Part shown: positions 1 to 64,000 of the stretch, one piece after another | How the letters are laid out: the number at the start of each line of letters is the position of its first letter | How positions within the stretch are numbered: the stretch's first letter is position 1 | Assembly: GCA_044225555.1 (NCBI GenBank) | Contig: JBGAIM010000006.1 | Span: 200,018 to 264,017, forward strand | From: Limisphaerales bacterium | Lineage (GTDB): Bacteria; Verrucomicrobiota; Verrucomicrobiia; Limisphaerales; JADLHS01 | DNA: 64,000 nt | Direction of reading: 5' to 3' | Program-made: the position numbers and the translations under genes | Notes under the pieces: generated by a model | Told to the model about the DNA's origin: nothing | Database searches by the model: none | Seen by the model: the letters and a program-made list of their open reading frames with translations, nothing else

Positions 1-1039
1 CACGTCCATCATGGACGAACATCAGGCCGTGCGCACGGCGGCGGGCATCTTCGACATTTCGCACATGGGCGAAGTGACGGTGAGTGGCAACGGCGCAGTG
101 CAATATCTGAATCGGGTTCTCACCAACGATATTCGCAAACTGACGCCGGGGCAGGGCCAATACACCTTGATGTGCAATGGTCGTGGCGGCGTGATTGATG
201 ATCTCTACGCGTACTGCCTGTCCAACAGCGTTTATTTTCTCGTCATCAACGCGTCGCGCATTGATCCCGACATCGCCTGGTTGCACGCGCAGGCGGGGTT
301 CGCCGGGAGCGCGGATGTTTCGGTCAGCGATGCGTCGCACAATTATGACGCGGTGGCGGTGCAGGGGCCGCGCGCTAAGGAGTTCATTGATCAGTGCATT
401 CCCGGGGCTTCCACCTCCGCCATGCGCGTGGCCAAGATCACCGATTTGAAGAAGAACGAGATCGGGGGATTTCCGTTCGGCGGGGCGAACGTGATGATCT
501 CACGAACGGGTTACACCGGGGAGGACGGATTTGAAATCGTCGGACGCAACGATTCGATCGCGAAAGTGTGGGATAAAATGCTCGAAGTGGGAAAGCCGTT
601 CGGGATCAAACCGTGCGGCTTGGGTGCCCGGGATACGTTGCGCACGGAAGTTTGTTATCCGCTCTACGGTCATGAACTCGATGAAGCAACCACGCCCATC
701 GAAGCCGGGCTGGGATTTTTTGTTTCGTTCGACAAGGGCGATTTTATCGGGCGCGCGGTCATGGCCGAACAGAAGGCGCAGGGAGTGAAAAAGAAATGCG
801 TGGCGTTCAAGATGACGGAGAAGTGCGCTCCGCCACGACCGCAGTATCCCATCTGGGCGAATGGCAAGGCGGTGGGGCAGGTCGTCAGCGGCACGCAAAG
901 TCCCTCGCTCGGCGTCGGCATTGGCATGGGCTACGTGCCGCCGGAGCTTGCGAAGGTCGGAACGGCGATCGAGGTCGAAGCGCGCGGCAAACGCGCGCCG
1001 GCACTCGTGGTGCCGAAGCCAATTTACAAGCGGAGTTGA
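1..1039 (+). CDS. gcvT: Glycine cleavage system aminomethyltransferase (T protein), 5'-truncated by window edge
   Basis: The ORF 11..1039 protein has GcvT hallmarks (AGIFDISHMGE, SRTGYTGEDGFEI, GLGARDTLRTE). The usual first ~30-40 aa are absent, so the gene runs off the left edge. Confidence 0.9.
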   Translation, partial: TSIMDEHQAVRTAAGIFDISHMGEVTVSGNGAVQYLNRVLTNDIRKLTPGQGQYTLMCNGRGGVIDDLYAYCLSNSVYFLVINASRIDPDIAWLHAQAGFAGSADVSVSDASHNYDAVAVQGPRAKEFIDQCIPGASTSAMRVAKITDLKKNEIGGFPFGGANVMISRTGYTGEDGFEIVGRNDSIAKVWDKMLEVGKPFGIKPCGLGARDTLRTEVCYPLYGHELDEATTPIEAGLGFFVSFDKGDFIGRAVMAEQKAQGVKKKCVAFKMTEKCAPPRPQYPIWANGKAVGQVVSGTQSPSLGVGIGMGYVPPELAKVGTAIEVEARGKRAPALVVPKPIYKRS

Positions 1040-1069
1040 TGGTGCGGTGCTGCCCGCTCCCTTTTCCGC

Positions 1070-2512
1070 GTGCAATCGAAACAACGCCCTTGCCTTTGCG
1101 AGGTCGCGAACGCTATAAGGTCTGCCACCGTGAATCCCAAAACCGTTTTTTGCCTGGCTGGCTGCCAATTTCAGGTCGTGCGCCGGCTGGTTGATTCCAC
1201 TTTTCGCCGCCGCCTTTTCCATCCGGGCTGGCTGGTGGCCATGCTGGTCAGCATGTTGGCCGTTGTCTCGAGCCCGGCGCAAAATCGCGTGTTGGAACTG
1301 GATGGCAACGGCAGTTACGTCGAGTTGCCCAACAACATTTTTCAGAATCTTACAGAGGCGACGGTGGAAGTCTGGGCCAAGTGGGATCGTTTTGGCAGTT
1401 ACTCCCGCGTCTTTGAATTTGGTGCGAGCTGGCAGGCCATGAGCGTGTTCAATCAGGGCACCTCGTCTGATTTGCGCTTCAATCTTTATCCGCAGCGAGC
1501 GCAAAACAATCCCGCGCTGATGTATTACGCGCGCGCCAATAACGCACTGCGCCTCGGTGAGTGGATTCATATCGCGGCGGTGTCGGGGCCGGGAGGCATG
1601 AAGCTTTATCTCAACGGTGGCTTGGTCGCGACGCATACCAACGAAGCCTGCCTGGCCAATATCAAGACGGAGCAACTCAATTTGTTCGGGCGTGGTCTGG
1701 TGCGGAATCCTGATGATCGGGATTTTCTGGGCCAGATGGATGAAGTCCGCGTGTGGAATTATCGCCGGACGGACGAGCAAATTCGGGACAACATGAATCG
1801 CCGCCTCTCAGGGCGCGAGGAAGGACTCGTGGGCTTGTGGAATTTTGAGGATGGTCTGGCCACGGATGCTTCTCCGGGTGCGCACCATGGCAAACTGGTT
1901 GGCAAGGCGCGCGTGGTGACGCCGAGTTTGCCGGCGGGGTTGCAATTGATCGCGGCGGAACTGGTTCCGCCACCGCCGCAGGCGACATCCGTAGTCGCAA
2001 GTGTGCCTCCCCAAACAAACCGGGAAGTGCTGTACTGGTGGGCGGGCGGCGCCTTGACGTTGATTGTCGCGTTGCTTGCAGGGTTGGTCCTGAAGTTCCG
2101 ACGACGAGGCTCCAATTTGGCCGCTCTCGCGGCTCCGACGCAGCCGGAGGCGATTGCGGGCCCCAATACCAAATCATTGAATGCCGGAGACGAACTGAAA
2201 GAACGCGCGCTGGCAGAGCTTACGGAATTTGCCAAGCAAAGCCTCGTGCAGGGACTTTACTCGCAACGCGAAGCGCTCCTGGAAGCGCAGAAGAAAGCAC
2301 ATCGCGAGCTGGCCGAAATGGAGGCGCGCTTGCTCGCACTCAATCTGCCCGAGCGAATCCTGGCTTATGAGAAACGCATTCTCGAACTGGAGCGGGAACT
2401 CGATGCTCGCTCTGGTGAACTGCGGGAGGTGACCAACGCCACCTTGTCGTTGTTGCGTCAGAAGGTGGAAGAAGAGCGACAACGCGAGCGGGCGATGAAT
2501 CGGTTCAATTGA
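1070..2512 (+). CDS. LamG (concanavalin-A-like) domain protein with a single TM helix and a charged coiled-coil-like C-terminal tail
   Basis: LamG/Laminin_G_3-like pattern: LELDGNGSYVELP, EVWAKW, GEWIHIAAV, KLYLNG, MDEVRVWN. One hydrophobic helix (WWAGGALTLIVALLAGLVL) is followed by RRRG and a ~130-aa E/R/L/A-rich tail. The GTG start at 1070 is uncertain; an ATG near 1240 is an alternative. Confidence 0.6.
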   Translation: MQSKQRPCLCEVANAIRSATVNPKTVFCLAGCQFQVVRRLVDSTFRRRLFHPGWLVAMLVSMLAVVSSPAQNRVLELDGNGSYVELPNNIFQNLTEATVEVWAKWDRFGSYSRVFEFGASWQAMSVFNQGTSSDLRFNLYPQRAQNNPALMYYARANNALRLGEWIHIAAVSGPGGMKLYLNGGLVATHTNEACLANIKTEQLNLFGRGLVRNPDDRDFLGQMDEVRVWNYRRTDEQIRDNMNRRLSGREEGLVGLWNFEDGLATDASPGAHHGKLVGKARVVTPSLPAGLQLIAAELVPPPPQATSVVASVPPQTNREVLYWWAGGALTLIVALLAGLVLKFRRRGSNLAALAAPTQPEAIAGPNTKSLNAGDELKERALAELTEFAKQSLVQGLYSQREALLEAQKKAHRELAEMEARLLALNLPERILAYEKRILELERELDARSGELREVTNATLSLLRQKVEEERQRERAMNRFN

Positions 2513-2611
2513 AACGAGTTGGTCCGGGCGGCGCCCTGAGCCAGGCGCAGCGAGAAGCAGTCTTCCAACTTTCAGCTTTCAAACTCCTGCATCCGCCGCC
2601 TAAGCTGCGGG

Positions 2612-3631
2612 ATGGCATCCAAGGTGAGAGTCGCCGTTCTCGGCACCGGTTCGCTCGGCAAGGAACACGTCCGCATCTACGCGCAACTGGTCGCGTCCCG
2701 TCAGGCGGAACTGGTCGGCCTTTACGACACCAACCACGAGATCGCCCGCCACATCGCGTCCAAACATCATACGCACGCGCTGGGTTCGGTGGAGGATGCC
2801 ATCGAGGACGCTGAAGCGATCAGCATCGTCACACCCACCGTCACACATTTTGAGCTGGCCAAAAAATGCCTCGAGCAGGGCAAACACGTGCTGATCGAGA
2901 AGCCCATGACTGACGATGCGGCGGAAGCCGCGGAACTCGTCCGGCTGGCACAGGAAAAGAATTGCGTGCTTCAGGTCGGGCATGTCGAACGGTTCAATCC
3001 GGTGTTCAACTATCTCGAAACCGTCGCTACCCAACCGCGCTTCATTGAAACGCATCGGCTCTCGCCTTATCCGGCGCGTAGCACGGACATCGGCGTGGTG
3101 CTCGATCTCATGATTCATGATCTCGATGTGGTGCTCGCGTTTGTAAAATCACCCGTAACCAGCGTGGATGCGGTGGGCATTCCCGTGTTAAGCAAGTCCG
3201 AAGACATCGCCAATGCGCGGCTGCGCTTCGCCAATGGCTGTGTGGCCAATCTCACCGTGAGCCGAATCAGTCCCGAACGGATGCGCAAGATCCGCGTCTT
3301 CAGCGGCCCGGAGAACACCTGTTACATCTCGCTCGATTATCGCGCGCAGGAAGGGTTCATCTACCGCATCGCGCGCGATGGCGAAGAGGAAAGTTCGTTG
3401 CTCAAGAAACTCCTGGCCTCGCGCGACTCCACGATCGTGAGCGAATTCGCTGGCAAACGCATCGTGCGCGAGCCGGTGCCGATTGCAAAAGACGAACCAC
3501 TCAAGCTGGAGTTGCAACACTTTGTCGAGTGCGTGCGTGAGAAGTTGACCCCACGAGTCAGTGGCGAATCGGCGAAGGCGGCCTTGGATTTGGCGTTCGA
3601 GATCACGCGGCAGGTGCAGATGAGCAAGTAA
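2612..3631 (+). CDS. Gfo/Idh/MocA family NAD(P)-dependent oxidoreductase (possible sugar-nucleotide dehydrogenase of the lipid-A block)
   Basis: N-terminal Rossmann motif VAVLGTGSLGKEH and the family EKP motif (LIEKPMT). Sits two genes upstream of lpxB. Confidence 0.8.
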   Translation: MASKVRVAVLGTGSLGKEHVRIYAQLVASRQAELVGLYDTNHEIARHIASKHHTHALGSVEDAIEDAEAISIVTPTVTHFELAKKCLEQGKHVLIEKPMTDDAAEAAELVRLAQEKNCVLQVGHVERFNPVFNYLETVATQPRFIETHRLSPYPARSTDIGVVLDLMIHDLDVVLAFVKSPVTSVDAVGIPVLSKSEDIANARLRFANGCVANLTVSRISPERMRKIRVFSGPENTCYISLDYRAQEGFIYRIARDGEEESSLLKKLLASRDSTIVSEFAGKRIVREPVPIAKDEPLKLELQHFVECVREKLTPRVSGESAKAALDLAFEITRQVQMSK

Positions 3632-3643
3632 TATCGAATAGTC

Positions 3644-4300
3644 ATGGCCGAATCAAAACCTACCCGCCGACCTTTAACTTCACGCAACACGAAGTGGGCG
3701 GCGACCCTGGCTGGTTGGCTGGCGAAACGACGCATTCAACCCAACGCGATTTCGGTGATGAGTCTCGTGTTCGCGAGCTCTGCAGGGCTGGCATTGATTG
3801 GCGCGGGCTCCGTCAGCGGGATGTGGAGAGGACTTTTGTTTTTACTCGCGGCAGGGCTAATTCAATTGCGACTGCTCTGTAATCTTCTCGATGGGATGGT
3901 GGCGGTGGAGGGCGGATTCAAAACGAAATCTGGCGAGATTTACAATGAACTGCCGGACCGGATTGCGGACGTGATGATTCTCGCAGGTGCGGGTTATGCA
4001 CAACCCTCGTCGCCTTGGTTGCAAACGCTGGGCTGGATGGCGGCGGCATTGGCAGTGATCACGGCGTATGTGCGGGCGCTCGGTGCGTCAGTGGGGACAC
4101 AACAGTATTTCCTTGGTCCGATGGCCAAGCCGCATCGTATGGCGACGCTAACGGTGGCGTGTGTGTTGATGGCGGCGTTGGGGTTCGTTCGCAAGCCGAT
4201 TGATTTGATTCAACCCGCGTTGATCATCATTTGCCTGGGTTGTCTGGTGACGATTGCCCGTCGCGTTGTTCGCATTGTGCGGGAGTTGGAATCCAAATGA
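3644..4300 (+). CDS. CDP-alcohol phosphatidyltransferase family membrane protein
   Basis: Family motif D-G-x2-A...G-x3-D-x3-D is seen as LLDGMVAVEGG...SGEIYNELPDRIADV. Several hydrophobic helices. Its stop overlaps the lpxB start (ATGA). Confidence 0.75.
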   Translation: MAESKPTRRPLTSRNTKWAATLAGWLAKRRIQPNAISVMSLVFASSAGLALIGAGSVSGMWRGLLFLLAAGLIQLRLLCNLLDGMVAVEGGFKTKSGEIYNELPDRIADVMILAGAGYAQPSSPWLQTLGWMAAALAVITAYVRALGASVGTQQYFLGPMAKPHRMATLTVACVLMAALGFVRKPIDLIQPALIIICLGCLVTIARRVVRIVRELESK

Positions 4301-5502
4301 AGCCGCTTTCCTTTATGCTCATTGCGGGTGAGGCCAGCGGGGATTTGCTGGCGGCGGAACTAGTGGGCGAGTTGCGGCAGCAGGTGGTCGCTCGGTTACA
4401 GGACTCGACGTCCGATGTGCAACCGTTGCGAACCGCGCTCGCGCCGCGATTCTTTGGCGCCGGTGGGCCCAAAATGGCGGCGGCGGGGGTGGAACTGGCG
4501 TTTGATCTGACGCAGCACTCGGTGATTGGTTTTGCCGAGGTGCTCAAGAACCTCGGAAAGTTCCGACGGCTGTTTCGTCAGTTGCTGCGCCTGGCAATTG
4601 AACGACAGCCGGACGTGATCATGGGAGTGGACTACGGCGGATTCAATCTGCGGTTCGGCAGGGCGATCAAGAATTATGTCCGGAGGCATCACAGCCAGTT
4701 TGCTCCATGGAATCCAAAGTTGGTGCAATTTGTCTCGCCGCAGGTGTGGGCGTCGCGTCCGGCGAGGGCACAGACGTTGGCGGACAATTACGATCTGCTG
4801 CTGAGTATTTTCCCGTTCGAGAAGGAATGGTATGCGCGGCGGGTGCCGAAATTGCGCGTGGAGTTTGTGGGACATCCGATGATCGGGAGAATGCCGAACG
4901 CCGAGTGCGGAGTGCGGAGTGCGGAACCTAAACCGCAGTGTGTCGTGCTGTTGCCCGGGAGTCGGGCGGATGAGGTGCGGCGGCATTGGCCGGTGGTGGT
5001 GGGCGCCTTTGAATTATTGCGACGGGAATTACCGACGCTAAGCGGCAAGATGATTTTCCCGAACGAGGCCTTGGTTGAAGCCACGAAGAATTCCGGAATG
5101 CCCGCCGGATTGGAAATACAAGTTGGTGGGCTGGCTGAGGCGCTTGCACAAGCTGATCTGGCCATCGCCAAGTCCGGGACGATCACGATGGAATGCGCGG
5201 CGTTCGGCGTGCCGGCGGTGGTGTTCTACAAAACGTCCTGGCCGACCTACGCCATTGGCAAACAAATCGTGACGGTGAAATATGTCGCAATGCCGAACTT
5301 GCTGGCCGGCGAGGCGGTTTATCCGGAGTTCATTCAACATGCGGCCACGCCGGAGAATATTTCGCGCGCGGCGCTGGAATTGTTGCGCGATGAGGTGCGA
5401 CGAAATGGGGTGAAGGCCAGGCTTGCCCAAGTCATCTCGTCGCTCGGTGGGCCGGGCGCGACGGGGCGGGCAGCGAAAGCCATCGTTCGTTTGTTGCCGT
5501 GA
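4297..5502 (+). CDS. lpxB: Lipid-A-disaccharide synthase
   Basis: Motifs MLIAGEASGDLLAAELV, FVSPQVWASR, VGHPM, LLPGSR, KSGTITMECA. The ATG at 4297 overlaps the upstream TGA. The longer ORF from 4231 is judged an upstream extension. Confidence 0.9.
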   Translation: MKPLSFMLIAGEASGDLLAAELVGELRQQVVARLQDSTSDVQPLRTALAPRFFGAGGPKMAAAGVELAFDLTQHSVIGFAEVLKNLGKFRRLFRQLLRLAIERQPDVIMGVDYGGFNLRFGRAIKNYVRRHHSQFAPWNPKLVQFVSPQVWASRPARAQTLADNYDLLLSIFPFEKEWYARRVPKLRVEFVGHPMIGRMPNAECGVRSAEPKPQCVVLLPGSRADEVRRHWPVVVGAFELLRRELPTLSGKMIFPNEALVEATKNSGMPAGLEIQVGGLAEALAQADLAIAKSGTITMECAAFGVPAVVFYKTSWPTYAIGKQIVTVKYVAMPNLLAGEAVYPEFIQHAATPENISRAALELLRDEVRRNGVKARLAQVISSLGGPGATGRAAKAIVRLLP

Positions 5503-5756
5503 AAGACCTGAGTCCAACGTGGATCAAGGTGAAGGGGATTCTCTTCCTGCTGCTCGGTATCGCGGCAGCAACGTTGTTGATTCTGGAGCATCCAAGCTGG
5601 AAGGTTGCCGGCCTGCTTGCGCTGGCCATCTGGTGCTTCTGCCGGTTCTACTACTTCGCGTTCTATGTCATCGAAAAGTATGTGGACTCGAGCTTCAAGT
5701 TTTCCGGCCTTTGGTCGTTCTGCCGCTACCTGATGCGGAAACGGCCCAAACCGTGA
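5499..5756 (+). CDS. Small hypothetical membrane protein (2 predicted TM helices)
   Basis: 85-aa ORF with two hydrophobic stretches (ILFLLLGIAAATLLIL, VAGLLALAIWCFC). The GTG start overlaps the lpxB stop (GTGA), which suggests coupling. No family recognised. Confidence 0.45.
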   Translation: MKDLSPTWIKVKGILFLLLGIAAATLLILEHPSWKVAGLLALAIWCFCRFYYFAFYVIEKYVDSSFKFSGLWSFCRYLMRKRPKP

Positions 5757-5812
5757 GGCAGCCCTCCCAAAAGCCTTGTTTTGCGGCATCCGGTGTGCTG
5801 CAATCAGCCCCG

Positions 5813-6145
5813 ATGCAGCAGTTGGTTCGCAGGTATGTCCGCTCGTCCAGACCCGCCTTTGCCGGTCTGATGGCGGCGATTGTCCTCGTGCTGGCGTTGT
5901 TTGCGTCGAGTGAGAAGCTTCATCTCACGGTTCACCAGAACTCGGATGCTCCGCATCATCTGCCGTGCGCGGTTTGTTCCTTTGCGCAGGGGCAGCTCGA
6001 GATCCCGGTGGCGACTGTGTCTGAAGTCTTTGCCGCTTTGTCCCTCTCATGGACAATTCCTTCCCTGCAAACCGCATTGCCGCCGGAGATTGATTTCTCG
6101 GTCGCGTCGAGCCGCGGTCCGCCCCTTTCCGTTTCTTCCCTGTAA
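5813..6145 (+). CDS. Small exported Cys/His protein, paralog A (DUF2946-like by recollection)
   Basis: ATG at 5813 inside ORF 5423..6145. N-terminal hydrophobic helix, HxxxH...HHLPCAVC motif, C-terminal SRGPP. Aligns with the 10326..10652 product. Confidence 0.5.
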   Translation: MQQLVRRYVRSSRPAFAGLMAAIVLVLALFASSEKLHLTVHQNSDAPHHLPCAVCSFAQGQLEIPVATVSEVFAALSLSWTIPSLQTALPPEIDFSVASSRGPPLSVSSL

Positions 6146-6232
6146 TTCGTTGTTCGTTGTCGTTGGTCCGGCCCGTGTGGGCTGGAGCCTGTTCAAACCT
6201 TTAATTGGCGTGCCCATTGGTGTGGTCACGCC

Positions 6233-7801
6233 GTGATGAACCGTGGAAGAAATGCTATGAAATTAAATTTGGTGAAGTGGTTGAGTGTGATGGGAGCGGT
6301 GGTCGTGAGTGCGGCCTCGGCGCAAGAAACAAATGAAGTGGAGCAGTTGAAGCGCGAGTTGCGCGAGATGCGCGAGCAGATGCGGCGCATGGAGCAGAAA
6401 CTCGAAACGATCGAGCAAAAACCGCCGGTGGCGGCGGTCGCTCCGGCGGAGAAACCGGTGGCAGTTGCCCCACCTGTTGAATCGCCAGCGTCCAGCGTTA
6501 CCAAGCCGTGGTCGCCGAGCGATCCGATTCGTGTCGGCAAGGGCGGCACCTATGCGGAGATCGGTCTGGTTGGGACCTTCGCGGCGGGTGGTTCGACGGC
6601 GAAGGACATCCAGGGTGGCACGCAATTGGGCGGGCACGATCCGAACCAAAACGGCTTCACGGTTCAGGGCGTGGAGATGAACTTGCAGGGCGCCGTGGAT
6701 CCGTATTTCCGCGCCAATGCCAACATCCTGTTCTCGATTGATGCGGAAGGGGAATCGTTCCTCGAAGTGGAGGAGGCCTGGATGGAGACCGTTTCGCTGC
6801 CGTGGAATCTACAGCTTCGTGCTGGTGAAATTCTCACGGACTTCGGTCGCATCAACACGCAGCATCCGCACTCGTGGGGATTTGTGGATTCACCGCTGGT
6901 CGGCGCCCGGCTGCTGGGGCCGGATGGCTTGCGGAATCCGGGAGCGCGGCTGGCGTGGCTCGCGCCCACGCCGTTTTACACCGAGCTGTCGGTCGGCATT
7001 CAGGACAGCCAGGGCGAGCACGCATCAAGCTTTCGCAACTCGGACGCCAATCATGGTGAACTGGGGACTGATGCTTTACCGCCGGACAACGCCGGGTTGC
7101 CCTACGGTTATCGGAATGCCGCCAATGATCGCGGTGTAAACGGACTGGGTGATTTGCTGATTACGCCGCGCCTGACCACGTCGTTTGAACTGACGGATTC
7201 GCAGACGCTGGTGCTGGGCGGATCGGCGGCGCTGGGGCCGAACAGCAGTGGCAGCAGCGGTGACACGATGACGCAGGTTTACGGCCTGGACATTTATTGG
7301 AAATGGAAACCGGCGAATGCCCACGGCGGTTTCCCGTTTGTGTCCTTCCAGACCGAACCGATGGTGATGCGCTATCAACTGGGTGCGTATGACTGGGATT
7401 TGAATGGCAACGGCGCGGCCGATCCTGGCGAACTCGTGAACCCGGCCATCGGGTTGCCGGCGGTGTTGTCCCGGGAAACCGTTACCGACTGGGGTTTCTA
7501 TTCGCAGGTGCTCTACGGTTTCAGCAAGGGCTGGGTGGCCGGTTTGCGCGGTGACTACGTGACGGGCAGCCTGGGGAACTACGAACAACTCGCGCTGACG
7601 CTGGATGGCAATCCCGTCGGGCGCGACCAGTTACGCCGCGAGCGCTGGCGGCTGTCACCGAACCTGACCTGGTATCCGAGTGAATTCTCGAAAATCCGGC
7701 TGCAATACAATTACGACAACCGCGCCGACCTCGGCATCGATCACTCGGTGTGGTTGCAGTTTGAATTCCTGCTGGGTGCGCACGCGGCGCACAAGTTTTA
7801 A
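6233..7801 (+). CDS. Putative outer-membrane beta-barrel protein/porin with an N-terminal coiled coil
   Basis: Signal peptide (VMGAVVVSAASAQE) and a coiled-coil EQLKRELREMREQMRRMEQKLETIEQ. Gly/aromatic-rich alternating body and a terminal aromatic residue (...GAHAAHKF). The start may be the ATG at 6257. Confidence 0.55.
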   Translation: MMNRGRNAMKLNLVKWLSVMGAVVVSAASAQETNEVEQLKRELREMREQMRRMEQKLETIEQKPPVAAVAPAEKPVAVAPPVESPASSVTKPWSPSDPIRVGKGGTYAEIGLVGTFAAGGSTAKDIQGGTQLGGHDPNQNGFTVQGVEMNLQGAVDPYFRANANILFSIDAEGESFLEVEEAWMETVSLPWNLQLRAGEILTDFGRINTQHPHSWGFVDSPLVGARLLGPDGLRNPGARLAWLAPTPFYTELSVGIQDSQGEHASSFRNSDANHGELGTDALPPDNAGLPYGYRNAANDRGVNGLGDLLITPRLTTSFELTDSQTLVLGGSAALGPNSSGSSGDTMTQVYGLDIYWKWKPANAHGGFPFVSFQTEPMVMRYQLGAYDWDLNGNGAADPGELVNPAIGLPAVLSRETVTDWGFYSQVLYGFSKGWVAGLRGDYVTGSLGNYEQLALTLDGNPVGRDQLRRERWRLSPNLTWYPSEFSKIRLQYNYDNRADLGIDHSVWLQFEFLLGAHAAHKF

Positions 7802-7835
7802 CCACGAAGGGACACGAATTAACACGAACCCAATT

Positions 7836-8744
7836 ATGAAAAAACTTTTGCTGGGAACTTTGGCCGCGTTGCTTGCGCTTGGTGCGCAGGCGAAGTTGAA
7901 CGTGGTTGTCACCACCCCTGACCTGGCGGCCATTGCCAGGGAAGTTGGCGGCGACAAGACTGAAATCACCACGCTGGCGCGGCCCACGGAGGATCCGCAT
8001 TTCGTGGATGCGAAGCCCAGCTTCATCGTGAAGCTCAACCGGGCCGATGCGCTGCTGGAGGGCGGTGCGGAACTCGAAGTCGGCTGGCTGCCGACGCTCG
8101 TGCAGGGGGCGCGCAACGAAAAAATCCAGACCGGCCAGCCCGGGCGGATTCTGGGCAACCAGGGCATCGCCATGCGCGAAGTGCCGACAACGTTGGACCG
8201 TTCGCAGGGCGACATCCACGCGGCGGGCAATCCGCATTACCTCGTGGACCCGGAGAATGTGAAGATTGTCGCGCAGCACCTCGCGGCGGCGTTTGGTCAG
8301 TTGGATGCGGCGAACGGCGGGTTCTACAGCGCGAATGCCTCCAAGTTCATCGCCGCCCTCGACGCGAAGCTTGCCGGCTGGCAGGCGCAACTTGCACCCT
8401 TCAAGGGACAGCACGTCGTCGCGTATCACAACTCGTGGGTTTACTTCGCAGAACGGTTTGGGTTTAAGATTGATTTGTTCCTCGAACCCAAGCCAGGCAT
8501 TCCGCCGTCGCCCGCGCACCTGGCTTCCATCATCACGAAGATGAAAGAGGAAAAAGCACGCGTCATCATTGTTGATCCCTATCTGAATCGCAAAACCGCC
8601 GAGACCGTGGCGCGCAGCACGGACGCGACGGTCGTGGACGTGGCGCAATTCCCGGGCGGAGTGAAAGGCACGGACGGCGGCTACATCGCGTTGATGGATT
8701 ACCTGGTGAATTCACTGGCGAAGGCGATGGGCGAGAAGAAATGA
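7836..8744 (+). CDS. Metal ABC transporter substrate-binding protein, ZnuA/TroA family
   Basis: Signal peptide MKKLLLGTLAALLALGAQA and motifs VVTTPDLAAIAREVGGD, EDPHFVDAKPS, GNPHYLVDP, typical of cluster-9 (ZnuA-type) binding proteins. The true start is an ATG inside ORF 7680..8744. Confidence 0.8.
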   Translation: MKKLLLGTLAALLALGAQAKLNVVVTTPDLAAIAREVGGDKTEITTLARPTEDPHFVDAKPSFIVKLNRADALLEGGAELEVGWLPTLVQGARNEKIQTGQPGRILGNQGIAMREVPTTLDRSQGDIHAAGNPHYLVDPENVKIVAQHLAAAFGQLDAANGGFYSANASKFIAALDAKLAGWQAQLAPFKGQHVVAYHNSWVYFAERFGFKIDLFLEPKPGIPPSPAHLASIITKMKEEKARVIIVDPYLNRKTAETVARSTDATVVDVAQFPGGVKGTDGGYIALMDYLVNSLAKAMGEKK

Positions 8745-8762
8745 TGCGCGTCATTCCGTCAG

Positions 8763-8847
8763 GTCTTGGACTGCGCCAGCCCTCTGGCGCTTTGGGCATA
8801 GCAGGCTCACGAACAAAAAGCGGCAGGGGACTGCCGCAGTCCAAGAC
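8763..8847. repeat. Structured palindromic intergenic element (REP/MITE-like)
   Basis: 13-nt perfect inverted arms GTCTTGGACTGCG (8763-8775) and CGCAGTCCAAGAC (8835-8847). They enclose two internal hairpins: GCGCCAG-CCCT-CTGGCGC (8773-8790) and GGCAG-GGGA-CTGCC (8822-8835). Confidence 0.5.
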
Positions 8848-8877
8848 GCTCTGCGATGAATCAAACCGAACTGAATT

Positions 8878-9699
8878 ATGACCGAAATCCTTTCCGTAAT
8901 GAAATGGCCGCTGGTGGCGTGCCTGTTGTTGCCGGGCATCCTGGTTTACTACGGCCTGCACATCATCCGGCGCGAAGTCATCTTCGTTGACCTGGCGCTG
9001 GCGCAGGTGGCGACGCTGGGCACGTGCGTTTGTTTGTACCTCGGTCACGAACCGGATGATCCGCACAATTATTTTTGGTCGCTCGGCTTTACGCTCGTAG
9101 GGGCGGCAGTGTTCACGTTTACGCGCCCACGCAAGCACGCCCGCGTACCGCAGGAAGCTCTGATCGGAATTATCTACGTAGTGGCGGCGGCAGCGGGAAT
9201 CTTGTTGCTGAGCAAGAGCCCGCACGGAAAGGAGGAACTCCAGCGCACGCTCGTGGGCGATCTGCTCACCGTGACTTCGCAGGAAATCTGGAAGACTGCC
9301 GCGCTCTATGCGGTCATCGGCGTGGTGCATTTCATCTTCCGGAAACAGTTCATCAAGCTCTCATTCGATCATGAACATGCGGCAGCCGGAGGACTGGCGG
9401 TGCATTTCTGGGATTTCATGTTCTATGCGCTGTTCGGCTTGATCGTGACGAGCTTTGTGCAAGTTGGCGGCGTACTGATGGTGTTTTCTTACCTGATCGT
9501 CCCGGCGGCGTGCGGCACGTATCTGGTCAATTCGTTGCTCGGACGATTGGCCGTAGGTTGGGGTGTAGCGACATTGGCGAGCGTGGGTGGACTTTACGCC
9601 TCGTTCAAACTCGACGTGCCGACCGGTGCGGCGATTGTCTGCACCCTCGGCCTCGCGCTGCTGGTGTCGGGGGCGATCTCGAAGTGCAGAAGGGTTTGA
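8878..9699 (+). CDS. Metal ABC transporter permease, ABC-3 (ZnuB-like) family
   Basis: 273-aa polytopic membrane protein. The N-terminus LLPGILVYYGLHIIRREVIFVDLALAQVATLG is typical of the ABC-3 family, and it follows the ZnuA-like gene. Confidence 0.8.
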   Translation: MTEILSVMKWPLVACLLLPGILVYYGLHIIRREVIFVDLALAQVATLGTCVCLYLGHEPDDPHNYFWSLGFTLVGAAVFTFTRPRKHARVPQEALIGIIYVVAAAAGILLLSKSPHGKEELQRTLVGDLLTVTSQEIWKTAALYAVIGVVHFIFRKQFIKLSFDHEHAAAGGLAVHFWDFMFYALFGLIVTSFVQVGGVLMVFSYLIVPAACGTYLVNSLLGRLAVGWGVATLASVGGLYASFKLDVPTGAAIVCTLGLALLVSGAISKCRRV

Positions 9700-9777
9700 C
9701 GCCGCGAGCCGGCAAGGCCGGGCCGCCCGGTTTGTCCGGGAGAGGAACTACTGCGGAAATGTGCGTGCCAGTGGGGA

Positions 9778-10185
9778 TCAGTTTGCCGCGAGAGCGACTG
9801 CTCCGTGGTTGTCACAATGGTCGCCGTGCGGGTGATGCAGGTGGCCATTGACCACGTAATCGGTATGCTCGCCGTGGGGCAGGGCGGGGTGACCGCAATT
9901 CGCGCTGTGGGCGTGTAGAGCGGGTTGTTCGCCGGCGCCGTGGCCTGGGGTGCACTGATCGGGATTTGCGGCGCTGACGGCGAGAGTGTGATCATCGACA
10001 TGGCCCGCGTGGTTGTGATGCAAGTGGCCGGCGTCGAGGTAGTCCACATGACCGGCGTGCTGCACCGTGGGATGGCCGCAGCCGGCGCCGTGTTGATGGG
10101 GATGGGATTGCGCGTGCTGGGAATGGGTGGCACAGCCGGCGGCAACCAGCGTGAAGGGGACCAGGAGCGTGAGGAGTTTTTTCAT
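9778..10185 (-). CDS. Histidine/cysteine-rich lipoprotein with two tandem ~45-aa modules (putative metal-binding)
   Basis: ATG at 10185 gives MKKLLTLLVPFTLVAAGC (lipobox). Two repeats follow the pattern CGHPxxxHxxHxDYxxxGHLHHxHxxHxDxH...AAN. Confidence 0.7.
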   Translation of the reverse strand: MKKLLTLLVPFTLVAAGCATHSQHAQSHPHQHGAGCGHPTVQHAGHVDYLDAGHLHHNHAGHVDDHTLAVSAANPDQCTPGHGAGEQPALHAHSANCGHPALPHGEHTDYVVNGHLHHPHGDHCDNHGAVALAAN

Positions 10186-10256
10186 TTGGATTATTGTGGT
10201 TGAAAAGGACGACGAGCGCAGGAGAGCAGAGCCGGATGGCTGCGGGCAAGCGGCGG

Positions 10257-10277
10257 ATTTGCAAGTGACTTGCAAAT
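10257..10277. promoter_or_regulatory. Perfect 10-1-10 palindrome ATTTGCAAGT-G-ACTTGCAAAT, candidate Fur/Zur-type operator
   Basis: Read directly from the sequence. Lies in the divergent intergenic region between the His-rich lipoprotein gene (minus) and the 10326 gene (plus). Confidence 0.5.
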
Positions 10278-10325
10278 ATCATCATTGCCGGCGCGCATGA
10301 GTCTTGCTGAATTGATTGTGCGAAC

Positions 10326-10652
10326 GTGAATGTGAAGCGACAACAATGGTATCAGGCTGCAAACCAGCGCCGCGCAGTGGCGGGCTTGTTGTGCGGACTG
10401 TTCTTATTTGTCCTCGCGCTGGCGCAATTCGAGACACTGCACCGGCTGTTGCATTCGGATGCCGGGAAGGCAACCCACCAATGCGCGGTCACCATGCTCC
10501 AAGGCGGGCAGGTGGATGCGCCCGGCGCCTGTGCCGAGGTGGTTTCGAGCGCGCCCGCCGGGGACATTTGCCTGTTGCCGCAAAATGATTTTGTTGCTTC
10601 GGTCGCCTATTCCCTTCCTCCCAGTTGCGGCCCGCCCGCACTCCTCGCCTGA
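10326..10652 (+). CDS. Small exported Cys/His protein, paralog B (DUF2946-like by recollection)
   Basis: Shares with 5813..6145 a hydrophobic helix, E-x-LH-x2-H motif, H-x-CAV motif and C-terminal S-C-GPP. GTG start. Confidence 0.5.
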   Translation: MNVKRQQWYQAANQRRAVAGLLCGLFLFVLALAQFETLHRLLHSDAGKATHQCAVTMLQGGQVDAPGACAEVVSSAPAGDICLLPQNDFVASVAYSLPPSCGPPALLA

Positions 10653-10796
10653 TCCGTAACCGGCCTTGGCCGCTGACGTCCGCCCTCCACGGTGCGCCGA
10701 CGCGGGGCCAGGGAGAACTTCCTCAGGAATTCGTTGGGTCTGCCGCTGCCCGGGTTCACCGGCGTGTGAACCGAAAGGCGGAGTCATTTCAGTTCC

Positions 10797-11483
10797 ATGA
10801 AACCAAAACGGACGTTGAGTCGTTGTGGTGGGTTTACCTTGATTGAGCTGCTCGTCGTGATTGCGATCATCGCAATCCTCGCGGCACTGCTGCTGCCGGC
10901 CGTGGCGCGAGCGAAGGGCAAGGCCAAAGCCGTTTCGTGCGTGTCGAACCTGCACCAGATCGGTCTGGCGATGAACCTCTATGCCGAGGACGCCAATGGT
11001 TTTCTGCCTGGCACGAGCCATTCCAGCCGGAGCAATTCGTGGATCTACAGCCTCGCCCCCTACCTCGCCAACGTGGACCACATCCGCATTTGTCCTGCTG
11101 ACAAAAAGGGGGACGAGCGTTTGCTGAACCACGGGACGAGTTATGTGATGAATGAATATACGTCCGTGCCGGCGCTCGATCCCTTCGGCAGCCCAATTGC
11201 GAACGAACCTGTCTGGAACAAACTCAGTTCGATTCCCAAACCTTGCAACACGATACTGATTTTTGAGGTGGCGGATCGTGCCGGCACGGGCACCGGACAG
11301 GACCACACACATTCCCGCAATTGGCTCAACGGCTGGAACAGCGTGCTGGATGACATTCAACCCGACCGCCACGGCGTGGCGGCAAATTATCTGTTCGCCG
11401 ACTGGCATGTCGCGGCCTTGAAGGCAGACCAACTCAAGCAACGGATCGTGGCCCGGGACAACTTCGCCCGGCCACCGCAATGA
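10797..11483 (+). CDS. Prepilin-type N-terminal cleavage/methylation domain protein, H-X9-DG (DUF1559-like) family
   Basis: [25 protein letters not shown] pilin-like N-terminus. C-terminal [12 protein letters not shown] matches the H-X9-DG spacing. Confidence 0.8.
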
Positions 11484-11544
11484 AGCCCAGCCAATTTCAC
11501 GGTGCGAGCCGTGAGTCAGCAAGAACCCAGTAGCAAAACCAAAC

Positions 11545-12279
11545 ATGAAAACACAAACCGATGAGATCACCGGTCGCATCCGTCAGCTTGGGCTGGCGGC
11601 GCTGCTGACCACGGGCCTGGCGACCCAGGCACAAACCACGCTGCTCGACGGCCACGTGGACGTGGGCGTTGATTACGATGAAAGCCTCAACGCCTGGAAT
11701 TTGCACGTGCACGATGAAGCCACCGCTTCCGAATATTCTCCGCCGACCGATGCTGTGCTGTTCGTGAAGTATGCCGCGCACAGTTCGTTGAGCACCGACC
11801 CCACGTGGAGTTTCCTTGGCAGCCCCGGCGCGGACATCTGGACGCTGCCCAAGGCGCAGGATCTAAATCTACTGTTCCTGGGCTTTGGTGCGGAGGAGAT
11901 CGCCGACGGGACATTTGCCGGCAACCAATTCACCATGGCACTCACTTCGGTTACCGGACCTGGCCGGTTCGTGGTTTATGATACGGACGCCTTCGGTGCC
12001 CCCCAAGTTTGGATGAATTCCGGGGATGGCATCTCGGGTGCGGATGCGCGGGTATTGTCTTCGGGAGCGCACAGTCATGTGAATTGGGCTTTCACCGCGC
12101 CGGGGGACTACTCGGTGTTCTTCAACGCCTCGGCCATCAGCACGCTCAACGGCCCCACCAGTAGCGGTAGCGTGGAATATCGATTTCATGTGGAAGCCGT
12201 TCCGGAGCCCGGGGCAATGAGTTTGGTCAGTGCTGGTGTACTGACTGGATGGTTGGTTCGCCGCCGACGGCACAACTAA
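11545..12279 (+). CDS. Choice-of-anchor-M / TIGR03769-like surface protein with PEP-CTERM sorting signal
   Basis: LLDGHVDVGVDYDE, LFLGFGAEEI and GAHSHVNWAFTAPGDY resemble the ABC-transporter-associated repeat domain. The C-terminus VPEPGAMSLVSAGVLTGWLVRRRRHN is a PEP-CTERM tail. Confidence 0.55.
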   Translation: MKTQTDEITGRIRQLGLAALLTTGLATQAQTTLLDGHVDVGVDYDESLNAWNLHVHDEATASEYSPPTDAVLFVKYAAHSSLSTDPTWSFLGSPGADIWTLPKAQDLNLLFLGFGAEEIADGTFAGNQFTMALTSVTGPGRFVVYDTDAFGAPQVWMNSGDGISGADARVLSSGAHSHVNWAFTAPGDYSVFFNASAISTLNGPTSSGSVEYRFHVEAVPEPGAMSLVSAGVLTGWLVRRRRHN

Positions 12280-12348
12280 AATGGTTGGTGCGCGCGGTCG
12301 CCGCTTTATTTCTTCCCGGCGGCCGCGCTTCCGACCGCGACGTGACCT

Positions 12349-13404
12349 ATGAAAGCGTTTTGGAGCGTAACGTGGTGGTTTGTGGGCAGCCTGGTGCCGG
12401 TGCTGGCCCAGGTCACAAATCTGGACCATCAGCACATGGACTTCCGGCTCGAGTACGACTCGGCGGCGGTGGGTAGCAATCGGCTGGGCTTGGTGCTCGG
12501 TTATGATCCGGGCCAGCGGGCGACCAACACGGAGGCCTATCTTGTCGGCGGCGCCGGTGCGCAATTAACGATCCCGGCCAATCCCGACTACGCGTTTCTC
12601 GGCGCGCCGGGTGCGCCCGTGTGGGTCCTGCCGCAATCGCAAGTCACCTCGCTGCCGTATCTGGGCATTTCCGCCGAGGACATCCCGCTCGGAGTGTTTG
12701 CGGATCCAATGGAACTGGAGTTGGTCTCCGTGGAAGGTCCCGGCAATTTCTTTTCCTGGTCCGTGAGTGGTGCGGGGAATCCGCCCACGATCAAGTTCAT
12801 TGCGACCAACGGCGTGGTCTCGCCACAGTACCACCTGGCGAACCCGTTTATCGGCAGTCATGAGCACAACAACTGGGCGTTCAGCACCCCGGGGCTCTAC
12901 TGCATTACCCTTCGTGCCAACGGGACGTTTCTCGGTGACGCGACCCATACCGTCGGTCGCAACGTGGCATGGTCGTTTCAAATTCTCCCCCTCCGGCCAT
13001 GGGAGAGTTGGATTGCCACCAACTGGTTGCCGGCAACCTCACCGCTGACCAACGGTGCGACCGCGGATCCCGATGGCGACGGCGTGCCGAACGCCTTCGA
13101 GTATGCGCTCGGCCTGAATCCAAACATCGCTTCAACCACCGGCTTGCCCGCGTTTTCACTGATTGAAACCAATGGGCAGAAGTTTGGAGCGCTGACCTAC
13201 ACGCGAGTCAAAACCGCGACCGACGTAGACTATTCACCCTCGGTGTGCAGCGCATTGGTTGCCGCCGACTGGGCCGTGTTGACCAACACGGTCAGCGTTG
13301 AGGACCACGGCGAAACGGAGAGCGTCACCGTGAGGGATGCGGTTCCATTGTCGACCACCACCCAACGCTTCTTCCAATTCCGCGCAAGATTGAATTACCC
13401 ATGA
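12349..13404 (+). CDS. Choice-of-anchor-M / TIGR03769-like secreted protein (paralog) with a DPDGDG motif and an FFxFR C-terminal module
   Basis: HQHMDFRLEYD, PYLGISAEDIP and GSHEHNNWAFSTPGLY parallel the upstream gene. These are followed by ADPDGDGVPNAFEYALGLNP and a C-terminus ending ...QRFFQFRARLNYP. Confidence 0.55.
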   Translation: MKAFWSVTWWFVGSLVPVLAQVTNLDHQHMDFRLEYDSAAVGSNRLGLVLGYDPGQRATNTEAYLVGGAGAQLTIPANPDYAFLGAPGAPVWVLPQSQVTSLPYLGISAEDIPLGVFADPMELELVSVEGPGNFFSWSVSGAGNPPTIKFIATNGVVSPQYHLANPFIGSHEHNNWAFSTPGLYCITLRANGTFLGDATHTVGRNVAWSFQILPLRPWESWIATNWLPATSPLTNGATADPDGDGVPNAFEYALGLNPNIASTTGLPAFSLIETNGQKFGALTYTRVKTATDVDYSPSVCSALVAADWAVLTNTVSVEDHGETESVTVRDAVPLSTTTQRFFQFRARLNYP

Positions 13405-14255
13405 ACACACTCCAGGAACTCTGCAAATTCACCGCCCAGGTGCCCGGGGCCACCGCAACTCCAGCCGAGCGCGACCAGCGCGGCGCCCACCCGGATGGCC
13501 ACCGGACGGATGTCATCACCATCAAGAATCTGCGCATCGAGTATCGCTCGCGGGAACTCGGCAACCAGACCAAGGTGGCAGTGAACAACCTCTCGCTTTC
13601 GGTGCATGCCGGTGAAGTCTTTGGTTTTCTCGGGCCCAACGGCGCCGGCAAAACCTCGACGATGAACGTCCTGCTCGGTTTTGTTCCACCCATCAGCGGC
13701 GCGGCGAGCATCTTTGGCGTGAATGTCGAGCAGACCATCGCGCGGCAACGGCTTGGGTACCTGCCGGAACTGACGTATTACTACAAGTTTCTCACAGCCG
13801 AAGAATTGTTGCGCTTCTACTCGCGCATCTTTGGAATCGAGCCTGCCGAGCGCGAGCGACGCATCGATGCCGTGTTAAAACTGGTGGAACTGGAGCACGC
13901 CCGCAAACGGCTCATCAAGACCTACTCGAAAGGCATGCAGCAGCGGGTCGGCCTCGCCCAGGCGCTGATCAACAATCCTGACCTGCTCATACTCGACGAA
14001 CCCACCAGCGGGCTCGACCCATTGGGCCGCATGAAGGTGCGTAGCCTCATCCAGCGCCTCAAGAACGAGGGCAAAACGGTATTCTTTTCCTCCCACGAAC
14101 TGGGCGAAGTGGAAACCATCTGCGACCGCGTGGCCATCATGCATCACGGTGACTTGCGTGTCCTGGGGCGGGTGGACGACCTCGCGCGCGAGCATCGGTG
14201 CAACCTCGAACAGTTGTTCCTCAAAATCGTTGGCTTTCAACCCGAGCCGCTTTGA
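13401..14255 (+). CDS. ABC transporter ATP-binding protein (ABC-2/NosF-DrrA-like type)
   Basis: Walker A GPNGAGKTS, signature YSKGMQQR, Walker B LLILDEPTSGLD, H-loop SSHEL. The ATG overlaps the upstream stop (ATGA). Confidence 0.85.
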   Translation: MNTLQELCKFTAQVPGATATPAERDQRGAHPDGHRTDVITIKNLRIEYRSRELGNQTKVAVNNLSLSVHAGEVFGFLGPNGAGKTSTMNVLLGFVPPISGAASIFGVNVEQTIARQRLGYLPELTYYYKFLTAEELLRFYSRIFGIEPAERERRIDAVLKLVELEHARKRLIKTYSKGMQQRVGLAQALINNPDLLILDEPTSGLDPLGRMKVRSLIQRLKNEGKTVFFSSHELGEVETICDRVAIMHHGDLRVLGRVDDLAREHRCNLEQLFLKIVGFQPEPL

Positions 14256-14258
14256 CCT

Positions 14259-15035
14259 ATGAAAAACTCCCTCGCGATCGCCCATGTCGTCCTGCTCGAA
14301 ATGTATCGGCGCAAGGACTTTTACGTGCTGTTCTTCCTCACCGTGCTGATCACCGCCTTGATGGGCTCGGTGAACTTCTTTAACGACCCGAGGATCGTGC
14401 GGTACCTCAAGGAAATCTGCCTCGCGTTAATCTGGGGGTGTGGTCTCCTCATCGCCATCGCGACGACGGCGCGCCAGATTCCGGCCGAACGCGAAAGCCG
14501 CACCATCTTTCCGCTGATGGCCAAGCCCATCACGCGAGGCCAGGTGCTGTTCGGAAAATTTCTCGGCTGCTGGGGTGCGACATGCCTGTCGCTCCTGGCC
14601 TTCTATTTTTTCTTCGGGCTGGTGGTCGCCTCCAAGGAGCACGCATGGCCGCTCGGGAACTACTTTCAGGCCTGGTCGCTGCACTGCGTAATGTCTGCGG
14701 TGCTGGTGGGCCTGACGCTGATCGGTTCCCTCCTGCTTAGTTCCGTGGCCGCCAACATCACCCTCAGCGTGGTGGTGAGCGGCGGCATCCTCTTCGTTGG
14801 CCGGCATCTCAACAAGATCGCCGCGCAGTTGAACGAACTGACCGGTGCGTGCGTGAGCGGTCTCTACTATGCCATTCCACATCTTGAACTGTTTGATGTG
14901 CGGGATCTCATTGTGCACAACTGGCCGTTGATCGGCTGGAACATCTGGGCGCTGGCGGTGGGGTATGCGTTGCTCTACGCCGCGTTGTTGTTCCTGGGCG
15001 CCTGGCTGCTCTTCCGGAGGAAATCGTTTCAATGA
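14259..15035 (+). CDS. ABC-2 family transporter permease
   Basis: Six hydrophobic segments. The motif IPAERESRTIFPLMAKPITRGQVLFGKFLG is typical of ABC2_membrane permeases (NosY/GldF-like). Confidence 0.75.
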   Translation: MKNSLAIAHVVLLEMYRRKDFYVLFFLTVLITALMGSVNFFNDPRIVRYLKEICLALIWGCGLLIAIATTARQIPAERESRTIFPLMAKPITRGQVLFGKFLGCWGATCLSLLAFYFFFGLVVASKEHAWPLGNYFQAWSLHCVMSAVLVGLTLIGSLLLSSVAANITLSVVVSGGILFVGRHLNKIAAQLNELTGACVSGLYYAIPHLELFDVRDLIVHNWPLIGWNIWALAVGYALLYAALLFLGAWLLFRRKSFQ

Positions 15036-16024
15036 AATCGCATCGCGCCTTCGTTTTCTTGGGTGGGTTATTGCTGGTAACGGCCACCGCCGCTGCGGCC
15101 TGGCTGGACCGTTGGTTCATGGAGTGGCCGGGTAATCGCGCCAAAAACGGGAATCCCCTTAGCATAGCCATCGGCGACGGACAGAAGCTCTTCGCTGGAC
15201 ACTTCTATCGCAAAGCCGACGTGTATTACCACAGCGGCATGTATCCGAGCATCTTTGACAACAACGAGTCGTTCAAAACTGCGCACATTGGCGAGGACGC
15301 GGGCGCCACGGGGAGCAGGAACACGGGGGACGAGGCGAAATATCTCGGGGAGGAACATGATCTTATTGATCGCTTCAGCCGCAATTTTTTTCCGTCGCGT
15401 CATACCCATCTGGATGAGGGCGGCCCGAACCGGCATGGTCCTGCTCCTGCCGCTGACACCAAGACTCACGAACACGGCCCCGACGGACAGGTTATCGAAC
15501 TGGGCGGCGGGGACAGCGGCGAAGTGCGGGAGATTCTGCCCTGGCTGAAGTTGGCACAGGAGCTCGACCCCGAGAATCCGTTGACCTACTCGGTGACCTC
15601 GTATTGGTTGCGCAGCCGGATGAACAAGCCGCGCGAGGCCGAACGGTTGTTACGCGAAGGTTTGAAACACCTGCCGAATCATCCGGTGCTGTTGTTCGAG
15701 CTGGGACGGAGTTATTACCAGCCATTTCCTTCTGAACAGGAACGGGCGCGCCGAGTCGAGAGCGATCTCCCTCGCGCGCGCAACATCTGGCGTACCGGGG
15801 TCAGTGCGTGGCGCGAACACGAAGCGAACCAACCCGAGCCCGACGTGTTCATCCTCGAGCAATTGCTGACGCACCTGGCCAAACTCGAAGAGGAAGGCGG
15901 GAATTTTCCGCAGGCGCTAAAATATTGGGAGGCGGCGCAAAAGATCGCCCCGGAGCGGGACGGTATTCCCCGGCAGATTGCGCAGCTCCGCCAGAAGCTT
16001 GCGCCTGTCCCCATCCGACCGTGA
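15032..16024 (+). CDS. Membrane-anchored TPR-like protein with a His-containing linker
   Basis: N-terminal TM helix (FVFLGGLLLVTATAAAAWL), HTHLDEGGPNRHGP...KTHEHGPDG, then TPR-like helices (LAQELDPENPL...LLFELGRSYY). ATGA overlap with the permease gene. Confidence 0.5.
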   Translation: MKSHRAFVFLGGLLLVTATAAAAWLDRWFMEWPGNRAKNGNPLSIAIGDGQKLFAGHFYRKADVYYHSGMYPSIFDNNESFKTAHIGEDAGATGSRNTGDEAKYLGEEHDLIDRFSRNFFPSRHTHLDEGGPNRHGPAPAADTKTHEHGPDGQVIELGGGDSGEVREILPWLKLAQELDPENPLTYSVTSYWLRSRMNKPREAERLLREGLKHLPNHPVLLFELGRSYYQPFPSEQERARRVESDLPRARNIWRTGVSAWREHEANQPEPDVFILEQLLTHLAKLEEEGGNFPQALKYWEAAQKIAPERDGIPRQIAQLRQKLAPVPIRP

Positions 16025-16545
16025 AAGATTCCACGCAACAGCTGGCCTGGGCCCTGAACGCCTGCCGCCGACTCCAACTGCGGCTCACGCCGGTGCGCGA
16101 GAAAGTCCTCGCGTTCCTGGCGGCGCAACGCGTGCCGGTGAGCCTCGCTGAGCTGATGCAAGCCGAGGATTTGCAAGGCGTGTGTGACGCGACGACTGCG
16201 TATCGCACGGTGATGTTGCTCTGCGATGCGGAGGTGCTGCGCCAAGTGGGCTTGCCGGACAAGGTCAGCCTTTTTGTCTTAAATATCCCCGGGGAAAATA
16301 ATCACTTCCTGGTCTGCCGGCAGTGTGGGACGATCACAGAATTGCCCACCGGGTCGCACTGCGAATCCATGGAGCAAGCCGTTGCCGCCTCGCATGGTTA
16401 CAAACAGTTGTATCATGAGCTGCAATTCTTCGGCATTTGTCCAACCTGCCAGAAACAGCCGGCCCGGGTGATCTCCACCAAGTTGCCGGTGGTCGGCTGC
16501 AAACATAGCGCGCAACCGAATCCGAGCCGGCTCCGGGGGCGATGA
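16021..16545 (+). CDS. Fur family transcriptional regulator (Zur-like by context)
   Basis: The GTG at 16021 overlaps the upstream stop. Winged-helix region (LRLTPVREKVLAFLAAQ...SLAELM), then FLVCRQCG...ICPTCQ, a structural CxxC...CxxC zinc site. Confidence 0.7.
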   Translation: MKDSTQQLAWALNACRRLQLRLTPVREKVLAFLAAQRVPVSLAELMQAEDLQGVCDATTAYRTVMLLCDAEVLRQVGLPDKVSLFVLNIPGENNHFLVCRQCGTITELPTGSHCESMEQAVAASHGYKQLYHELQFFGICPTCQKQPARVISTKLPVVGCKHSAQPNPSRLRGR

Positions 16546-16710
16546 CAACCGCGTGGGGAAGGGATGCCATACCACACTGCGGGCGCGCAGTCCCCAATCG
16601 CCGCCGGCTGCGCAAGCCAGGCTGCCGCTGCCTGGAAAATCAGACGCATGTGAACTTAAGTTCTGAGTTAGCACAACTTGGGTGGCTTGCTGAAGACTCA
16701 AAAAAATTCT

Positions 16711-16726
16711 TGTGAATTATTTCACA
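16711..16726. promoter_or_regulatory. CRP/FNR-type dyad TGTGA-N6-TCACA upstream of the atp operon
   Basis: TGTGAATTATTTCACA read directly, ~85 nt upstream of the atpB start. Confidence 0.3.
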
Positions 16727-16808
16727 GCGGGGCAATCTGCGCGTCCTTTCGTCGCCGGGTTTGCGCTTTCGCGCGGGGTGTTAGCGACGAGGTGGTTTCA
16801 GAAACTCG

Positions 16809-17285
16809 ATGCGATTGCTTAAAATCATTCTGGCGTCCGCTTTGTTGGTGGCTGTGCCGACAGTGCTTGTGCAGGCTGCAACGGGCGATGTGGCTGCCGT
16901 GGAACAGACCGCGCAGGCGGTTGTGACGGGAGCCGAACATGCAGCCGAGGCGGCAGCTCACGATGTCGAACATGCGGCGGCACGGGCAGAGCACAGTGAA
17001 GGTCTTCCCGCGGCGGCTCCGAGAATTAAGGTCGGCCCGTTGGAGGTGACGAACTCAATGATCCTCACCTGGTGCATCGCCCTTTTCCTGATTGTGTTTG
17101 CCCAGGTCGCCACCCGGAACATCAAGGCCGTACCGCAAGGCGCGCAGAATTTCTGGGAATGGCTGGTCGAGGCGCTCTACGGTTTCCTGGAGGGCATCAT
17201 CGGGCCCGATCTGGTCAAAAAGACCTTCTGGTTTTTCGCGACGGTGTTCATCTTCATTTTGTTCACCAATTGGCGATGGCGATGA
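16809..17285 (+). CDS. atpB: F0F1 ATP synthase subunit a, N-terminal part (signal-like, His/Glu-rich extension plus TM1-TM2); reading frame ends prematurely
   Basis: PQGAQNFWEWLVE...FWFFATVFIFILFTNW matches the first half of subunit a. The frame then reads RWR-stop at 17283-17285. Confidence 0.75.
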   Translation: MRLLKIILASALLVAVPTVLVQAATGDVAAVEQTAQAVVTGAEHAAEAAAHDVEHAAARAEHSEGLPAAAPRIKVGPLEVTNSMILTWCIALFLIVFAQVATRNIKAVPQGAQNFWEWLVEALYGFLEGIIGPDLVKKTFWFFATVFIFILFTNWRWR

Positions 17286-17683
17286 TCTTCTTCGTCTGCT
17301 GGACGATCTGGGCGTTGCAGGCCAATGGGCCGGGCGGATTCATCCTGCATTTGTTTGGACCCAAGGGCGACACAACGGGGCTCTTGAAGATGTTGATGAT
17401 TCTGGTGTTTCTCCTGGTGGGCGTTTTGGAAGTGGTGTCCATCGTATTCCGTCCGGTGTCACTCAGCTTCCGGCTCTACGGCAACATTTTTGCCGGTGAG
17501 AACATGCTCGAATCCATGGCCATCATGGGTGGTCCGGCGTTTGGCTGGCTGCTCGCCTTGCCATTCTATGCGATGGAGCTTTTGGTTGGTTTGGTGCAGG
17601 CGCTGGTGTTCATGTTGTTGACGTCCGTGTTCACCCTGTTGATTTGTCAGCACGAAGAGGGACACGAGCACGCGCATCACTAA
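17282..17683 (+). CDS. atpB: F0F1 ATP synthase subunit a, C-terminal part (TM3-TM5 with the essential Arg), in a different frame
   Basis: (LAMA)MIFFVCWTIWAL...FRPVSLSFRLYGNIFAGE...LVQALVFMLLT is the conserved C-terminal half of subunit a. The ATG at 17282 overlaps the TGA of the N-terminal part; ATG 17276 and TTG 17270 are alternative starts. Confidence 0.7.
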   Translation: MIFFVCWTIWALQANGPGGFILHLFGPKGDTTGLLKMLMILVFLLVGVLEVVSIVFRPVSLSFRLYGNIFAGENMLESMAIMGGPAFGWLLALPFYAMELLVGLVQALVFMLLTSVFTLLICQHEEGHEHAHH

Positions 17684-17745
17684 GATTTCGCCGGCTTGAC
17701 CGTGTTCAATCGCGGGAGGCGGCGGGAAAAACGAAAGGTAACAAA

Positions 17746-17934
17746 ATGACTGGTAGCATTCACGTCGGTCTGGCTGCGCTCGGTGCGGCCATCGGTGTCG
17801 GTCTCATTGGCATGAAGGCTTCGGAAGCCGTCGGGCGCAATCCCGGCGCGTCCACGAAGATCCTGGTTCAGGCCATTCTGAGCACCGCGTTCGCCGAAGG
17901 TATCGTGTTCTTCGCCATTTTCTTGGTGAAGTAA
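17746..17934 (+). CDS. atpE: F0F1 ATP synthase subunit c
   Basis: 62-aa hairpin protein with Gly-rich helix 1 (LGAAIGVGLIG), loop RNPG and a carboxylate in helix 2 (AFAEGIVFF). Confidence 0.85.
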   Translation: MTGSIHVGLAALGAAIGVGLIGMKASEAVGRNPGASTKILVQAILSTAFAEGIVFFAIFLVK

Positions 17935-17990
17935 GGATTCCGGGCGCGGCGGCGCAAGTCGCCGCGCCTTCCGACAACCAATAGATTTTT

Positions 17991-18539
17991 ATGGAACACT
18001 CAGTTTTCTTTGCCGCCAGTGACTTGGTTGAGCTCGCCAAAAAGACGGGCGAGACGTTCGGCTTTAGCTGGTCGCTGTTCATTTCGCAGTGCATCAGCTT
18101 TGGCATCGTTTGCTTTGCGCTGCATCGCTGGGCGTACAAACCAATCTTGAAGGTCCTCGAAGATCGCCGCGAAAAAATCGCCGAGAGCCTGGCCAACGCC
18201 GATAAGATCAAGGCGGAACTGGCCAACGCGCAGTCCAAAGCGCAGGAGATTCTCTCGGCGGCCAATGTGCACGGAAACAAGCTGATCGAGGAAGCGCGCG
18301 TGTCGGCGGCGAAAGTTTTGGAAGTGGAATCGCAGAAGGCGATTGCCACCGCCAATGACATCGTGACCAAGGCGCGTCAGGCCAGCGAAGCGGAACTGGC
18401 CCGCATGAAGATGGAATTGCGCAAGGAAGTCGGTCGGCTTGTCGTCGCCACCAGCGCGAAGGTCACCGGCAACATCCTGACCCCGGACCAGCAGAGCCGG
18501 CTCGCGGAAGACACGGCGAAGCAGTTGGCGAGCAACTAA
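17991..18539 (+). CDS. atpF: F0F1 ATP synthase subunit b
   Basis: N-terminal TM helix followed by a long charged helix (KPILKVLEDRREKIAESLANADKIKAEL...). Position in the operon supports the call. Confidence 0.85.
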   Translation: MEHSVFFAASDLVELAKKTGETFGFSWSLFISQCISFGIVCFALHRWAYKPILKVLEDRREKIAESLANADKIKAELANAQSKAQEILSAANVHGNKLIEEARVSAAKVLEVESQKAIATANDIVTKARQASEAELARMKMELRKEVGRLVVATSAKVTGNILTPDQQSRLAEDTAKQLASN

Positions 18540-18931
18540 TGAAGATTTCCAAACAAGCCCGGCGCGACGGCAAGGCGCTGTTCACCAGTTGCCGGGTGAG
18601 TGGCGTGCTGGATGAGAATCGCGTACGGCAGACCGTTAACGCGGTTATTGCGCAGAAGCCGCGCGGTTACGTGGGGATTCTTTCCCACTTTCAAAGATTG
18701 GTGAAGCTGGACCTCGAACGGCGCACCGCCGTGGTGGAGAGCGCCGCGCCTGTGCCGGAAGCGCTGCAGCAGTCGGTGAAGGCGAATCTCGCGCAACGTT
18801 ACGGCCCGGGTTTGAATGTGAGCTTCACCGTGAATCCGGCGTTGATCGGCGGGATGCGCGTGAAGGTGGGCAGTGATGTTTTTGACGGCAGTGTGCGGGC
18901 GCGTTTGAACGAGCTCGCGGAGAGCATGTGA
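18539..18931 (+). CDS. atpH: F0F1 ATP synthase subunit delta (short, 130 aa)
   Basis: OSCP-like C-terminal part (AVVESAAPV...NPALIGGMRVKVGSDVFDGSVRARL). TAATG overlap with atpF. Confidence 0.75.
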   Translation: MKISKQARRDGKALFTSCRVSGVLDENRVRQTVNAVIAQKPRGYVGILSHFQRLVKLDLERRTAVVESAAPVPEALQQSVKANLAQRYGPGLNVSFTVNPALIGGMRVKVGSDVFDGSVRARLNELAESM

Positions 18932-18964
18932 TTTTGGAAACGAAGAACGGAACGATAATTTGAT

Positions 18965-20539
18965 ATGAGCAACCTCCTCCAGGAAATTGAAGCCCAGATC
19001 GCCGGCGTGAAAACGCAGGTGAACAAGCAGAACGTCGGCGTCGTCCGCGAATGCTCCGACGGCGTGGCCAAGATCGAGGGCCTCACCGACGCGATGGCCA
19101 ACGAGATGTTGGACTTCGGCGGCGGTGTGATCGGCCTTGCGCTCAACCTCGAAGAAACCGAAGTCGGTGCGATCATCCTTGGCGACTACCTCAGCATCCA
19201 TGAAGGGTCGGAGGTAAAAACGACGGGCAAGCTGCTCTCCGTGCCGGTGGGTAAAGGTTTGCTGGGTCGCGTCGTGGATTGTCTGGGCCGTCCGGTGGAT
19301 GGCAAAGGGGCGATCAAAGAGGACGCGTTCTATCCGGTGGAGAAAATCGCTCCCGGCATCATCAAGCGCCGCTCTGTCAGCCAGCCGGTGCAGACGGGCA
19401 TCATGGCGATTGACGCAATGATTCCGATTGGCCGCGGTCAGCGCGAGTTGATCATTGGCGACCGTTCGACGGGCAAGACCACGATTGGCGTGGACACAAT
19501 GATCAATCAGGCGCGCATCAACAAAGTGGGCCGCGCATCCGGTGACAAGAGCTTTCGTCCCGTATTCAACATCTACGTGGCCATCGGCCAGAAGCAATCG
19601 AACGTGGCGCGCGTGATCGCCGAACTCGAAAAAGCCGGCGCGCTGGAAGATACCATTGTTGTGGTCGCCTCCGCTTCCGATTCCGCGGCCAACCAGTACC
19701 TCGCGCCATTTGCTGGCGCGTCCATGGGCGAATGGTTCCTCGATAACGGCATGGATGCCTTGATCATCTACGACGATCTCTCGAAGCAGGCCACGGCTTA
19801 TCGCCAGGTTTCGCTCGTGCTGAAGCGCCCGTCGGGTCGCGAGGCGTATCCGGGTGACGTGTTTTATCTGCACAGCCGCTTGTTGGAACGCTCGGCGCGG
19901 GTCGGCGAGAAATACGGCAACGGCTCGCTCACGGCGTTGCCCATCATCGAAACGCAGGCGGGTGACGTTTCGGCCTACATTCCGACGAACGTGATTTCGA
20001 TCACGGACGGCCAGATTTATCTGGAAACGGATTTGTTCTATCAAGGCGTTCGTCCCGCCGTCTCCGTCGGTCTCTCGGTGAGCCGGGTCGGGTCGGCGGC
20101 GCAGATCAAGGCGATGAAACAGGTGGCCGGTCGTATCAAGGGCGACCTCGCGCAGTTCCGCGAGCTGGCGGCGTTTGCGCAGTTCGGTTCGGACCTCGAC
20201 GCCAAGACGCAGGCGATTCTCGAGCGCGGCAAGCGCGTGGTGGAGATTTTCAAGCAGCCGCAGTTCAATCCGATTCCCGTCGAAATCCAGGCGGCGGTGC
20301 TCTGGGCGGTGCAGAACAACTTTGTGGACGACGTGGCCGTGGAGAATGTGAAAGACTTTCAGGGCAAGCTCACGGATTTCCTGACTACGCGGAAAGCCGA
20401 GCTGTTGACCAAGATTCGCAATGAAAAGGCGATCAGCGAAGCGCTTGCCGGCGAACTGAAGACCGCAGTCACCGAGTTCAAGCAGACTTACACGGTGGCG
20501 AAGCCCCAGGCGGCCGCACCGGCCGGGAAGGCCGCTTAA
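18965..20539 (+). CDS. atpA: F0F1 ATP synthase subunit alpha
   Basis: Walker A GDRSTGKT. Also [42 protein letters not shown]. Confidence 0.97.
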
Positions 20540-20561
20540 CGCAACCGCGACTTAAGTTTTC

Positions 20562-21440
20562 ATGCCCAGCACACGCGACATCCGACGCCGTATCCGCTCC
20601 GTCAAGAACACGGCGCAAATCACGAAGGCCATGCAAATGGTGGCCTCGTCGAAGATGCGCAAAGCGCAGCTCGCGGCCACGGCGGGACGGCCTTACGCCG
20701 GGCTGATGAACAACATGCTGGCGCACGTCACCGGACACACGGGCGACTTCAGCCATCCGTTGATGGAAAAACGCGAGGGCAGCAAGCGGGCCGTGGTGCT
20801 GATTACCTCCGACAAGGGACTCTGCGGCGCGCTCAACTCGAACATCACGCGCGAGGCCGCCAAGTTCGACAAAGACACGGTCGTCTTCGTCTGTGCCGGC
20901 AAGAAGGGCGCGCAGTTCATTTCGCGCACCAAGCGCAAGCTGGTCGCCGAGTTTACCTACAAGGATTCGCCGCTCTTTTCCGAGGCGCGGGCGATTTCCA
21001 AGTTCGTTCAGGAAATGTTCCTGAGCGGCGAGGTGGATCACGTGGATGTGCTCTACACCAATTTCATCACCACGCTGAATCAGAAGGCCGAAGTGCAGCC
21101 GTTGCTTCCGATTGGCGAAATCAAAGGCGTGCAGAGCAGCATCCAGGGCGGGGAAGTCTCCACGGTGTTGGAAAAGTCGGAAATGGAATATCTGTTCGAG
21201 CCGGGCGCCGACGGCGTGCTCAGCGCTTTGCTCCCGCACTACCTTAATTTCCAGGTCTTCCAATTTCTGCTCGAAGCCAAGGCCTCCGAGCATAGCTCGC
21301 GCATGGTGGCGATGAAGAACGCGACCGACAACGCGAAGCAGCTCATCAAAGACCTCACGCTCGAATACAACAAACTGCGGCAGGCGAACATCACGAAGGA
21401 ACTGTTGGAAATTACCACCGCCCAGATGGCGTTGGGTTGA
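20562..21440 (+). CDS. atpG: F0F1 ATP synthase subunit gamma
   Basis: IRRRIRSVKNTAQITKAMQMVASSKMRKAQ N-terminus and NKLRQANITKELLEI C-terminus. Confidence 0.95.
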   Translation: MPSTRDIRRRIRSVKNTAQITKAMQMVASSKMRKAQLAATAGRPYAGLMNNMLAHVTGHTGDFSHPLMEKREGSKRAVVLITSDKGLCGALNSNITREAAKFDKDTVVFVCAGKKGAQFISRTKRKLVAEFTYKDSPLFSEARAISKFVQEMFLSGEVDHVDVLYTNFITTLNQKAEVQPLLPIGEIKGVQSSIQGGEVSTVLEKSEMEYLFEPGADGVLSALLPHYLNFQVFQFLLEAKASEHSSRMVAMKNATDNAKQLIKDLTLEYNKLRQANITKELLEITTAQMALG

Positions 21441-21443
21441 TAG

Positions 21444-22955
<1,512 letters not shown>

Positions 22956-22981
22956 AGCAGGTTCTTCAGGCACCGAAGCAA

Positions 22982-23389
22982 ATGGCCACGCTCAAACTGG
23001 AAATCGTTACGCCGGAATCCAAGGTTTACTCCGAGGACGTGGACATGGTCACGCTGCCGGGGGTCGAAGGCGAGATGGGCATCTTCCCGATGCACGTCCC
23101 GTTGATGACGCAACTCGCCGCGGGCGAAGTGACCGCGCGCAAGGACGGCCAGGATTATTTTCTCGCCGTCGGCGATGGCTTTGTGGAAATCACCGGCGAA
23201 CGCGTTTCGGTGCTGACGGACATGGCGATCAAGGCGGAGAACATTGACGAAGGCAAGGCCGAGGATGCCCGCAAGCGTGCTGAAGCCCGCCTGGCCGAGA
23301 AGATTGACGACGAGGAGGCTGCGCGCGTGAATGCGGCTTTGGCTCAATCGCTAGCTCAACTCAAGGTCAAGCGCCGGCAGCTCAAGTAG
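22982..23389 (+). CDS. atpC: F0F1 ATP synthase subunit epsilon
   Basis: LKLEIVTPE...VTLPGVEGEMGIFPMHVPLMT pattern and position in the operon. Confidence 0.9.
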   Translation: MATLKLEIVTPESKVYSEDVDMVTLPGVEGEMGIFPMHVPLMTQLAAGEVTARKDGQDYFLAVGDGFVEITGERVSVLTDMAIKAENIDEGKAEDARKRAEARLAEKIDDEEAARVNAALAQSLAQLKVKRRQLK

Positions 23390-23492
23390 CTGCCTTCGGT
23401 GGCGCTGGCGGCTCTTATTTGTCTTGGAGGCGTTTGTTCGCGAAGTCATGCTGGGTCGGGCCCTGTGGTCTTGAACCGGTGGGCCGTCTGCC

Positions 23493-24566
23493 ATGGACGA
23501 CAAGCTGACGCTCATCCTCTTTCTGGTTGCTCCACCGCTGGCGGGGGAGTTGTTGCTGCTGTTCCTGCTGTTCCGGATTTCCCGCTTTGCCAAAACGAAC
23601 TCAGGCTGGCGTCGCATTCTGCTTTTTAACGCCTTGTCCGTGGTTCTCCTGGTCGGTCTTGGCTTTGCCGGCGGTGAATTGTTTTACCGTTTTGTGTATG
23701 ACACGACGGACTCAATTGCCTACACCAAGGTTTCGCAGCAGTGGGGCGAGCGCTACATCGTTGAGAACTCCGCCGGGTTTCGGGACAACGTCCAATACTC
23801 GCTGCCGATTACCCCGGGGAAGCGGCGCATCAGCTTCCTGGGTGATTCGTTCACCGCTGGCCACGGCGTAAAGAGTGTTGAGGATCGCTTCCCGAACCTG
23901 GTTCGGGCCGCACATCCCGAGTGGGAAGTTCATGTGCTGGCCAAGCTGGGCTGGGATACCGGTGCGGAATTGCAGGAACTTCAGAAGTATCAGCGGGATG
24001 GCTACCAATTTGACTGTGTCGTTTTGGTGTATTGTCTCAACGATGTCGCGGATCTCTTCCCGGAATGGACCACGGCAATGCAACGCATCCAGGCGGAGGC
24101 CCGACGCGGCGGTTGGTTGCGTCGGCACAGTTTCTTTCTCGACATTCTATATCACCGCCAACTGGCGGCGAATGATCCTTACGTCAGAAACTATTACGAC
24201 TTTGTGAAGCGAGGCTACAGCGGCCCCACTTGGGAACAGCAAAAGCAGCGGCTGATTTCATTGCGGGACGTGGTTCAGTCACATGGCGGCAAACTCGTCG
24301 TGGTGACTTTTCCCTTTATGCAGGCGGTCGGTGGGAACTACGAATACCAGCCGATCCACGATGAACTGAACCGCCTTTGGATTCAGCTCGACGTTCCTCA
24401 TCTGGACTTGTTGCCCACGTTCGCCGGAATGCCACGCGATCAGATCACCGTCAATCGCTACGATGCACACCCGAATGAACGTGCGAACGTCCTGGCCGCC
24501 AAAGTGATCGAACCTTTTCTGGTCGGGCAGCTCAAGACCAACCGGGTTGTCAAAACTGACCTTTAA
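23493..24566 (+). CDS. SGNH/GDSL hydrolase family protein with N-terminal membrane anchor
   Basis: Block I ISFLGDSFTAGHG, block III CLNDV-like and block V YDAHPNERAN (DxxH). Two N-terminal hydrophobic helices. Confidence 0.7.
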   Translation: MDDKLTLILFLVAPPLAGELLLLFLLFRISRFAKTNSGWRRILLFNALSVVLLVGLGFAGGELFYRFVYDTTDSIAYTKVSQQWGERYIVENSAGFRDNVQYSLPITPGKRRISFLGDSFTAGHGVKSVEDRFPNLVRAAHPEWEVHVLAKLGWDTGAELQELQKYQRDGYQFDCVVLVYCLNDVADLFPEWTTAMQRIQAEARRGGWLRRHSFFLDILYHRQLAANDPYVRNYYDFVKRGYSGPTWEQQKQRLISLRDVVQSHGGKLVVVTFPFMQAVGGNYEYQPIHDELNRLWIQLDVPHLDLLPTFAGMPRDQITVNRYDAHPNERANVLAAKVIEPFLVGQLKTNRVVKTDL

Positions 24567-24681
24567 ACCGCTGTCCGAATCGGGTGGGATCCGTCGCCTT
24601 CGTGGCTTGGCGCCGGTGTTTTACCCGACAGTAGTTAATTTGAAAGGCTCACATAGCTAAGAATTTCTGCTGATTCGAGGC

Positions 24682-24710
24682 TTGACCGCCGCCCCCGCCG
24701 GCGCTATACC
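24682..24710 (+). promoter_or_regulatory. Sigma-70-like promoter candidate (TTGACC - 17 nt - TATACC) for the IHF/HU gene
   Basis: Hexamers read directly, with a 17-nt spacer, ~40 nt upstream of the ATG at 24750. Confidence 0.4.
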
Positions 24711-24749
24711 CGCTTCTCAGACCGGCAAAACTCCAAACCCATCAAGCCT

Positions 24750-25055
24750 ATGACACTGACAAAGCGCGATTTGGTCACTCGCATCAGCGAGGAAACGGGC
24801 CTTACCCAGCAACAGGTGCTCGACGTGGTGCAGAAGACCCTCGATTACATTGGTGAGAGTCTGGCCAAGGGCGACAAGGTGGAACTGCGCAACTTCGGCG
24901 TGTTTGAAGTCAAAACCCGCAAGGCTCGCGTGGGGCGCAATCCCAACGCACCCGAAACCGACGTGCCCATCCCGGCCCGATCCGTCGTTAAGTTCAAGGC
25001 CGGCAAGGAAATGGCCGCCGCCGTCATCAAGTTGCCGCCGCAGCCTGCCGCCTGA
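24750..25055 (+). CDS. HU/IHF family DNA-binding protein (IHF-like)
   Basis: LTKRDLVTRISEETGLTQQQV...VELRNFGVFEVKTRKARVGRNPNAPETDVPIPARSVVKFKAGKEM is the canonical fold signature. Confidence 0.9.
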   Translation: MTLTKRDLVTRISEETGLTQQQVLDVVQKTLDYIGESLAKGDKVELRNFGVFEVKTRKARVGRNPNAPETDVPIPARSVVKFKAGKEMAAAVIKLPPQPAA

Positions 25056-25075
25056 TTCAGCCATCGAGATTTCGG

Positions 25076-25115
25076 GGGCGCGGCGACCTCACCGGTCCGC
25101 GCCCTTTTTCTTTTT
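25076..25115 (+). terminator. Rho-independent terminator after the IHF/HU gene
   Basis: Stem GGGCGCGG (25076-25083) pairs with CCGCGCCC (25097-25104), followed by TTTTTCTTTTT. Confidence 0.75.
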
Positions 25116-25150
25116 ATTCGGGCCGCCGTTCCTTACTCTGACCGCAAGCT

Positions 25151-26389
25151 ATGGAACGTTTGCCTGGGTTTCGCGATTTCTATCCTGAGCCATTGCCGCA
25201 CAAGGACGTGTGGAGTGCTGATGCGCGCCAATACATTTTCAGCCAATGGCGCGAGGCCGCCCGCCGCTATGGCTTTCGCGAATATGATGGCCCGCCGCTG
25301 GAACCATTGGAACTTTTCACAACCAAGAGTGGCGATGAGATCGTCGGACAACTCTATAACTTCGTGGACAAGGGTGACCGCGCGATCGCTCTGCGTCCGG
25401 AGATGACACCCACGCTGGCCCGGATGATTGCCGCGCACGAACGCAACTACAAGAAACCCATCAAGTGGTTCGCCATTCCGCAACTGTTCCGCTACGAGCG
25501 CCAGCAGAAAGGCCGCCTGCGCGAACATTTTCAGTTCAACGCCGACATCTTCGGCGAGCAGGATGTCGCTGCGGATGCTGAACTGATCGCGCTGTTAATT
25601 GATACGCTCCGTTCGTTTGGCTTGACCGCCGAGGATTTTGTCATCCGCCTCAGCAGCCGCAATGCATGGAACGATTACTTTACCAATCGTGGCGGCAAAG
25701 CTGGCCAGGAATACGACTTCTTCCAGGTCATCGACAAATTGGAGCGCGCCGAATCTGAAGAGTCACAGAAAAAGCTCGCCGCCCTGGGTTTCTCGCTCGA
25801 CGACGTAAATGCTTTCATCAATTCCGGCACCCCCACGGTCGAACTGGCATCCATCATTGCCAATCTGACCGCGCGCGGCCTGGGTGACTTTGTGAAGGTG
25901 GATTACAAAGTCATTCGCGGACTGGCGTACTATACCGGTCCGGTGTTCGAGGCGTTTGATCGCAAGGGTGAGTTCCGTGCCATAGCGGGCGGCGGACGCT
26001 ACGACAATCTCGTCAAACTTATCAGCAACGGCAAAGTGGACCTGCCGGCCCTCGGATTTGGGATGGGTGACGTGGTGTTGTTGGAACTGCTCAAAGCCCG
26101 TGGACGATTACCGCAGTTTCATCAGAATGTGGATGTGTTTGTTTTAATCGAGCAGGAAGTCCTGCGTCCTCAGTCACTTAAGCTCATCCAAGAATTACGC
26201 ACGGCCGGTCGGGTTGCGGAGTATGCGTTGACTGCCGTCAAGCCGGACAAACAGTTTAAACGCGCACAGGAACTGAATGCCAGGTTCCTGGCGAAGTTGG
26301 AAAATGATTCCACGGTGAGGGTGCGCAATCTCAAGACGCGCGAAGAATGGTCGATGCCAGCGACTGACTTGGCCACCAGGCTTTCTTGA
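25151..26389 (+). CDS. hisS: Histidine--tRNA ligase
   Basis: LPGFRDFYPE, RPEMTPTLARM, motif 2 FRYERQQKGRLREHFQFNADIFG and motif 3 AGGGRYDNL. Confidence 0.95.
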   Translation: MERLPGFRDFYPEPLPHKDVWSADARQYIFSQWREAARRYGFREYDGPPLEPLELFTTKSGDEIVGQLYNFVDKGDRAIALRPEMTPTLARMIAAHERNYKKPIKWFAIPQLFRYERQQKGRLREHFQFNADIFGEQDVAADAELIALLIDTLRSFGLTAEDFVIRLSSRNAWNDYFTNRGGKAGQEYDFFQVIDKLERAESEESQKKLAALGFSLDDVNAFINSGTPTVELASIIANLTARGLGDFVKVDYKVIRGLAYYTGPVFEAFDRKGEFRAIAGGGRYDNLVKLISNGKVDLPALGFGMGDVVLLELLKARGRLPQFHQNVDVFVLIEQEVLRPQSLKLIQELRTAGRVAEYALTAVKPDKQFKRAQELNARFLAKLENDSTVRVRNLKTREEWSMPATDLATRLS

Positions 26390-26570
26390 TGGGAATTTCA
26401 AGGCAAGGATTTGCAGCCCTGTTCTCAGTGGCGGTGCAGGCGCAATCGTTCGCAATATTCTCAGTCACCGCACGTGGGTGACCTTGCTCGCTGGACGTTG
26501 CGCCGAGTCGTGCTCGTTGCCGCCGATAGTACCGAACTGGCTTTGACTCCACAGCCCTCATCAGTCCAGC

Positions 26571-28808
26571 ATGGTGCGGTTTATGAGCTGGTTGGTTCAT
26601 GTTTTCTCATTCGTATCCCTCCTGTCTTTGGCAACAGCCGGGAATATTCCCTATCCTCAAGCGCTCGATGCGGCAGCCGTCCTGGAAGATCGCTTGGATG
26701 CCATCGGGCGACGCGCTCTGCCGCTGGGGAACGGTGATCTGAATGCATTGCTCTGGGATCGCGACGGGGCGCTGTGTTTGCGGGTGACGAAGAATGATAT
26801 TTGGGATGCGCGCATTGATACTTCGCAAGATCCGCCGCTGCTCCGGATGGACGTGCGGAACCGCTCTTGGACTGGCGGGACGAATCGAGTTTCGAGTTGG
26901 TCGGATCATCCATATCCGCAAGCGCGGTGTGCGGCCATCGTGCGTCTTGGGTCGCCAACAGGCAGCGGTGACATCACCAATGCGCGACTCGATTTGCGTC
27001 GTGCCGTGGCCTGCGTCAACCAAACGACCATCCGTGTCCTCGCAGATCGCAATGTCATCCTGGTCGAAGGCGGTCAGCCGGTTGCGTTGGAAGAAATTAC
27101 CACCCGGGAACTGCCGCCCGCGAAATGGGGCGAAACCAACGGCCTGCGTTGGCTGTACATGAGGATGCCGGGGGATGTGGACTATTCCGGGATGGACTAT
27201 GCCGTGGCAGTTGCCACCAACGGGTCGCGGCAAGCGGTGAGTGTCGTGACCTCCTTCGACACGCGAGAGCCGGTGCTGGCGGCAGCAATCAAGTTGGCAC
27301 GGGAAAGTCTGAAAGCTAATCCGGTTCCCGAACATGAAGCGATTTGGGAGAAATTCTGGTCTGCCTCCGGTGTGGAACTCGCGGACCAGTTTTTCCAGGA
27401 CGCCTGGTATCGCAATCTCTACTACATGCGGTGCTTCAGTCGCGCGGGGTCGCCATTGCCCATCATGCTGTTCGCAGGTTTGGTAAAAGACGACACGCCG
27501 TGGCATGGCGCGCCGACGTTGAACTACAATTTTCAACAGGTATACTGGCCGATGTTCGTCTGCAACCAGGTGGACTCTGCCGAGCCGTACATCCGTTTCA
27601 TCCAAAATTACGCGCCGCGCGGCCATTGGTTGGCCAGGCAGACTTACGGTGTGGATGGTTTGTTTTTGCCGCTGAATATTTTTGGGCCGGAGCATCTGGT
27701 CGCCCCGGAGTTGGCGCGCAGCCGGAACGGCCGTCAGATTTGTTACGTACCGTGGAGCTACACGCTGGGCTGCACCGGCTGGGGGCTGCAAAATCTGTGG
27801 TTGCGTTACAAATACCAGCCGGAACGTTCTTATCTCGAATCGGTCTATCCGCTGTTTCGCGATGGGGCCGAATTTTACGCGAATGTTCTCGCGCAGTGTC
27901 GCGATGGGGAACTCGGCCCCAGTTACAATCCTGAACATGGCCCGTTTGGCACGTTCAACAATCCGGTGGATCTTGCGTATTTCCGTTTCCTGCTGGACAC
28001 TGCCTGCGAGGCCGCGCGTGAATTGGATCGCGATGCCAAGCTGGTGGAACGTTGGCGACAGCAGTTGGCGCGTGTGCCGGCCTATGAGACGACGCTGCTC
28101 CAGGGCAAACCGATCATCGCCAATTGGAAAGGTGCGACGGTTGATTCCGTTCCGGTGCACAACATCGTGGTGCCAACGGTTCCGATTTTTCCGGCGGAGC
28201 AGGTGACTTGGTTCTCCCCCAATAGCGAAAAGGAACTGTTCACCCGCACGCTGCGTTGGATTCAGTTCCGCGACGACAACTCGCACATCATGATCAATGT
28301 ACAGCGGGCGCGATTTTCGATGCCGGAAGCCTACAGCAAATCGCGGGAGCACTTCACCCGGCTGCTCGCGCCGAACGGTTTGTTTGCCGAATGGCCCGGC
28401 CACGGTTCGTTTCTGGCCGAGAGTTGGGCGTTCGCCGGTTTGACGGCGGAGTTGTTGCTGCAAAGCGTCGGCGATGTCATCCGCGTTTTCCCGGCGTGGC
28501 CCGGGCAGCAGGATGCGGCTTTCGTTGATTTGCGCGCGCAAGGTGGATTTCTGGTCAGTGCCATTCAAAAGCAGGGCCGGGTGGAGCTCTTGGAAATCAA
28601 GGCCACGGTCGGCGGCACGGTGAATTTCGTAAACCCGTGGTCAAGCTCGAAGCTGGTGGTTAACGTGGTGCAGACCGGCGGTGAAATCACGGCCACGAAC
28701 AGGAGTGGTGGCGTGCTGACATTTCCGGCGACTGGCGGGATGCGTTATCGCATCAGGCCCCGAGACCGAGCGCGCTGGGAATCCCCGGCTAAACGCTGGC
28801 AAGGCTGA
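26571..28808 (+). CDS. Secreted GH95-like (alpha/alpha)6 glycoside hydrolase (distant)
   Basis: N-terminal signal. The central region LYYMRCFSRAGSPLPIMLFAGLV...PWHGAPTLNYNFQQVYWPMFVCNQVDSAEP parallels the GH95 core seen in 45316..47721 (YLLISASR...LPANLQGIW...[22 protein letters not shown]). Confidence 0.45.
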   Translation: MVRFMSWLVHVFSFVSLLSLATAGNIPYPQALDAAAVLEDRLDAIGRRALPLGNGDLNALLWDRDGALCLRVTKNDIWDARIDTSQDPPLLRMDVRNRSWTGGTNRVSSWSDHPYPQARCAAIVRLGSPTGSGDITNARLDLRRAVACVNQTTIRVLADRNVILVEGGQPVALEEITTRELPPAKWGETNGLRWLYMRMPGDVDYSGMDYAVAVATNGSRQAVSVVTSFDTREPVLAAAIKLARESLKANPVPEHEAIWEKFWSASGVELADQFFQDAWYRNLYYMRCFSRAGSPLPIMLFAGLVKDDTPWHGAPTLNYNFQQVYWPMFVCNQVDSAEPYIRFIQNYAPRGHWLARQTYGVDGLFLPLNIFGPEHLVAPELARSRNGRQICYVPWSYTLGCTGWGLQNLWLRYKYQPERSYLESVYPLFRDGAEFYANVLAQCRDGELGPSYNPEHGPFGTFNNPVDLAYFRFLLDTACEAARELDRDAKLVERWRQQLARVPAYETTLLQGKPIIANWKGATVDSVPVHNIVVPTVPIFPAEQVTWFSPNSEKELFTRTLRWIQFRDDNSHIMINVQRARFSMPEAYSKSREHFTRLLAPNGLFAEWPGHGSFLAESWAFAGLTAELLLQSVGDVIRVFPAWPGQQDAAFVDLRAQGGFLVSAIQKQGRVELLEIKATVGGTVNFVNPWSSSKLVVNVVQTGGEITATNRSGGVLTFPATGGMRYRIRPRDRARWESPAKRWQG

Positions 28809-28809
28809 C

Positions 28810-29703
28810 ATGTCAGCTTTGCTGAATTTTGAAGCATTGGGACACCTCGATTTGCGGGTGTTGGCCGTGCAACGCACAGTCGCGGGACGTTGGTGGAATT
28901 TTCGGAAAGTGATCAGTCCGTTCGCCCGGCTCTGGCTGATTCTCGATGGGCGCGGGATGGTCCGGCATCACGGTCGGGAGTTTCAGCTTCGCCCCGGCCG
29001 ATTACACCTGGTGCCTCCCTTTACCGAACATGATTGTTCCTGCGCGCAGCGATTGGATCATTACCACCTCCATTTTGTGGTGCGCCTGCCGACTGGGGTG
29101 GATTTGCTGTCGTTGCTCGACCATGACTTCGAGCTGCCGGCGGGGGCAGAAACCCTGAGCAAACTGCAGCGGCTGGAAACCATTTATCCCGACCGCAAGC
29201 TGCCTTGTTTCGATCCGACGCGGGAAGAGTATCGCCGCCAACCTGTGCTCGCGGAACGTGCAGACCTGGAAACTTTCGGAGTGGATCGGCTCGAAGCCAC
29301 CGGGCTGCTGACCTTGTTGATTGTCCCCTTCTTGCGGCAGGCGCGCCGACACACCGGGACACATGCGCGCGTCACCAGTCAGTTCGCCGAGCTGCAAGCG
29401 TTCATTCACGCCCACATGCAGGACAATTTGCTGCTGGGGGATCTCGCGCGGGTGATCAAACTGCATCCGACGTATTTCTCCGATCGCTTTCATGAGTTGG
29501 TGGGGATGCGTCCGCTGGAGTATTTGCTCCAGCGGCGGATGGAGCGGGCGCAATACGTGTTGCTTACGACGCGCACCTCCATCAAGGAAGTTGCCGCGGC
29601 AGTTGGATATCCGGATGCCGCGCACTTCACCCGCGCCTTTGTTCGTTATTGCGGGCGGTCTCCTTCGCAATATCGATTGGGGCACGGGCGCAGCCTGGGT
29701 TAG
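28810..29703 (+). CDS. AraC family transcriptional regulator
   Basis: Cupin-like N-terminal half plus a C-terminal double HTH (YFSDRFHELVGMRPLEYLLQRRMERAQYVLLTT..IKEVAAAVGYPDAAHFTRAFVRYCGRSPSQYR). Confidence 0.9.
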   Translation: MSALLNFEALGHLDLRVLAVQRTVAGRWWNFRKVISPFARLWLILDGRGMVRHHGREFQLRPGRLHLVPPFTEHDCSCAQRLDHYHLHFVVRLPTGVDLLSLLDHDFELPAGAETLSKLQRLETIYPDRKLPCFDPTREEYRRQPVLAERADLETFGVDRLEATGLLTLLIVPFLRQARRHTGTHARVTSQFAELQAFIHAHMQDNLLLGDLARVIKLHPTYFSDRFHELVGMRPLEYLLQRRMERAQYVLLTTRTSIKEVAAAVGYPDAAHFTRAFVRYCGRSPSQYRLGHGRSLG

Positions 29704-29738
29704 CTGACGGGATGGCGCTCGGCGCCGTTGCCTGTGAT

Positions 29739-29759
29739 AAATCCAAGGCTTTTGGATTT
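29739..29759. promoter_or_regulatory. Dyad AAATCCAA-N5-TTGGATTT between araC-like gene and fucI
   Basis: 8-5-8 perfect inverted repeat read directly, ~70 nt upstream of the fucI start. Could be an operator or a weak hairpin. Confidence 0.3.
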
Positions 29760-29830
29760 CCGGGCAAGTAATTTGGCTCTCGGACGGAATCGCTTCTGTC
29801 ACACTTCCCATAGATTTCACCCATTGAAAC

Positions 29831-31561
29831 ATGAAAACCAATGCTGTCGCTTCGCTCAAAGTCAATCGTCCTGTCAACCGTCTGGTCGGTGATATGCCCA
29901 AAGTAGGCATCCGCCCCACCATTGATGGCCGGCTCGGCGGCGTCCGCGAATCCCTAGAAAAAACCACGATGAACATGGCGAAGAACGTCGCCAAGCTCAT
30001 CGAATCCACGTTGCGCCACTCCAACGGGCTGTCGGTCGAGTGTGTCATCGCCGATTCGTGCATCGGAGGCGTGGCGGAGGCAGCGGCTACCGCGGAGAAG
30101 TTTCGCAAGGAAGGCGTGGGCGTTTCCCTCACCGTGACGCCGTGCTGGTGCTACGGCTCGGAGACGATGGACATGGATGCGTCCATCCCGAAGGCTTACG
30201 GTCGTGATGTGCAGGACATCGGTTCGACGAAGATCCCCGTCGATGTGCGGGAGAAGATTCTCGGCTTTATCAAAGCTGGTCTCGCTGTCGCCACGATGCG
30301 CGGCAAGAGTTACCTGTCGGTCGGCGGTGTTTCGATGGGTATTGCGGGTTCGATCGTGAATCAGGATTTGTTTGAGGACACGTTCGGGATGCGCGTCGAG
30401 TGCGTGGACATGACGGAACTTGTCCGTCGCATTGAGGAAAAGATTTATGACGAGGCGGAATTCAAACGCGCGCTGGCGTGGGTGAAGAAGAATTGCCGCG
30501 AAGGCAAGGACTACAACAGCAATCCGCACAGCCGCAAGCGCAAGGACTGGGAGTGGGAGTTCGTGGTGAAGTCCGCGATGATCGTCCGCGACCTGATGCT
30601 TGGTAATCCGCGCCTCAAACGACTCGGCTTTGGCGAAGAGGCGCTGGGTCACAACGCGATTCTCTCCGGCTTCCAAGGCCAGCGTCATTGGACGGATCAT
30701 TATCCAAACGGCGATTTTCTCGAAGCGATGCTCAGTTCATCCTTCGATTGGAACGGCATCCGCGAGCCGATCCTGGTCGCCACGGAAAACGACGCGCTGA
30801 ACGGTGTGTGCATGTTGCTCGGGCATCTGCTCACCAACACGGCGCAGATTTTTGCCGACGTGCGGACGTATTGGAGTCCCGAAGCGGTGCAACGCGTCAC
30901 CGGCCACGCGCTGACCGGCGCGGCCGCTCCAGGGCTGTTGCACCTGATCAACTCCGGCGCCGCAGCGCTGGATGGTTGCGGGGAACAGAAGCGCAACGGT
31001 GAGGCGGTGATGAAGCCATTCTGGGAAATCACGCCGAAGGAGGCGCAAGCTTGCTTGAATGCGACGACCTGGCCGCCCGCGATTTATGAATACTTCCGCG
31101 GCGGCGGTTTCTCCTCCGCTTATGGCACGCGTGCCACGATGCCCACCACGATGTTCCGCATCAACATGGTCAAGGGCCTGGGGCCGGCGCTGCAGATTGC
31201 GGAAGGGCACTTCCTCGATCTGCCCAAGGAAATCTATTCCGTGCTCGAAGAACGCACGAATCCGACCTGGCCGTCGCATTGGTTTGTCCCGACGCTGACC
31301 GGCCAGGGCGTGTTCCGCGATGTCTATTCGGTCATGAACGCCTGGGGCGCGAACCACGGCACGATCAGCTACGGCCACATCGGCGCGGAACTCATCACGC
31401 TCGCGTCGATGCTGCGCATTCCGGTTTACATGCACAACGTGGCGGAGGAAAAAGTCTTCCGCCCAAGCGCGTGGACGGCGTTCGGGACAGCGGATCTGGA
31501 AGGCGCGGATTTCCGGGCTTGCGCGAACTTCGGTCCGCTTTACGGCAAAACCTCCCGTTAA
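29831..31561 (+). CDS. fucI: L-fucose isomerase (with an apparent in-frame internal deletion)
   Basis: Collinear with canonical FucI: [66 protein letters not shown]-like, RIPVYMHNV. Confidence 0.9.
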
Positions 31562-31571
31562 TTCTTCGCCT

Positions 31572-32003
31572 ATGTTGAAAGGTATCAATCCCTGTATCTC
31601 GCCCGAGTTGTTGAAGGTTCTGGCTGAAATGGGCCACGGCGACGAGATCGTCTTGGCGGACGCGCATTTTCCCGGGCACACGATGAACCCGCGTGTGTTG
31701 CGGGCAGATGGATTGTCGGTGGCCAACCTGTTGGACGGAATTCTGCCGCTGTTTGAATTGGATGCCTATGCTCCGCCACTGGTCATGATGGCGGCGGTGC
31801 GCGGGGATAAACTGGATCCGGCGGTGGAAGCAAAGTACCTGCGGGTGATCCATTGGCATGTGCCGAAGGCCAAAGTGCCCGTGCGGATTGATCGCTTCGC
31901 CTTTTACGAGCGCGCCAAAGCCGCCTTTGCCGTCGTCATGACCGGTGAGACCGCCAAATACAGCAACCTCATCTTGAAGAAGGGCGTCACGCCCCAATCC
32001 TGA
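31572..32003 (+). CDS. fucU: L-fucose mutarotase (RbsD/FucU family)
   Basis: [34 protein letters not shown] and the C-terminal NLILKKGV are typical of FucU. Confidence 0.85.
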
Positions 32004-32017
32004 ATCCAGCCACTGGC

Positions 32018-33991
32018 TTGCCGCCCAAGAACTCTATGAATTCGCCATCACGCAATGGACTCTTCACCGGGACCGATGGAAAAAGTCTGGCCACCACGTT
32101 CTTTCTGGTCGCGTCGCTGTTTTTCATCTGGGGGTTCTGCAACTCGATGATTGATGGGATGGACAAGCATTTTCAGGATCAGTTGGGCCTGACCAAGGCG
32201 CAATCGGCCTGGGTGCAATTCGCGCATTACATGGGCTATTCCCTCATGGCGTTGCCGGCCGGTCTGTTGACGCGCCGGTTGGGTTACAAATACGGCATCA
32301 TCTTTGGGTTGCTGCTGGTGGCGGTGGGCGCTTTTTGGTTTCTGCCCGCAACGAAGATTTCCCAGTTTTGGGCCTTCCTGCTGGGTGTGTGCGTGATTGC
32401 GATGGGATTGACCGTGCTGGAAACAGTGGCCAATCCCTACACCACGGTGCTGGGCCCGAAGGAATTTGGGGCGTCCCGGATCAATCTCGCCCAGTCGTTT
32501 AATGGCGTGGGCTGGATTGTGGGGCCGCTGGTCGGGGCGTCCTTCTTTTACTCGGAAGGCGGGGTGCAGAAAGCCCATGGACAACTGTTTATTCCGTATG
32601 TGGGCGTGGGCGTGCTGGTGATTGTCATTGCCGCCCTGGTGTTCCGGGCGCATGTGCCCGACATCAAGGTTGAGGACGAATACCACACGGACGATCGGGC
32701 TAACCTGTCCTGGCAGAAGAACAGCGCGCTGGTCTTCCTCATGTTGTTGTTGAACGTGGCCGCGGTGGCGCTTTCAGTTTATCTGGTCCTGCACACCATC
32801 CTGCCCGCGGTCGCCAAGAGCGTGACGGAAGGGGATGTGGACCGGAAGTGGTGGGTGTTTGCGGGATTGGTGGTGGTGGCTGGGCCCTTCCTGTTGCTGG
32901 CGACCAAACGTGTGACCACCCACAGCATCTGGGCGCACCCGCACTTTTCAGGGGCCACGCTGGCGCAATTTTTCTACGTGGCGGCGCAAGCGGGCATCTT
33001 CAGCTTTTTCATCAACAGCATGACGGTGGACAAGCACAACGGCTCGTCCATCGTGCCGGAACTGCCAGCCACCATGGCCGGAGGCTGGTTTGCGGACAAT
33101 CACTGGGTCGAAGTCCGCACCGCGTTGTCCGGGAGCGACCTGACCGATTTGCCGTCGTTGGCGGACCGGTTGAAACAACCAACGGACGCCGTGGCGCAAT
33201 TTGTTTCCGAAAGTCTGGGTGCATCGACCAAGGAACTGCTGGCCGGTAATCCCGGCGCGACCACCGAGGCCGCCTTGCGCAAGGCCCTCGTGAACGACCT
33301 CAACGGCCTCCTGCATCAAGAACTGGATCCAAAGAGCGGGAAACCTGCGTTTTACGATCCGGCCCGGTTCAGTGCGGTGAAACTGAACGAAGCGACTGCG
33401 GCCCTTGCGGCGCGCAAGCTGGACCTGGAAAACGACCGGCTCCGGCTGAACCGGCGCTTGCTGGCGGACGCCTTCCCCGGGCAGATTAGCTTCAGAGACG
33501 GCGCCCTGAGCATCAGCGACAAGGGCGCGAACAAGCTTTCCTCGCTGGCGTTTGGCCTTTTCCTGCTGGGGCGTGTCATTGGCGCGTGGGCGATGCGCCG
33601 CGTCCCGGCGCACAACATGGTGGGCGTGTTTGCCCTGGCCAACGTGCTGCTGTGCGCCGTGGTCATCTCAAAACTCGGGTGGCTGTCAGTTGCGGGCGTG
33701 TTTTTGAGTTACTTCTTCATGTCGTTGATGTTCCCGACCATCTTCGCGCTGGGCATCTTCGGATTGGGCGCACAGGCCAAGAAACAGGCGGCGGCCTTCA
33801 TTGTGATGTCGATTACAGGCGGCGCGTTGATGCCCAAATTGATGGGCCGGCTCGGCGATGTGTTCGACATGTCCACGAGTTTCTGGATGCCACTGGGTTG
33901 TTTCGTGCTGATCATGTTTTACGGCTTTGGGTGGACCAAACTGAGTCAATCCAAGGGGGTGGTCGGGATGAAGTCAGCCGGCGGACACTGA
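32018..33991 (+). CDS. fucP: L-fucose:H+ symporter-type MFS permease with large insertions
   Basis: FucP-like blocks: FFIWGFCNSMIDGMDKHFQ, GLTVLETVANPYTTVLGP, RINLAQSFNGVGWI, MSLMFPTIFALGI. At 657 aa it is much longer than the ~440 aa I recall for canonical FucP. Confidence 0.8.
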   Translation: MPPKNSMNSPSRNGLFTGTDGKSLATTFFLVASLFFIWGFCNSMIDGMDKHFQDQLGLTKAQSAWVQFAHYMGYSLMALPAGLLTRRLGYKYGIIFGLLLVAVGAFWFLPATKISQFWAFLLGVCVIAMGLTVLETVANPYTTVLGPKEFGASRINLAQSFNGVGWIVGPLVGASFFYSEGGVQKAHGQLFIPYVGVGVLVIVIAALVFRAHVPDIKVEDEYHTDDRANLSWQKNSALVFLMLLLNVAAVALSVYLVLHTILPAVAKSVTEGDVDRKWWVFAGLVVVAGPFLLLATKRVTTHSIWAHPHFSGATLAQFFYVAAQAGIFSFFINSMTVDKHNGSSIVPELPATMAGGWFADNHWVEVRTALSGSDLTDLPSLADRLKQPTDAVAQFVSESLGASTKELLAGNPGATTEAALRKALVNDLNGLLHQELDPKSGKPAFYDPARFSAVKLNEATAALAARKLDLENDRLRLNRRLLADAFPGQISFRDGALSISDKGANKLSSLAFGLFLLGRVIGAWAMRRVPAHNMVGVFALANVLLCAVVISKLGWLSVAGVFLSYFFMSLMFPTIFALGIFGLGAQAKKQAAAFIVMSITGGALMPKLMGRLGDVFDMSTSFWMPLGCFVLIMFYGFGWTKLSQSKGVVGMKSAGGH

Positions 33992-34135
33992 GGACAGCTC
34001 GGAGTGCTTACATGTCAGTGCCGGGTGAGGTTGCTTGTTGCACGGGTGAGGAAGGCTGGGCCGAAGGCGCTTTGCACCGGACGGCCAGCACTCGCAATTC
34101 CGTGCCGATTGAGGTAGAGCAGTGACCACGACATC

Positions 34136-36202
34136 ATGATACGCACCCGACGTCCTGTTCTGGTTGGAATGCTGGCGCTCCTCGTTGCTGGTTGGGGCGG
34201 GCGTCTGGCCGCGGCCGATGTGACCGTGATGCTGCTCACCAACGCGGCGCAGGTGCGGGCGCTGTCGTTGGAGGCGGCCTCGCCGGGGCAGCCGGTGCAC
34301 CTGCGGGGTGTCGTGCTGTTTGAGGGGACGGACTCCTTGGTGTTGGCCGACGCAACGGCAGGCATCTATCTCCAGGCCACCAACCGCGAACTGGCGGGAT
34401 TCCAGATGGGCGATCTGTTGGCCGTGACGGGGAAGACGGACCCGGGGAAGTTCGCTCCCATCGTCAAAGTGAAAGCGGTCGAGAAAATCGGTCGCGGCAC
34501 CATCCCGAGCCCTCAGCGCGTGGCGTTTCCCGACTTGCAGATGGGCAGGCTGGATGCGCAGTGGATCGAGGTGACGGGGGTGGTGCGGCGTTCCGAGGCT
34601 TCAACGGAGGACGAGACCGCTTGGGGAGTTTGGATCGAAGTTGGTGGCGGACGGCTTCCGGTGCGTCTCCCGGCGGAGCAGGGGAAGTTGCTGGCGGTGG
34701 ACTCAGAGGTGCGGTTACGAGGGGTCTGCTTCTATCAATTCAACAAAGCCCGTCAGGCGGTGAGTCCGATGTTGCAGATTCCGCGGGGCGAACCGGTGAT
34801 TGTCACGCGCCCGGCCCCGGAACACCCGTTTGAAGCCCTCGAGCGTCCGGTAAGCAGCTTGTTGCAGTTCAGCCCCGAAGACCTTTTCAGCCATCGGGTC
34901 CGGGTGAGCGGCGTGGTGACTCACGCGGTCATGGGGGAAGGATTCTGGATTCGCAGCGGACCCGTGGGGCTGCGGGTGCGAAGTTTGCAGTCCCAGTTGC
35001 TGGCGGTGGGCGACCAGGTGACGGTGCTGGGCTTTCTCAGCCGCGGAGAATATTCGCCCGTGCTGGAGGATGCCATCTTTCGCAAGTTGGCCAAGCTGCG
35101 GCGGCCGGAACCGTTGTCGTTGTCCTCACCGCAAGAAGCGCTGGATCACGATCAAGAGCTGGTGCAACTCGAGGCCCAACTCGTGGAACAATGGCGGGTT
35201 CCGGATGGGTGTCGCGTCACCTTGCAAGCAGATGACAAAGGCTTCGTAGCTTGGTTGCGCTTGGAAGGACATCAAGCGGTGCCCCGGACCTGGGTGACCG
35301 GGAGCCGGGTACGCGTGGTGGGGATTTGCACCGTGACGGCCGGAGCCAAGGAGGGGACTGCGGCTGGCACGGTGGACCCAGGTTCCTTTCAAATCTTGTT
35401 GCGCTCGCCCTCGGACATGACCGTGCTACGGTCCCCGTCCTGGTGGACGGCGGAACACGTGGGATGGGTGACGGCCAGTGTCATGGGGTTGTTGCTGACC
35501 ATCGGGGGGCTGCTTTTTTGGATGCATCGCCGGCGGGTGGCGCGACAAATGGCGGAGATGAAAGCGCAAGCCGCCCTGGATGCCGAGCGGACGCGGATTG
35601 CCCGCGATTTGCATGATGAGATTGGAGCGAATCTGACCCACATTTCCATACTCAGCACATTGGCATCCCAAGCCATCAAGGCACAGCCAGAAAGCGCCCA
35701 GCAGCATAACGCGGAAGCGGCCAGCGTGGCGCAACAGACCATTCGCGCATTCGATGAAATCTTGTGGTCCGTTAATCCGAAGAACGACACCCTTTTGAGT
35801 TTGAGCCATTACATTTGTCGTTACGCAGAAGAGCTGTTGTCCCCGGCGGGGATTGCTCATCATTTTGACCTGGCGGAATCTTATCCCAATCTCTTGGTGC
35901 CACCCAATTGCCGTCATGGATTGCTTCTGGCAGTGAAGGAGGTGATCCACAACATCATCAAGCATGCCGCCGCCAAGAAGGTGCAAATCAAGTGCGCCAT
36001 GGAAACGGACCGGCTTTTCTTCGTGCGGGTAACTGACGATGGGCAGGGGATGGGATCGGCTGCGGGGGCCCCGGTTCCGAACCGGCGGCAAGGCCAAGGG
36101 TTGGAAAATCTCGCGCGCCGAATGTCCGAATTGGGCGGCGAGTGTTCGATTGAGAGCAAGCCCGGTCAGGGAACCGGCGTTACGCTCCGTTTGCCGTTAT
36201 GA
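34136..36202 (+). CDS. Sensor histidine kinase (HisKA_3/NarX-type) with a ~430-aa N-terminal sensor region
   Basis: Signal/TM, long extracytoplasmic region and a TM helix (WVTASVMGLLLTIGGLLFW). Then ERTRIARDLHDEIGANLTHI (H-box) and an HATPase region (VTDDGQGMG...GQGLENLARRMSELGG). Confidence 0.85.
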   Translation: MIRTRRPVLVGMLALLVAGWGGRLAAADVTVMLLTNAAQVRALSLEAASPGQPVHLRGVVLFEGTDSLVLADATAGIYLQATNRELAGFQMGDLLAVTGKTDPGKFAPIVKVKAVEKIGRGTIPSPQRVAFPDLQMGRLDAQWIEVTGVVRRSEASTEDETAWGVWIEVGGGRLPVRLPAEQGKLLAVDSEVRLRGVCFYQFNKARQAVSPMLQIPRGEPVIVTRPAPEHPFEALERPVSSLLQFSPEDLFSHRVRVSGVVTHAVMGEGFWIRSGPVGLRVRSLQSQLLAVGDQVTVLGFLSRGEYSPVLEDAIFRKLAKLRRPEPLSLSSPQEALDHDQELVQLEAQLVEQWRVPDGCRVTLQADDKGFVAWLRLEGHQAVPRTWVTGSRVRVVGICTVTAGAKEGTAAGTVDPGSFQILLRSPSDMTVLRSPSWWTAEHVGWVTASVMGLLLTIGGLLFWMHRRRVARQMAEMKAQAALDAERTRIARDLHDEIGANLTHISILSTLASQAIKAQPESAQQHNAEAASVAQQTIRAFDEILWSVNPKNDTLLSLSHYICRYAEELLSPAGIAHHFDLAESYPNLLVPPNCRHGLLLAVKEVIHNIIKHAAAKKVQIKCAMETDRLFFVRVTDDGQGMGSAAGAPVPNRRQGQGLENLARRMSELGGECSIESKPGQGTGVTLRLPL

Positions 36203-36858
36203 ATGCTGTCAAGGAATCAACAAAGAAAGTCCGCGTCGCTCTGGTGGAGGACAATTCGAAACTGCGCCGCAGTTTGACGGCGTTGTTGAACTCGGCCAAT
36301 GATTTGGAGTGCGTGGAGGCTTGTGCCGATGGGGAACAAGCCTTGCGGCAGCTTCCGACAGCCGCGCCGGAGATTGTTCTCATGGACATCCACTTGCCGG
36401 GCATCAGTGGGATCGAGTGCGTGGCGCGCCTGGCTGCCATCCTGCCGAAGGTTCGAATTGTGATGCTGACCGCGTTTGAAAGCAGCGAGGAGATTTTTGA
36501 TTCTCTGGCCGCCGGAGCGCACGGTTACCTGCTCAAGAGCACCTCCCCGGCCCAGTTGTTGGATTCCATCCGGGAGGTGGCCGCGGGCGGTTCACCGATT
36601 TCGGGGAGTGTGGCCAGGAAGATTGTGGATTTCTTCCGACATAAACCGCCGGTGCCGGACAGCGTGGACGCACTGGCGCCGCGAGAACGGGAAGTATTGC
36701 GGTTGCTGGCGGAGGGATGTCCCTACAAGGAAATCGCCAACACGATGCAAGTGTCGCTGGGCACTGTTCGCACCTATATTGAGCGAATCTACCAAAAGCT
36801 GCACGTTCACAGCCGCACAGAGGCAGTCGTAAAGTACTTCAAGCGATCTGCAGGTTGA
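36199..36858 (+). CDS. Response regulator, NarL/LuxR family
   Basis: REC domain (VALVEDN...VLMDIHLPGISG...VMLTAF) plus LuxR HTH (LAPREREVLRLLAEGCPYKEIANTMQVSLGTVRTYIERIYQKL). ATGA overlap with the kinase gene. Confidence 0.9.
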   Translation: MNAVKESTKKVRVALVEDNSKLRRSLTALLNSANDLECVEACADGEQALRQLPTAAPEIVLMDIHLPGISGIECVARLAAILPKVRIVMLTAFESSEEIFDSLAAGAHGYLLKSTSPAQLLDSIREVAAGGSPISGSVARKIVDFFRHKPPVPDSVDALAPREREVLRLLAEGCPYKEIANTMQVSLGTVRTYIERIYQKLHVHSRTEAVVKYFKRSAG

Positions 36859-37072
36859 TCTTGTTTTGGGGGCGGTCAGCAACTGCTGATTGCGAGCGGA
36901 AACATTTTCAGCCCGCCAGGAGGAGTCTGTTCGCGATTTCGGCGATGTCTGATGTTTGTCCGACATGACGGTTTTCGCTGCGCCCCCTAAGGTTGACGTC
37001 AAGCCCGGTCGATCACGCCGTCCGCCAGCATGTGGACGAAAATGAGCAGGCCGGCAAAACCGTTAGCAACCA

Positions 37073-38941
37073 ATGAAAACCCCAACCACAAAACCAAGCA
37101 AATACCTTGCAGTTCTCGCCGGAGTCGCGGTGGCGGTGAGCGCTCATGCCACCACTATTCCGCTCACCAATCCTTCATTCGAAGCGCCAGTCGTTGGCGC
37201 CTGGTCCTCGGGCTTTCTCCCGGACGGCTGGTCCTGGGATTACGGTAGCTACATTCAGACGCCCGGGGCACATCAAGGCAGCCAGGGCGTGTGCAATCTG
37301 GGCAGCGCGAACCAGTTTTACCGGCTTTCGCAAAACACGACGTACACCGTGGCCCACGCCAACGAAACCATCACCGGCAAGGTGTGGATTCGGGTCACCA
37401 ACCTCGAAAAGGGCAACTGCCACTTCCGCGTGGAACTGGTGCTGAACTCCGCCGGGGTGGTTACCAACACGTTCGCCGTCACCCCGGGAATGGTGACCGG
37501 ACAGACCTACGATTGGGCGGAGATTTCCGTGCAGTATGTCACCAGCGCCGGCGATGTTGGCAAGACGGTGGGCGTCGCCATTGGCGCCGACGGGGGGGAC
37601 AACTCGGACGGCTACAGTCCGAGTTATTGTTACATGGATGAAGTATCACTGGATACTGTGACGATTGGTGGTCCAACCGTGGTGGCCACCGCCTCGCCCA
37701 ACCCGGTGGCGCTCTTCTCGAACGTGCTGGTCTCGGCGACCGTAACGCCCGGCGCTAACCCAACGATTTCGTCGGTCGTGTTTAATGCCACCGCGCTTGG
37801 CGGGGGGAGTTCCGTCGCACTCGTTTCTGCGGGCGGCGGTGTCTATACAAATACGGTGGCCGCCTCGGCGCCGACCGGTCTGGACACGCCGTTGAACCTG
37901 CCGGTGACGGTGACGGATGGCAGCGCTCTCGTGGGGCAATTCACGGCTCAAGTGACGGTGAATCGTCCAGAGGTCCTCACTTGGGCTGGTGGGGTGGGTA
38001 ACTGGAACGACGCAAACTGGCTTCCCTACAACCTCACTGGCCCGTTGCAGGGACCGAATCGCACGGCGATCGTCACGAACGGGCAGGTTCTCGTAAACCA
38101 GCCAGGTGGTATCGGAGGCGGTGTTGCCATCATCCTGGAGGAGACCGGTACCATGCAGGTGCATAACGCCCACTATGGCGGGTATGGCAACATCCTGTTC
38201 TCGGGCGGCACGCTGGATATTTATGATGACTCGGCTTACCACGCATACGGGGCGTCGGTGCTCTCATCCCTCGTGGCTACCGGTGCCATTACTTCAACCA
38301 TCAGCAATTCCGGTGGAACGTGGTTTAATCTCAGCGATCCCGCATCCACTTTTGCGGTCAGCGATGGCGCCACCTTGAATGTGATGGCCACGTTGGCCGG
38401 GGCGGTGGCGTCAAACGATAATCTGTACAACCCCTCTGGGCTCACCAAAATTGGGGCTGGGACTCTGATTCTGTCCGGCACCAATACGTATGCGGGTACA
38501 ACCACCGTGGCTGAGGGTGCGTTGACGCTCGCCAGCTCCGGGGCGCTGCGGGCGAACACGACCCTGACGGTTGCCGGTGGCACAACGGTCAATCTGAATT
38601 ATTCCGGCACGCTCTCCCTTGGTGCACTGGTTCTGAACGGTGTTAGTCAGGCTGCAGGCACTTATGGAGCCACTGGTTCTGGTGCTGACCATATCAACAA
38701 CACGTTTTTCTCCGGCACTGGCGTCCTCGCGGTTGGGATTCGTCCGACCTTGAGCTACGTGAGATTGGGTGGAAGCCAGTTGCAGTTGTCTTGGACAGTC
38801 GCCGCCACACTACAAGTGCAGACCAACAGCTTGGCAACCGGGATTAGCTCCACGGGCTGGGTGGATCTGCCGGATGTGAGTCCAACGACTGTTACGATCG
38901 ACCCCGAGGCCGGTGGAGTGTTCTTCCGTTTGAAGCAGTAA
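37073..38941 (+). CDS. Secreted autotransporter-associated beta-strand repeat protein with an N-terminal jelly-roll-like domain and a C-terminal FFR module
   Basis: Signal peptide. NPSFEAP..W N-terminal domain. GLTKIGAGTLILSGTNTYAGTTTVAEGALTL repeats. Ends ...GGVFFRLKQ. Confidence 0.65.
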   Translation: MKTPTTKPSKYLAVLAGVAVAVSAHATTIPLTNPSFEAPVVGAWSSGFLPDGWSWDYGSYIQTPGAHQGSQGVCNLGSANQFYRLSQNTTYTVAHANETITGKVWIRVTNLEKGNCHFRVELVLNSAGVVTNTFAVTPGMVTGQTYDWAEISVQYVTSAGDVGKTVGVAIGADGGDNSDGYSPSYCYMDEVSLDTVTIGGPTVVATASPNPVALFSNVLVSATVTPGANPTISSVVFNATALGGGSSVALVSAGGGVYTNTVAASAPTGLDTPLNLPVTVTDGSALVGQFTAQVTVNRPEVLTWAGGVGNWNDANWLPYNLTGPLQGPNRTAIVTNGQVLVNQPGGIGGGVAIILEETGTMQVHNAHYGGYGNILFSGGTLDIYDDSAYHAYGASVLSSLVATGAITSTISNSGGTWFNLSDPASTFAVSDGATLNVMATLAGAVASNDNLYNPSGLTKIGAGTLILSGTNTYAGTTTVAEGALTLASSGALRANTTLTVAGGTTVNLNYSGTLSLGALVLNGVSQAAGTYGATGSGADHINNTFFSGTGVLAVGIRPTLSYVRLGGSQLQLSWTVAATLQVQTNSLATGISSTGWVDLPDVSPTTVTIDPEAGGVFFRLKQ

Positions 38942-38968
38942 GTAAGGTATGTGGGTAAGTGGAGTCAT

Positions 38969-39000
38969 GGGCGGGAGACACGTGGGTTTGTCTCCCGCCC
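38969..39000. terminator. Perfect 12-bp stem hairpin (no U-tract) after the 37073 gene
   Basis: GGGCGGGAGACA - CGTGGGTT - TGTCTCCCGCCC read directly. Confidence 0.45.
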
Positions 39001-39070
39001 CCTCGAACCCTCATGAAACTAGAAACCATTCCGAGTGATTCTCTGCGACTGCCGCCACCATAGATCTTCC

Positions 39071-39937
39071 ATGAAGGCCAAGACCTCTCCGCAAACGTTC
39101 CATCAGCCTGTAGCCTCCGGTTGCACGCTGGGCGGATTTACCCTGATTGAACTGCTCGTGGTGATCGCGATCATCGCCATTCTCGCGGCGTTGCTCTTGC
39201 CGGCCTTGAGCAAGGCGAAGAACAAGGCGCAGGGCTCGGTGTGCCTGAGCAATCAAAAGCAGATTATTCTGGCCTGGACCATGTATGCGGATGACAACCA
39301 AGGGCGGTTGGTGAATTTGCACACGCAACTGAACGCCAAAAACGAAACTCCGTGGCGCTGGATCAATCCTCCGGTTTCCCCGGTCACCTCCGGCTTGAAT
39401 GCGCAGGAAATCCTGATTGCCAGGTACAATGCAGGATTCGAGCAGGGAGCATTGGGGACCTACGGGAAAAATCCCAGCGTCATTCATTGTCCTGCGGATC
39501 CGCGCGGTAAACAAACCCCGGGCAACGGATTCGTTTGGGGCAGCCTCTCCGGGGTCGATGGTTTGAACGGCGAGTCCATGAGCGCCGTCGGCGGGATCAC
39601 CAAAGTCAGCCAGATTCGGCGCACCGCGGAGATTTACGTTTTCGTTGAGGAGAACGATCTGCGGGGGGAAAACGTAGGATCGTGGCAGTTCAACCTCCAA
39701 GGCACGCAGCCCACGTTCGCGGGATCGAAAATGGTGGATGCGCCCGGAATCTTCCATGCGACGAGCAGCACAATGTCGTATGCTGACGGCCATGCCTCCC
39801 AACACAAATGGGTCGATGCCAAGACATTCGCTTTCGCCAAGAAAGGTTCCGGCAGTGGGTCGCCTCCTGACGCGGCTGGTTCTCCCAGGGATATCCAGTG
39901 GCTGGCCAATGGTTGGGCAAGCACCACCAATCCGTAG
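39071..39937 (+). CDS. Prepilin-type N-terminal cleavage/methylation domain protein, H-X9-DG family
   Basis: [33 protein letters not shown] and [13 protein letters not shown]. The ATG at 39071 lies inside ORF 39035..39937. Confidence 0.8.
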
Positions 39938-39956
39938 CGGTCAGAAGAGAAATCAT

Positions 39957-42548
39957 ATGACGGAGCGATCCTGGCTTGCCTACCTCGTGGCTCGCCCCTC
40001 GTTGATTCTGCTGCCGTTGCTGCTGTCATGGATGGCTCCGGCGCAAACCTTGGGTCTTTTCAATGGCAACATGGAACTGCCTGTTGTGGTCGCATGGTCA
40101 ACGACGAAACCCTCTTCATGGACGTGGTCCGCGGGCAGCGGAGTGGGAGATGTGGGGCTGACCAGCACCGGCGGCGCGAATGGAAGTCAGCAGACGCTCT
40201 ACGGAAATCAACTGGCCGGAACACTGACGTCCGATGCCTCCATGGGAACAGTTCCCGGCGAGGGCGCGATTGTGCTTACCTATTACGCGAAGCGCGAGAA
40301 CAGTGGCACTTTCAATCTGACTGGAAGTGTTCTGGTCGGCGGGATTGTCGTCACATCACGCACGGATGTGTTGCAGACGACGACTTGGACGCAATACACG
40401 TTGAATTGTCCGGTCTCCGCTGCCGATGCTGGCAAATCCGTGCAGGCGCGTTTTGTGTTCTCCGGCAGCGGCGCTTGGCAGGGCTATCTGGACGAAGTCG
40501 GACTCGCATTTTCCAATTCCGCGCCGCAGGTGAGTTTTTCGGGCGGCGACCTGATTCAGGCGGAAACCAATTCCCAGGGACGAGTCAGTGTTTATTTGAG
40601 CCGGGCGGCGACGAACAGCGTCAGCGTCGGATATTTTCTCGCGGGCGGAACAGCTCAGGCGGGAACGGATTTCACGTTCACACCCGGCTTGCTGACATTT
40701 TCTCCGGGCGTGATCAGCAATAGCTTTGGCTTCACCGTGCTCGACAACTCCACGTATCAAGGCAGCAAAACCATTTTGTTCGGCATCAACAATCCGGCCA
40801 ATGCCACGCTCGGGTTAGTGACGACCCAATCGGTCATGATCGTCGATCCCGAGGAGCGTCCCGCGCCGCGAACGTTTTACGTGGATTCCGTCGCCGGTAG
40901 CGATGCGAACAGCGGGACGAACATCGCCGCGCCGTGGAAGTCGTTGGCGAAGTTGAATGCCACGACCTTTCGCACGGGCGACTCGATCCTGCTCAAGGCG
41001 GGCAGCACCTGGACCGGACAACTGCATCCGCTGGGTTCGGGAGATTACAACGGCCAGATCACGATCGATATGTATGGCAGCGGCGCGAAGCCGCGCATTG
41101 ACGGCGGCGGAATTTCCGGCGGCACATTCTATCTGCTCAACCAGCAATATTGGACGATCAACAATCTGGAGCTTTCCAATCTCGGCTCGACGAACATCGC
41201 CAAGAAGCAGGGTATGCTCATCAAGAACGATTGCGTGGGAACGTTGAACCGCATTTACGTTCGCAACTGCTACATCCAAGACGTGAATGGCGTCATGGAT
41301 AATTACATTGATGGCAAAGAAAGCGGCGGCATCGTTTTTTACGTCACCAGTTCCAACACCAACGTGCCTTCCAAGTGGAACGACCTCCGCATTGAGAACA
41401 ATGTCATCCGCGATGTCGTGCGGGAAGGCATCTTGCTGCAATCGCTTTGGGTGAACAAACCGCAAGACCCGAACACGTATTGGAGCAGTTGCGGGCCGTA
41501 TTATCCGAGCACCCAAGTCCGGATCGCCAGCAACATCCTCGAACGCATCGGCGGCGATGGCATCATTCCCTGGGCGGTGAACGGTGCGGTGGTGGAATAC
41601 AATTACGTCCGTCTATCCAATCTAAACAGCGTCGGGCAGGGTCACGCAGCGGTCTGGCCTTACATCTGCGAAAACATCGTGTTTCAGTTCAACGAGATTT
41701 GCGAGACGCAGACGCGCTTCGACGGCATGGCGCTGGATTTGGATCACAGCAACCAGAACTGCATCTACCAATACAATTACAGCCACGACAACCAGGGCGG
41801 ATTCCTGAACATGTGTTCCGGCGGCAACGCGAACAACAACATCGTGCGCTACAACATCAGCGAGAACGATGGTTGCGTCGCGGGCGGACGCGTGTTTCTC
41901 ATCTACGGTGCGGGCAATCACAATTACTCCGTCTATAACAACACCGTTTTTGTCCACAGCAACAACCCGCCGGTGTTTCAGGATGACGGCGGCGGCAGCG
42001 CCAGCAGCACGATCAACTTCTACAATAACATCATCATCAACATGGGCAGCGGCAGCATGAATGCGCCGGCTGGATGTTTCTTCGATCGCAATCTGTTCTT
42101 CGGCAACGGCGCGATTGCGTCCGACGCGAACAAGCTGCAAGTGAATCCACTGCTGGTCGCCGCGGGCAGCGGGTCGAACGGGCTGGCCTCGGTGGCGGGA
42201 TACAAGCTGGCGACGAATTCTCCGGCGTTGCGGACCGGTCGGATCATTCCCGACAACGGCGGTCGCGACTACTGGCAAAATCCCGTGCCCGCGGGCGTCG
42301 CTCCGAATCTCGGCGCGTATAACGGCATGGGCGTGCCCGAGATCACGAATCTGTTGTGGTCCGTCAGTGGAACGAATCTCGTGTTGAACTGGCCGCTGTA
42401 TCATGTGCTGCGGACGCAGACGAATCTTTTGCCGGTGGATGGTTCAAATGCCTGGCCGATTGTTCCCGGCTCGACGACCACCAATCGGATGGTCGTGCCG
42501 ATTGAACGTTCTGTGCCGGCCAGATTTTTTCGCGCCACGCAACCATGA
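39957..42548 (+). CDS. Secreted multidomain protein: jelly-roll-like N-domain, Calx-beta-like domain, right-handed parallel beta-helix, C-terminal FFR module
   Basis: Signal peptide. Calx-beta-like VSVGYFLAGGTAQAGTDFTFTPGLLTFSPG. Beta-helix repeats (NNVIRDVVREGILLQ, NYSHDNQGGFLNM, YNISENDG). Ends ...PARFFRATQP. ATG at 39957. Confidence 0.6.
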   Translation: MTERSWLAYLVARPSLILLPLLLSWMAPAQTLGLFNGNMELPVVVAWSTTKPSSWTWSAGSGVGDVGLTSTGGANGSQQTLYGNQLAGTLTSDASMGTVPGEGAIVLTYYAKRENSGTFNLTGSVLVGGIVVTSRTDVLQTTTWTQYTLNCPVSAADAGKSVQARFVFSGSGAWQGYLDEVGLAFSNSAPQVSFSGGDLIQAETNSQGRVSVYLSRAATNSVSVGYFLAGGTAQAGTDFTFTPGLLTFSPGVISNSFGFTVLDNSTYQGSKTILFGINNPANATLGLVTTQSVMIVDPEERPAPRTFYVDSVAGSDANSGTNIAAPWKSLAKLNATTFRTGDSILLKAGSTWTGQLHPLGSGDYNGQITIDMYGSGAKPRIDGGGISGGTFYLLNQQYWTINNLELSNLGSTNIAKKQGMLIKNDCVGTLNRIYVRNCYIQDVNGVMDNYIDGKESGGIVFYVTSSNTNVPSKWNDLRIENNVIRDVVREGILLQSLWVNKPQDPNTYWSSCGPYYPSTQVRIASNILERIGGDGIIPWAVNGAVVEYNYVRLSNLNSVGQGHAAVWPYICENIVFQFNEICETQTRFDGMALDLDHSNQNCIYQYNYSHDNQGGFLNMCSGGNANNNIVRYNISENDGCVAGGRVFLIYGAGNHNYSVYNNTVFVHSNNPPVFQDDGGGSASSTINFYNNIIINMGSGSMNAPAGCFFDRNLFFGNGAIASDANKLQVNPLLVAAGSGSNGLASVAGYKLATNSPALRTGRIIPDNGGRDYWQNPVPAGVAPNLGAYNGMGVPEITNLLWSVSGTNLVLNWPLYHVLRTQTNLLPVDGSNAWPIVPGSTTTNRMVVPIERSVPARFFRATQP

Positions 42549-42588
42549 GGACTCGTTTCGCATCGTTGCTGGCCTTGTTTGGTGAAAT

Positions 42589-45234
42589 TTGATTTTATTT
42601 TTTGTCATGCGGCGCTTTAGCTTACATCGGTTGCTTGGGTTTTTGATCATGGGACTCGGTCTTGTGGCGGTGCTGCCGCTGTCGGCTGGGTCGGCCCGCG
42701 TTGAACTCAATCTGAACCGCGATTGGAAATTCCAGCTCGGCGATCACGCGGGTGCGGCGGCGGTCAAGTTCGATGACGCCCAATGGTCGGCGGCGAATCT
42801 CCCGCATTCTTTCTCGATGCCTTACTTTGCGGCGACGGACAAATTCTATGTCGGCTACGGCTGGTATCGGCGCACGTTGGAAGTTCCTGCGAACTGGTCC
42901 GGCAAACGCGTTCATCTGGAGTTCGATGGCGTGTTTCAAGTCGCGGAAGTTTTTGTGAACGGCAAAAGCATCGGGGAACATCGCGGCGGTTACACCGGGT
43001 TCGCTTTCGACATCACCGACGCAGTGAAGACGGGAAAGAATCTGCTCGCTGTGCGCGTGAATAATTTGTGGGACGCCCAGCTCGCGCCGCGCGCAGGGGA
43101 ACACGCCTTCTCCGGCGGCATCTATCGCAACGTGCGCCTCGTCGTCACCGATCCGTTGCACGTCGCATGGTATGGAACGTTCGTCACCACGCCGCAGGTC
43201 TCGAAAGAATCCGCCACGGTGAACGTGAAGACGGAAGTCATCAACGCCGCGCGCGCGACCAAGCAGACGACGGTCAAAACCCGCATCCTGAACGCCGCCG
43301 GCGAATGCGTCGCGGAAATGAAGTCGGCGCAAACGCTCGCGGGAAATTCCACGAATGTCTTCGATCAGACGAGCGACGCGATCGCGAATCCGAAGTTGTG
43401 GTCGCCGGAGCAGCCAAATCTTTACACCGTGCAAACCATCGTCCTGGACGGCGACAAGGCCGTGGACGAATACACGTCGCCGCTCGGTTTCCGTTGGTTC
43501 AAGTTCACGGCGGATCAGGGCTTTTTCCTGAACGGCGAGCATCGTTATTTCAAAGGCGCGAATGTGCATCAAGATCACGCCGGTTGGGGCGATGCGGTCA
43601 CGGACAACGCGTTCCGTCGCGATGTGCAGATGGTTAAGGATGTCGGGATGGATTTCATCCGCGGCTCGCATTATCCGCACGCGCCGGCGTTCACCAAGGC
43701 GTGCGATGAACTCGGCATGTTGTTCTGGTCGGAGAATGCGTTCTGGGGCATCGGCGGTCACAAGGGCGACGGCTGGTGGAATTGCAGCGCGTATCCGACG
43801 AATGCCACGGACGAAGCCGGTTTCGAGGCGAGCGTGAAACAGCAGTTGCGCGAGATGATCCGCATCCATCGCAATCATCCGAGCATCATCGTCTGGAGCA
43901 TGAGCAACGAACCGTTCTTCAGCGACAATCGCGTGATGCCGCAAGTGCGCCGGTTTCTGAAAGACCTCGTCGCTTACTCGCGCGAACTCGATCCGACGCG
44001 CCCCGCGGCCATCGGTGGTTGTCAGCGCGGCGAGATTGATAAGCTCGGCGACATCGCTGGCTACAACGGCGATGGCGCGAGTTTGCCGGAATATCAAAAT
44101 CCCGGCGTGGCGAGCGTTGTGAGCGAATACGGTTCAACGATGGCGGATCGTCCCGGCAAATATGAAGCCGGTTGGGGCGAATTGCCGACCGCGCCCGGCG
44201 CGGACAAAGAGGTCGCGGGTTCATGGCGCATGCCGTGGCGCAGCGGCGAAGCGATCTGGTGCGCGTTCGATCACGGCAGCATCGCGGGTCGCCGATTTGG
44301 CGGCATGGGATTCGTGGATTACTTCCGGTTGCCCAAGCGCCAATGGTTTTGGTATCGCAACGAATACCTGAAGATTCCGCCGCCGGAATGGCCGAAAGCC
44401 GGCGTCGCCGCGGGACTGAAATTGACCGCCGACAAAACCAGACTCACGGCGATCGATGGCACGGACGACCTCCAACTCATCGTGACGGTGGTGGACAAAG
44501 ACGGCCAAGCATTGAACAACTGTCCGCCCGTGAAGCTCACCATCGAATCCGGTCCGGGCGAATTTCCGACTGGCCCAAGCATTCTCTTTGAAGCCAATTC
44601 CGACATCACGATTCGCGATGGGCAGGCGGCGATGGCTTTCCGTTCGTATCACGCGGGCAAGACCTTGATTCGCGCCACTTCACCGGGATTGCAGGATGCG
44701 ACCATTGAGATTGAATCGCTCGGCGAAACCAAGTTCATCACCGGCGTGACGCCGACGGTTCAACCGCGGCCGTATGAGCGGTTCGTCGCCGAAGACAAGG
44801 CCGGCACAACCATCACGGCTGGTCGCAACAACCCCACGCGCACGAGCAGCGAAACCGCCGCGCACAGCGGACGGCTCGCCAACGACGGTAATCCGGGAAC
44901 GTTCTGGCAGGCGGCGGCGAACGACAAGAATGCCTGGCTGCGGGTAGATCTGGAGAACGTCGTTTCCATCAGCAAAACCAAACTCGTGTTTCCGAGCGAA
45001 GGCAACTGGCGTTACAAGATCGAGGTCTCCGACAACGGCGAAAGCGATTGGAAACTGGTCGCCGACCAAAGCCGCACGGCCAGCACCGCGAAAGAGCGGA
45101 TGGACATCGCGAAAGAAGCCGCGCCGCGCGGACGCTTTCTGCGCGTGACGCTCATCGGTTCGCCCACCGGGAAAGTTCCCGCCGTGGCCGAAGTGGAAGC
45201 GACCGGCACGACCGGTCCGCTCGCGGCGCGCTGA
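42589..45234 (+). CDS. Glycoside hydrolase family 2 protein with C-terminal F5/8 type C (discoidin) domain
   Basis: LNRDWKFQLGD...WSAANLPHSF, GGYTGFAFDIT, RGSHYPHAP, WSMSNEPFF. The C-terminal NDGNPGTFWQAA...AWLRVDL is discoidin-like. The start may be the ATG at 42607. Confidence 0.8.
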   Translation: MILFFVMRRFSLHRLLGFLIMGLGLVAVLPLSAGSARVELNLNRDWKFQLGDHAGAAAVKFDDAQWSAANLPHSFSMPYFAATDKFYVGYGWYRRTLEVPANWSGKRVHLEFDGVFQVAEVFVNGKSIGEHRGGYTGFAFDITDAVKTGKNLLAVRVNNLWDAQLAPRAGEHAFSGGIYRNVRLVVTDPLHVAWYGTFVTTPQVSKESATVNVKTEVINAARATKQTTVKTRILNAAGECVAEMKSAQTLAGNSTNVFDQTSDAIANPKLWSPEQPNLYTVQTIVLDGDKAVDEYTSPLGFRWFKFTADQGFFLNGEHRYFKGANVHQDHAGWGDAVTDNAFRRDVQMVKDVGMDFIRGSHYPHAPAFTKACDELGMLFWSENAFWGIGGHKGDGWWNCSAYPTNATDEAGFEASVKQQLREMIRIHRNHPSIIVWSMSNEPFFSDNRVMPQVRRFLKDLVAYSRELDPTRPAAIGGCQRGEIDKLGDIAGYNGDGASLPEYQNPGVASVVSEYGSTMADRPGKYEAGWGELPTAPGADKEVAGSWRMPWRSGEAIWCAFDHGSIAGRRFGGMGFVDYFRLPKRQWFWYRNEYLKIPPPEWPKAGVAAGLKLTADKTRLTAIDGTDDLQLIVTVVDKDGQALNNCPPVKLTIESGPGEFPTGPSILFEANSDITIRDGQAAMAFRSYHAGKTLIRATSPGLQDATIEIESLGETKFITGVTPTVQPRPYERFVAEDKAGTTITAGRNNPTRTSSETAAHSGRLANDGNPGTFWQAAANDKNAWLRVDLENVVSISKTKLVFPSEGNWRYKIEVSDNGESDWKLVADQSRTASTAKERMDIAKEAAPRGRFLRVTLIGSPTGKVPAVAEVEATGTTGPLAAR

Positions 45235-45315
45235 ATCTTGTTCGTGCTGCTCGGCGCTCGACTTGGCTCAACTGGTGTTGGGCCAAATTGTTTTCACCTA
45301 TTGCAAACTGATCAC

Positions 45316-47721
45316 ATGACAAAATCGTTTTCGTTGCTGCTGTTGCTGGTTCAAATCGGAGCGGGCATTGCCTGCGCCGCCGCGGAGGCCGACGGCAATC
45401 AGCGCCTGTGGTATGAACAACCCGCGACCAAGTGGGAACAGGCGTTGCCCATCGGCAATGGTCGCTTGGGCGCGATGATCTACGGCCAGCCGCAACGCGA
45501 ACGGCTGCAACTGAACGACGTCACCATCTTGAGCGGCGGCCCGCAACCGGATGCGGATCGCAAGGAGGCTTACAAGAATCTGCCCGAACTCCGCCGCCTC
45601 ATCCGCGAAGGCAAATATGCGGAGGCGGAAAAATTCGCCAACGCCAACTTCAACGGCCCAGCGCCGTATCAGGCGTCGTATCAATTGTTGGGCGATTTGA
45701 ATTTTGAATTCCAACTGCCGGAGGGCGGCGTCACGAATTACTCGCGCTGGCTCGACATTGATTCCGCGATTTCGGGCGTCGAGTTCAGCGTTGGCAGCAG
45801 CAAGTTCCAGCGCGAACTGTTCGCCAGCGCGGCGGATCATGTCTTGGTGCAACGCCTTACCAGCAGCGCGAAAGGCGGATTGAATTTCACGATGCGCCTC
45901 ACGCGTCCGGCTTCCGCGCAAACGCGGTCGGTCGGCAATGACACGTTGGTGATGATCGGCAACACGGATATGCCGAAGCTGAAGGGGAATTGTGATTATC
46001 AGGCGAACGTGCGGATCGTGGTGCAGGACGGAAAAGTCAGCAGCGCCGGCGACGCGCTCAAAGTGGAGGGCGCAAGCGAGGCGTTGGTGTTGCTCACGTG
46101 CGGCACGTCTTACGTGCTGGATCACGCGCGAAATTATCGGGGCGCGAATCCGAACCTCGCCGCGCAACAACTTGAAGCCGCCGCCAAAAAGTCTTTTGTC
46201 CAACTGAAGCAGGCGCACGTGGCGGAGTATCAGAATTATTTTCGCCGCGTGAAGCTGGACCTGGGCACGAGCGCCGCCGCCAAGTTGCCTACCGACGTGC
46301 GGTTGAAGAATTATGGCGACGGCACGAAAGACCCGGCGTTTGCGGCGTTGTTCTATCAGTATGGCCGTTACCTGTTGATCTCTGCGAGTCGTCCGGAAAA
46401 TCCGTTGCCCGCGAATCTGCAAGGCATCTGGGGCGACGGACTCGAAATGCCTTGGCTGTGCGATTACCACGCGAACATCAACGTGCAGATGATTTATTGG
46501 CCGGCCGAGCAGGCGAACTTGAGCGAGATGCATCAGCCGTTGCTCAACCTGATCACCAATCTGGTCGCGCCCGGCGCGAAAACGGCGAAGGCTTATTTCG
46601 GGCCGGAGACGCCCGGTTGGGTGGTGGGCTACACCGTCAATGGTTGGGGCTGGACGAGTCCCGGCGAACGGCTCACGTGGGGCATCTGGTTCGGCGGGGC
46701 AGGATGGCTGAGCCAGCATTTGTGGGAACGCTACGCGTTCACCCAGGACCAAAATTATCTGCGCACGGTTTATCCGGCGATTCGCGGCGCAGCGGAATTC
46801 TGGCTGGCAACGTTGATTGAAGGTCCGGATGGAAAGCTGATTCCGTCGCCGACGTCATCGCCGGAGAATACTTTTCGCACCGACACGGGTGTGGTTTCGA
46901 GCATCACCGAAGGCGCAACGATGGAACGCGCCATCGCGTGGGACTCGCTCGATAAAGCCATTCGCGCCGCTGCCGCTCTCGGGGTGGATGCGGAACTCGC
47001 CGCAAAAATGAAAGCGGCGCGCGACCGGATTCGTCCCTTGCAGATCGGCAAAGCCGGGCAGCTCATGGAATGGAACGGCGATTGGGACATGAACGCGCCG
47101 GACATTCATCACCGGCATGCGTCGCATCTCTTCGCCTTGCATCCCGGCGATCAGATCCCGGCGCTGGGTTCGATAGAGTTGAAAAATGCCGCCCAGAAAT
47201 CACTGGAGATTCGCGGCGACGACGGAACGGGTTGGGCGATTGCGTGGAAAGAAAATCTCTGGGCGCGATTGGGCAACGGCGACCACGCGCATCATCTGTT
47301 GAGCAATCAACTGCGCTTCACCGAAGAGACGAAGATCGTCATGGAACACGCCGGTGGCACGTATCCGAATCTCTTCGATGCGCACCCGCCGTTCCAGCTT
47401 GATGGCAACATGGGCGCAGTCGCCGGCATGACCGAGATGCTTTTGCAAAGCCACGAGCGCTACACCGATCCTAAAACCGGCGCGGAAGCCTACGTCATCG
47501 ACCTGTTGCCCGCCTTGCCGAAAGCGTGGCCGAATGGTTCGGTCAAGGGCCTACGCGCGCGCGGCGGATTTGAGGTAGATATTGCATGGCAGAATGGTGG
47601 ATTAGCGACAGCCACGATCCGATCTCAAATGGGCAATGGAGCCAAATTGCGACACGGTCAGGAACTTCAGGCCATTCAGCTTGAAGTCGGGGCGGAGTAT
47701 CATTTCCAGCTCAAGAATTGA
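45316..47721 (+). CDS. Glycoside hydrolase family 95 (alpha-L-fucosidase type)
   Basis: [101 protein letters not shown]. Confidence 0.85.
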
Positions 47722-47752
47722 GCGCGTCCTTTCTCAAAATGCTAAACAACCT

Positions 47753-48577
47753 ATGAACCTAAATCCTTCTCAACCCAGCAAACAAGGCGCGTTCACCTTG
47801 ATTGAACTACTGGTCGTCATCGCTATCATCGCCATTCTGGCGGCGCTGTTGTTGCCGGCGCTAACCCGGGCAAAGCTCAAAGCCACACAGGCGGCTTGCC
47901 TGAGTAACCAGAAGCAAATGTCGATCGCGTTCAATTCCTATCCAATGGATAACGATGATAATATTGTGCCCTACGCCAATGGCGGCGGTTTCTGGACCGA
48001 CCCAGGCGGGTGGACCGGTGGTACGGTGGATCAAGGGTTTAGCGCCATTCAGGGCATTCTCAAAACAAACAATCCGCTTTATCAATATGCGCCCAATGTT
48101 GGTGTGTTTCATTGTCCCGGAGACGTCCGGTTCAAAAAATCAGCCTTTTCCCAAGGCTGGGCGTACGACAGTTACTCAAAGACACAGAATGTGGGGGGCG
48201 AGGCCTACGACAACTATTGGGGCGCGGGCGCGACCTTTAAGAAGGCCTCCACGGTGCAAAATCCGTCACAGACATTCGCCTTCATGGAGGATGCAGACGA
48301 ACGGAATCGAAACGTTGGGACCTGGGTGGTGCGGTGGGCAGTTGGCGGCAACACTTTTACCTGGGTTGACCCGCCGGCGATGTATCACGGCAACATCAGC
48401 ACCTGTGGTTTCGTGGATGGTCATGCGGAAGCGCACAAGTGGAAGAGCCCCGTCGTTATTGCGGCGGGACGCCGTGCTGCGGATGGCCAAAACCCCAACC
48501 TGAGCTCGCCGAGTTCCACAACCAAACCGGATAGCGAGTATGTCCGCGACAATTACCGGTTTCCTGGTTGGAAGTAG
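47753..48577 (+). CDS. Prepilin-type N-terminal cleavage/methylation domain protein, H-X9-DG family
   Basis: [33 protein letters not shown] and [13 protein letters not shown]. Paralog of 39071..39937. Confidence 0.8.
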
Positions 48578-48932
48578 CGGGTTGCACCGCTCGTCGCGCC
48601 TAAATGATTGTCTGTTGATTTTCAACCGAATTCCGCCAGGCCGATTCGGTAAGGATGGTGACATTGTCAAAGCGCAAACGAATCACTGCGTAGATAACCA
48701 GCAAAAAAGCCTGCCATTTGCCATTTGCCACTGTCGGCGAATTTGCCCTCGTGCCCGGTACCCCAGTCCCATCAAATACCGCCCAAAAACAGAACCCTGT
48801 TATTGGGGTAAGATGTTCATGCAACATGCAACTGATTCAGGTAACATTCCATTTAACTCTGCGGTGCTTGATATCCTTTTGCGAGTGCTGGATGTCGCGG
48901 ATATCACCGTGATTCAGATTTGCAGGTTAAAG

Positions 48933-49008
<76 letters not shown>

Positions 49009-49118
49009 AGGTAGTCGAAGGAGGCATATTCAACTTCTTCGAGCGACAGTTGGCAAGAATTTGCTGCGGCTTTTTTCGTGACACCGGGGTGCCGTTCCCT
49101 ACAATGCCCGCCCTCGAC

Positions 49119-49193
49119 GACCCTATGGTCTAGCGGTTAGGACACCTCCCTTTCACGGAGGTAGCCCGGGTTCGAGTCCCGGTAGGGTCGCCA
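49119..49193 (+). tRNA. tRNA-Glu (UUC), CCA encoded
   Basis: GACCCTATGGTCTAGCGGTTAGGACACCTCCCTTTCACGGAGGTAGCCCGGGTTCGAGTCCCGGTAGGGTCGCCA. Acceptor GACCCTA/TAGGGTC, anticodon stem CCTCC/GGAGG with loop CTTTCAC. Confidence 0.9.
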
Positions 49194-49214
49194 CTTATTA
49201 CGCGAATCAACGCG

Positions 49215-50537
49215 TTGCTCCAGCGTCGGATGTTTATGTCGCCCGCCATGCCAGGCCTGCTGCAAATCGCCCTGTTGTTGGCGGTGGCGGTTACCAGACT
49301 CAACGCCGCCATCATCGGCACTAATTCGCCCGCGTTGCCATTGACGGCGGAGCGGATTGCGGCTTTGCCCAAGCTGGAGCAAACGGAGTGGCTGGACTAT
49401 CTGGCCAGGTCGGAACAACAGGCGCGCGCGGACCGGGAGTTCTTTTGGAATGAAATGCGCCGCCTTGGGGTCATCGAGACCGCGTCGCCGCCGGTTGGGC
49501 GTGGCACGCGAGGACTGGCATTGGATCGTTCGAACGATTGGTATGCGTCGGCGGAGGCGTTACGGATTGCCGAGAACGTCGTGTCGTTTCAAACGCCGGC
49601 TGGTGGCTGGAGCAAGAATCTCGACCTGACGCAACATTCCCGAAGGCCGGGAGAACGGTTCGCCCAGGGGAACTTGTCGCGGTTTGCCAGCGCCACCGAT
49701 CTCGATCTGCCGCCCGATCCGAACTGGAATTACGTTGGCACGTTCGACAACGGCGCGACGACAACGCAACTGCGGTTTCTGGCGAAGGTGGCGGCAGCGC
49801 GCAACCCGGAACAGGGCGCGGCTTTCCGGAAGTCGTTCGCTCGCGGCATGGATTACGTCTTCGCGGCGCAATATCCGAACGGTGGGTGGCCGCAGGTGTG
49901 GCCTTTGCAAGGGGGCTATCATGACGCGGTGACGTTCAATGACAGCGCGATGACGGCCACGCTTGACCTGTTGTCAGACGTCGCTGCGGCGAAGCACGAT
50001 TTTGCTTTCGTGTCGCCCGCCGTTCGCGATCAGGCGGCGGTGAGTTTGAAACGCGGGCTGGCTTGTGTGCTGGCCACGCAGGTCCGCGTGGGGGGGAGAC
50101 CCACCGCCTGGTGTCAACAGTACGACATGTTGACGTTGCGCCCGACTTCCGCGCGCAATTACGAGATGCCGTCCTTGAGTTCCGGCGAAAGTGCCGGGGT
50201 CATGTTGTTCCTGATGCGCTGGCCGACGCCGGATTCAAATGTCGTTGCCGCAGTCCGAGCCGCGGCCGCGTGGTTCAGAAGCACGGAGATTCGGGACCAG
50301 GAATTTCGCCGGACCGATGATGGTCGCCAGCTGGTGGCCGCCCTGGGCACAGGTCCGATCTGGTCTCGCTACTACGAATGGGGAGTTAATCGTCCGATCT
50401 TTGGTGATCGCGATAAGAGTATCCACGACACGGTGAAGGAAATTTCCCGCGAACGACGCGATGGTTATGCGTGGTTCTCCGATGCGCCCGAGGCGGCCTT
50501 GAAACGGTTCTCGCGTTGGAATGAGATGAATCGTTGA
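49215..50537 (+). CDS. Pectate lyase, PL10 (PelA/Pel-15E) family
   Basis: NVVSFQTPAGGWSKN, TFDNGATTTQLRFLA, AQYPNGGWPQVWPLQGGYHDAVTFNDSAMT and WCQQYD match my recollection of the PL10 family. The start codon is uncertain. Confidence 0.75.
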   Translation: MLQRRMFMSPAMPGLLQIALLLAVAVTRLNAAIIGTNSPALPLTAERIAALPKLEQTEWLDYLARSEQQARADREFFWNEMRRLGVIETASPPVGRGTRGLALDRSNDWYASAEALRIAENVVSFQTPAGGWSKNLDLTQHSRRPGERFAQGNLSRFASATDLDLPPDPNWNYVGTFDNGATTTQLRFLAKVAAARNPEQGAAFRKSFARGMDYVFAAQYPNGGWPQVWPLQGGYHDAVTFNDSAMTATLDLLSDVAAAKHDFAFVSPAVRDQAAVSLKRGLACVLATQVRVGGRPTAWCQQYDMLTLRPTSARNYEMPSLSSGESAGVMLFLMRWPTPDSNVVAAVRAAAAWFRSTEIRDQEFRRTDDGRQLVAALGTGPIWSRYYEWGVNRPIFGDRDKSIHDTVKEISRERRDGYAWFSDAPEAALKRFSRWNEMNR

Positions 50538-50547
50538 CGCTGACAGA

Positions 50548-51660
50548 TTACTTCGTGTTGGCCCAAGCCAGTCCATCGGCGATGGGGCCGGCATCAATCA
50601 GTTTTTTTACCTTCCACTCCTTGGTGTCAATCACGGCGATTTGTTTGCTGGCGTCGCACGAAACGTAGGCTTCCGTGCCGTCGGGTCGCACGAGCGTTTC
50701 CTGGGGGGCGCGCGGGACATCGAGCGTGTGGGCCACTTCCATCTTGGCGAGATCAATCACCGCGACTTTGTTGACACTGCTGACCGCGAGGACCAGCCAG
50801 CGGCCGTCTGGGGTGGGGGCGCTGCCGTAACCAAGCCCGGGCAGGGGAATCCACCGGCTGACAGCGTTTGTCTTTGTGTCAATGACCGCAAGCTGTGGCT
50901 TGGTCTGGTCAGAGGTGAAAACCCAGCGGTCGTCCACGGAAAGGGAAATCCGCTGCGTGGTCTTGGAGACGGGTATCACGGCCAGGACTTTCTTTTCCTC
51001 CAAATCGAGAACCGAAACGGTGCCCGGGCCGACGTTCGCCGTGTAGCCGCGTCGACCATCGCGGGTGATGGCCAGCATGTGTGATTCGGCCTGGCCGGTG
51101 GGAATGGTGGCAACAATCTTCAGAGCGGTCGGATCAATCACGGTCACGGAGTTTTCCAGTTCGGTGGTGACATACAGCAATCCATTTTTGGGTCCGACGA
51201 CGACACAGTGCGGGCGCACACCTTTGCCAAAATCCAGCGTGCCGGTGATCTTGCGTTCCGCGATATTAATGACCCGCAACAGCTGGCCATCGGTGCCGGG
51301 CTTGCCGACGCCGGAGTTACCAAAGATCGGTACAAACGCAAACTTACCGTCTGGTGACGCAGCCACTTCATGGCCAGTCACGCCTTCCTCCGGCACGGTG
51401 GCGATCATTCGCCCGGCGACAGGATCAATCAGTCCCAAGGTTTGATCACCCTTGTTGGCTACGAGCAGGAGTCCCGAAGTCGCCGGATGGGCGGTCAGAC
51501 AGGTGGCAACGATCAAACCAGACCAAACAAATCGCCTGATGGCTGCCAGAAATGACTGGCGTTTTGTTGGTGCCGAATCAGGTTGGTTTGAGAGCGAACG
51601 GGCGCGCGTGGTGGATTGGATTGGATTCACGCGCGGACAATTGTGCAAGGAAGCCCGCAA
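50548..51660 (-). CDS. YVTN-repeat beta-propeller protein (YncE-like), secreted
   Basis: Repeated ~40-aa units: LLVANKGDQTLGLID, GHEVAASPDGKFAFV, LYVTTELENSVTVID, RGYTANVGPGTVSVLD, WLVLAVSSVNKVAVID, EAYVSCDASKQIAVID. TTG start uncertain. Confidence 0.7.
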   Translation of the reverse strand: MRASLHNCPRVNPIQSTTRARSLSNQPDSAPTKRQSFLAAIRRFVWSGLIVATCLTAHPATSGLLLVANKGDQTLGLIDPVAGRMIATVPEEGVTGHEVAASPDGKFAFVPIFGNSGVGKPGTDGQLLRVINIAERKITGTLDFGKGVRPHCVVVGPKNGLLYVTTELENSVTVIDPTALKIVATIPTGQAESHMLAITRDGRRGYTANVGPGTVSVLDLEEKKVLAVIPVSKTTQRISLSVDDRWVFTSDQTKPQLAVIDTKTNAVSRWIPLPGLGYGSAPTPDGRWLVLAVSSVNKVAVIDLAKMEVAHTLDVPRAPQETLVRPDGTEAYVSCDASKQIAVIDTKEWKVKKLIDAGPIADGLAWANTK

Positions 51661-51976
51661 GTCAACTCCCGAAGGTTGGCGTCAAACGAAACCCACCCGA
51701 TCATCTCAGTCGGGACAACCGTGAGCGAACGACTACTGAAGTCTGGCGGCGGTCATCCAGGTGTGTGCGCCGGTGAAAAATCCCGAATCCGGCTTGGTGC
51801 GGGAGATTCGCCATCGCAGCCAGCGACGTCTAGCCCGCTGGCGGAACATCCGGCGCGCTTTGCGTGAACTGGAGAGGATTTGCTCCAACTCCAGCCACTC
51901 GGCAAGCGAGAGAGTCATGGCAAAGCAACCTCGGGACAGTTTCTCAAAGCGGGTCCGATTTTTCATGATGTGGGTT

Positions 51977-52603
51977 TCATTTGGGAGTTGCCGCCGGCCG
52001 GTGGTATTCGAGTTGTCCAAACAAAGCGGTGGAAATGCCGGTTGTCCACGACGCCAGACGGGCGAACAAATTTCTCCCGGCTGGCCCGGCACTTGACGCT
52101 GGTCCGGCGCCGGGCCGGGACTTGACCTCGGCGAGTTCCGCCAGGCAAACGGGTGATGCCAGCGCGCGATGGATCTCCCCGGCGAGATTTTGGGGAGCGT
52201 AGGCTTTCAACAAGAAGGCGGAAGCCCCATCCCGTCTCGATTGAGCGTCGTACAAAGGGTCAAAGAAGGAAGTCACGATCAGCACCCGCACCTCCGGCGC
52301 AAGCGCCCGAATGGGTCGCAGTGCATCCACACCGGTCATGCCGCCCATCTCGACGTCGAGCAGGATTACGTCCGGTGCCGATTCGCGGGCCAGACCCTCG
52401 AGCAACGACTCCGCCGAGTTGAATTGCAGTTCACAATCGAAATTTCCGACGCGGGCAAGGAGTTCGGCAAGCGAATTGCGAAAGAAGGCGTTGTCATCCG
52501 TCAGCCACACACGGATGCGTGATGACCTCGGAGTGCTGGTGGCTTGAAACATTGGAACGCGTTCCGCACTGGAGCTGGTGTCTTTTTCAGTGACTGCGAT
52601 CAT
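51977..52603 (-). CDS. Response regulator receiver protein with a non-HTH, low-complexity C-terminal tail
   Basis: REC signature: VWLTDDN...VILLDVEMGGMTGVDA...VLIVTSF...GASAFLLK. No recognisable output domain in any frame downstream. Confidence 0.7.
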   Translation of the reverse strand: MIAVTEKDTSSSAERVPMFQATSTPRSSRIRVWLTDDNAFFRNSLAELLARVGNFDCELQFNSAESLLEGLARESAPDVILLDVEMGGMTGVDALRPIRALAPEVRVLIVTSFFDPLYDAQSRRDGASAFLLKAYAPQNLAGEIHRALASPVCLAELAEVKSRPGAGPASSAGPAGRNLFARLASWTTGISTALFGQLEYHRPAATPK

Positions 52604-52791
52604 ATTCTAATCCTTGTGTTTAGGCCTGTTGCAATGAGCATGCCACCAGTTGCTCTTGTGGAGTCAGGGACGCGACCGATAAGAATCGCCTGCAATTACA
52701 GTTGAATTCAACGCGGCCAGATTTGGAGTGTGGTGCGGATGATGTTGCGTTTTATCCCGCCTGAAAGAATTCGCCCAACACCAAGCGGTGA

Positions 52792-53142
52792 TCACTCCAG
52801 CAATCGGTTTTCATGACCGCTTACATTGCATGTGCACTTTTCATGGACGGCGTTGATCGTGTAGTTGCCGTGCGCCGGGCAGTTGGGCTTGTGTTCGATG
52901 TAGCGGTCAGTTCCGAATAGGTCGTTGTCGGTGGGCGCGGCGGTCTCCGGTTGCTGAGTGTCCACGGCCCAGCGGAGTTTGGCGCCGTCAATGTTCTTGC
53001 GGTTGGCGCTGCACACCGTTTGACGGGATTTCTTTATGGCGTCGGCCATGTTCGGGATGGCGATGCCGGCGATCAGCCCGATGATGGCCACCACCACCAT
53101 GATTTCGATGAGGGTGAATCCGGCGCGAGTGTTTGTTTTCAT
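52792..53142 (-). CDS. Small prepilin-type N-terminal cleavage/methylation domain protein (pseudopilin-like)
   Basis: The ATG at 53142 gives MKTNTRAGFTLIEIMVVVAIIGLIAGIAIPN. This is followed by CSANRKNIDGAKLRWA and Cys pairs (CPAHGNY...CTCN), typical of small PVC pseudopilins. Confidence 0.75.
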   Translation of the reverse strand: MKTNTRAGFTLIEIMVVVAIIGLIAGIAIPNMADAIKKSRQTVCSANRKNIDGAKLRWAVDTQQPETAAPTDNDLFGTDRYIEHKPNCPAHGNYTINAVHEKCTCNVSGHENRLLE

Positions 53143-53344
53143 AGTACGGTCTTGGTTTGCTTTGTTATTGGTTGACCGCTGGATGAACGTGTCACACGTC
53201 ACCTGCGGCAACACTGAATGATTGAACGGCGCGACCGCGGGAAAGTTTCGGTGGCGAAATCGTAAGCACGGCTGTTGAGTCCGGGGCAAATCGCGCGGTA
53301 ATGAAACTTGCGTCGCACCGGCTCGGGCGCGTAAAAGACCTTCC

Positions 53345-54793
53345 ATGACCTGGCTGGATCATGTCACCGAGTTTTGGCCGCATATCGCTGGTGGGTTCAG
53401 CGTGCTGGCGTCGGCGCTGGCTTCAATCCATGCCTTGCTCAACAAGCGCGATCATCGGGCGGCGGCGTTGTGGTTGGGATTTATCTGGCTGCTTCCTGTG
53501 GCTGGCCCGGTGCTTTACATCGCATTGGGGGTGAATCGAATTCGCCGGCATGCGCAGTCGTTACGCGTGGAGCGGGGGCCGAGTGATTCGTCGCTGCGGC
53601 CAATTCCCGAGGACATGGGCGAGCCGCAGCGACTCGAAGCGGATCATCTGCGTCTGTTGGCTCATGTCGTGGATCGGGTGGCCGGGCGGTCGCTCCTGGC
53701 TGGCAATTCTCTTCAAGCTTTGATCAACGGCGACCAGGCCTTTCCCGCAATGCTGGCCGCCATCGAATCAGCCAAGACTTCAATTTCGCTGGCATCGTAC
53801 ATTTTTGACAACGACCGCAGCGGGCACCAGTTCGTTGCGGCGCTGGGGCGGGCGGTCACACGAGGTGTCCAGGTGCGGGTGTTGGTGGATGACGCGGGGG
53901 CGCGCTACTCGTTTCCTTCCATCGTTGGGAAACTCAAGCACGTGCAGGTGCCGGTCTCCCGGTTTCTACCAACGCTTGCCCCGTGGCGGCTAACGACGAT
54001 GAACCTGCACAATCACCGGAAACTTTTGGTGACGGATGGCGGGATAGGATTTACCGGTGGCATCAATATCCGCGCGGGCAATGTGCTCGCGGACAAACCA
54101 CGCCGTCCGGTGCAGGATTTGCATTTCAAACTGGAAGGCCCGGTGGTGGCGCAATTACAGGAAGCTTTCGCGAATGATTGGGAGTTTTGTACCGGCGAGG
54201 TCCTGGCCGGAGAAGCCTGGTTTCCCGCGCTGTCGGATCGGGGCAAAGCCATCGCGCGGGTCATCACCGACGGACCGGACGCAGATTATGACAAGGCGCG
54301 GTGGACGTTGCTCGGCGCGTTGTCCTGCGCGCAATCTTCCGTGCGGATTTTGACTCCCTACTTTCTGCCGGACCCGTCATTGATCACCGCGCTGAATCTC
54401 GCCGCCTTGCGCGGAGTGCAGGTGGACATCATTTTGCCTGCCAGGAACAATCTGCCGTTCATGCACTGGGCTTCCCGTGCGATGTGGTGGCAAGTGCTGG
54501 AGCGTGGATGCCGCCTCTGGCTGACGCCGCCGCCATTTGACCATTCCAAGCTGATGATTGTGGATCACCATTGGGTGTTCCTTGGCTCGGCCAATTGGGA
54601 TCCGCGCAGTTTGCGCCTGAACTTTGAACTCAACGTGGAGTGTTACGGGCGCGAATTTGCCGGAGAGATGGAGCGGATCATCCAGAATAAACTGCAGGAG
54701 GCAAAGCCGGTTACGCTCGGAGAGGTTGATCGGCGATCCGGGTTGATCAAGCTGCGCGACGGGGTGGCGCGATTATTCACACCGTACCTGTAA
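53345..54793 (+). CDS. cls: Cardiolipin synthase (PLD superfamily, two HKD motifs)
   Basis: Two N-terminal TM helices. HKD motifs HNHRKLLVTDGGIGFTGGINI and HSKLMIVDHHWVFLGSANWDPRS. Confidence 0.9.
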   Translation: MTWLDHVTEFWPHIAGGFSVLASALASIHALLNKRDHRAAALWLGFIWLLPVAGPVLYIALGVNRIRRHAQSLRVERGPSDSSLRPIPEDMGEPQRLEADHLRLLAHVVDRVAGRSLLAGNSLQALINGDQAFPAMLAAIESAKTSISLASYIFDNDRSGHQFVAALGRAVTRGVQVRVLVDDAGARYSFPSIVGKLKHVQVPVSRFLPTLAPWRLTTMNLHNHRKLLVTDGGIGFTGGINIRAGNVLADKPRRPVQDLHFKLEGPVVAQLQEAFANDWEFCTGEVLAGEAWFPALSDRGKAIARVITDGPDADYDKARWTLLGALSCAQSSVRILTPYFLPDPSLITALNLAALRGVQVDIILPARNNLPFMHWASRAMWWQVLERGCRLWLTPPPFDHSKLMIVDHHWVFLGSANWDPRSLRLNFELNVECYGREFAGEMERIIQNKLQEAKPVTLGEVDRRSGLIKLRDGVARLFTPYL

Positions 54794-54829
54794 TGGTCGC
54801 ATCTCCGGCAACCAACGCTGTACGATTGA

Positions 54830-55537
54830 TCAGCGGTGCTTCCGGCGCATAACCGCGAGGAACGCGGCACCAACCGCAGCCAGGGCGAGGGAACTCGGTT
54901 CAGGAATGGAGTTCGGTGGCAGCACGGCCACACCGTCGAAGAAGCCGTAGCTGGCGCCGTTGTTGTTTCCGCTGGTGGTCATCCCCAAGCGCACGGTGTA
55001 GAGACCGGTGGCGGGGGCCTCCCAGTGCCACTGGGTCCATTCGGTGGCGCCTACCTTGTTCTGATTGCCGGATCCGAGGCCTTCCAACCACGGAGAGGCG
55101 AGTTCGTTTCCGGTTTGATCGAGAATCCGGACCCACGCTGAATCTTGCGGTTCGACGTCGCCGTTGTAGAAGAACGACCAACCCGAAAGTACCTCACCTT
55201 GATTGAGCTGCAGGTTCTGGCTCAGCGATAGATTGTAGGTGTCGTTTCCGACGAAATTCGCGTTGGGCCGCGTTTGCAGGGCGGCGAAACGGTAACCAGC
55301 TTGTGGCAGGCGGGCCTGCGAAAAACCAAAATCCTCCCCCCAAGAGTCCATGGTTCTCGCCCGGCCAGCAGGCCGGGAAAAAGGTTCCTTGGCTGAAATG
55401 CCCTGCGGAATCTCGACCGTCCAGCCGACCAGGTCCCACGATTCAAAGCTGCCGTTGAGAAGTCCGGCGTGGCAGGTCGCGGACATGCCGATTAATCCAA
55501 GCCACGCACTCACGCCGATGGGTAAAAGGGTTTTCAT
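54830..55537 (-). CDS. PEP-CTERM sorting-domain protein with jelly-roll-like (NGSFE) domain
   Basis: The ATG at 55537 gives a signal peptide, then GLLNGSFESWDLVGW. The C-terminus IPEPSSLALAAVGAAFLAVMRRKHR is a PEP-CTERM tail. Confidence 0.75.
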   Translation of the reverse strand: MKTLLPIGVSAWLGLIGMSATCHAGLLNGSFESWDLVGWTVEIPQGISAKEPFSRPAGRARTMDSWGEDFGFSQARLPQAGYRFAALQTRPNANFVGNDTYNLSLSQNLQLNQGEVLSGWSFFYNGDVEPQDSAWVRILDQTGNELASPWLEGLGSGNQNKVGATEWTQWHWEAPATGLYTVRLGMTTSGNNNGASYGFFDGVAVLPPNSIPEPSSLALAAVGAAFLAVMRRKHR

Positions 55538-55839
55538 TTGGCGCGGGAACGTTCCATTGAAAGCACGCAGACCCAACCCGGGGTGAACCCGGGGTTTTTG
55601 CCGAGGGAAGTCCCCGGGTGCCGTCGGGTGAGGCCGCAGCCCTTGCGTCGAAGGGTTGGGCTGCGTACACCGGGGGAAAGCAACGGATCGGTGCGCGTGA
55701 TTTGCCAACCGCTTGCGTTTCAGTCGTCGAGCCAAGGAGTTGGATTGATCGGCAGTGATTCGGGCGTACAAAAAATCTTGTCATTGAAGGTTGCCGTGAC
55801 GGCGGCGGTTCGCTAACCTGCTGCCACTGAATTCCTCAA

Positions 55840-56952
55840 GTGAGTTGTGGCCAGTCGGTTTCTGTTAGTTACCTCGGCGGAAATGCAATGTTGTTGAATA
55901 TGACGAATGATACCAGTGTTAGCTCGGGCGAAAGCCAGGCCGATATTTCCAGGTGGAAGGAAATAGTGGCGCGCTATCAAAAACCCTCGGCGGGTCGCGC
56001 CGTGTGGCAGCTCGTAAACACGCTCGTGCCTTATGCCGGCCTCTGGTGGCTGATGTATCTGAGCCTGGCTGTGTCCTGGTGGTTGGTTGTGCCGCTGGCG
56101 ATTTTGGCGGGCGGTTTCCTGGTGCGAACTTTCATCATTTTTCACGACTGCGGCCACGGCTCGTTTTTCAAATCGTCCACGGCAAATCATATCTGGGGGG
56201 CCATCACCGGTGTATTGACATTTACGCCTTATTATCACTGGCGTTGGGAACACGCGATCCATCACTCCAGTTCCGGCGATCTCGACCGGCGGGGCACCGG
56301 CGACGTCTGGACGCTTACGGTGCAGGAATACTTGGAGTCCTCCCGCTGGAAACGTTTTGCCTATCGGCTAACGCGCAATCCGCTGGTCCTGTTTGTGATC
56401 GCCCCGCTGGTCTTGTTTGTTTTCTGGCAGCGCATCCCCAATCCCAAGGCCGGTTTGCGCGAGCGGCTTTCCGTCTATTGGACCAACCTCGGGCTACTTT
56501 TATTGATGGGAGGCATGAGCTGGATTTTCGGCTTCAAGGCCTACCTCTTGATCCAGTTGATTGTTGTGGCGGTGGCGGCTTCCACGGGTGTGTGGCTGTT
56601 TTACGTCCAGCATCAGTTTGAGGGTGTGTATTGGGAGCGGAATGAGAACTGGGATTATGCGACTGCCGCCTTGAAAGGCAGTTCGTTCTACAAACTGCCC
56701 AAGGTGCTGCAATGGTTCTCCGGCAACATCGGGTTCCATCATATCCACCACCTCAGCCCGCGGATTCCAAACTACCTCCTGGAGAAGTGTCATGAGGCGG
56801 AACCGCTGTTCCAAACCGTCAAACCGGTTACGTTCTTTGCCAGTTTCAAATCCTTCACCTTCCGCCTCTGGGATGAGCAGCGCCGCCGGCTCGTGGGCTA
56901 CGGCCATCTCCGGACCTTGCGCCGCCAGCGGCGGGAGACGGCTCGGAGTTGA
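55840..56952 (+). CDS. Membrane fatty-acid desaturase
   Basis: Three His boxes (HDCGHGS, HWRWEHAIHHSS, HHIHHLSPRIPNY) with intervening TM helices. The start may be the downstream ATG (MLLNMTND). Confidence 0.9.
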   Translation: MSCGQSVSVSYLGGNAMLLNMTNDTSVSSGESQADISRWKEIVARYQKPSAGRAVWQLVNTLVPYAGLWWLMYLSLAVSWWLVVPLAILAGGFLVRTFIIFHDCGHGSFFKSSTANHIWGAITGVLTFTPYYHWRWEHAIHHSSSGDLDRRGTGDVWTLTVQEYLESSRWKRFAYRLTRNPLVLFVIAPLVLFVFWQRIPNPKAGLRERLSVYWTNLGLLLLMGGMSWIFGFKAYLLIQLIVVAVAASTGVWLFYVQHQFEGVYWERNENWDYATAALKGSSFYKLPKVLQWFSGNIGFHHIHHLSPRIPNYLLEKCHEAEPLFQTVKPVTFFASFKSFTFRLWDEQRRRLVGYGHLRTLRRQRRETARS

Positions 56953-57010
56953 ACCCGACGACGAGTTATTGCCATCCGTTGCTCCTGGACTGACTGGTTG
57001 AAAGAAAATC

Positions 57011-57403
57011 ATGCGACATCAAAAGTTGAGCAACCGCTTGGAATACCGGCAGACGGAAAACCAACGCGTCAAGGATTCGGCAAGTCTGGCGGCGAAATTC
57101 CGGAAGTTGAAGGCGCTCACGGTGGAGCTGGCCTATTTCACCGGCGATCGCGCCAATCGCAGCAGCCAGGTCAAATACAAGGTCAACCTCGACAACGCGC
57201 GGTCGGTGTTTCGCTTCAACTGCCCGAACAACGAGTGCGTCTGCGGTGATTTCGACCTGAGCGATCAGCTTGCCAGCGCGGTGAAAAAGCGCAGTAAAAT
57301 CGTTGAAGGTGAACTCTTCTGCCAGGGCTGGCGCAATCGGGCCACGATTGACACCGTCCGGTGCAATAACGTTTTGCGGTATAAGCTCACGCTGGCTTAC
57401 TAA
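57011..57403 (+). CDS. Hypothetical Cys-containing protein (no family recognised)
   Basis: 130-aa ORF with plausible composition. CPNNECVCGDF...FCQGW...VRCNN suggests a zinc-ribbon-like core. No homolog recalled. Confidence 0.4.
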   Translation: MRHQKLSNRLEYRQTENQRVKDSASLAAKFRKLKALTVELAYFTGDRANRSSQVKYKVNLDNARSVFRFNCPNNECVCGDFDLSDQLASAVKKRSKIVEGELFCQGWRNRATIDTVRCNNVLRYKLTLAY

Positions 57404-57464
57404 AACCAACAGCCACCTCACGCCGGAGCGAGAAGTGGCTGTGGCTTGTAAAATCTATCTTGGG

Positions 57465-57875
57465 TCAGTGCTTGCAGCCGCAACCGTGGCCACAGGAACC
57501 TTCCAGATCCTCCGCCGAAGGCAGGCGACCCAGTTCCAGTGTCTTGCTGATTTGCGTCTGGATTGCTTCCTGCAAGTGATGCAGCGCTTCCTGCGCATCG
57601 AGGAAGCCGCGCGCCACCGGATTGTTCAGCACGGCCTCGCGATGTTTCTCGAATTCACCGATCTCCTCGCCGCTCAGGGGCAGGGAACGATGTTGCTTCT
57701 CGTGCAACGCCTGGCCCTTGGCCATGAGCGATTCGTAATCCGAGCGGGACTTCGCGTCCGCCATGAAGCTGTCAATATTCTTGCGGATGGAACCCATACC
57801 CGGCTGGGCGAGAATGGTGGAGCAAAGCTCGCGGGTTTTATCAACGACCGTCTTTGATTCGGCTTCAGTCAGCAT
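57465..57875 (-). CDS. YlbF/YmcA-like family protein with C-terminal CGHGCGC cluster
   Basis: Helical protein with a pattern resembling Com_YlbF (F..D..A...Y..L..K...L..KQ...L...E....E......NP....F..A). Ends GSCGHGCGCKH. Confidence 0.5.
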   Translation of the reverse strand: MLTEAESKTVVDKTRELCSTILAQPGMGSIRKNIDSFMADAKSRSDYESLMAKGQALHEKQHRSLPLSGEEIGEFEKHREAVLNNPVARGFLDAQEALHHLQEAIQTQISKTLELGRLPSAEDLEGSCGHGCGCKH

Positions 57876-58014
57876 AATTGTTTTTGGGGAGACCGTGGTT
57901 CCGGCATCCGCGCAGCGAGATTAAACCACAGGCCCTGCACTGACGCAAACGAACTTTGCCATGCGCCGCCGGCCCGTGCTTGTCCCGTTTGCCGGACTTC
58001 ACTAACTTGAAGCC

Positions 58015-59214
58015 ATGCCGAACTTCCGCAAAACCTTGGCGCGCCGGAAATTGTATGTCGGCCTCATGTCCGGCACCTCGGCGGATGGGATTGACGCCGT
58101 GGTGCTGGAACTATCCGGGAGTGGCCGCGGTCTGCGCGCCAACCTGCTGGCGCATGTTCACCAGGATTTCACGCCCGCCTTTCGTCGCCGCGTGCTGGCG
58201 GCGTGCCTGCATGGGACCGTGGCAGAAATTTGCGAACTCAATTTCGTGCTCGGTGAACATTTCGCCCGCGCTGCACTTGCGGCGATTCGGCGCGCCGGAT
58301 TGAAGCCGTCGCAAATCACGGCCATTGGCTCGCATGGACAAACCGTGCATCACCTGCCGAATGCGCAAACCCGGTCCACGTTGCAGATCGGCGAACCCAG
58401 CGTCATCGCCGAGCGGACAGGTATCACCACCGTGGCGGACTTTCGTGTGCGCGATGTGGCGGCGGGTGGGCAGGGCGCGCCGCTGGTGCCATACGCCGAT
58501 TGGGCGCTGTTCACCGATCCCGCCCGACCCCGGATCATTCAGAACATCGGAGGCATTGGGAATCTCACCTTCCTTCCACCCCGTGCGGAACTGAAAGACG
58601 TGATCGCCTTCGACACTGGGCCCGGCAACATGGTCATGGATGCGGTCGTGACGACTTTGAGTCATGGCAAACTGACGTTTGACCGGGACGGGCGTTGGGC
58701 GGCACAAGGGAAGGTTTCGGAAAAGCTGCTAAAGGAGTGCCTGAGACATCCTTTTCTCCGCCGCCGCCCTCCCAAGACCACCGGTCGCGAGGAGTTCGGC
58801 GATCCGTTTGTGCGGCGGTTTCTGGGACAAGCAAAGCGGCTGCGACTGCGGGAGGCTGACATCGTTGCCACGGCCACGGCATTGACGGCTGGGTCGATTG
58901 CCGATGCCTACCGGCGTTTTGTTTTTCCGAGAATCAAACCGACACTACTGCCACGCCTGCAAATCATCCTCGGCGGCGGCGGCGCCCGGAACTTGACCTT
59001 GGTGCGGATGCTCGAAGTTCAGGTTGGAGTTGGTGAACTTTGTGTCCACGAAGATTTCGGCATTGATAGTTCAGCCAAGGAACCTCTGGCATTCGCCATC
59101 CTTGCCCAGGCCACGTTGTCCGGGCAACCCGGCAATGTTCCCGCCGCCACCGGCGCGCGGCGGGCGGTGGTGCTGGGGAAGATTGTTGCCGGGGTGAAAT
59201 TCAAATGTGGTTGA
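58015..59214 (+). CDS. anmK: Anhydro-N-acetylmuramic acid kinase
   Basis: YVGLMSGTSADGIDAVV, GSHGQTVHH, TLQIGEPSVIAERTGITTVADFR, GGQGAPLVP, DTGPGNMVMD, PKTTGREEF. Confidence 0.93.
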   Translation: MPNFRKTLARRKLYVGLMSGTSADGIDAVVLELSGSGRGLRANLLAHVHQDFTPAFRRRVLAACLHGTVAEICELNFVLGEHFARAALAAIRRAGLKPSQITAIGSHGQTVHHLPNAQTRSTLQIGEPSVIAERTGITTVADFRVRDVAAGGQGAPLVPYADWALFTDPARPRIIQNIGGIGNLTFLPPRAELKDVIAFDTGPGNMVMDAVVTTLSHGKLTFDRDGRWAAQGKVSEKLLKECLRHPFLRRRPPKTTGREEFGDPFVRRFLGQAKRLRLREADIVATATALTAGSIADAYRRFVFPRIKPTLLPRLQIILGGGGARNLTLVRMLEVQVGVGELCVHEDFGIDSSAKEPLAFAILAQATLSGQPGNVPAATGARRAVVLGKIVAGVKFKCG

Positions 59215-59268
59215 GTTATCCCGCCGTTGATTTCACATTCAGCGGCGTTTAGCATCCCATCTGGAACT

Positions 59269-60369
59269 ATGGCAACACTGCAAATCAGGCCCACTGACTC
59301 CTGCAAATACGACCTCTTGTCACTCGGCGAAATCATGTTGCGGCTTGATCCGGGCGAGGGGCGCATCCGCACGACGCGCGCCTTCAAGGTCTGGGAGGGC
59401 GGGGGAGAATACAACGTCGCGCGCGGACTGCGCCGCTGTTTCGGCTTGCGCACCGCCGTGGCCACGGCGTTTGCGGACAATGAAGTGGGCCGGTTGCTGG
59501 AAGATTTCATTTTGCAGGGCGGGGTCAGCACCGAATTCATCAAGTGGCTGCCCTTCGATGGCGTCGGGCGGGTCACGCGCAATGGACTGAACTTCACGGA
59601 GCGCGGCTTTGGTGTGCGTGGGGCGGTGGGTGTTTCGGATCGCGGCCACACGGCGGCTAGTCAGCTCAAGGCGGGTGACTTCGATTGGGATCACATCTTC
59701 GGCAAACTCGGCGTGCGCTGGCTGCACACGGGCGGCATCTTTGCCGCGCTCAGCGACACGACACCGCATCTTGTCATTGAAGCCGTGAAAGCCGCCAACA
59801 AGCACGGCACGATTGTCAGCTACGATTTGAACTATCGTCCGAGTCTCTGGAAATCCATCGGTGGCCAGAAGCGCGCGCAGGAAGTGAACAAGGAGATCGC
59901 GAAGTACGTGGACGTGATGATCGGCAACGAGGAGGACTTCACGGCCTGTCTCGGATTTCACGTCGAAGGCGCAGACGAGAATCTCCTCCACATCGACGTG
60001 AGCGCGTTCAAACGCATGATCGAGACGGCCGTGAAGGCATTTCCCAACTTCAAAGCTACCGCCACCACGTTGCGCGCCGCCAAGACCGCCACCATCAACG
60101 ATTGGGCGGCAATCGCGTGGTACGGCGGCAAATTCTTCGAGAGCCGGAAGTATTCTGATCTGGAGATTCTCGATCGCGTCGGCGGCGGCGATAGTTTTGC
60201 CTCTGGTTTTATCTACGGCCTGATGACCACGGGCGATCCACAAAAGGCCGTGGACTACGGCGCAGCCCACGGCGCACTGGCCATGACCACGCCCGGCGAT
60301 ACGTCCATGGCGGACAAGATCGAGGTCGAGAAATTAATGAAAGGCGGTGGCGCGCGGGTGCAGCGCTAG
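59269..60369 (+). CDS. PfkB family sugar kinase (2-keto-3-deoxygluconate kinase-like)
   Basis: DLLSLGEIMLRLDP...GGGEYNVARGL N-terminus and C-terminal DRVGGGDSFASGFIYG (PfkB signature 2). The upstream ATG at 59227 is an alternative start. Confidence 0.75.
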   Translation: MATLQIRPTDSCKYDLLSLGEIMLRLDPGEGRIRTTRAFKVWEGGGEYNVARGLRRCFGLRTAVATAFADNEVGRLLEDFILQGGVSTEFIKWLPFDGVGRVTRNGLNFTERGFGVRGAVGVSDRGHTAASQLKAGDFDWDHIFGKLGVRWLHTGGIFAALSDTTPHLVIEAVKAANKHGTIVSYDLNYRPSLWKSIGGQKRAQEVNKEIAKYVDVMIGNEEDFTACLGFHVEGADENLLHIDVSAFKRMIETAVKAFPNFKATATTLRAAKTATINDWAAIAWYGGKFFESRKYSDLEILDRVGGGDSFASGFIYGLMTTGDPQKAVDYGAAHGALAMTTPGDTSMADKIEVEKLMKGGGARVQR

Positions 60370-63300
60370 ACCTTGGCTGCGGTTGACTCTTTCCCTTTGA
60401 ACACGGTGTAGAGCGCCGGCAACACCAGCAAGGTCAGCAGCGTGTTCGTAAAAATGCCGCCGATGACGACCGTCGCCAACGGGCGTTGAACCTCGCCACC
60501 CACACCGACGTTGACTGCCATCGGGATGAAGCCCACCGCCGCCACCAAGGCTGTCATCAGCACCGGACGCAACCGCACGAGGCAACCTTCGCGCACGGCT
60601 TGCTCCAACGGCGAACCCTCATCGAGCTTTTGCTTGATGAACGTCACCAGCACGAGGCCGTTAAGAATCGCCACGCCGCTCAACGCGATGAAACCGATGG
60701 CGGAACTCACCGTGAACGGCAGGTCGCGCAGCCACAACGCCAGCACGCCGCCCACCAAACCCAGCGGAATTCCCGAGGCCACAATGAGCACCTCGCGCAG
60801 TGTTTTCAGACTGAAGAACAGCAACACAAAGATCAGCGCCAGTGCCATCGGCACCACGAATATGAGCTTCCGGTTCGCGCGTTCCATGTTCTCGAACTGC
60901 CCGCCCCATTCGATGGTGTAACCTTCGGGCAGCCTCACCTGCGCCGCGATCTTCGCGCGCCCTTCGGCGACGAAGCTCTTCACGTCACGCCCGCGCACGT
61001 TGCATTGCACGGTGACTCGCCGCTTGCCCCACTCGCGGTTGATGGTGGACGGCCCTTCCATCTCGGTGATCTTGGCCACTTGATTCAACGGCAACACCGG
61101 CCCGGCGGTCGTGGGAATGAGCGTAGCCGCCAGTGCGTCCGGGTCTGTGCGTTGCCGGTCCGGCAACCGCACTACCAAAGGGAAGCGCCGCTGTCCTTCG
61201 CGCACCTCTCCCACCCGCCGCGAGCCAACCGCTTCGACGACATTAAGCACATTGCGCGTCGGCACGCCGTAACGCGCAATGGCCTGTGAGTCAACGCGGA
61301 CTTGCAGAAAAGTCTGTCCAGTCAGTTGTTCGACGGAGGCTTCGCTCGCACCGCGGGTCCCGGCCAGCACGGCTTGCACTTCGCCGCCCAACCGGCGTAG
61401 TTCCTCCAGATCATCGCCATACACTTTGATGGCCACGTCGCCGCGCACGCCGGCGATCATCTCGTTCAACCGCATCTCGATGGGTTGGCTGAACGCGGGC
61501 TTGAGTCCTGGCACCTGGTTTAGAATGTCGCGCATCTTCTCGGTTAACTCCGTTTGCGTGCGCGCCTTCCTCCATTGCCCGCGCGGTTTGAGTGCCAGAA
61601 AGAAATCCGCGAGTTCCACGCCCATTGGATCAGTGGCCACCTCCGCTGTGCCCAAGCGCGTCCAGATGTGCTCGATCTCATCCGGAAACGCTGCCATCAA
61701 TACCCGCTCGATTCGGTCATTTTGCGCCACCGCTTCGTCCACGGAAATGCCCGCCAACCGGACCGTGGTGCCGACAATCGCGCCTTCGCCCAGCTTCGGC
61801 AGAAACTCCCCGCCCAATCGCGAAGCGACCAGCACCGTGCCGATGAACAATGCCAGAGCGCCCAGCAAAGTCAGTTTGCGAAACCGCAACGCGAAGCCCA
61901 GGGCCGGCTCGTAAATCCGATGGGCCAGCCGCACCAGCCACGGCTCCGTTTCTTTGACCTGCTTGGGCAGAATCAGCGACGTCAATACCGGCGTCAACGT
62001 GAGCGCGAGAATCAGCGAGCCGAGCAGCGCGAAGATGAGTGTCAGCGCCATCGGCTTGAACAGTTTTCCTTCGATACCTTCCAGGGTGAGGATGGGAAGG
62101 AACACAATCATGATGATGCCCACGCCGAAGGCCACGGGCCGCGCCACTTCCAAAGGCGCGAGGTGGAGGACATGTCTTCGCTCCTCATCCGTCAAGGGCC
62201 TACCGAGCTTGTGTTGTTTCTCTGCCAGGCGGCGCATGGTGTTTTCCACCATCACCACTGCGCCGTCCACGATGAGGCCGAAGTCCACCGCTCCGAGGCT
62301 CAAGAGACTCGCCGCAATGCCCGCCTGCAACATGAAGTTACCGGCAAACAACATCGAAAGCGGAATCGCCACGGCTACGATCAAGCCAGCCCGCAGGTTG
62401 CCGAGGAACGCAAATAGGATCGCGACGACCAGGAGCGCGCCGGCCAGCAGGTTGTGTTCGACGGTGCGAATGACGTTGTCCACCAATTCTGTCCGGTCAT
62501 AGAGCACCTCCAGTTTTACATCCGGCGGCAGGAACTTTTGCACTTCCGCCAATTTATCCTTGAGCGCGTGCGTCACCACGGCGCTGTTCTCGCCCATCAG
62601 CATGAAGCCCAGCCCCAGCACGGCTTCACCGCGGCCATCCGCCGTTACTGCGCCGCGCCGGATTTCGTGATCCTCCTTCACCGTTGCGACATCCCGGACG
62701 CGCACGGGGGTTCCGTCATGACTGGCAATAACGATGTTACCAATCTCCTGGAGGTTGGTTGTCAACCCAACGCCATGGACCAGCAGTGATTCACCACTGC
62801 GGATGATCTGGCCACCACCCACGTTTTGGTTGTTCGCCTGCAATGCCTCGACCAGTTCCTCGAACGTGAGCCGGTATTTGATCAGCCGGTCGGTTTCCAC
62901 CACCACATGGAATTGTTTTTCGAATCCGCCCCAGGTGTTCACCTCGGCCACGCCGGGCACTTTGCGTAATTCCGGTTTAACCACCCAGTCCTGGAGCGTG
63001 CGTAATTCTGTCGGCGTGCGATTGGTGTCGGTGGAGCGAACCAGGTAATGAAAGACCTCACCCAGGCCGGTGGCGATTGGTCCGAGCTGCGGCCGTTCCA
63101 GGCCCTCCGGCAATTCCACCGTCTGGAGGCGTTCCATGATGAGTTGCCGCGCTTTGAAGATGTTCATGGTGTCGTCGAAAGTGGCGACGACTTGCGACAG
63201 GCCGAACTTCGAAATGGAGCGTACGTTTTGCAGACCCGGCAATCCGCTGATGGCCAGTTCCACCGGCACGGTGATTTGCGCCTCCGTTTCCTGCGGATTC

Positions 63301-63467
63301 AATGCCGCCACCGTGGTGTTGATTTGCACCTGCACCGGGGTCGTATCCGGGAAGGCGTCAATCGGTAGAATGCTCAGGCTGCGTCCACCAATGACAACCA
63401 GCCCCGCCGCCAGAATGCAGACCAGCAGGCGGTTCTTGAGCGAGAAGGTGATAATCCAGTTAAGCAT
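60366..63467 (-). CDS. Heavy-metal efflux RND transporter, CusA/CzcA family
   Basis: 1033 aa. N-terminus MLNWIITFSLKNRLLVCILAAGLVVIGG, 12-TM RND architecture and HME-type blocks (DAFPDTTPVQVQI, VDGAVVMVEN). Confidence 0.9.
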   Translation of the reverse strand: MLNWIITFSLKNRLLVCILAAGLVVIGGRSLSILPIDAFPDTTPVQVQINTTVAALNPQETEAQITVPVELAISGLPGLQNVRSISKFGLSQVVATFDDTMNIFKARQLIMERLQTVELPEGLERPQLGPIATGLGEVFHYLVRSTDTNRTPTELRTLQDWVVKPELRKVPGVAEVNTWGGFEKQFHVVVETDRLIKYRLTFEELVEALQANNQNVGGGQIIRSGESLLVHGVGLTTNLQEIGNIVIASHDGTPVRVRDVATVKEDHEIRRGAVTADGRGEAVLGLGFMLMGENSAVVTHALKDKLAEVQKFLPPDVKLEVLYDRTELVDNVIRTVEHNLLAGALLVVAILFAFLGNLRAGLIVAVAIPLSMLFAGNFMLQAGIAASLLSLGAVDFGLIVDGAVVMVENTMRRLAEKQHKLGRPLTDEERRHVLHLAPLEVARPVAFGVGIIMIVFLPILTLEGIEGKLFKPMALTLIFALLGSLILALTLTPVLTSLILPKQVKETEPWLVRLAHRIYEPALGFALRFRKLTLLGALALFIGTVLVASRLGGEFLPKLGEGAIVGTTVRLAGISVDEAVAQNDRIERVLMAAFPDEIEHIWTRLGTAEVATDPMGVELADFFLALKPRGQWRKARTQTELTEKMRDILNQVPGLKPAFSQPIEMRLNEMIAGVRGDVAIKVYGDDLEELRRLGGEVQAVLAGTRGASEASVEQLTGQTFLQVRVDSQAIARYGVPTRNVLNVVEAVGSRRVGEVREGQRRFPLVVRLPDRQRTDPDALAATLIPTTAGPVLPLNQVAKITEMEGPSTINREWGKRRVTVQCNVRGRDVKSFVAEGRAKIAAQVRLPEGYTIEWGGQFENMERANRKLIFVVPMALALIFVLLFFSLKTLREVLIVASGIPLGLVGGVLALWLRDLPFTVSSAIGFIALSGVAILNGLVLVTFIKQKLDEGSPLEQAVREGCLVRLRPVLMTALVAAVGFIPMAVNVGVGGEVQRPLATVVIGGIFTNTLLTLLVLPALYTVFKGKESTAAKV

Positions 63468-63494
63468 GTAATTGGGTGAATTGTGGCAAGACCC

Positions 63495-64000
63495 TCAATC
63501 ATCGGCACAACCCGCGCCCAAGCGTGACATCAGCATCGCCGACTTGAGGGCGAATGCATGGGTCACCGCGATTTGGTCCTGTGTTGTTATGCCGGTCAGC
63601 ACTTCCTGTCGTCCGTCGAACTTCGCGCCGAGCGTCACGGCCCGGGCGTCGAACAAATCCTCCTCCAGCTTCACAAACACGAACGGCCTGCCCTCGACAT
63701 GTTGGATGGCCGACGGCGGCACGAGCATCGCCCCGTCCGCCTGGCGCGTGAAAATTCGCGCGGTGGCAAACATCTTGTCCTTGAGCGCGCGATCCGGATT
63801 GGCAAACTCCGCGCGAGCACGGGCCATTCGCGTGCGTTCATCCACCGCCGGGCCAATCCAGGTCAGCTTGCCGGTGAACACCTTGCCCGGGAGTGAATCC
63901 ACTCGCAGTTCGACGGTTTGACCCGCTTGCACCTTTGCCAGCGTCGCCTCCGGCACTTGGAGCATGGCCCACACCGTCGAATGATCCACCAAAGTAAAGA
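63495..64000 (-). CDS. Efflux RND periplasmic adaptor (CusB/CzcB, HlyD family), 5'-truncated by window edge
   Basis: C-terminal beta-barrel/MP-proximal region (VPEATLAKVQAGQTVELRV..LPGKVFTGKLTWIGPAVDERTR...VPPSAIQHVEGRPFVFV). Lies 27 nt upstream of the RND pump, and the ORF continues past position 64000. Confidence 0.8.
   Translation of the reverse strand, partial: FTLVDHSTVWAMLQVPEATLAKVQAGQTVELRVDSLPGKVFTGKLTWIGPAVDERTRMARARAEFANPDRALKDKMFATARIFTRQADGAMLVPPSAIQHVEGRPFVFVKLEEDLFDARAVTLGAKFDGRQEVLTGITTQDQIAVTHAFALKSAMLMSRLGAGCADD

Follow-up and report, generated by a model that had tools for sequence, protein, structure and literature searches.

The window, which is the whole 64,000-nucleotide stretch of DNA analysed here, comes from a Limisphaerales/Pedosphaerales-like verrucomicrobium and carries between positions 5813 and 16545 a run of metal-related genes ending with a gene for a Fur-family regulator (Table 1). 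The original prediction, made from the sequence, had listed the components of this run. Every component was found as an ORF at or near the predicted position, the family guesses mostly proved right in profile searches, and the tie between a metal-flavoured stretch and a Fur-family regulator was borne out. Apart from a divergent lipoprotein gene, the genes lie together on one strand; from CAM2 through the Fur-family gene they are tightly packed, with stop/start overlaps.

Table 1. Features of the region, with strand and the evidence for each assignment
Feature	Position	Strand	Evidence or remark
smA	5813–6145	+	CruR/CutF-like (DUF2946-type) upstream leader ORF; motifs, spacing, synteny
Intergenic leader, smA–porin gene	6146–6256	+	Conserved hairpins, alignment of 12 loci
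Porin-like outer-membrane beta-barrel	6257–7801	+	ORF opens at 6233; likely start ATG 6257
ZnuA-type (cluster A-I) periplasmic metal-binding protein	7836–8744	+	PF01297, E 6e-53
Inverted repeat, znuA–permease spacer	8763–8847	+	31-nt arms, 87% complementary
ABC-3 (ZnuB-type) permease	8878–9699	+	PF00950, E 9e-39
His-rich lipoprotein	9778–10185	-	ORF and motifs; no family
Operator-like palindrome	10257–10277		Core TTGCAA-N5-TTGCAA; conservation
smB	10326–10652	+	Divergent CruR-like leader ORF; motifs, hhalign
Two-helix RNA stem-loop	10735–10799	+	Covariance model R1, covariation
Pseudopilin, special DUF1559 subfamily	10797–11483	+	Prepilin N_methyl plus DUF1559
CAM1, choice-of-anchor-M/TIGR03769	11545–12279	+	Signal peptide, PEP-CTERM anchor
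CAM2, second choice-of-anchor-M protein	12349–13404	+	C-terminal extension of ~150 residues
ABC ATPase, DrrA/GldA/NodI (ABC-2) type	13401–14255	+	ABC_tran; start overlaps CAM2 stop
ABC-2 family permease	14259–15035	+	PF12679 (ABC2_membrane_2)
Membrane-anchored TPR protein, His-containing linker	15032–16024	+	TPR match
Fur-family regulator	16021–16545	+	PF01475, 43 bits; last operon gene
Module A	5813–9699		
Module B	10257–13404 plus 16021–16545		
Module C	13401–16024		Optional insert

Comparison with about 90 related loci divided the region into separable gene modules, which do not form one machine. Module A, comprising the small leader smA, the porin-like protein, the three-His ZnuA, and the ABC-3 permease, is frequently found alone (as at L080, L082, and L083). 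Module B is the widely conserved core and consists of the TTGCAA-N5-TTGCAA operator, the smB leader, a DHTH pseudopilin, two choice-of-anchor-M (CAM) proteins, and the Fur-family regulator; it mostly occurs without module A. Its gene order is smB, pseudopilin, CAM1, CAM2 (then Fur). Among 79 CAM-anchored genome loci, the pseudopilin gene is directly upstream of CAM1 in about 55, smB was found by tblastn in 30, and the Fur-family gene in 29; CAM2 follows CAM1 in most loci, and an smB-like ORF is seen by eye upstream of the pseudopilin gene in most pseudopilin-bearing loci. Module C contains the ABC ATPase, the ABC-2 permease, and the TPR protein, which always accompanies the ABC-2 pair. This trio is kept in nine loci (L001, L005, L007, L011, L045, L062, L071, L164, and L165), at three of which (L045, L062, and L071) it reappears beside CAM arrays lacking the pseudopilin; as predicted, the trio is a real and conserved partner in the region. 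The full composite is kept in about ten relatives (L001, L005, L006, L007, L010, L011, L030, L081, L164, and L165), and in most genomes the modules are independent. The single envelope-spanning relay proposed for the region does not agree with the separate occurrence of modules A, B, and C. The region is a lineage-specific juxtaposition of modules found apart elsewhere. ZIP, COG0523, and ZnuACB genes are neighbours in other loci.

The two small ORFs, smA and smB, each open their own operon, and smA is the first operon gene in all relatives examined. They are paralogues (31% identity, E 4e-9). In smA, an N-terminal hydrophobic export segment, L-H-x3-H, and H-H-x2-C52-x-x-C55 are followed, 45 residues after C55, by R101-G-P-P104, with the stop six residues further; smB has an export segment, L-H39-x3-H43-x-D45, and H51-x-C53-x-x-T56, then 44 residues to C101-G-P-P104, and a stop four residues further. 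CruR has been defined by an export signal, CXXC, a C-terminal RAPP, a 45-residue spacing, an operon-first position, and a long spacer (PMC9426467). Neither copy in the window reached the PF11162 threshold: smA scored 12.5 bits (E 0.25, cut-off 23.7), and smB gave no match in the profile search. The smA orthologue at L081 has a precomputed faint DUF2946 match, CxxC-type positional orthologues match PF11162 above threshold, and hhalign aligned the smB family with DUF2946-positive positional orthologues at a probability of 97.9% (E 5.6e-13). Between Cxx[C/T] and the arrest motif, which stands 3–4 residues from the C-terminal end, lie 44 or 45 residues; this holds for all 41 sequences from the loci and for 136 of 142 representatives taken from databases. 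The H-x-C-x-x-T form constitutes a family of ~500 clusters, in which the Pfam PF11162 model found 0 of 84. smB and ~80% of its family combine this motif with extra conserved His/Asp; smB-type leaders mostly have Thr for the second Cys, with a conserved ligand set of three His, one Asp, and one Cys, and their arrest motif frequently reads RGPP or CGPP. smA and smB are homologous to the DUF2946/CruR/CutF nascent-chain metal sensors, and they are most likely cis-acting regulatory leader peptides with no role in a relay. They had been predicted to be exported parts of the relay, but the 44–45-residue ruler and the C-terminal PP motif fit arrest leaders and would be superfluous for a carrier. The His-Cys variant, undescribed so far, may have zinc as its sensed metal.

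The predicted perfect 21-bp palindrome, ATTTGCAAGTGACTTGCAAAT, is indeed present and unique within the window (chance expectation 0). It is a 10-1-10 inverted repeat that precedes smB by 49 bp and the lipoprotein gene by 72 bp. Related loci totalling 1.2 Mb contain 33 TTGCAA-N5-TTGCAA sites, compared with 0–3 in shuffles and about one expected; the sites cluster at the cassette promoter, 24 of them lying 480–590 bp upstream of the pseudopilin start. The site is also present in four of five further loci and was absent when looked for at the ZnuA operon. As a putative conserved operator, the palindrome belongs to module B alone and does not serve the ZnuA operon. The lipoprotein, which falls outside modules A–C, contains two C-G-H...H-x-D-Y...G-H-L-H-H...H-x-D-x-H modules and was assigned to no family in profile searches. 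Its gene diverges from smB, with the operator between them, and takes the same divergent position in L005, L006, L010, L030, L038, and L081. The Fur-family protein has two CxxC pairs (the structural site), whereas the ligands by which classical Zur proteins sense metal are missing, as shown by aligning 23 regulators from the cassettes. The protein reached no threshold of the Zur and Fur equivalog models; its best PDB match is 3mwm (E 9e-13), a "putative metal uptake regulation protein" that we take to be S. coelicolor Zur.

The predicted pseudopilin is of the type II secretion/type IV pilin-like class; its motif is H-X9-D-W-H and not the expected H-X9-DG. Its invariant residues are H75, E157, D169-H-T-H172, H192-X9-D202-x-H204, and C48/C99. 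Its partnership with the CAM genes is real and conserved: in the reverse test, CAM1 came next in five of five pseudopilin-anchored loci, whereas CAM genes were found at 0 of 80 generic H-X9-DG pilin loci used as a negative control. The RNA stem-loop ends ~14 nt upstream of the pseudopilin ATG, and its 3' arm overlaps a purine-rich Shine-Dalgarno-like stretch. Each of the 29 matches to covariance model R1 at E<0.01 precedes a pseudopilin gene, 28 of them at the cassette position. Compensatory changes occur in 13 of 13 pairs, with observed values reached by none of 500 shuffles, and 28 of 52 loci have the architecture, against 13% of shuffles. A simple toggling of the stem-loop by a stalled ribosome was not supported, the mean pairing of the Shine-Dalgarno region being 0.56 in both states.

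In module A, the coiled-coil and beta-barrel architecture predicted for the outer-membrane protein was supported. The ORF opens at 6233, but the start is most likely at 6257, as orthologue alignments begin at residue 9. The protein has a signal peptide, an N-terminal coiled coil, invariant H-P-H and G-G-H-D-P-N, and a C-terminal Phe. It matched no Pfam or NCBIfam family and has 3334 homologues; its AF2 model (pLDDT 56) has ~16 strands, and the top Foldseek matches are OprO/OprP/OmpF/AlgE (E about 1e-10). The ZnuA-type protein has three His ligands (DPH, NPH, and YHNS), without an Asp ligand or a His-rich loop. Its best NCBIfam family is AztC, below the cut-off, and its best PDB matches are 5kzj, 6xpn, and 5w56, Paracoccus-type "periplasmic solute binding protein" entries that are presumably AztC, with the three His aligned. 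A cognate ATPase gene is absent from every module-A operon examined. The predicted lack of a nearby ABC-3 ATPase also holds: the sole ABC ATPase within the 64 kb is that of module C, only ~31% identical to the ZnuC-type ATPases of related loci.

Both surface proteins pass the cut-offs of NF038134 (55 bits) and TIGR03769 (30.9 bits), as expected from the prediction, with 131 and 40 bits for CAM1 and 99 and 34 bits for CAM2; they are paralogues (32% identity, E 2e-22). The predicted PEP-CTERM anchor was found on CAM1 (TIGR02595, 17.2 bits, cut-off 16) and is replaced in CAM2 by the extension, which has a D-P-D-G-D-G...E-Y motif. Conserved residues of CAM1 are H37, D39, H54, H56, E117, E118, D167, H176, and N180. 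Its AF2 model is all-beta (pLDDT 86), and a comparison with the PDB found neither a fold nor a sequence relative. The conserved His/Asp/Glu residues suggest that the CAM proteins and the pseudopilin may bind metal. TIGR03772 aligns with CAM1 in its N-terminal part and with the ZnuA of the window in its C-terminal part, so that the anchored-repeat binding protein of Actinobacteria is a fusion of the two. The predicted pairing of TIGR03769/choice-of-anchor-M proteins with a ZnuA-type transporter recurs independently in many verrucomicrobial loci.

Zinc, named as the probable metal in the original prediction, is the best-supported one. It is supported by the three-His pattern of ZnuA, the domain fusion in TIGR03772, the control of an ABC-2 transporter by Zur in Caulobacter, and the neighbours of the CAM cassettes, and also by the actinobacterial anchored-repeat cluster and the CmrA surface proteins, which are zinc-repressed through Zur (PMC6711530). 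The commonest extra neighbours are COG0523/cobW (4), ZIP (3), and further ZnuA/ABC-3 genes. ZIP directly follows the Fur-family gene in the closest relatives (L001, L004, and L011), canonical ZnuA-ZnuC-ZnuB sets stand beside CAM arrays at L033, L045, L052, and L073, and partial sets at L050, L068, L074, and L079.

On balance, we lean towards reading the region as a zinc-scarcity response locus of separable modules, which most likely scavenge zinc, under two layers of control, the Fur operator and the leader peptides. Module A would provide a TonB-independent import route, in which the porin-like channel with its conserved His motifs admits Zn(II), the ZnuA-type protein binds the ion in the periplasm, and the ABC-3 permease imports it, powered by an ATPase encoded elsewhere. 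In the core module, the pseudopilin would be anchored in the inner membrane with its invariant His/Asp cluster, and the extracytoplasmic CAM1 and CAM2, of novel fold and one of them PEP-CTERM-anchored, may capture zinc or pass it to the binding protein or transporter, by analogy with Pht proteins, ZinT, and AztD and their partners. Module C might assist zinc capture, and the lipoprotein might buffer or chaperone the metal. When metal is sufficient, the Fur-family protein would repress module B and the lipoprotein gene at the operator. The nascent chains of smA and smB would report periplasmic metal via their His/Cys ligands and thereby alter ribosome arrest at the C-terminal R/C-G-P-P. Downstream expression would in turn be set either by the stem-loop at the ribosome-binding site or by Rho-dependent termination within the long, C-rich spacer. 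The missing Zur sensing ligands of the Fur-family protein, the lack of the operator at the ZnuA operon, and the lack of an ABC-3 ATPase in the window count against this model.

Other points against the zinc-scarcity model bear on the identity of the metal. The characterised DUF2946 members, CruR and CutF, are both copper sensors heading copper operons, and smA retains CxxC. SCO1/SenC (three ORFs, apparently in two loci, L020 and L026), MerC (three ORFs), and PepSY_TM families occur among the neighbours in a few loci, and PF12679 is the family containing NosY. Copper or another thiophilic metal might thus be handled instead, with leaders sensing copper as in Bordetella and Rhodobacter, CAM proteins and pseudopilin binding it at the periplasm or surface, and a NosFY-like ABC-2 trio. 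We consider this unlikely. Import relies on a ZnuA/ABC-3 pair with three His ligands, a class with no known copper-importing member, and ZIP, COG0523, and ZnuACB neighbours outnumber those of copper type. The actinobacterial TIGR03769 clusters answer to zinc, the predominance of Thr over the second Cys in smB-type leaders also speaks against copper, and in Caulobacter DUF2946 heads the Zn/Cd efflux operon czrCBA as well.

The separability of the modules, with module B mostly lacking module A, leaves room for a reading in which only module A imports metal. The pseudopilin and CAM proteins would then serve a surface, adhesion, or matrix function, PEP-CTERM export being helped by a dedicated pseudopilin, and the Fur control and adjacency would be incidental. 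PEP-CTERM proteins are in general tied to the formation of exopolysaccharide and flocs, no relative of the CAM fold has been solved, so that its structure reveals no function, and the C. diphtheriae homologues were called "surface-anchored proteins of unknown function" (PMC6711530). Such a function seems rather doubtful to us, since CAM genes repeatedly adjoin ZnuACB, COG0523, and ZIP genes in independent arrangements, a CAM-like domain is fused to a ZnuA domain in TIGR03772, His/Asp positions are invariant in CAM1 and the pseudopilin, and both a leader peptide of metal type and a regulator of the Fur family are encoded in the cassette. The originally predicted relay, in which all 13 products act together and the small Cys/His proteins are exported carriers, draws on the tight, co-directional arrangement and on the ten or so relatives with the full composite; the independence of the modules in most genomes and the arrest-leader geometry of smA and smB make it highly improbable.

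The zinc-scarcity locus resembles several known systems in part. As in CruR (Bordetella pertussis Bp2923) and CutF (Rhodobacter capsulatus), a small exported operon-first product of a metal operon has a Cys motif 44–45 residues upstream of an R-x-P-P arrest motif 3–6 residues from its end, followed by a long spacer, and a stem-loop at the ribosome-binding site lies downstream, as reported for cutO. However, smA and smB are verrucomicrobial, whereas the members in the published survey are mainly from Proteobacteria; smB has H-x-C-x-x-T with extra His/Asp, and RGPP or CGPP is often the arrest motif. Downstream of smA and smB are porin-ZnuA-ABC-3 genes or a pseudopilin and surface proteins, in place of TonB-dependent transporters, PepSY, or a multicopper oxidase, and the metal is probably zinc, whereas CruR and CutF sense copper. 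The pseudopilin shares with the PVC "H-X9-DG" DUF1559/type II pseudopilins the class III signal peptide G|FTLIELLVV, the DUF1559 N-terminal region, and the C-terminal H-X9-D. Its subfamily differs in the invariant Q-D-H-T-H-S-R-N-W and H-X9-D-x-H and in always preceding CAM genes; the protein is below the GspG threshold, has no TIGR04294 match, and in the window is not encoded beside secretion-machine genes.

With ZnuABC/AztABCD, the region shares a three-His cluster A-I binding protein without a His-rich loop, nearest to AztC by sequence, and accessory secreted proteins encoded alongside as possible zinc donors. These proteins share neither sequence nor fold with AztD, ZinT, or streptococcal Pht, a ZnuC/AztA gene is lacking, and the operon includes a dedicated porin-like outer-membrane protein. 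The Zur regulon ZnuGHI of Caulobacter crescentus, compared at the family level, likewise places an ABC-2 ATPase/permease set under a zinc-responsive Fur-family regulator, but has two permeases where the region has one permease and a TPR membrane protein. The actinobacterial anchored-repeat cluster (TIGR03769–TIGR03773; C. diphtheriae troA-dip0445 and CmrA) also couples surface proteins to a ZnuA/ABC-3 importer and a Fur-family (Zur) regulator. Its surface proteins have a cell-wall anchor, whereas the host here is diderm and the CAM proteins have PEP-CTERM or another C-terminal domain in its place. In addition, the binding protein here is not fused to the repeat domain, the operon has no ATPase, and the proteins are below the thresholds of the equivalogs TIGR03770, TIGR03772, and TIGR03773; to the shared theme the region adds a dedicated pseudopilin, leader peptides, and an ABC-2 trio.

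ORF mapping together with HMM searches confirmed each gene listed in the original prediction, which had read positions 5813–16545 of the window as one Fur/Zur-linked island forming a single envelope-spanning metal relay. The metal-related character of the locus and the link between the choice-of-anchor-M (CAM) proteins and ZnuA held up, with zinc as the probable metal, but neither the single relay nor the small Cys/His proteins as its components did. The genes (table below) are better described as module A (smA, the porin-like outer-membrane protein, ZnuA, and the ABC-3 permease), module B (a putative operator, smB, the pseudopilin, CAM1, CAM2, and the Fur-family regulator), and module C (the ABC-2-type ATPase, its permease, and the TPR protein). 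The genes from CAM2 through the Fur-family regulator overlap or nearly abut. The base composition is flat over the region, giving no hint of recent acquisition, and a megablast search of plasmids with the whole region as the query returned nothing. The remainder of the window contains the atp operon, HisRS, and fucose/glycoside-hydrolase genes. An 85-residue two-helix membrane ORF without a family match (5499–5756) overlaps the lpxB stop codon by 4 nt and has an 83% identical counterpart at the same place in the related locus L010; it seems to be coupled to lpxB and not to the metal locus. At 16809–17683, ATP synthase subunit a appears to be encoded by two overlapping ORFs in different frames (16809–17285 and 17072–17683), which could reflect a frameshift or an assembly error in atpB; its C-terminus carries a His-rich tail, HEEGHEHAHH.

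Genes of the locus, with positions in the window
Feature	Position	Strand	Annotation
smA	5813–6145	+	110 aa, no family (ORF map, HMM searches)
Outer-membrane-like protein	6233/6257–7801	+	no family (HMM searches)
ZnuA	7836–8744	+	PF01297
ABC-3 permease	8878–9699	+	from HMM searches
His-rich lipoprotein	9778–10185	−	no family
smB	10326–10652	+	paralogue of smA, 31% identity
Pseudopilin	10797–11483	+	prepilin-type protein with DUF1559
CAM1	11545–12279	+	choice-of-anchor-M/TIGR03769, with PEP-CTERM
CAM2	12349–13404	+	choice-of-anchor-M/TIGR03769, CAM1 paralogue
ABC-2-type ATPase	13401–14255	+	
Permease	14259–15035	+	PF12679
TPR membrane protein	15032–16024	+	
Fur-family protein	16021–16545	+	

The separability of the modules emerged from 79 loci fetched from species-representative genomes, nearly all Verrucomicrobiota MAGs, that were anchored on CAM1 homologues and onto which all window proteins were mapped (loci from other genomes bear L numbers). 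The widely kept unit consisted of smB, the pseudopilin, CAM1, and CAM2, with the Fur-family gene immediately 3′ of it where the ABC-2 trio of module C was absent; the pseudopilin lay immediately 5′ of CAM1 in about 55 of the 79 loci. In the reverse test, five out of five look-ups begun from pseudopilin orthologues returned the same cassette. A metagenome scan on the pseudopilin alignment was discarded as a reverse test, as it was swamped by the generic [GA]FTLIELLV pattern and returned only distant pilins (28–68% identity, partial length, none with DHTH). It served as a negative control instead: none of the 80 metagenome loci with generic H-X9-DG pilins contained a CAM, smB, or Fur homologue. 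Module A, with or without the divergent His-rich lipoprotein, adjoins the core in about ten close relatives and is elsewhere a stand-alone four-gene operon (L080, L082, and L083). Module C is placed between CAM2 and Fur in some relatives and also occurs beside CAM arrays without a pseudopilin (L045, L062, and L071). CAM arrays furthermore adjoin canonical ZnuA-ZnuC-ZnuB sets in L033, L045, L052, and L073 and partial sets in L050, L068, L074, and L079. The island is thus a lineage-specific juxtaposition of functionally related, separable modules.

Several other features were noticed in these loci. An extra, uncharacterised protein family (370–460 residues, with a signal peptide), which may be a further partner of the CAM surface proteins, is encoded in CAM-array loci without a pseudopilin (L053:5353–6549, L071:7973–9088, L073:2226–3359, and L078:11346–12725). 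Just one secretion-machine gene was seen in the vicinity of a cassette, a T2SSE/PilB-type secretion ATPase gene directly 5′ of a DUF2946-porin-ZnuA operon (L081:1563–2786). Immediately after the permease gene, two of the three stand-alone module A operons have an IscA/HesB-type Fe-S biogenesis gene (PF01521; L080:13469–13819 and L083:11568–11963). ZIP-family zinc transporter genes separate the Fur-family gene from the atp operon at L001:13527–14564, L004:3988–4947, and L011:14983–15879; the window has only a 263-bp spacer there (16546–16808), and compared with these closest relatives it appears to have lost ZIP or never gained it. Contigs titled 'uncultured Bifidobacterium/Bifidobacteriaceae' (L001, L004, L005, L006, L010, L017, and L046) bear the Verrucomicrobial cassette with 55–90% protein identity to the window and are evidently mislabelled public records.

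The two small proteins that had been taken for relay parts are instead predicted to be regulatory leader peptides of the CruR/CutF kind. CruR represents the DUF2946 family: in B. pertussis, copper sensed by the nascent exported protein via a CXXC motif releases it from arrest at a C-terminal RAPP motif, which lies 45 residues further on, Rho-dependent termination then occurs before the next gene, and CruR homologues head copper operons (PMC9426467). CutF of R. capsulatus acts through copper-induced stalling, which opens a stem-loop covering the cutO ribosome-binding site (bioRxiv 10.1101/2025.02.05.636593). The PF11162 (DUF2946) profile itself, proposed as a check on the small proteins, did not recognize them: smA scored 12.5 bits (E 0.25) against a gathering threshold of 23.7, smB gave no match, and detection among smB-type family members was 0 of 84. 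CxxC-type positional orthologues in L032, L034, L037, and L049 passed the profile at 24.6–30.6 bits, and in hhalign the smB-type profile matched the DUF2946-positive orthologues from end to end (probability 97.9%, E 5.6e-13).

Both proteins have a hydrophobic export segment after basic residues, read from the sequence by eye (AFAGLMAAIVLVLALFA in smA and AVAGLLCGLFLFVLALA in smB). The Cys motif of smA is C52-A-V-C55, and its RGPP motif, with a spacing of exactly 45 residues from C55 to R101, is followed by a 6-residue tail; in smB, the corresponding elements are C53-A-V-T56 with H51 in front, CGPP with a spacing of 44 residues from T56 to C101, and a 4-residue tail. The distance between the Cys motif and the arrest motif was 44 or 45 residues in all 41 of the 41 locus sequences. 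The leader ORF is the first gene of the operon, a position kept in all loci examined, and the spacers to the next gene are 111 nt (smA to the ATG at 6257) and 144 nt (smB to 10797). An smB-like ORF is located 5′ of the pseudopilin in most loci possessing the latter; these ORFs share the export segment, L-H-x3-H-x-D, H-x-C-x-x-T (C-x-x-C in distant members), and a C-terminal (R/C)(G/A)PP that stops 3–4 residues short of the stop. A phmmer search of 1.84 billion representatives found 497 smB relatives. Motif counts were taken from the best 150 of the 497: 142 had the arrest motif, and of these 142, 136 kept the 44/45 spacing, 117 had CxxT, and 3 had CxxC; His at position −2 was found in 139 relatives. 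The ligand set of this branch comprises three His, one Asp, and one Cys. Judging from the sequences, we regard the smB type as a sizeable, unrecognised branch of the DUF2946 family (about 500 clusters) with an altered ligand set.

Upstream of smB, the palindrome at 10257–10277 that had been pointed out in the original prediction is real and unique in the window, but the putative operator is confined to the pseudopilin-CAM cassette and absent upstream of smA. TTGCAA-N5-TTGCAA occurred at 33 sites in 1.2 Mb of related loci versus 0–3 in shuffles. Twenty-four of the 33 sites were 480–590 bp upstream of the pseudopilin start, that is, just upstream of smB (exactly 67 bp before its start in close relatives), and most of the others were just upstream of CAM or pseudopilin genes; four of five additional loci also had the site. 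The site and the Fur-family gene co-occur at the cassette, and the co-encoded protein is the obvious candidate for its binder. This protein matches PF01475 (43 bits versus a cut-off of 23.1), and C-R-Q-C and C-P-T-C, the Cys4 structural zinc site, are kept in 23 cassette regulators. Its nearest solved relative is PDB 3mwm (E 9e-13), which we take to be S. coelicolor Zur. The known Zur sensing ligands are missing: in the 3mwm alignment, D-H-H-H-H stands opposite E-N-N-H-F, and we read the upstream Cys of 3mwm as facing Asn; the score against the NCBIfam Zur equivalog was 40 bits versus a cut-off of 167. Before smA, a promoter-like block at 5757–5812 (CTTGT...GGCAT-N5-(T/G)TGCT...AAT) has equivalents in L001, L006, L007, L010, and L011; it ends about 10 nt before the start codon, suggesting a nearly leaderless mRNA, and its GG-N10-GC spacing resembles a sigma-54 promoter. 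Consensus promoter and terminator scans of 5400–17000 found no more sites than in shuffles.

Between smB and the pseudopilin gene, a two-helix stem-loop is conserved (window 10735–10799). A covariance model built from 22 sequences had 29 matches at E<0.01; every one of them preceded a pseudopilin gene, 28 occupied the cassette position, and six were in loci outside the building set. In the alignment fitted to the model, compensatory changes were present in 13 of 13 base pairs, paired cells amounted to 78% (shuffles, 63%; slid controls, no more than 51%), and the covariation score was 0.52 versus 0.27, a value of 0.52 being reached by none of 500 shuffles. When sequences were folded singly, 28 of 52 loci showed this architecture, their helices having 28 different sequences, compared with 13% of shuffles. 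The element became clear only after local analysis and covariance-model realignment; folding of the whole spacer gave z = −0.1, and RNAalifold on a crude spacer alignment gave fragments only. Its 3′ arm overlaps a purine-rich, Shine-Dalgarno-like stretch, and the sequence running from the 3′ end of smB into the first part of the spacer is rich in C and poor in G, so that both published mechanisms, Rho loading and shielding of the ribosome-binding site, are possible. A simple ribosome-occlusion switch was rejected, since mean Shine-Dalgarno pairing in 27 loci was 0.56 both with and without a ribosome on the PP codons. The smA-porin spacer has conserved hairpins too.

Both CAM proteins exceeded the cut-offs (30.9 bits for TIGR03769 and 55 for NF038134), as had been expected of them: CAM1 scored 39.7 and 130.8 bits, and CAM2 33.5 and 99.3 bits, respectively. 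The anchored-repeat equivalogs were not reached (surface protein TIGR03773, 88 of 190 bits; fused binding protein TIGR03772, 79 of 350; permease TIGR03770, 89 of 297). CAM1 was modelled as an all-beta domain (pLDDT 86) without a significant relative in the PDB (Foldseek best E 6e-3 with TM <0.3; profile search E 0.67), and its function is thus not readable from the fold. The conserved pairs H37/D39 and H54/H56 sit on adjacent hairpin strands, and the family hallmark is G-x-H176-x-H-x-N-W-x-F; a metal site in CAM1 is plausible. The pseudopilin has a prepilin motif (PF07963, 33.6 bits; TIGR02532, 30.7 bits), and PF07596 covers only residues 39–90. The H-X9-DG motif that had been ascribed to it is replaced by H192-X9-D202-W-H204, with position 203 variable in orthologues, and TIGR04294 was absent among the NCBIfam matches. 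Invariant in the subfamily are H75, E157, D169-H-T-H172, H192, D202, H204, and two Cys.

In module A, the family assignments of the original prediction were borne out for the ZnuA-family binding protein (PF01297, E 6e-53) and the ABC-3 permease (PF00950, E 9e-39). The NCBIfam equivalogs were not reached (AztC, 118 of 350 bits; ZnuA, 63 of 268; AztB, 88 of 280; ZnuB, 49 of 284). No ZnuC-type ATPase gene is present in the 64-kb window, whose sole ABC ATPase is ABC-2-type, or in any relative's module A operon examined. Powering of the ABC-3 permease by the island's own ATPase was rejected because L006, L010, L030, and L080–L083 have module A but lack module C. The outer-membrane protein had no sequence-family match in HMM searches; its poor model (about 16 strands, pLDDT only 56) matched OprO/OprP/OmpF/AlgE barrels in Foldseek (E ~1e-10, probability 1.0, TM 0.4–0.6). 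The porin-like family has 3334 homologues and the invariant motifs H-P-H and G-G-H-D-P-N. This widespread porin-ZnuA-ZnuB operon without an ATPase suggests a TonB-independent route by which zinc could cross an outer membrane. Between znuA and the permease gene, the 133-bp spacer, 32 to 235 bp long among relatives, has an inverted repeat (8763–8847; 31-nt arms, 87% complementary, 23 nt apart), perhaps a stability or processing element of the mRNA that sets the ratio of binding protein to permease.

As for the metal, we favour zinc with moderate confidence. The His residues in DPH, NPH, and YHNS of the window ZnuA align with those of its top PDB matches, presumably Paracoccus AztC, and there is no Asp ligand or His-rich loop. 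Among cluster A-I proteins, His at the third ligand position marks zinc binders and Glu marks Mn/Fe binders, and by this general knowledge the three-His pattern is of the zinc type. The N-terminal part of TIGR03772 corresponds to CAM1 and its C-terminal part to the window ZnuA, showing that the domains are fused in Actinobacteria; the choice-of-anchor-M relatives there rank among the genes under the strongest Zur regulation in C. diphtheriae. The anchored-repeat cluster and CmrA proteins of that species are repressed by zinc through Zur (PMC6711530). Caulobacter has an ABC-2 transporter under Zur control and a DUF2946 gene at the head of the czrCBA zinc-efflux operon (PMC4176598). The most frequent families in a Pfam census of 146 flanking ORFs were cobW/COG0523 (4), SCO1, AP_endonuc_2, ZIP, CobW_C, and MerC (3 each), and ZnuA and ABC-3 (2 each). 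ZIP comes right after Fur in L001, L004, and L011, the three closest relatives; in L062, COG0523 has the CAM genes on one side and the ABC-2 trio on the other, and in L078 it adjoins Fur. Speaking against zinc are the copper response of both characterised DUF2946 sensors, the CxxC retained in smA, and the SCO1 and MerC genes in a few loci. We conclude that the locus is metal-related, with zinc the likely metal.

The locus appears to be undescribed: the literature searched contains no account of the pseudopilin-CAM cassette or of a zinc-type CruR, and nothing functional on DUF1559/H-X9-DG proteins. It places one subfamily of the very abundant, unexplained 'H-X9-DG' pseudopilins of the PVC group, and likewise the choice-of-anchor-M/TIGR03769 domain, which lacks a solved structure, in a functional context for the first time. 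For the pseudopilin, CAM, and ABC-2 part, the mechanism is one that we infer. A further proposal, which we put forward only tentatively and consider rather doubtful, is that H-x-C-x-x-T...(R/C)(G/A)PP defines a zinc-responsive CruR/CutF branch controlling a zinc-capture apparatus, in which the pseudopilin with its His/Asp metal site, the two novel-fold CAM proteins, and in some lineages the ABC-2/TPR motor would pass surface zinc to inner-membrane importers. So far, copper is the only metal for which sensing by a nascent leader peptide undergoing co-translational export has been demonstrated, and this in two Proteobacteria. If the proposal is true, the H-x-C-x-x-T branch would be the first non-copper example of trans-membrane metal sensing by a stalled ribosome-nascent chain, and the genes under such leaders would include a previously unknown zinc-capture apparatus. 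Because the smB family keeps the ruler exactly, swaps the ligand motif, and heads zinc-type genes in another phylum, the generality of the sensing principle becomes testable.

In comparison with known systems, the locus differs from the TIGR03769–03773 system in that the window binding protein is without the N-terminal repeat domain of TIGR03772. With ZnuABC it shares a ZnuA-family protein, an ABC-3 permease, and the zinc-type His set, whereas it has no ZnuC gene. The likeness of smA and smB to CruR and CutF lies in the export segment, the arrest motif about 45 residues after the Cys motif, the place as first gene, and the long spacer; in contrast to the CXXC of those sensors, smB has CxxT preceded by His. 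The motif of smA is CxxC.

Follow-up and report, generated by a model that had tools for sequence, protein, structure and literature searches.

In the window, by which we mean the whole 64,000-nt stretch of DNA analysed here, the gene for subunit a of the F-type ATP synthase (atpB) is broken into two reading frames, and this raises the question of whether the organism makes the subunit in two pieces, has lost it through a real deletion, or carries a normal gene that was damaged only in the assembled sequence. The first-pass annotation had described a first frame ending in FIFILFTNW-RWR and a TGA at 17283-17285, with the remainder, starting LAMAMIFFVCW, in another frame from about 17270, and the open reading frames bear this out (Table 1). 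The 5′ ORF ends in ...FIFILFTNWRWR, where RWR represents three out-of-frame codons, and the remainder (LAMAMIFFVCW...FRLYGNIFAGE...HEEGHEHAHH) runs from 17270 to a stop at 17681-17683, with TTG 17270, ATG 17276 and ATG 17282 as candidate starts within its frame. The last of these (17282-17284) overlaps the TGA of the 5′ ORF as ATGA.

Table 1. Features of the atp operon and lesions found in the same genome. Plain positions refer to the window; positions preceded by a C number refer to contigs of the window's genome.
Feature	Position	Strand	Remarks
atpB 5′ piece	16809..17285	+	158 aa; signal-like N-terminus, His/Glu-rich extension, first subunit a helices
Deletion junction in atpB	17272..17274 (~17,273)	+	121-nt deletion relative to the closest relative; between ...CACCAATTG(G) and (G)CGATGGCGATGATC...
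atpB 3′ piece	17270..17683	+	137 codons from TTG 17270; FRLYGNIFAGE helices (essential Arg), His-rich C-terminus
atpE (subunit c)	17747..17934	+	Intact; PF00137 on L035 ortholog
atpF (subunit b)	17991..18539	+	Intact
atpH (delta/OSCP)	18539..18931	+	Intact; PF00213 on ortholog
atpA (alpha)	18965..20539	+	Intact
atpG (gamma)	20562..21440	+	Intact
atpD (beta)	21456..22955	+	Intact
atpC (epsilon)	22982..23389	+	Intact
fucI (29831..31561)	30190..30200 (~30,196)	+	96 nt (32 codons) absent, in frame
gltX	C11 ~85,770		88-nt deletion
gatB	C6 ~94,590		71-nt deletion
mpl	C3 ~267,720		76-nt deletion
Protoporphyrinogen oxidase	C31 ~77,040		50-nt deletion
MBL-fold hydrolase	C26 ~276,400		73-nt deletion
CheA-like hybrid kinase	C28 ~49,472		~155-nt deletion; HLLRNAVDHG N-box removed
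trpA	C27 ~307,980		44-nt deletion; YxxSxxGVTG motif removed
FAD-halogenase-like gene	C15 ~117,790		~53-nt deletion
Glycosidase-like gene (711 aa)	C22 ~348,884		Frameshift by 8-nt tandem duplication (AAAGCGGT twice)

Both pieces belong to subunit a by profile, as each exceeds the PF00119 family threshold of 33.9 bits: the 5′ piece matches profile positions 1-74 (E 1.7e-11, 44.8 bits) and the 3′ piece positions 92-215 (E 1.8e-22, 80.7 bits). Profile positions ~75-91 have no counterpart in either piece, and, as assembled, no continuous polypeptide covers the whole profile with its GLxPG ... ADxNxT hairpin turn. The 3′ piece is 88% identical to a congener's atpB and, when aligned to solved structures, retains the RLYGN motif with the Arg of the c-ring-facing helix (FRLYGNIFAGE). 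Apart from the deletion, neither half has a defect. Because the halves are otherwise undamaged and the catalytic Arg motif has been kept, the lesion is without evolutionary age. In the AtpB proteins of this clade, a signal-like N-terminus leads into an extension rich in Ala, Glu and His (window 16809-17030), and the C-terminus is His-rich, HEEGHEHAHH (window 17650-17683). As both are conserved in the intact proteins of congeners, they are real features of the clade rather than artefacts.

Comparison with relatives indicates what is missing between the two pieces. The closest sequence, L035 on an NCBI metagenome contig (protein P0002), has 92% DNA identity over the operon and is near-identical around the break; it aligns with a single gap of exactly 121 columns, and the lesion is thus, as had been stated at the outset, not a 1-nt indel. 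In the DNA search, the match was interrupted at query position ~465 (window ~17273) in 30 out of 30 relatives, each of which carries ~118-133 extra nt at that breakpoint. Likewise, atpB is one ORF in 11 out of 11 congener or same-order loci, in which 37-44 residues separate ...NW from LAMAM.... We also searched a database of 5.8 billion proteins with the read-through of both pieces as query. Both flanking motifs occur in 119 of the best 120 homologues, and all 119 contain the block, which is 39 residues long in 115 and 44 in four. Furthermore, the block is spanned by a single matching segment in 80 out of 80 species-representative loci, all from Verrucomicrobiota MAGs of the Limisphaerales/Pedosphaera type. 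Alignment with the atpB of the closest relatives, which had been recommended as a check, therefore places the block in one continuous ORF in every gene examined and reveals none with a short loop. The original estimate of ~25-35 absent residues was right that a conserved loop is gone but slightly low, the closest relatives having 39. In the relatives, the block has the consensus AGLxPGVGTxGWG...RPLLRGVNADLNMT, and it corresponds in the alignment with solved structures to the conserved NWFGLLPGVGSIG ... PLFRAPAADLNFT region. Among the lost residues are the end of one helix (GLxPGVG) and the start of the next (ADLNMT), which are conserved even in the solved structures.

The leading idea of the first-pass annotation was a genuinely two-piece subunit a. 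According to this idea, a 158-aa N-terminal piece and a ~133-aa C-terminal piece, the latter translated by termination-reinitiation at ATG 17282 (or 17276) across the ATGA overlap, would together form a functional stator that lacks the loop. It is in keeping with this that the break is situated in the region of the loop between two helices, that both pieces keep strong Pfam matches, and that the ATG overlaps the stop in what had been recognized as the classic coupling arrangement. The overlap does exist; however, its ATGATC encodes the Met-Ile that LAMAMIFF had ancestrally, and intact relatives have it too: there, GCG ATG GCG ATG ATC encodes A-M-A-M-I. The overlap arises automatically because the frame has shifted, and we reject it as an evolved coupling signal since intact genes have the same ancestral sequence within their coding region. 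Moreover, the sequence preceding the candidate starts (TTGTTCACCAATTGGCG) contains no visible purine-rich Shine-Dalgarno element, and the split is not clean, as 39 conserved residues are gone. A split or loop-less gene occurs in 0 of the ~200 relatives examined, and the atpB lesion is one among many in the assembly, with the same type of lesion found elsewhere. On each point where a natural split could have left its mark, we found the reverse: the relatives are unsplit, conserved residues have been lost, and the second piece has no evolved start signal. A literature search for a precedent for split subunit a returned nothing relevant. If the idea were true, a rotary ATP synthase would be shown to tolerate both cutting and shortening of its stator at the hairpin turn between two membrane helices; on the evidence above it is unsupported, and we consider a functional two-piece subunit exceedingly improbable.

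A second explanation is a genuine deletion: atpB could have been inactivated by a recent loss of 121 nt, blunt or mediated by microhomology, either in the lineage that was sequenced or in those molecules that went into the assembly. The sole F-type ATP synthase would then lack a functional proton channel, and the cell would have to rely on substrate-level phosphorylation. The remaining genes of the operon, atpE-F-H-A-G-D-C (17747-23389), are undamaged, in agreement with the initial description. The proposed check for another atp operon elsewhere yielded no second F- or V-type enzyme in the genome, which has a single PF00119 locus and no other alpha/beta pair; because this F-type operon is the only one, a true loss would matter physiologically. 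A lone ATPase of the ATP-synt_ab family (PF00006) lies at C5:121,704-123,167; its open frame of ~516 aa shares 29-33% identity with AtpA/AtpD. By homology, no partner subunit was found nearby. Rather than a second ATP synthase, this is probably an ATPase of FliI/T3SS type or similar.

In favor of a real deletion, the lesion is present in the sequence as given, and mutants of Escherichia coli in atp genes are viable on fermentable substrates. In addition, a microhomology of 1-4 nt is possible at the junction. The TTGG deletion suggested initially, with its 4 nt, requires TTG as the ancestral Leu codon and is possible only in that case; the closest relative, L035, has TTC at the Leu position, which leaves 1 nt. 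On the other hand, neither atpB nor the operon shows decay elsewhere, the junction was unseen in the public metagenome and genome collections that were scanned, and the same type of lesion is found in the only GluRS gene, gatB, trpA and other genes. Were the deletion real, this would be an aerobic-type Verrucomicrobium whose ATP synthase has no functional proton channel; the evidence does not favor this, and we regard it as unlikely.

The recurrence of the lesion across the assembly can be best seen in a survey of frame breaks, in which ORFs from ~1.2 Mb (two contigs) of a near-complete congener, G016, served as tblastn probes against the genome of the window, G000. The survey comprised 717 dominant probe ORFs with matches, with the reciprocal search as control. 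Gene boundaries and antisense ORFs produced noise in either direction of the initial, less stringent search; the cases reported here were verified by DNA and protein alignment after such noise had been removed. In G000, eight more genes proved to be frameshifted by deletions of 44-155 nt, and a glycosidase-like gene by an 8-nt tandem duplication; in G016 the ORFs are continuous (Table 1). Within the window, fucI, which lies 13 kb from atpB, also has a lesion of this class: congener G017 and a paralog within G000 (C27:11482-12294) have 96 extra nt at query position 396/397. Including atpB and fucI, there are at least ten deletions of 44-155 nt in G000 versus none in the control congener. For the same genes, the reciprocal search revealed one small frameshift in G016 and no mid-size deletion. 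No single-nucleotide frameshift was found in G000 among the 717 dominant probe ORFs with matches.

At the DNA level, blocks of 44-146 nt are absent 16 times in G000 versus six times in G016, and their length is not a multiple of three in 10 out of 16 and two out of six cases, respectively. The in-frame cases in the direction of the congener fall in low-complexity loops. The deletion junctions are blunt, the lengths disregard the reading frame within a narrow size range, and the affected genes have no other decay. Such frame-blind block lengths in G000 are as expected if the lesions were never acted on by selection. The deleted blocks have no GC, folding or G-run property in common. A hairpin, G-quadruplex or GC extreme as a common cause was accordingly rejected: the atpB block alone has five G-runs, and folding energies are ordinary.

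Several candidates were discarded during verification, four as intergenic (C22:105378, C22:125674, C9:118919 and C8:164627) and two as non-coding (C11:45337 and C11:47016); an apparent lesion in the GlnRS gene was an alignment artefact, the gene being intact. We also noted a 7-nt length difference between G000 and G016 at C22 ~98,992, seen only via an antisense-looking ORF. Other MAGs of the genus contain occasional simple frameshifts, in a peptidase-like gene (G016 C2:349,539) and in gatB (G010:C505:15,935-15,944), none of which is a mid-size deletion.

Some of the affected genes are indispensable. gltX encodes the sole GluRS of this genome, its only paralogs being a 309-aa GluQRS-like protein and the intact GlnRS, and it is continuous in 15 out of 15 congeners having the gene on one contig. 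gatB is continuous in 17 congeners with the gene on one contig, the exception being the simple frameshift in G010. Among the congeners compared, only G000 has these two genes as adjacent out-of-frame halves with missing residues. A cell in which GluRS, GatB, TrpA, protoporphyrinogen oxidase and the ATP synthase channel are all broken is not credible. Since a cell without its only GluRS could not live, the lesions are best read as errors of assembly or consensus.

Because the same type of lesion in gltX, gatB and trpA cannot be real in every case, a shared technical cause is the simpler explanation. The lesion type is recurrent in this assembly, is absent from the control congener, and has hit indispensable single-copy genes. 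Judging from this pattern, we suggest that the gap and frameshift in atpB very probably reflect an error in the assembly or consensus step, and that in the organism itself atpB is most likely normal and in one piece. An assembly error had been listed among the alternatives in the first-pass annotation, and it is the one that best explains a lesion type recurring in at least nine other genes, essential single-copy genes among them.

How such an error could have come about is a matter of speculation. One possible source would be mid-size indels inherited from a long-read draft and too large for short-read polishing; another would be scaffold gaps joined without filler. The genome contains no N, and its single rRNA operon lies mid-contig on a 249-kb contig, a position that points to a long-read assembly or an isolate. 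A homopolymer census of the genome counted one 29-nt and one 16-nt single-base run. There are also points against an assembly error. Mid-size deletions are not the commonest type of assembly error, and the absence of 1-nt frameshifts would be unusual for a raw long-read assembly, in that it needs effective polishing of small indels. Nevertheless, errors of tens to hundreds of bp have been reported in most long-read bacterial assemblies (PMC8442456), and the fragmentation of genes by assembly errors is a recognized problem (PMC12007338). Exact-protein records and the metagenome and genome contig collections yielded no independent assembly of this species. A degenerate junction pattern was absent from metagenome and genome contigs, collections that possibly do not include the window's own genome, and a pattern for the left flank was absent from metagenome contigs.

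The main value of these findings lies in quality control, as a warning on the genome record, and their biological interest is low. The genome is a species representative and 96.6% complete, yet ~1-1.5% of the probed genes have spurious-looking internal deletions. Claims of split genes, missing motifs or pseudogenes in this genome, fucI included, should be regarded as suspect pending a check of the reads.

The locus can finally be set against known systems. In common with canonical AtpB (PF00119; solved structures 9itj_T, 8j0s_a and 5t4o_K), both pieces match the family, FRLYGNIFAGE has been retained, and the genes follow the standard order of the canonical F-type operon, atpB-E-F-H-A-G-D-C. 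Unlike in canonical AtpB, the block NW-[xGLxPGVGTxGWG...RPLLRGVNADLNMT]-LAMAM is absent here and the frame is shifted; a further departure, in this case of the clade, is the signal-like, His/Glu-rich N-terminal extension and the His-rich C-terminus that the relatives add. The lesion resembles true pseudogenes formed by recent deletion in having one disabling deletion in a gene that is otherwise conserved and free of secondary decay. However, true pseudogenes spare indispensable single-copy genes, whereas here gltX and others were struck by deletions of the same size class. Assembly errors, as commonly described, are 1-2 nt homopolymer indels (PMC12007338), and in this respect the present case differs, with deletions of 44-155 nt and no 1-nt frameshift among the ~717 probed ORFs. 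What it nevertheless shares with gene-fragmenting assembly errors (Trycycler paper, PMC8442456; Kastor paper, PMC12007338) is that genes intact in relatives appear frameshifted, with truncated ORFs; as with such errors, the lesions are confined to a single genome and take no account of reading frame or gene essentiality.

Follow-up and report, generated by a model that had tools for sequence, protein, structure and literature searches.

We analyzed a 64,000-nt stretch of a Limisphaerales genome, hereafter the window (contig JBGAIM010000006.1, positions 200,018–264,017; contig C33 in our set). The block at 34136–48577 lies on a single strand, with intergenic gaps of 3–129 nt, and its genes run in the order HisKA_3 kinase, NarL/GerE regulator, PATR protein, hx1, Calx-beta/GH136-like protein, GH2 with F5/8-C, GH95, and hx2. 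The original prediction had described a one-strand CAZyme block following a kinase/NarL pair, and a gene-by-gene check found every listed gene in place on the + strand. The features are as follows.

10797..11483, + strand: third H-X9-DG (HX) paralog, the 'metal island' copy, outside the glycan cluster (HX profile, E = 7e-56)
34136..36202, + strand: sensor histidine kinase (HisKA_3 and HATPase_c, Pfam)
36199..36858, + strand: NarL/GerE-type response regulator (Response_reg and GerE; best NCBIfam match NarL, below cut-off)
37073..38941, + strand: PATR protein, 622 aa, Sec-exported (one PATR, autotransporter-associated beta-strand, repeat, E = 2e-9)
39071..39937, + strand: hx1, prepilin-like H-X9-DG protein, 288 aa (N_methyl/TIGR02532; sequence)
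39957..42548, + strand: Calx-beta/GH136-like exported protein, 863 aa (Calx-beta, E = 5e-10; beta-helix region)
42589..45234, + strand: GH2 glycosidase (Glyco_hydro_2_N, Glyco_hydro_2, Glyco_hydro_2_C; F5_F8_type_C, discoidin, at residues 752–868)
45238..47721, + strand: GH95 alpha-L-fucosidase-family enzyme (Glyco_hydro_95_cat, PF22124, E = 9e-159; N- and C-terminal domains also matched)
47753..48577, + strand: hx2, prepilin-like H-X9-DG protein, 274 aa, final gene of the block (N_methyl/TIGR02532; sequence)
48933..49193: divergent tRNA-Phe (− strand)/tRNA-Glu (+ strand) pair, 3' boundary of the block (ARAGORN)
49215..50537, + strand: Pec_lyase-family pectate lyase (PF09492, E = 2e-82; TIGR02474 above cut-off)

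The kinase and response-regulator genes share 4 nt, the regulator gene starting ahead of the kinase stop. The kinase belongs to a 21-member family in all-vs-all clustering (f2375), the longer members of which carry Reg_prop/Y_Y_Y sensor domains, as observed in the paralog L023:1-3285; the first 480 aa of the window kinase gave no Pfam match. The tight spacing noted earlier was reproduced: the ATG of the Calx-beta gene (39957) lies 19 nt past the end of hx1 (39937), and that of hx2 (47753) lies 31 nt past the end of GH95 (47721). The beta-helix region of the Calx-beta protein resembles lacto-N-biosidase LnbX of GH136, by a partial match to NF047897 (77.6 bits vs a 2500-bit cut-off). The pectate lyase just past the tRNAs is probably a separate transcription unit.

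The PATR and Calx-beta proteins end in the same Fn3-like C-terminal domain (CTD; ...GVFFRLKQ and ...ARFFRATQP, respectively), the former with a CTD profile match at G000:C33:238716-238955 and an AF2 model built for its last 88 aa, and the GH2 and GH95 proteins have no C-terminal tag. In this genome, 148–205 Sec-exported enzymes and adhesins, many of them otherwise unrelated to one another, carry the CTD at their extreme C-terminus. It is covered by neither Pfam nor NCBIfam, and Foldseek returned only weak Fn3-like matches. The T9SS C-terminal domain of Bacteroidota (Por_Secre_tail), likewise a small C-terminal beta-sandwich on many unrelated Sec-exported proteins, is an analogue without sequence relationship; a sorting role of the CTD is putative.

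Both hx1 and hx2 carry the N_methyl/TIGR02532 prepilin motif, with the cleavage motif GG↓FTLIELL and Glu at +5 in hx1 and GA↓FTLIELL in hx2. They had been taken as members of TIGR04294/DUF1559 (PF07596, 'SBP_bac_10'), the proteins of Planctomycetota, Verrucomicrobiota and Lentisphaerae with a prepilin leader, a C-terminal H-X9-DG, 250–300 aa and dozens of paralogs (82 here). The H-X9-DG motif can be read by eye in a 12-residue C-terminal stretch of each protein (within 13 residues of the C-terminal part of hx2), but neither protein reached the TIGR04294 or PF07596 HMM, even at E ≤ 10. In the literature searched, H-X9-DG/DUF1559 proteins form the largest paralog group, with some members stress-regulated or essential (PMC10632474, PMC2754498). 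Identity between hx1 and hx2 is 36% over 250 aa, whereas the metal-island copy resembles either only through the N-terminal helix; the two are thus closer to each other than to that copy, as proposed. The shared CLSNQKQ is indeed present but marks no special likeness, because its C, N and Q are kept in 92–95% of all 82 paralogs.

HX proteins consist of a prepilin leader, a long alpha1 helix and a head of ~200 residues; in the AF2 model of hx2 (pLDDT 94.4), a helix at 16–66 is followed by the globular head. The best partial family matches were GspG, PilA and ComGC. GspG was the best in NCBIfam (~35 bits vs an 88.85-bit cut-off), and PDB 5wda matched over alpha1 (E = 4e-8). The HX proteins share with the T2SS major pseudopilin GspG/PulG the class III signal peptide, Glu+5 and the alpha1 helix, to which the match of the HX profile with solved pilins and GspG is confined. 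However, the HX head is twice as large and has no sequence or fold similarity to GspG/PulG, and the HX genes are scattered through exoprotein operons rather than placed in a gsp cluster. Neither Foldseek nor a profile search of the PDB found a solved relative of the predicted head.

We compared the neighborhoods of the HX genes across the genome. Catalytic CAZymes were enriched near them ~2-fold (p ~0.008; 1.8-fold without the window locus). The expected adjacency to CAZymes was therefore borne out in direction but small in size, and CTD-tagged exoproteins and kinases were much stronger partners. A CTD-tagged protein immediately adjoined 26 of 74 HX loci vs 5.1 expected (~5-fold, p ≤ 2e-4), whereas large untagged proteins were not enriched (30 vs 25.9). 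Same-strand CTD-tagged neighbors lay directly upstream in 18 cases and directly downstream in 11, mostly at −4 to 100 nt. Among the 21 Reg_prop/Y_Y_Y-family kinases, 10 had an HX gene within three genes, vs 1.8 expected (p ≤ 2e-4), and the link between HX genes and regulated clusters recurred at ~10 other kinase–regulator loci. HX genes were also found in non-glycan settings, namely the metal island and beside Ser/Thr kinases and PSCyt/PSD proteins. The heads of HX proteins did not co-diversify with the CTDs encoded next to them (Mantel r = 0.08, p = 0.07). HX and the CTD have largely non-overlapping phyletic ranges: HX was abundant in families f10 and f17, in which no CTD turned up, and several families that bear the CTD had no HX at E ≤ 1e-25. 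Since the distributions are mostly disjoint, a direct, obligatory HX–CTD interaction is unlikely.

Metagenome homologues of the hx genes lay in CAZyme clusters at 7 of 8 loci. One of these (L004) is truly syntenic with the window cluster, with hx1 55%, Calx-beta 65% and GH2 62% identical, and the pairing of HX with CTD proteins recurs in L002, L004–L007, G004 and G008. Homologues of hx2 form a dense set at 60–82% identity, those at 60–70% being labeled 'H-X9-DG protein' by JGI. hx2-type proteins of 60–68% identity adjoin differing enzyme sets, that is, GH43/GH67, GH31/GH9/GH3/GH2, or GH95/GH2, which speaks against the pilin head recognizing glycans in a substrate-specific way. The proposal of substrate-specific pseudopilus or fibre subunits is weakened by this finding. 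In another genome of the same order (G074), with at least 73 HX genes, CTD pairing was ~2-fold enriched (20/40 vs 11/40 regions), and the 40 sampled HX regions contained no seeded CAZyme and no Y_Y_Y kinase. The HX–CAZyme coupling is not universal across genomes.

In Verruconatronum alginivorum, a pulG-like pseudopilin with 67 paralogs (pgaptmp_000050) lies in an operon reported to be upregulated on alginate, and over-expression on this substrate was also seen for another pseudopilin; the authors, with a proteome of a single replicate per condition, suggest T2SS export of lyases (PMC13274419, 2026). By description, this multi-paralog pseudopilin in a Verrucomicrobium polysaccharide-degradation operon is like the hx genes, although the organism belongs to the order Opitutales and the enzymes are alginate lyases. 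That paper holds no analysis of pseudopilin role, genome-wide neighborhoods, kinases or the C-terminal domain.

The block is a glycan-degradation cluster under two-component control, and we tentatively read its hx genes as encoding locus-specific accessory (pseudo)pilins that aid exoprotein export or display. As subunits of the type-IV-filament class, hx1 and hx2 would be made together with the Sec-exported proteins of the cluster, cut by the single prepilin peptidase of the genome, and taken up by one of several T2SS/T4P-like machines; the genome encodes 5–6 secretins and ~7 GspE/PilB ATPases. The loaded machine might then carry the large exoproteins of the same cluster through the outer membrane or keep them attached to the cell surface. 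The main cargo would be proteins ending in the CTD, which in the window are the PATR and Calx-beta/GH136-like proteins. Pseudopilins dedicated to a particular cargo are not known as an established feature of T2SS biology, and some HX neighbors (Ser/Thr kinase-WD40 proteins, H+-PPase, PDH E1) do not look like cargo for secretion.

HX proteins could instead polymerize into substrate-specific glycan-binding surface fibres or pseudopili, possibly with retraction-driven import into the periplasm in place of SusC/SusD. Ruminococcus albus and Fibrobacter are known to have cellulose-binding proteins of the pilin family, and Planctomycetes have been proposed to take up polysaccharides with the help of fibres. 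HX genes do sit inside CAZyme clusters here, at the ~10 further loci and in most loci of relatives, and their heads are highly diversified (mean identity 21%). The window has no TonB-dependent receptor gene, as was originally stated, and the whole 6.5-Mb genome has only two Plug-domain genes (contigs C22 and C9), so another outer-membrane import route would be needed. We nevertheless consider such fibres unlikely, given the modest CAZyme enrichment, the sampled regions of G074 and the exchange of enzyme sets beside similar hx2-type heads. Moreover, the HX head resembles no solved carbohydrate-binding module or lectin, and the lectin-like domains LamG, F5/8-C and CBM6 were found on neighboring CTD proteins, not on HX.

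It is quite improbable that HX proteins are inner-membrane-anchored, non-filament proteins whose periplasmic heads bind a ligand or metal, for example as co-sensors of the kinases or as binding proteins feeding transporters. The kinase link in this genome, the Ser/Thr kinase-WD40 proteins that make up 3 of 10 annotated HX neighbors in G074, and the copy in the metal-handling island would fit such a role. A polar site (H212, D222-G-H224, N52, Q55, D66) and a Cys49–Cys121 pair, conserved across all paralogs, might just as well bind a ligand or metal and serve a different function. The Pfam name of the related DUF1559 is 'SBP_bac_10', called a solute-binding family in a Rhodopirellula paper (PMC2754498), but PF07596 matches neither hx protein and Foldseek found no periplasmic-binding-protein fold. 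Kinase proximity is also expected if the kinases just regulate HX-containing operons, and the leader and Glu+5 are features required for filament assembly. Very unlikely, in our view, is adjacency without a specific mechanism, with fast-duplicating mobile paralogs piling up in accessory exoprotein-rich regions and the window a chance placement. No single paralogous family dominates the neighbors, 28 of 74 loci lack all three partner types in their vicinity, some neighbors are housekeeping genes, and the V. alginivorum paper (PMC13274419) infers that the pseudopilin gene was transferred several times and duplicated many times. Against chance stand the tight same-strand spacing, in the window and genome-wide, the hx1/Calx-beta/GH2 trio conserved in another organism, the preference for CTD-tagged over other large proteins, the 5-fold kinase association and the reported alginate induction of a pseudopilin operon in a cultured relative.

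The suggestion of a PVC counterpart of a PUL holds in part: the link between HX and regulated CAZymes is real, recurrent and kept in relatives, but the CAZyme enrichment is small. As in the PULs of Bacteroidota, a dedicated sensor accompanies the clustered CAZymes, the Reg_prop/Y_Y_Y module is found in the paralogous kinases, and lectin-like surface proteins are co-encoded. PULs have a SusC/SusD pair and Y_Y_Y hybrid two-component sensors, whereas the window has no such pair and a classical kinase with a separate GerE regulator; the position of the marker pair is filled by a pilin-like gene and CTD-tagged exoproteins. In a lineage almost without TonB-dependent transporters, the recurrent HX–CAZyme link makes 'PUL-like module without SusC/D' a fair description of the architecture. 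The partnership of HX with exported proteins and kinases points to a helper of secretion or surface display more than to a sugar-capturing fibre, and a generic helper would explain better than a glycan-specific receptor why the same hx2-type head stands beside unrelated enzyme sets.

The glycan-degradation block of the window lies on one strand, downstream of a histidine kinase/NarL-type regulator pair, and all of the genes originally predicted for it were recovered by ORF listing and Pfam/NCBIfam searches. It contains two prepilin-like genes, hx1 and hx2, of the H-X9-DG paralog family (HX).

Genes of the block, with the evidence for each
34136-36202, + strand: sensor kinase, HisKA_3/HATPase_c (ORF listing, Pfam/NCBIfam)
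36199-36858, + strand: regulator, Response_reg and GerE (ORF listing, Pfam/NCBIfam)
37073-38941, + strand: 622-aa protein with one PATR repeat (ORF listing, Pfam/NCBIfam)
39071-39937, + strand: hx1, from ATG (ORF listing, Pfam/NCBIfam)
39957-42548, + strand: 863-aa Calx-beta protein with a partial LnbX/GH136-like beta-helix match (Pfam/NCBIfam)
42589-45234, + strand: GH2 with a C-terminal F5/8-C domain (Pfam/NCBIfam)
45238-47721, + strand: GH95 (E = 9e-159)
47753-48577, + strand: hx2, from ATG (ORF listing, Pfam/NCBIfam)

The predicted spacings of 19 nt between hx1 and the Calx-beta gene and 31 nt between GH95 and hx2 were exact, and the remaining intergenic gaps in the block are 129, 40 and 3 nt. 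The block ends at a divergent tRNA-Phe/tRNA-Glu pair, with a Pec_lyase-family pectate lyase beyond. As had been claimed, no SusC/SusD or TonB-dependent receptor was found among the block products with Pfam/NCBIfam. The block agrees with a broad, functional definition of a polysaccharide utilization locus (PUL), that is, co-localized CAZymes with a dedicated sensor and regulator: the kinase-regulator pair is followed at short gaps by GH136-like, GH2 and GH95 genes, which may be co-regulated. It does not agree with the Bacteroidota definition, which calls for an adjacent susC-like TonB-dependent transporter gene and a susD-like gene. The suggestion of a possible PVC counterpart of a PUL is supported as architecture: the module is PUL-like, contains pilin-like genes and lacks SusC/D. 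Scanning the block for promoters and terminators gave counts equal to those of shuffled sequences and was uninformative. No CTD (the C-terminal domain described below) or recognizable domain was found in the minus-strand frames read of a candidate gene remnant after hx2 (48578-48935). Further on, a 184-aa pilin-like ORF (52792-53346, - strand) with a weaker match to the HX profile (E = 1.6e-21) adjoins a receiver-domain gene.

Both hx1 and hx2 carry the prepilin cleavage/methylation motif (PF07963 and TIGR02532 above cut-off), with G/A|FTLIELL and Glu+5 readable, and a 12-residue His-X9-Asp-Gly segment near the C-terminus. TIGR04294, a model of only 22 positions with a cut-off of 19 bits, matched neither of them in hmmscan even at E <= 10; in a six-frame search of the whole genome only eight places passed, so that this short model misses most of the 82 paralogs. 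Neither gene matched PF07596 (DUF1559/SBP_bac_10) at E <= 10, and a precomputed PF07596 match was present in a few homologues (P0013, P0094, P0185, P0233). Because hx1 and hx2 fall below both models, their membership rests on the motif, the family size and the JGI naming of 60-70%-identical homologues. NCBI assigns the hx homologues to Verrucomicrobia. The two proteins do not qualify as GspG: their scores of 32-35 bits stay below the TIGR01710 cut-off of 88.85, the alignment is confined to the N-terminal 55-72 residues, and the head matched solved GspG neither in fold nor in sequence. They are 36% identical and, as predicted, closer to each other than to the third copy in the metal island of the window (10797-11483), which was matched only via the helix. 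The motif CLSNQKQ is indeed common to both, but it is a family-wide signature rather than a mark of the pair, its C, N and Q being present in 92-95% of the 82 paralogs.

The predicted huge paralogous family was confirmed. When every ORF of the 6.5-Mb assembly was searched with an iterated profile, 82 full-length HX paralogs in 74 loci were recovered, and at least 73 HX genes were found in a genome of the same order and another family (G074). Conservation among the 82 paralogs is 97% for H212, 95% for D222 and 87% for G223, and the residues conserved across the paralogs as a whole are Cys49, Cys121, N52, Q55, Y63, D66, P122, H212 and D222-G-H224; Cys49 and Cys121 plausibly form a disulfide that binds the helix to the head. 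The predicted model of hx2, from a 100-sequence alignment, has a pilin-type helix (residues 16-66) followed by an alpha/beta head (pLDDT 94.4, pTM 0.87). Foldseek of this model against the PDB gave nothing at E <= 0.001, with resemblance to pilins only in alpha1, and a profile search of PDB sequences likewise found no relative of the head, only alpha1 matching pilins and GspG. The genome encodes one prepilin peptidase, at C22:335309-335929, 5-6 secretins and approximately seven GspE/PilB-class ATPases. Genes for such machinery are present, and hx1 and hx2 may be processed and assembled as filament subunits. A 2368-aa "HX fusion" was rejected as merely a hydrophobic-helix match. Tandem arrays of four HX genes occur at C12:7998-11535 and in G074 at L091, the latter together with a CTD protein; instead of supplying single accessory subunits, such tandems may correspond to minor-pilin-like sets.

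Reading of the termini revealed that most large neighbours of HX end in [FY][FY]R[LAVT]xx(P). A regular expression for this tag matched 186 proteins of the genome (median length 842 aa), compared with nine when the pattern was placed 25 residues further upstream as a control. It forms the final strand of a conserved domain, approximately 70 aa long (CTD), C-terminal copies of which were found by profile in 148 proteins. Regex and profile matches together make up 205 proteins, and by a crude test 143 of these have N-termini resembling signal peptides. Ten CTD segments matched no family in Pfam/NCBIfam. The domain is predicted to be a five-strand beta-sandwich (pLDDT 77), for which Foldseek gave weak Fn3-like matches only. 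In the window, two copies flank hx1: that of the PATR protein (38609-38938, ending GVFFRLKQ) and that of the Calx-beta protein (42216-42545, ending ARFFRATQP). The window GH2 and GH95 have no CTD tag.

Neighbourhood statistics were calculated from our own gene calls, with permuted HX positions as the null. A CTD protein was directly adjacent at 26 of the 74 HX loci (5.1 expected) and within three genes at 39 (14.2 expected; p <= 2e-4 for both), whereas large untagged proteins beside HX were not enriched (30 vs 25.9, p = 0.19). The pairs are mainly close and on the same strand, with the CTD protein upstream in 18 and downstream in 11. Most of the tagged neighbours resemble lectins or adhesins (LamG_3, Ig, PATR, Calx-beta, F5/8-C), and a few are enzymes, for example CE8 and an alginate lyase. 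Co-diversification of HX and CTD was not significant in a Mantel test (r = 0.08, p = 0.07), nor did the HX head correlate with the body of the partner protein.

All-vs-all clustering yielded one family of 21 kinases that includes the window kinase. Its long members consist of Reg_prop, Y_Y_Y and HisKA_3 domains, and a GerE regulator follows each kinase. The window kinase itself (688 aa) has no Pfam-recognized sensor domain in its first ~480 aa (34136-35580), in contrast to its ~1000-aa paralogs that carry Reg_prop/Y_Y_Y. An HX gene lies within three genes of 10 of the 21 kinases (1.8 expected, p <= 2e-4), and the window order of kinase, regulator, variable protein, HX and large protein is repeated exactly at four loci. 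No single paralogous neighbour family stood out within one gene of HX; only the kinase family emerged, within three. According to Pfam annotation the kinases flank CAZymes at most of their 21 loci. Eight kinase-HX loci were annotated by Pfam.

Carbohydrate systems at the annotated kinase-HX loci
PATR, HX, GH106, GH28, GH27/GH43
GH97, HX, LamG, NPCBM-GH27
CBM48-like protein, HX, HX, with GH13
HX with CE2
HX with GH3 and two PF10091 glucoamylase-like enzymes
HX near GDSL esterase and GH31; a second HX, then a LamG protein

The association with catalytic CAZymes was weaker. At least 70 glycoside hydrolase, lyase and esterase genes were identified in the genome, along with 15 sulfatases. Using 85 CAZyme genes, whose families were drawn from annotated loci of relatives, from the window and from Pfam searches of the whole genome (GH29, GH28, GH78, GH27, sulfatase), we found one within three genes at 12 of the 74 HX loci (5.6 expected, p = 0.008) and within five genes at 16 (8.1 expected, p = 0.005); the absolute fractions are lower bounds, because the list is incomplete. 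Excluding the window's own locus, the ratio was ~1.8 (p = 0.02-0.04). The genome-wide enrichment proposed as a check therefore exists, at about 2-fold, but is only modest. Another set (set B) gave 4.8-fold enrichment, a figure not relied on because its families were ascertained beside HX genes. The subfamily of hx1 and hx2 was slightly more kinase- and CAZyme-linked than other paralogs, which was not clearly significant. Two enzyme matches, to GH29 and to GH78, are each divided between two adjacent open frames (C27:7249-8113 and C27:380619-381573), possibly frameshifts or pseudogenes; the split GH29 is located in the cluster of the closest paralog of hx2.

In relatives, eight homologues were inspected on long metagenomic contigs with precomputed Pfam annotation, and seven of them have CAZymes around them. 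The hx2-type proteins (62-68% identical) lie beside GH43/GH67, GH31/GH9/GH3/GH2/GH5 or GH2/GH51/GH5/GH39/PL9, often with Y_Y_Y kinase/GerE pairs; the same kind of HX head thus serves clusters with different substrates. The locus of an hx1 homologue (P0130, in L004) encodes a GerE regulator, PATR-CTD, HX, HX, a GH101-like protein, GH2 with F5/8-C, and Calx-beta-CTD. Identities to the window are 65% for Calx-beta, 62% for GH2 and 55% for hx1, and this orthologous cluster indicates that the hx1/Calx-beta/GH2 association is conserved.

Across 61 genomes of the phylum, the CTD profile matched 30 and the HX profile (E <= 1e-25) 20, coinciding only in the window genome (G000), G004, G008 and G026; in families f10 and f17, which are HX-rich, CTD was not found. 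An obligatory HX-CTD pair was dropped because these distributions are largely complementary. In G074, CTD proteins were present in 20 of 40 HX regions vs 11 of 40 random regions (Fisher p = 0.07; rank test p = 0.02), and neither a Y_Y_Y-type kinase nor a seeded CAZyme was found in the 40 HX or 40 random regions. Ten upstream HX neighbours there include a GH-like enzyme, FGE-sulfatase/BNR, CBM6 and LamG proteins, PSCyt/PSD and one housekeeping enzyme. The ten also include three Ser/Thr kinase-WD40 proteins, which lie directly upstream of HX on the same strand (L076:3761-7870, L083:4444-7680, L084:4634-7834), and in the window genome a Ser/Thr kinase follows HX at L025:5702-8158. Ser/Thr kinases are a second kind of signalling protein recurring beside HX. 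Together with the Mantel result, these limits indicate that HX is at family level neither glycan-specific nor tied to CTD; what HX genes have in common is that they lie near exported proteins and signalling kinases.

A literature search on H-X9-DG and DUF1559 returned almost nothing functional, with the exception of the 2026 description of Verruconatronum alginivorum (PMC13274419). In this bacterium, a pulG-like pseudopilin with 67 paralogs belongs to an operon that is reported, from single-replicate proteomes, to be upregulated on alginate. Another pseudopilin was also over-expressed on this substrate, and the authors suggest that the lyases are exported by a T2SS. No generalization of that case was found in the literature. 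Our case is a variation on two known themes, H-X9-DG proteins and regulated CAZyme clusters, and has this one published precedent.

The neighbours of HX rank as exported CTD proteins and kinases (~5-fold enriched) ahead of catalytic CAZymes (~2-fold). We tentatively favour, at somewhat less than even chances, that HX proteins are accessory pseudopilins which help to export or display the exoproteins encoded with them, a reading close to the T2SS suggestion for V. alginivorum. That they are fibres for glycan binding or uptake fits the CAZyme clusters of the metagenomic relatives, but the neighbourhood data do not favour the capture or import role originally proposed, and we regard it as unlikely. 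Non-polymerized periplasmic binding proteins or co-sensors would suit the recurrent kinases, and the prepilin motifs less well; we consider this quite unlikely. The least probable of these four explanations, chance accumulation of a very large family, has to face the excess over permuted positions.

A more far-reaching model, which we hold to be very improbable as a whole, joins HX pilins, CTD lectins or enzymes and Reg_prop/Y_Y_Y kinases into a modular PUL-like surface system of Verrucomicrobia. Exoproteins would be carried or docked on an induced fibre by the truncated Fn3-like tails that they bear, in the manner of a pilus-borne enzyme scaffold; by extending and retracting, the substrate-induced fibre would bring glycans through a secretin; and SusC/SusD would be replaced in a lineage that has hardly any TonB-dependent transporters. 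The 6.5-Mb genome has only two Plug-domain genes (C22:112608-112937 and C9:4327-4614).

In Planctomycetota, Verrucomicrobiota and Lentisphaerae, few paralogous families are as large as those of the H-X9-DG/DUF1559 proteins, which have no function assigned. The present results bear on how abundant glycan degraders without SusC/D-type systems secrete their enzymes and import the products. The window locus and approximately ten sister loci provide a concrete, testable unit of sensor kinase, regulator, CTD-tagged exoprotein, pilin-like gene and hydrolases. If the export or display reading is true, operon-specific pseudopilins would be described here for the first time, and regulated exoprotein loci of Verrucomicrobia could be recognized by HX as a genomic marker.
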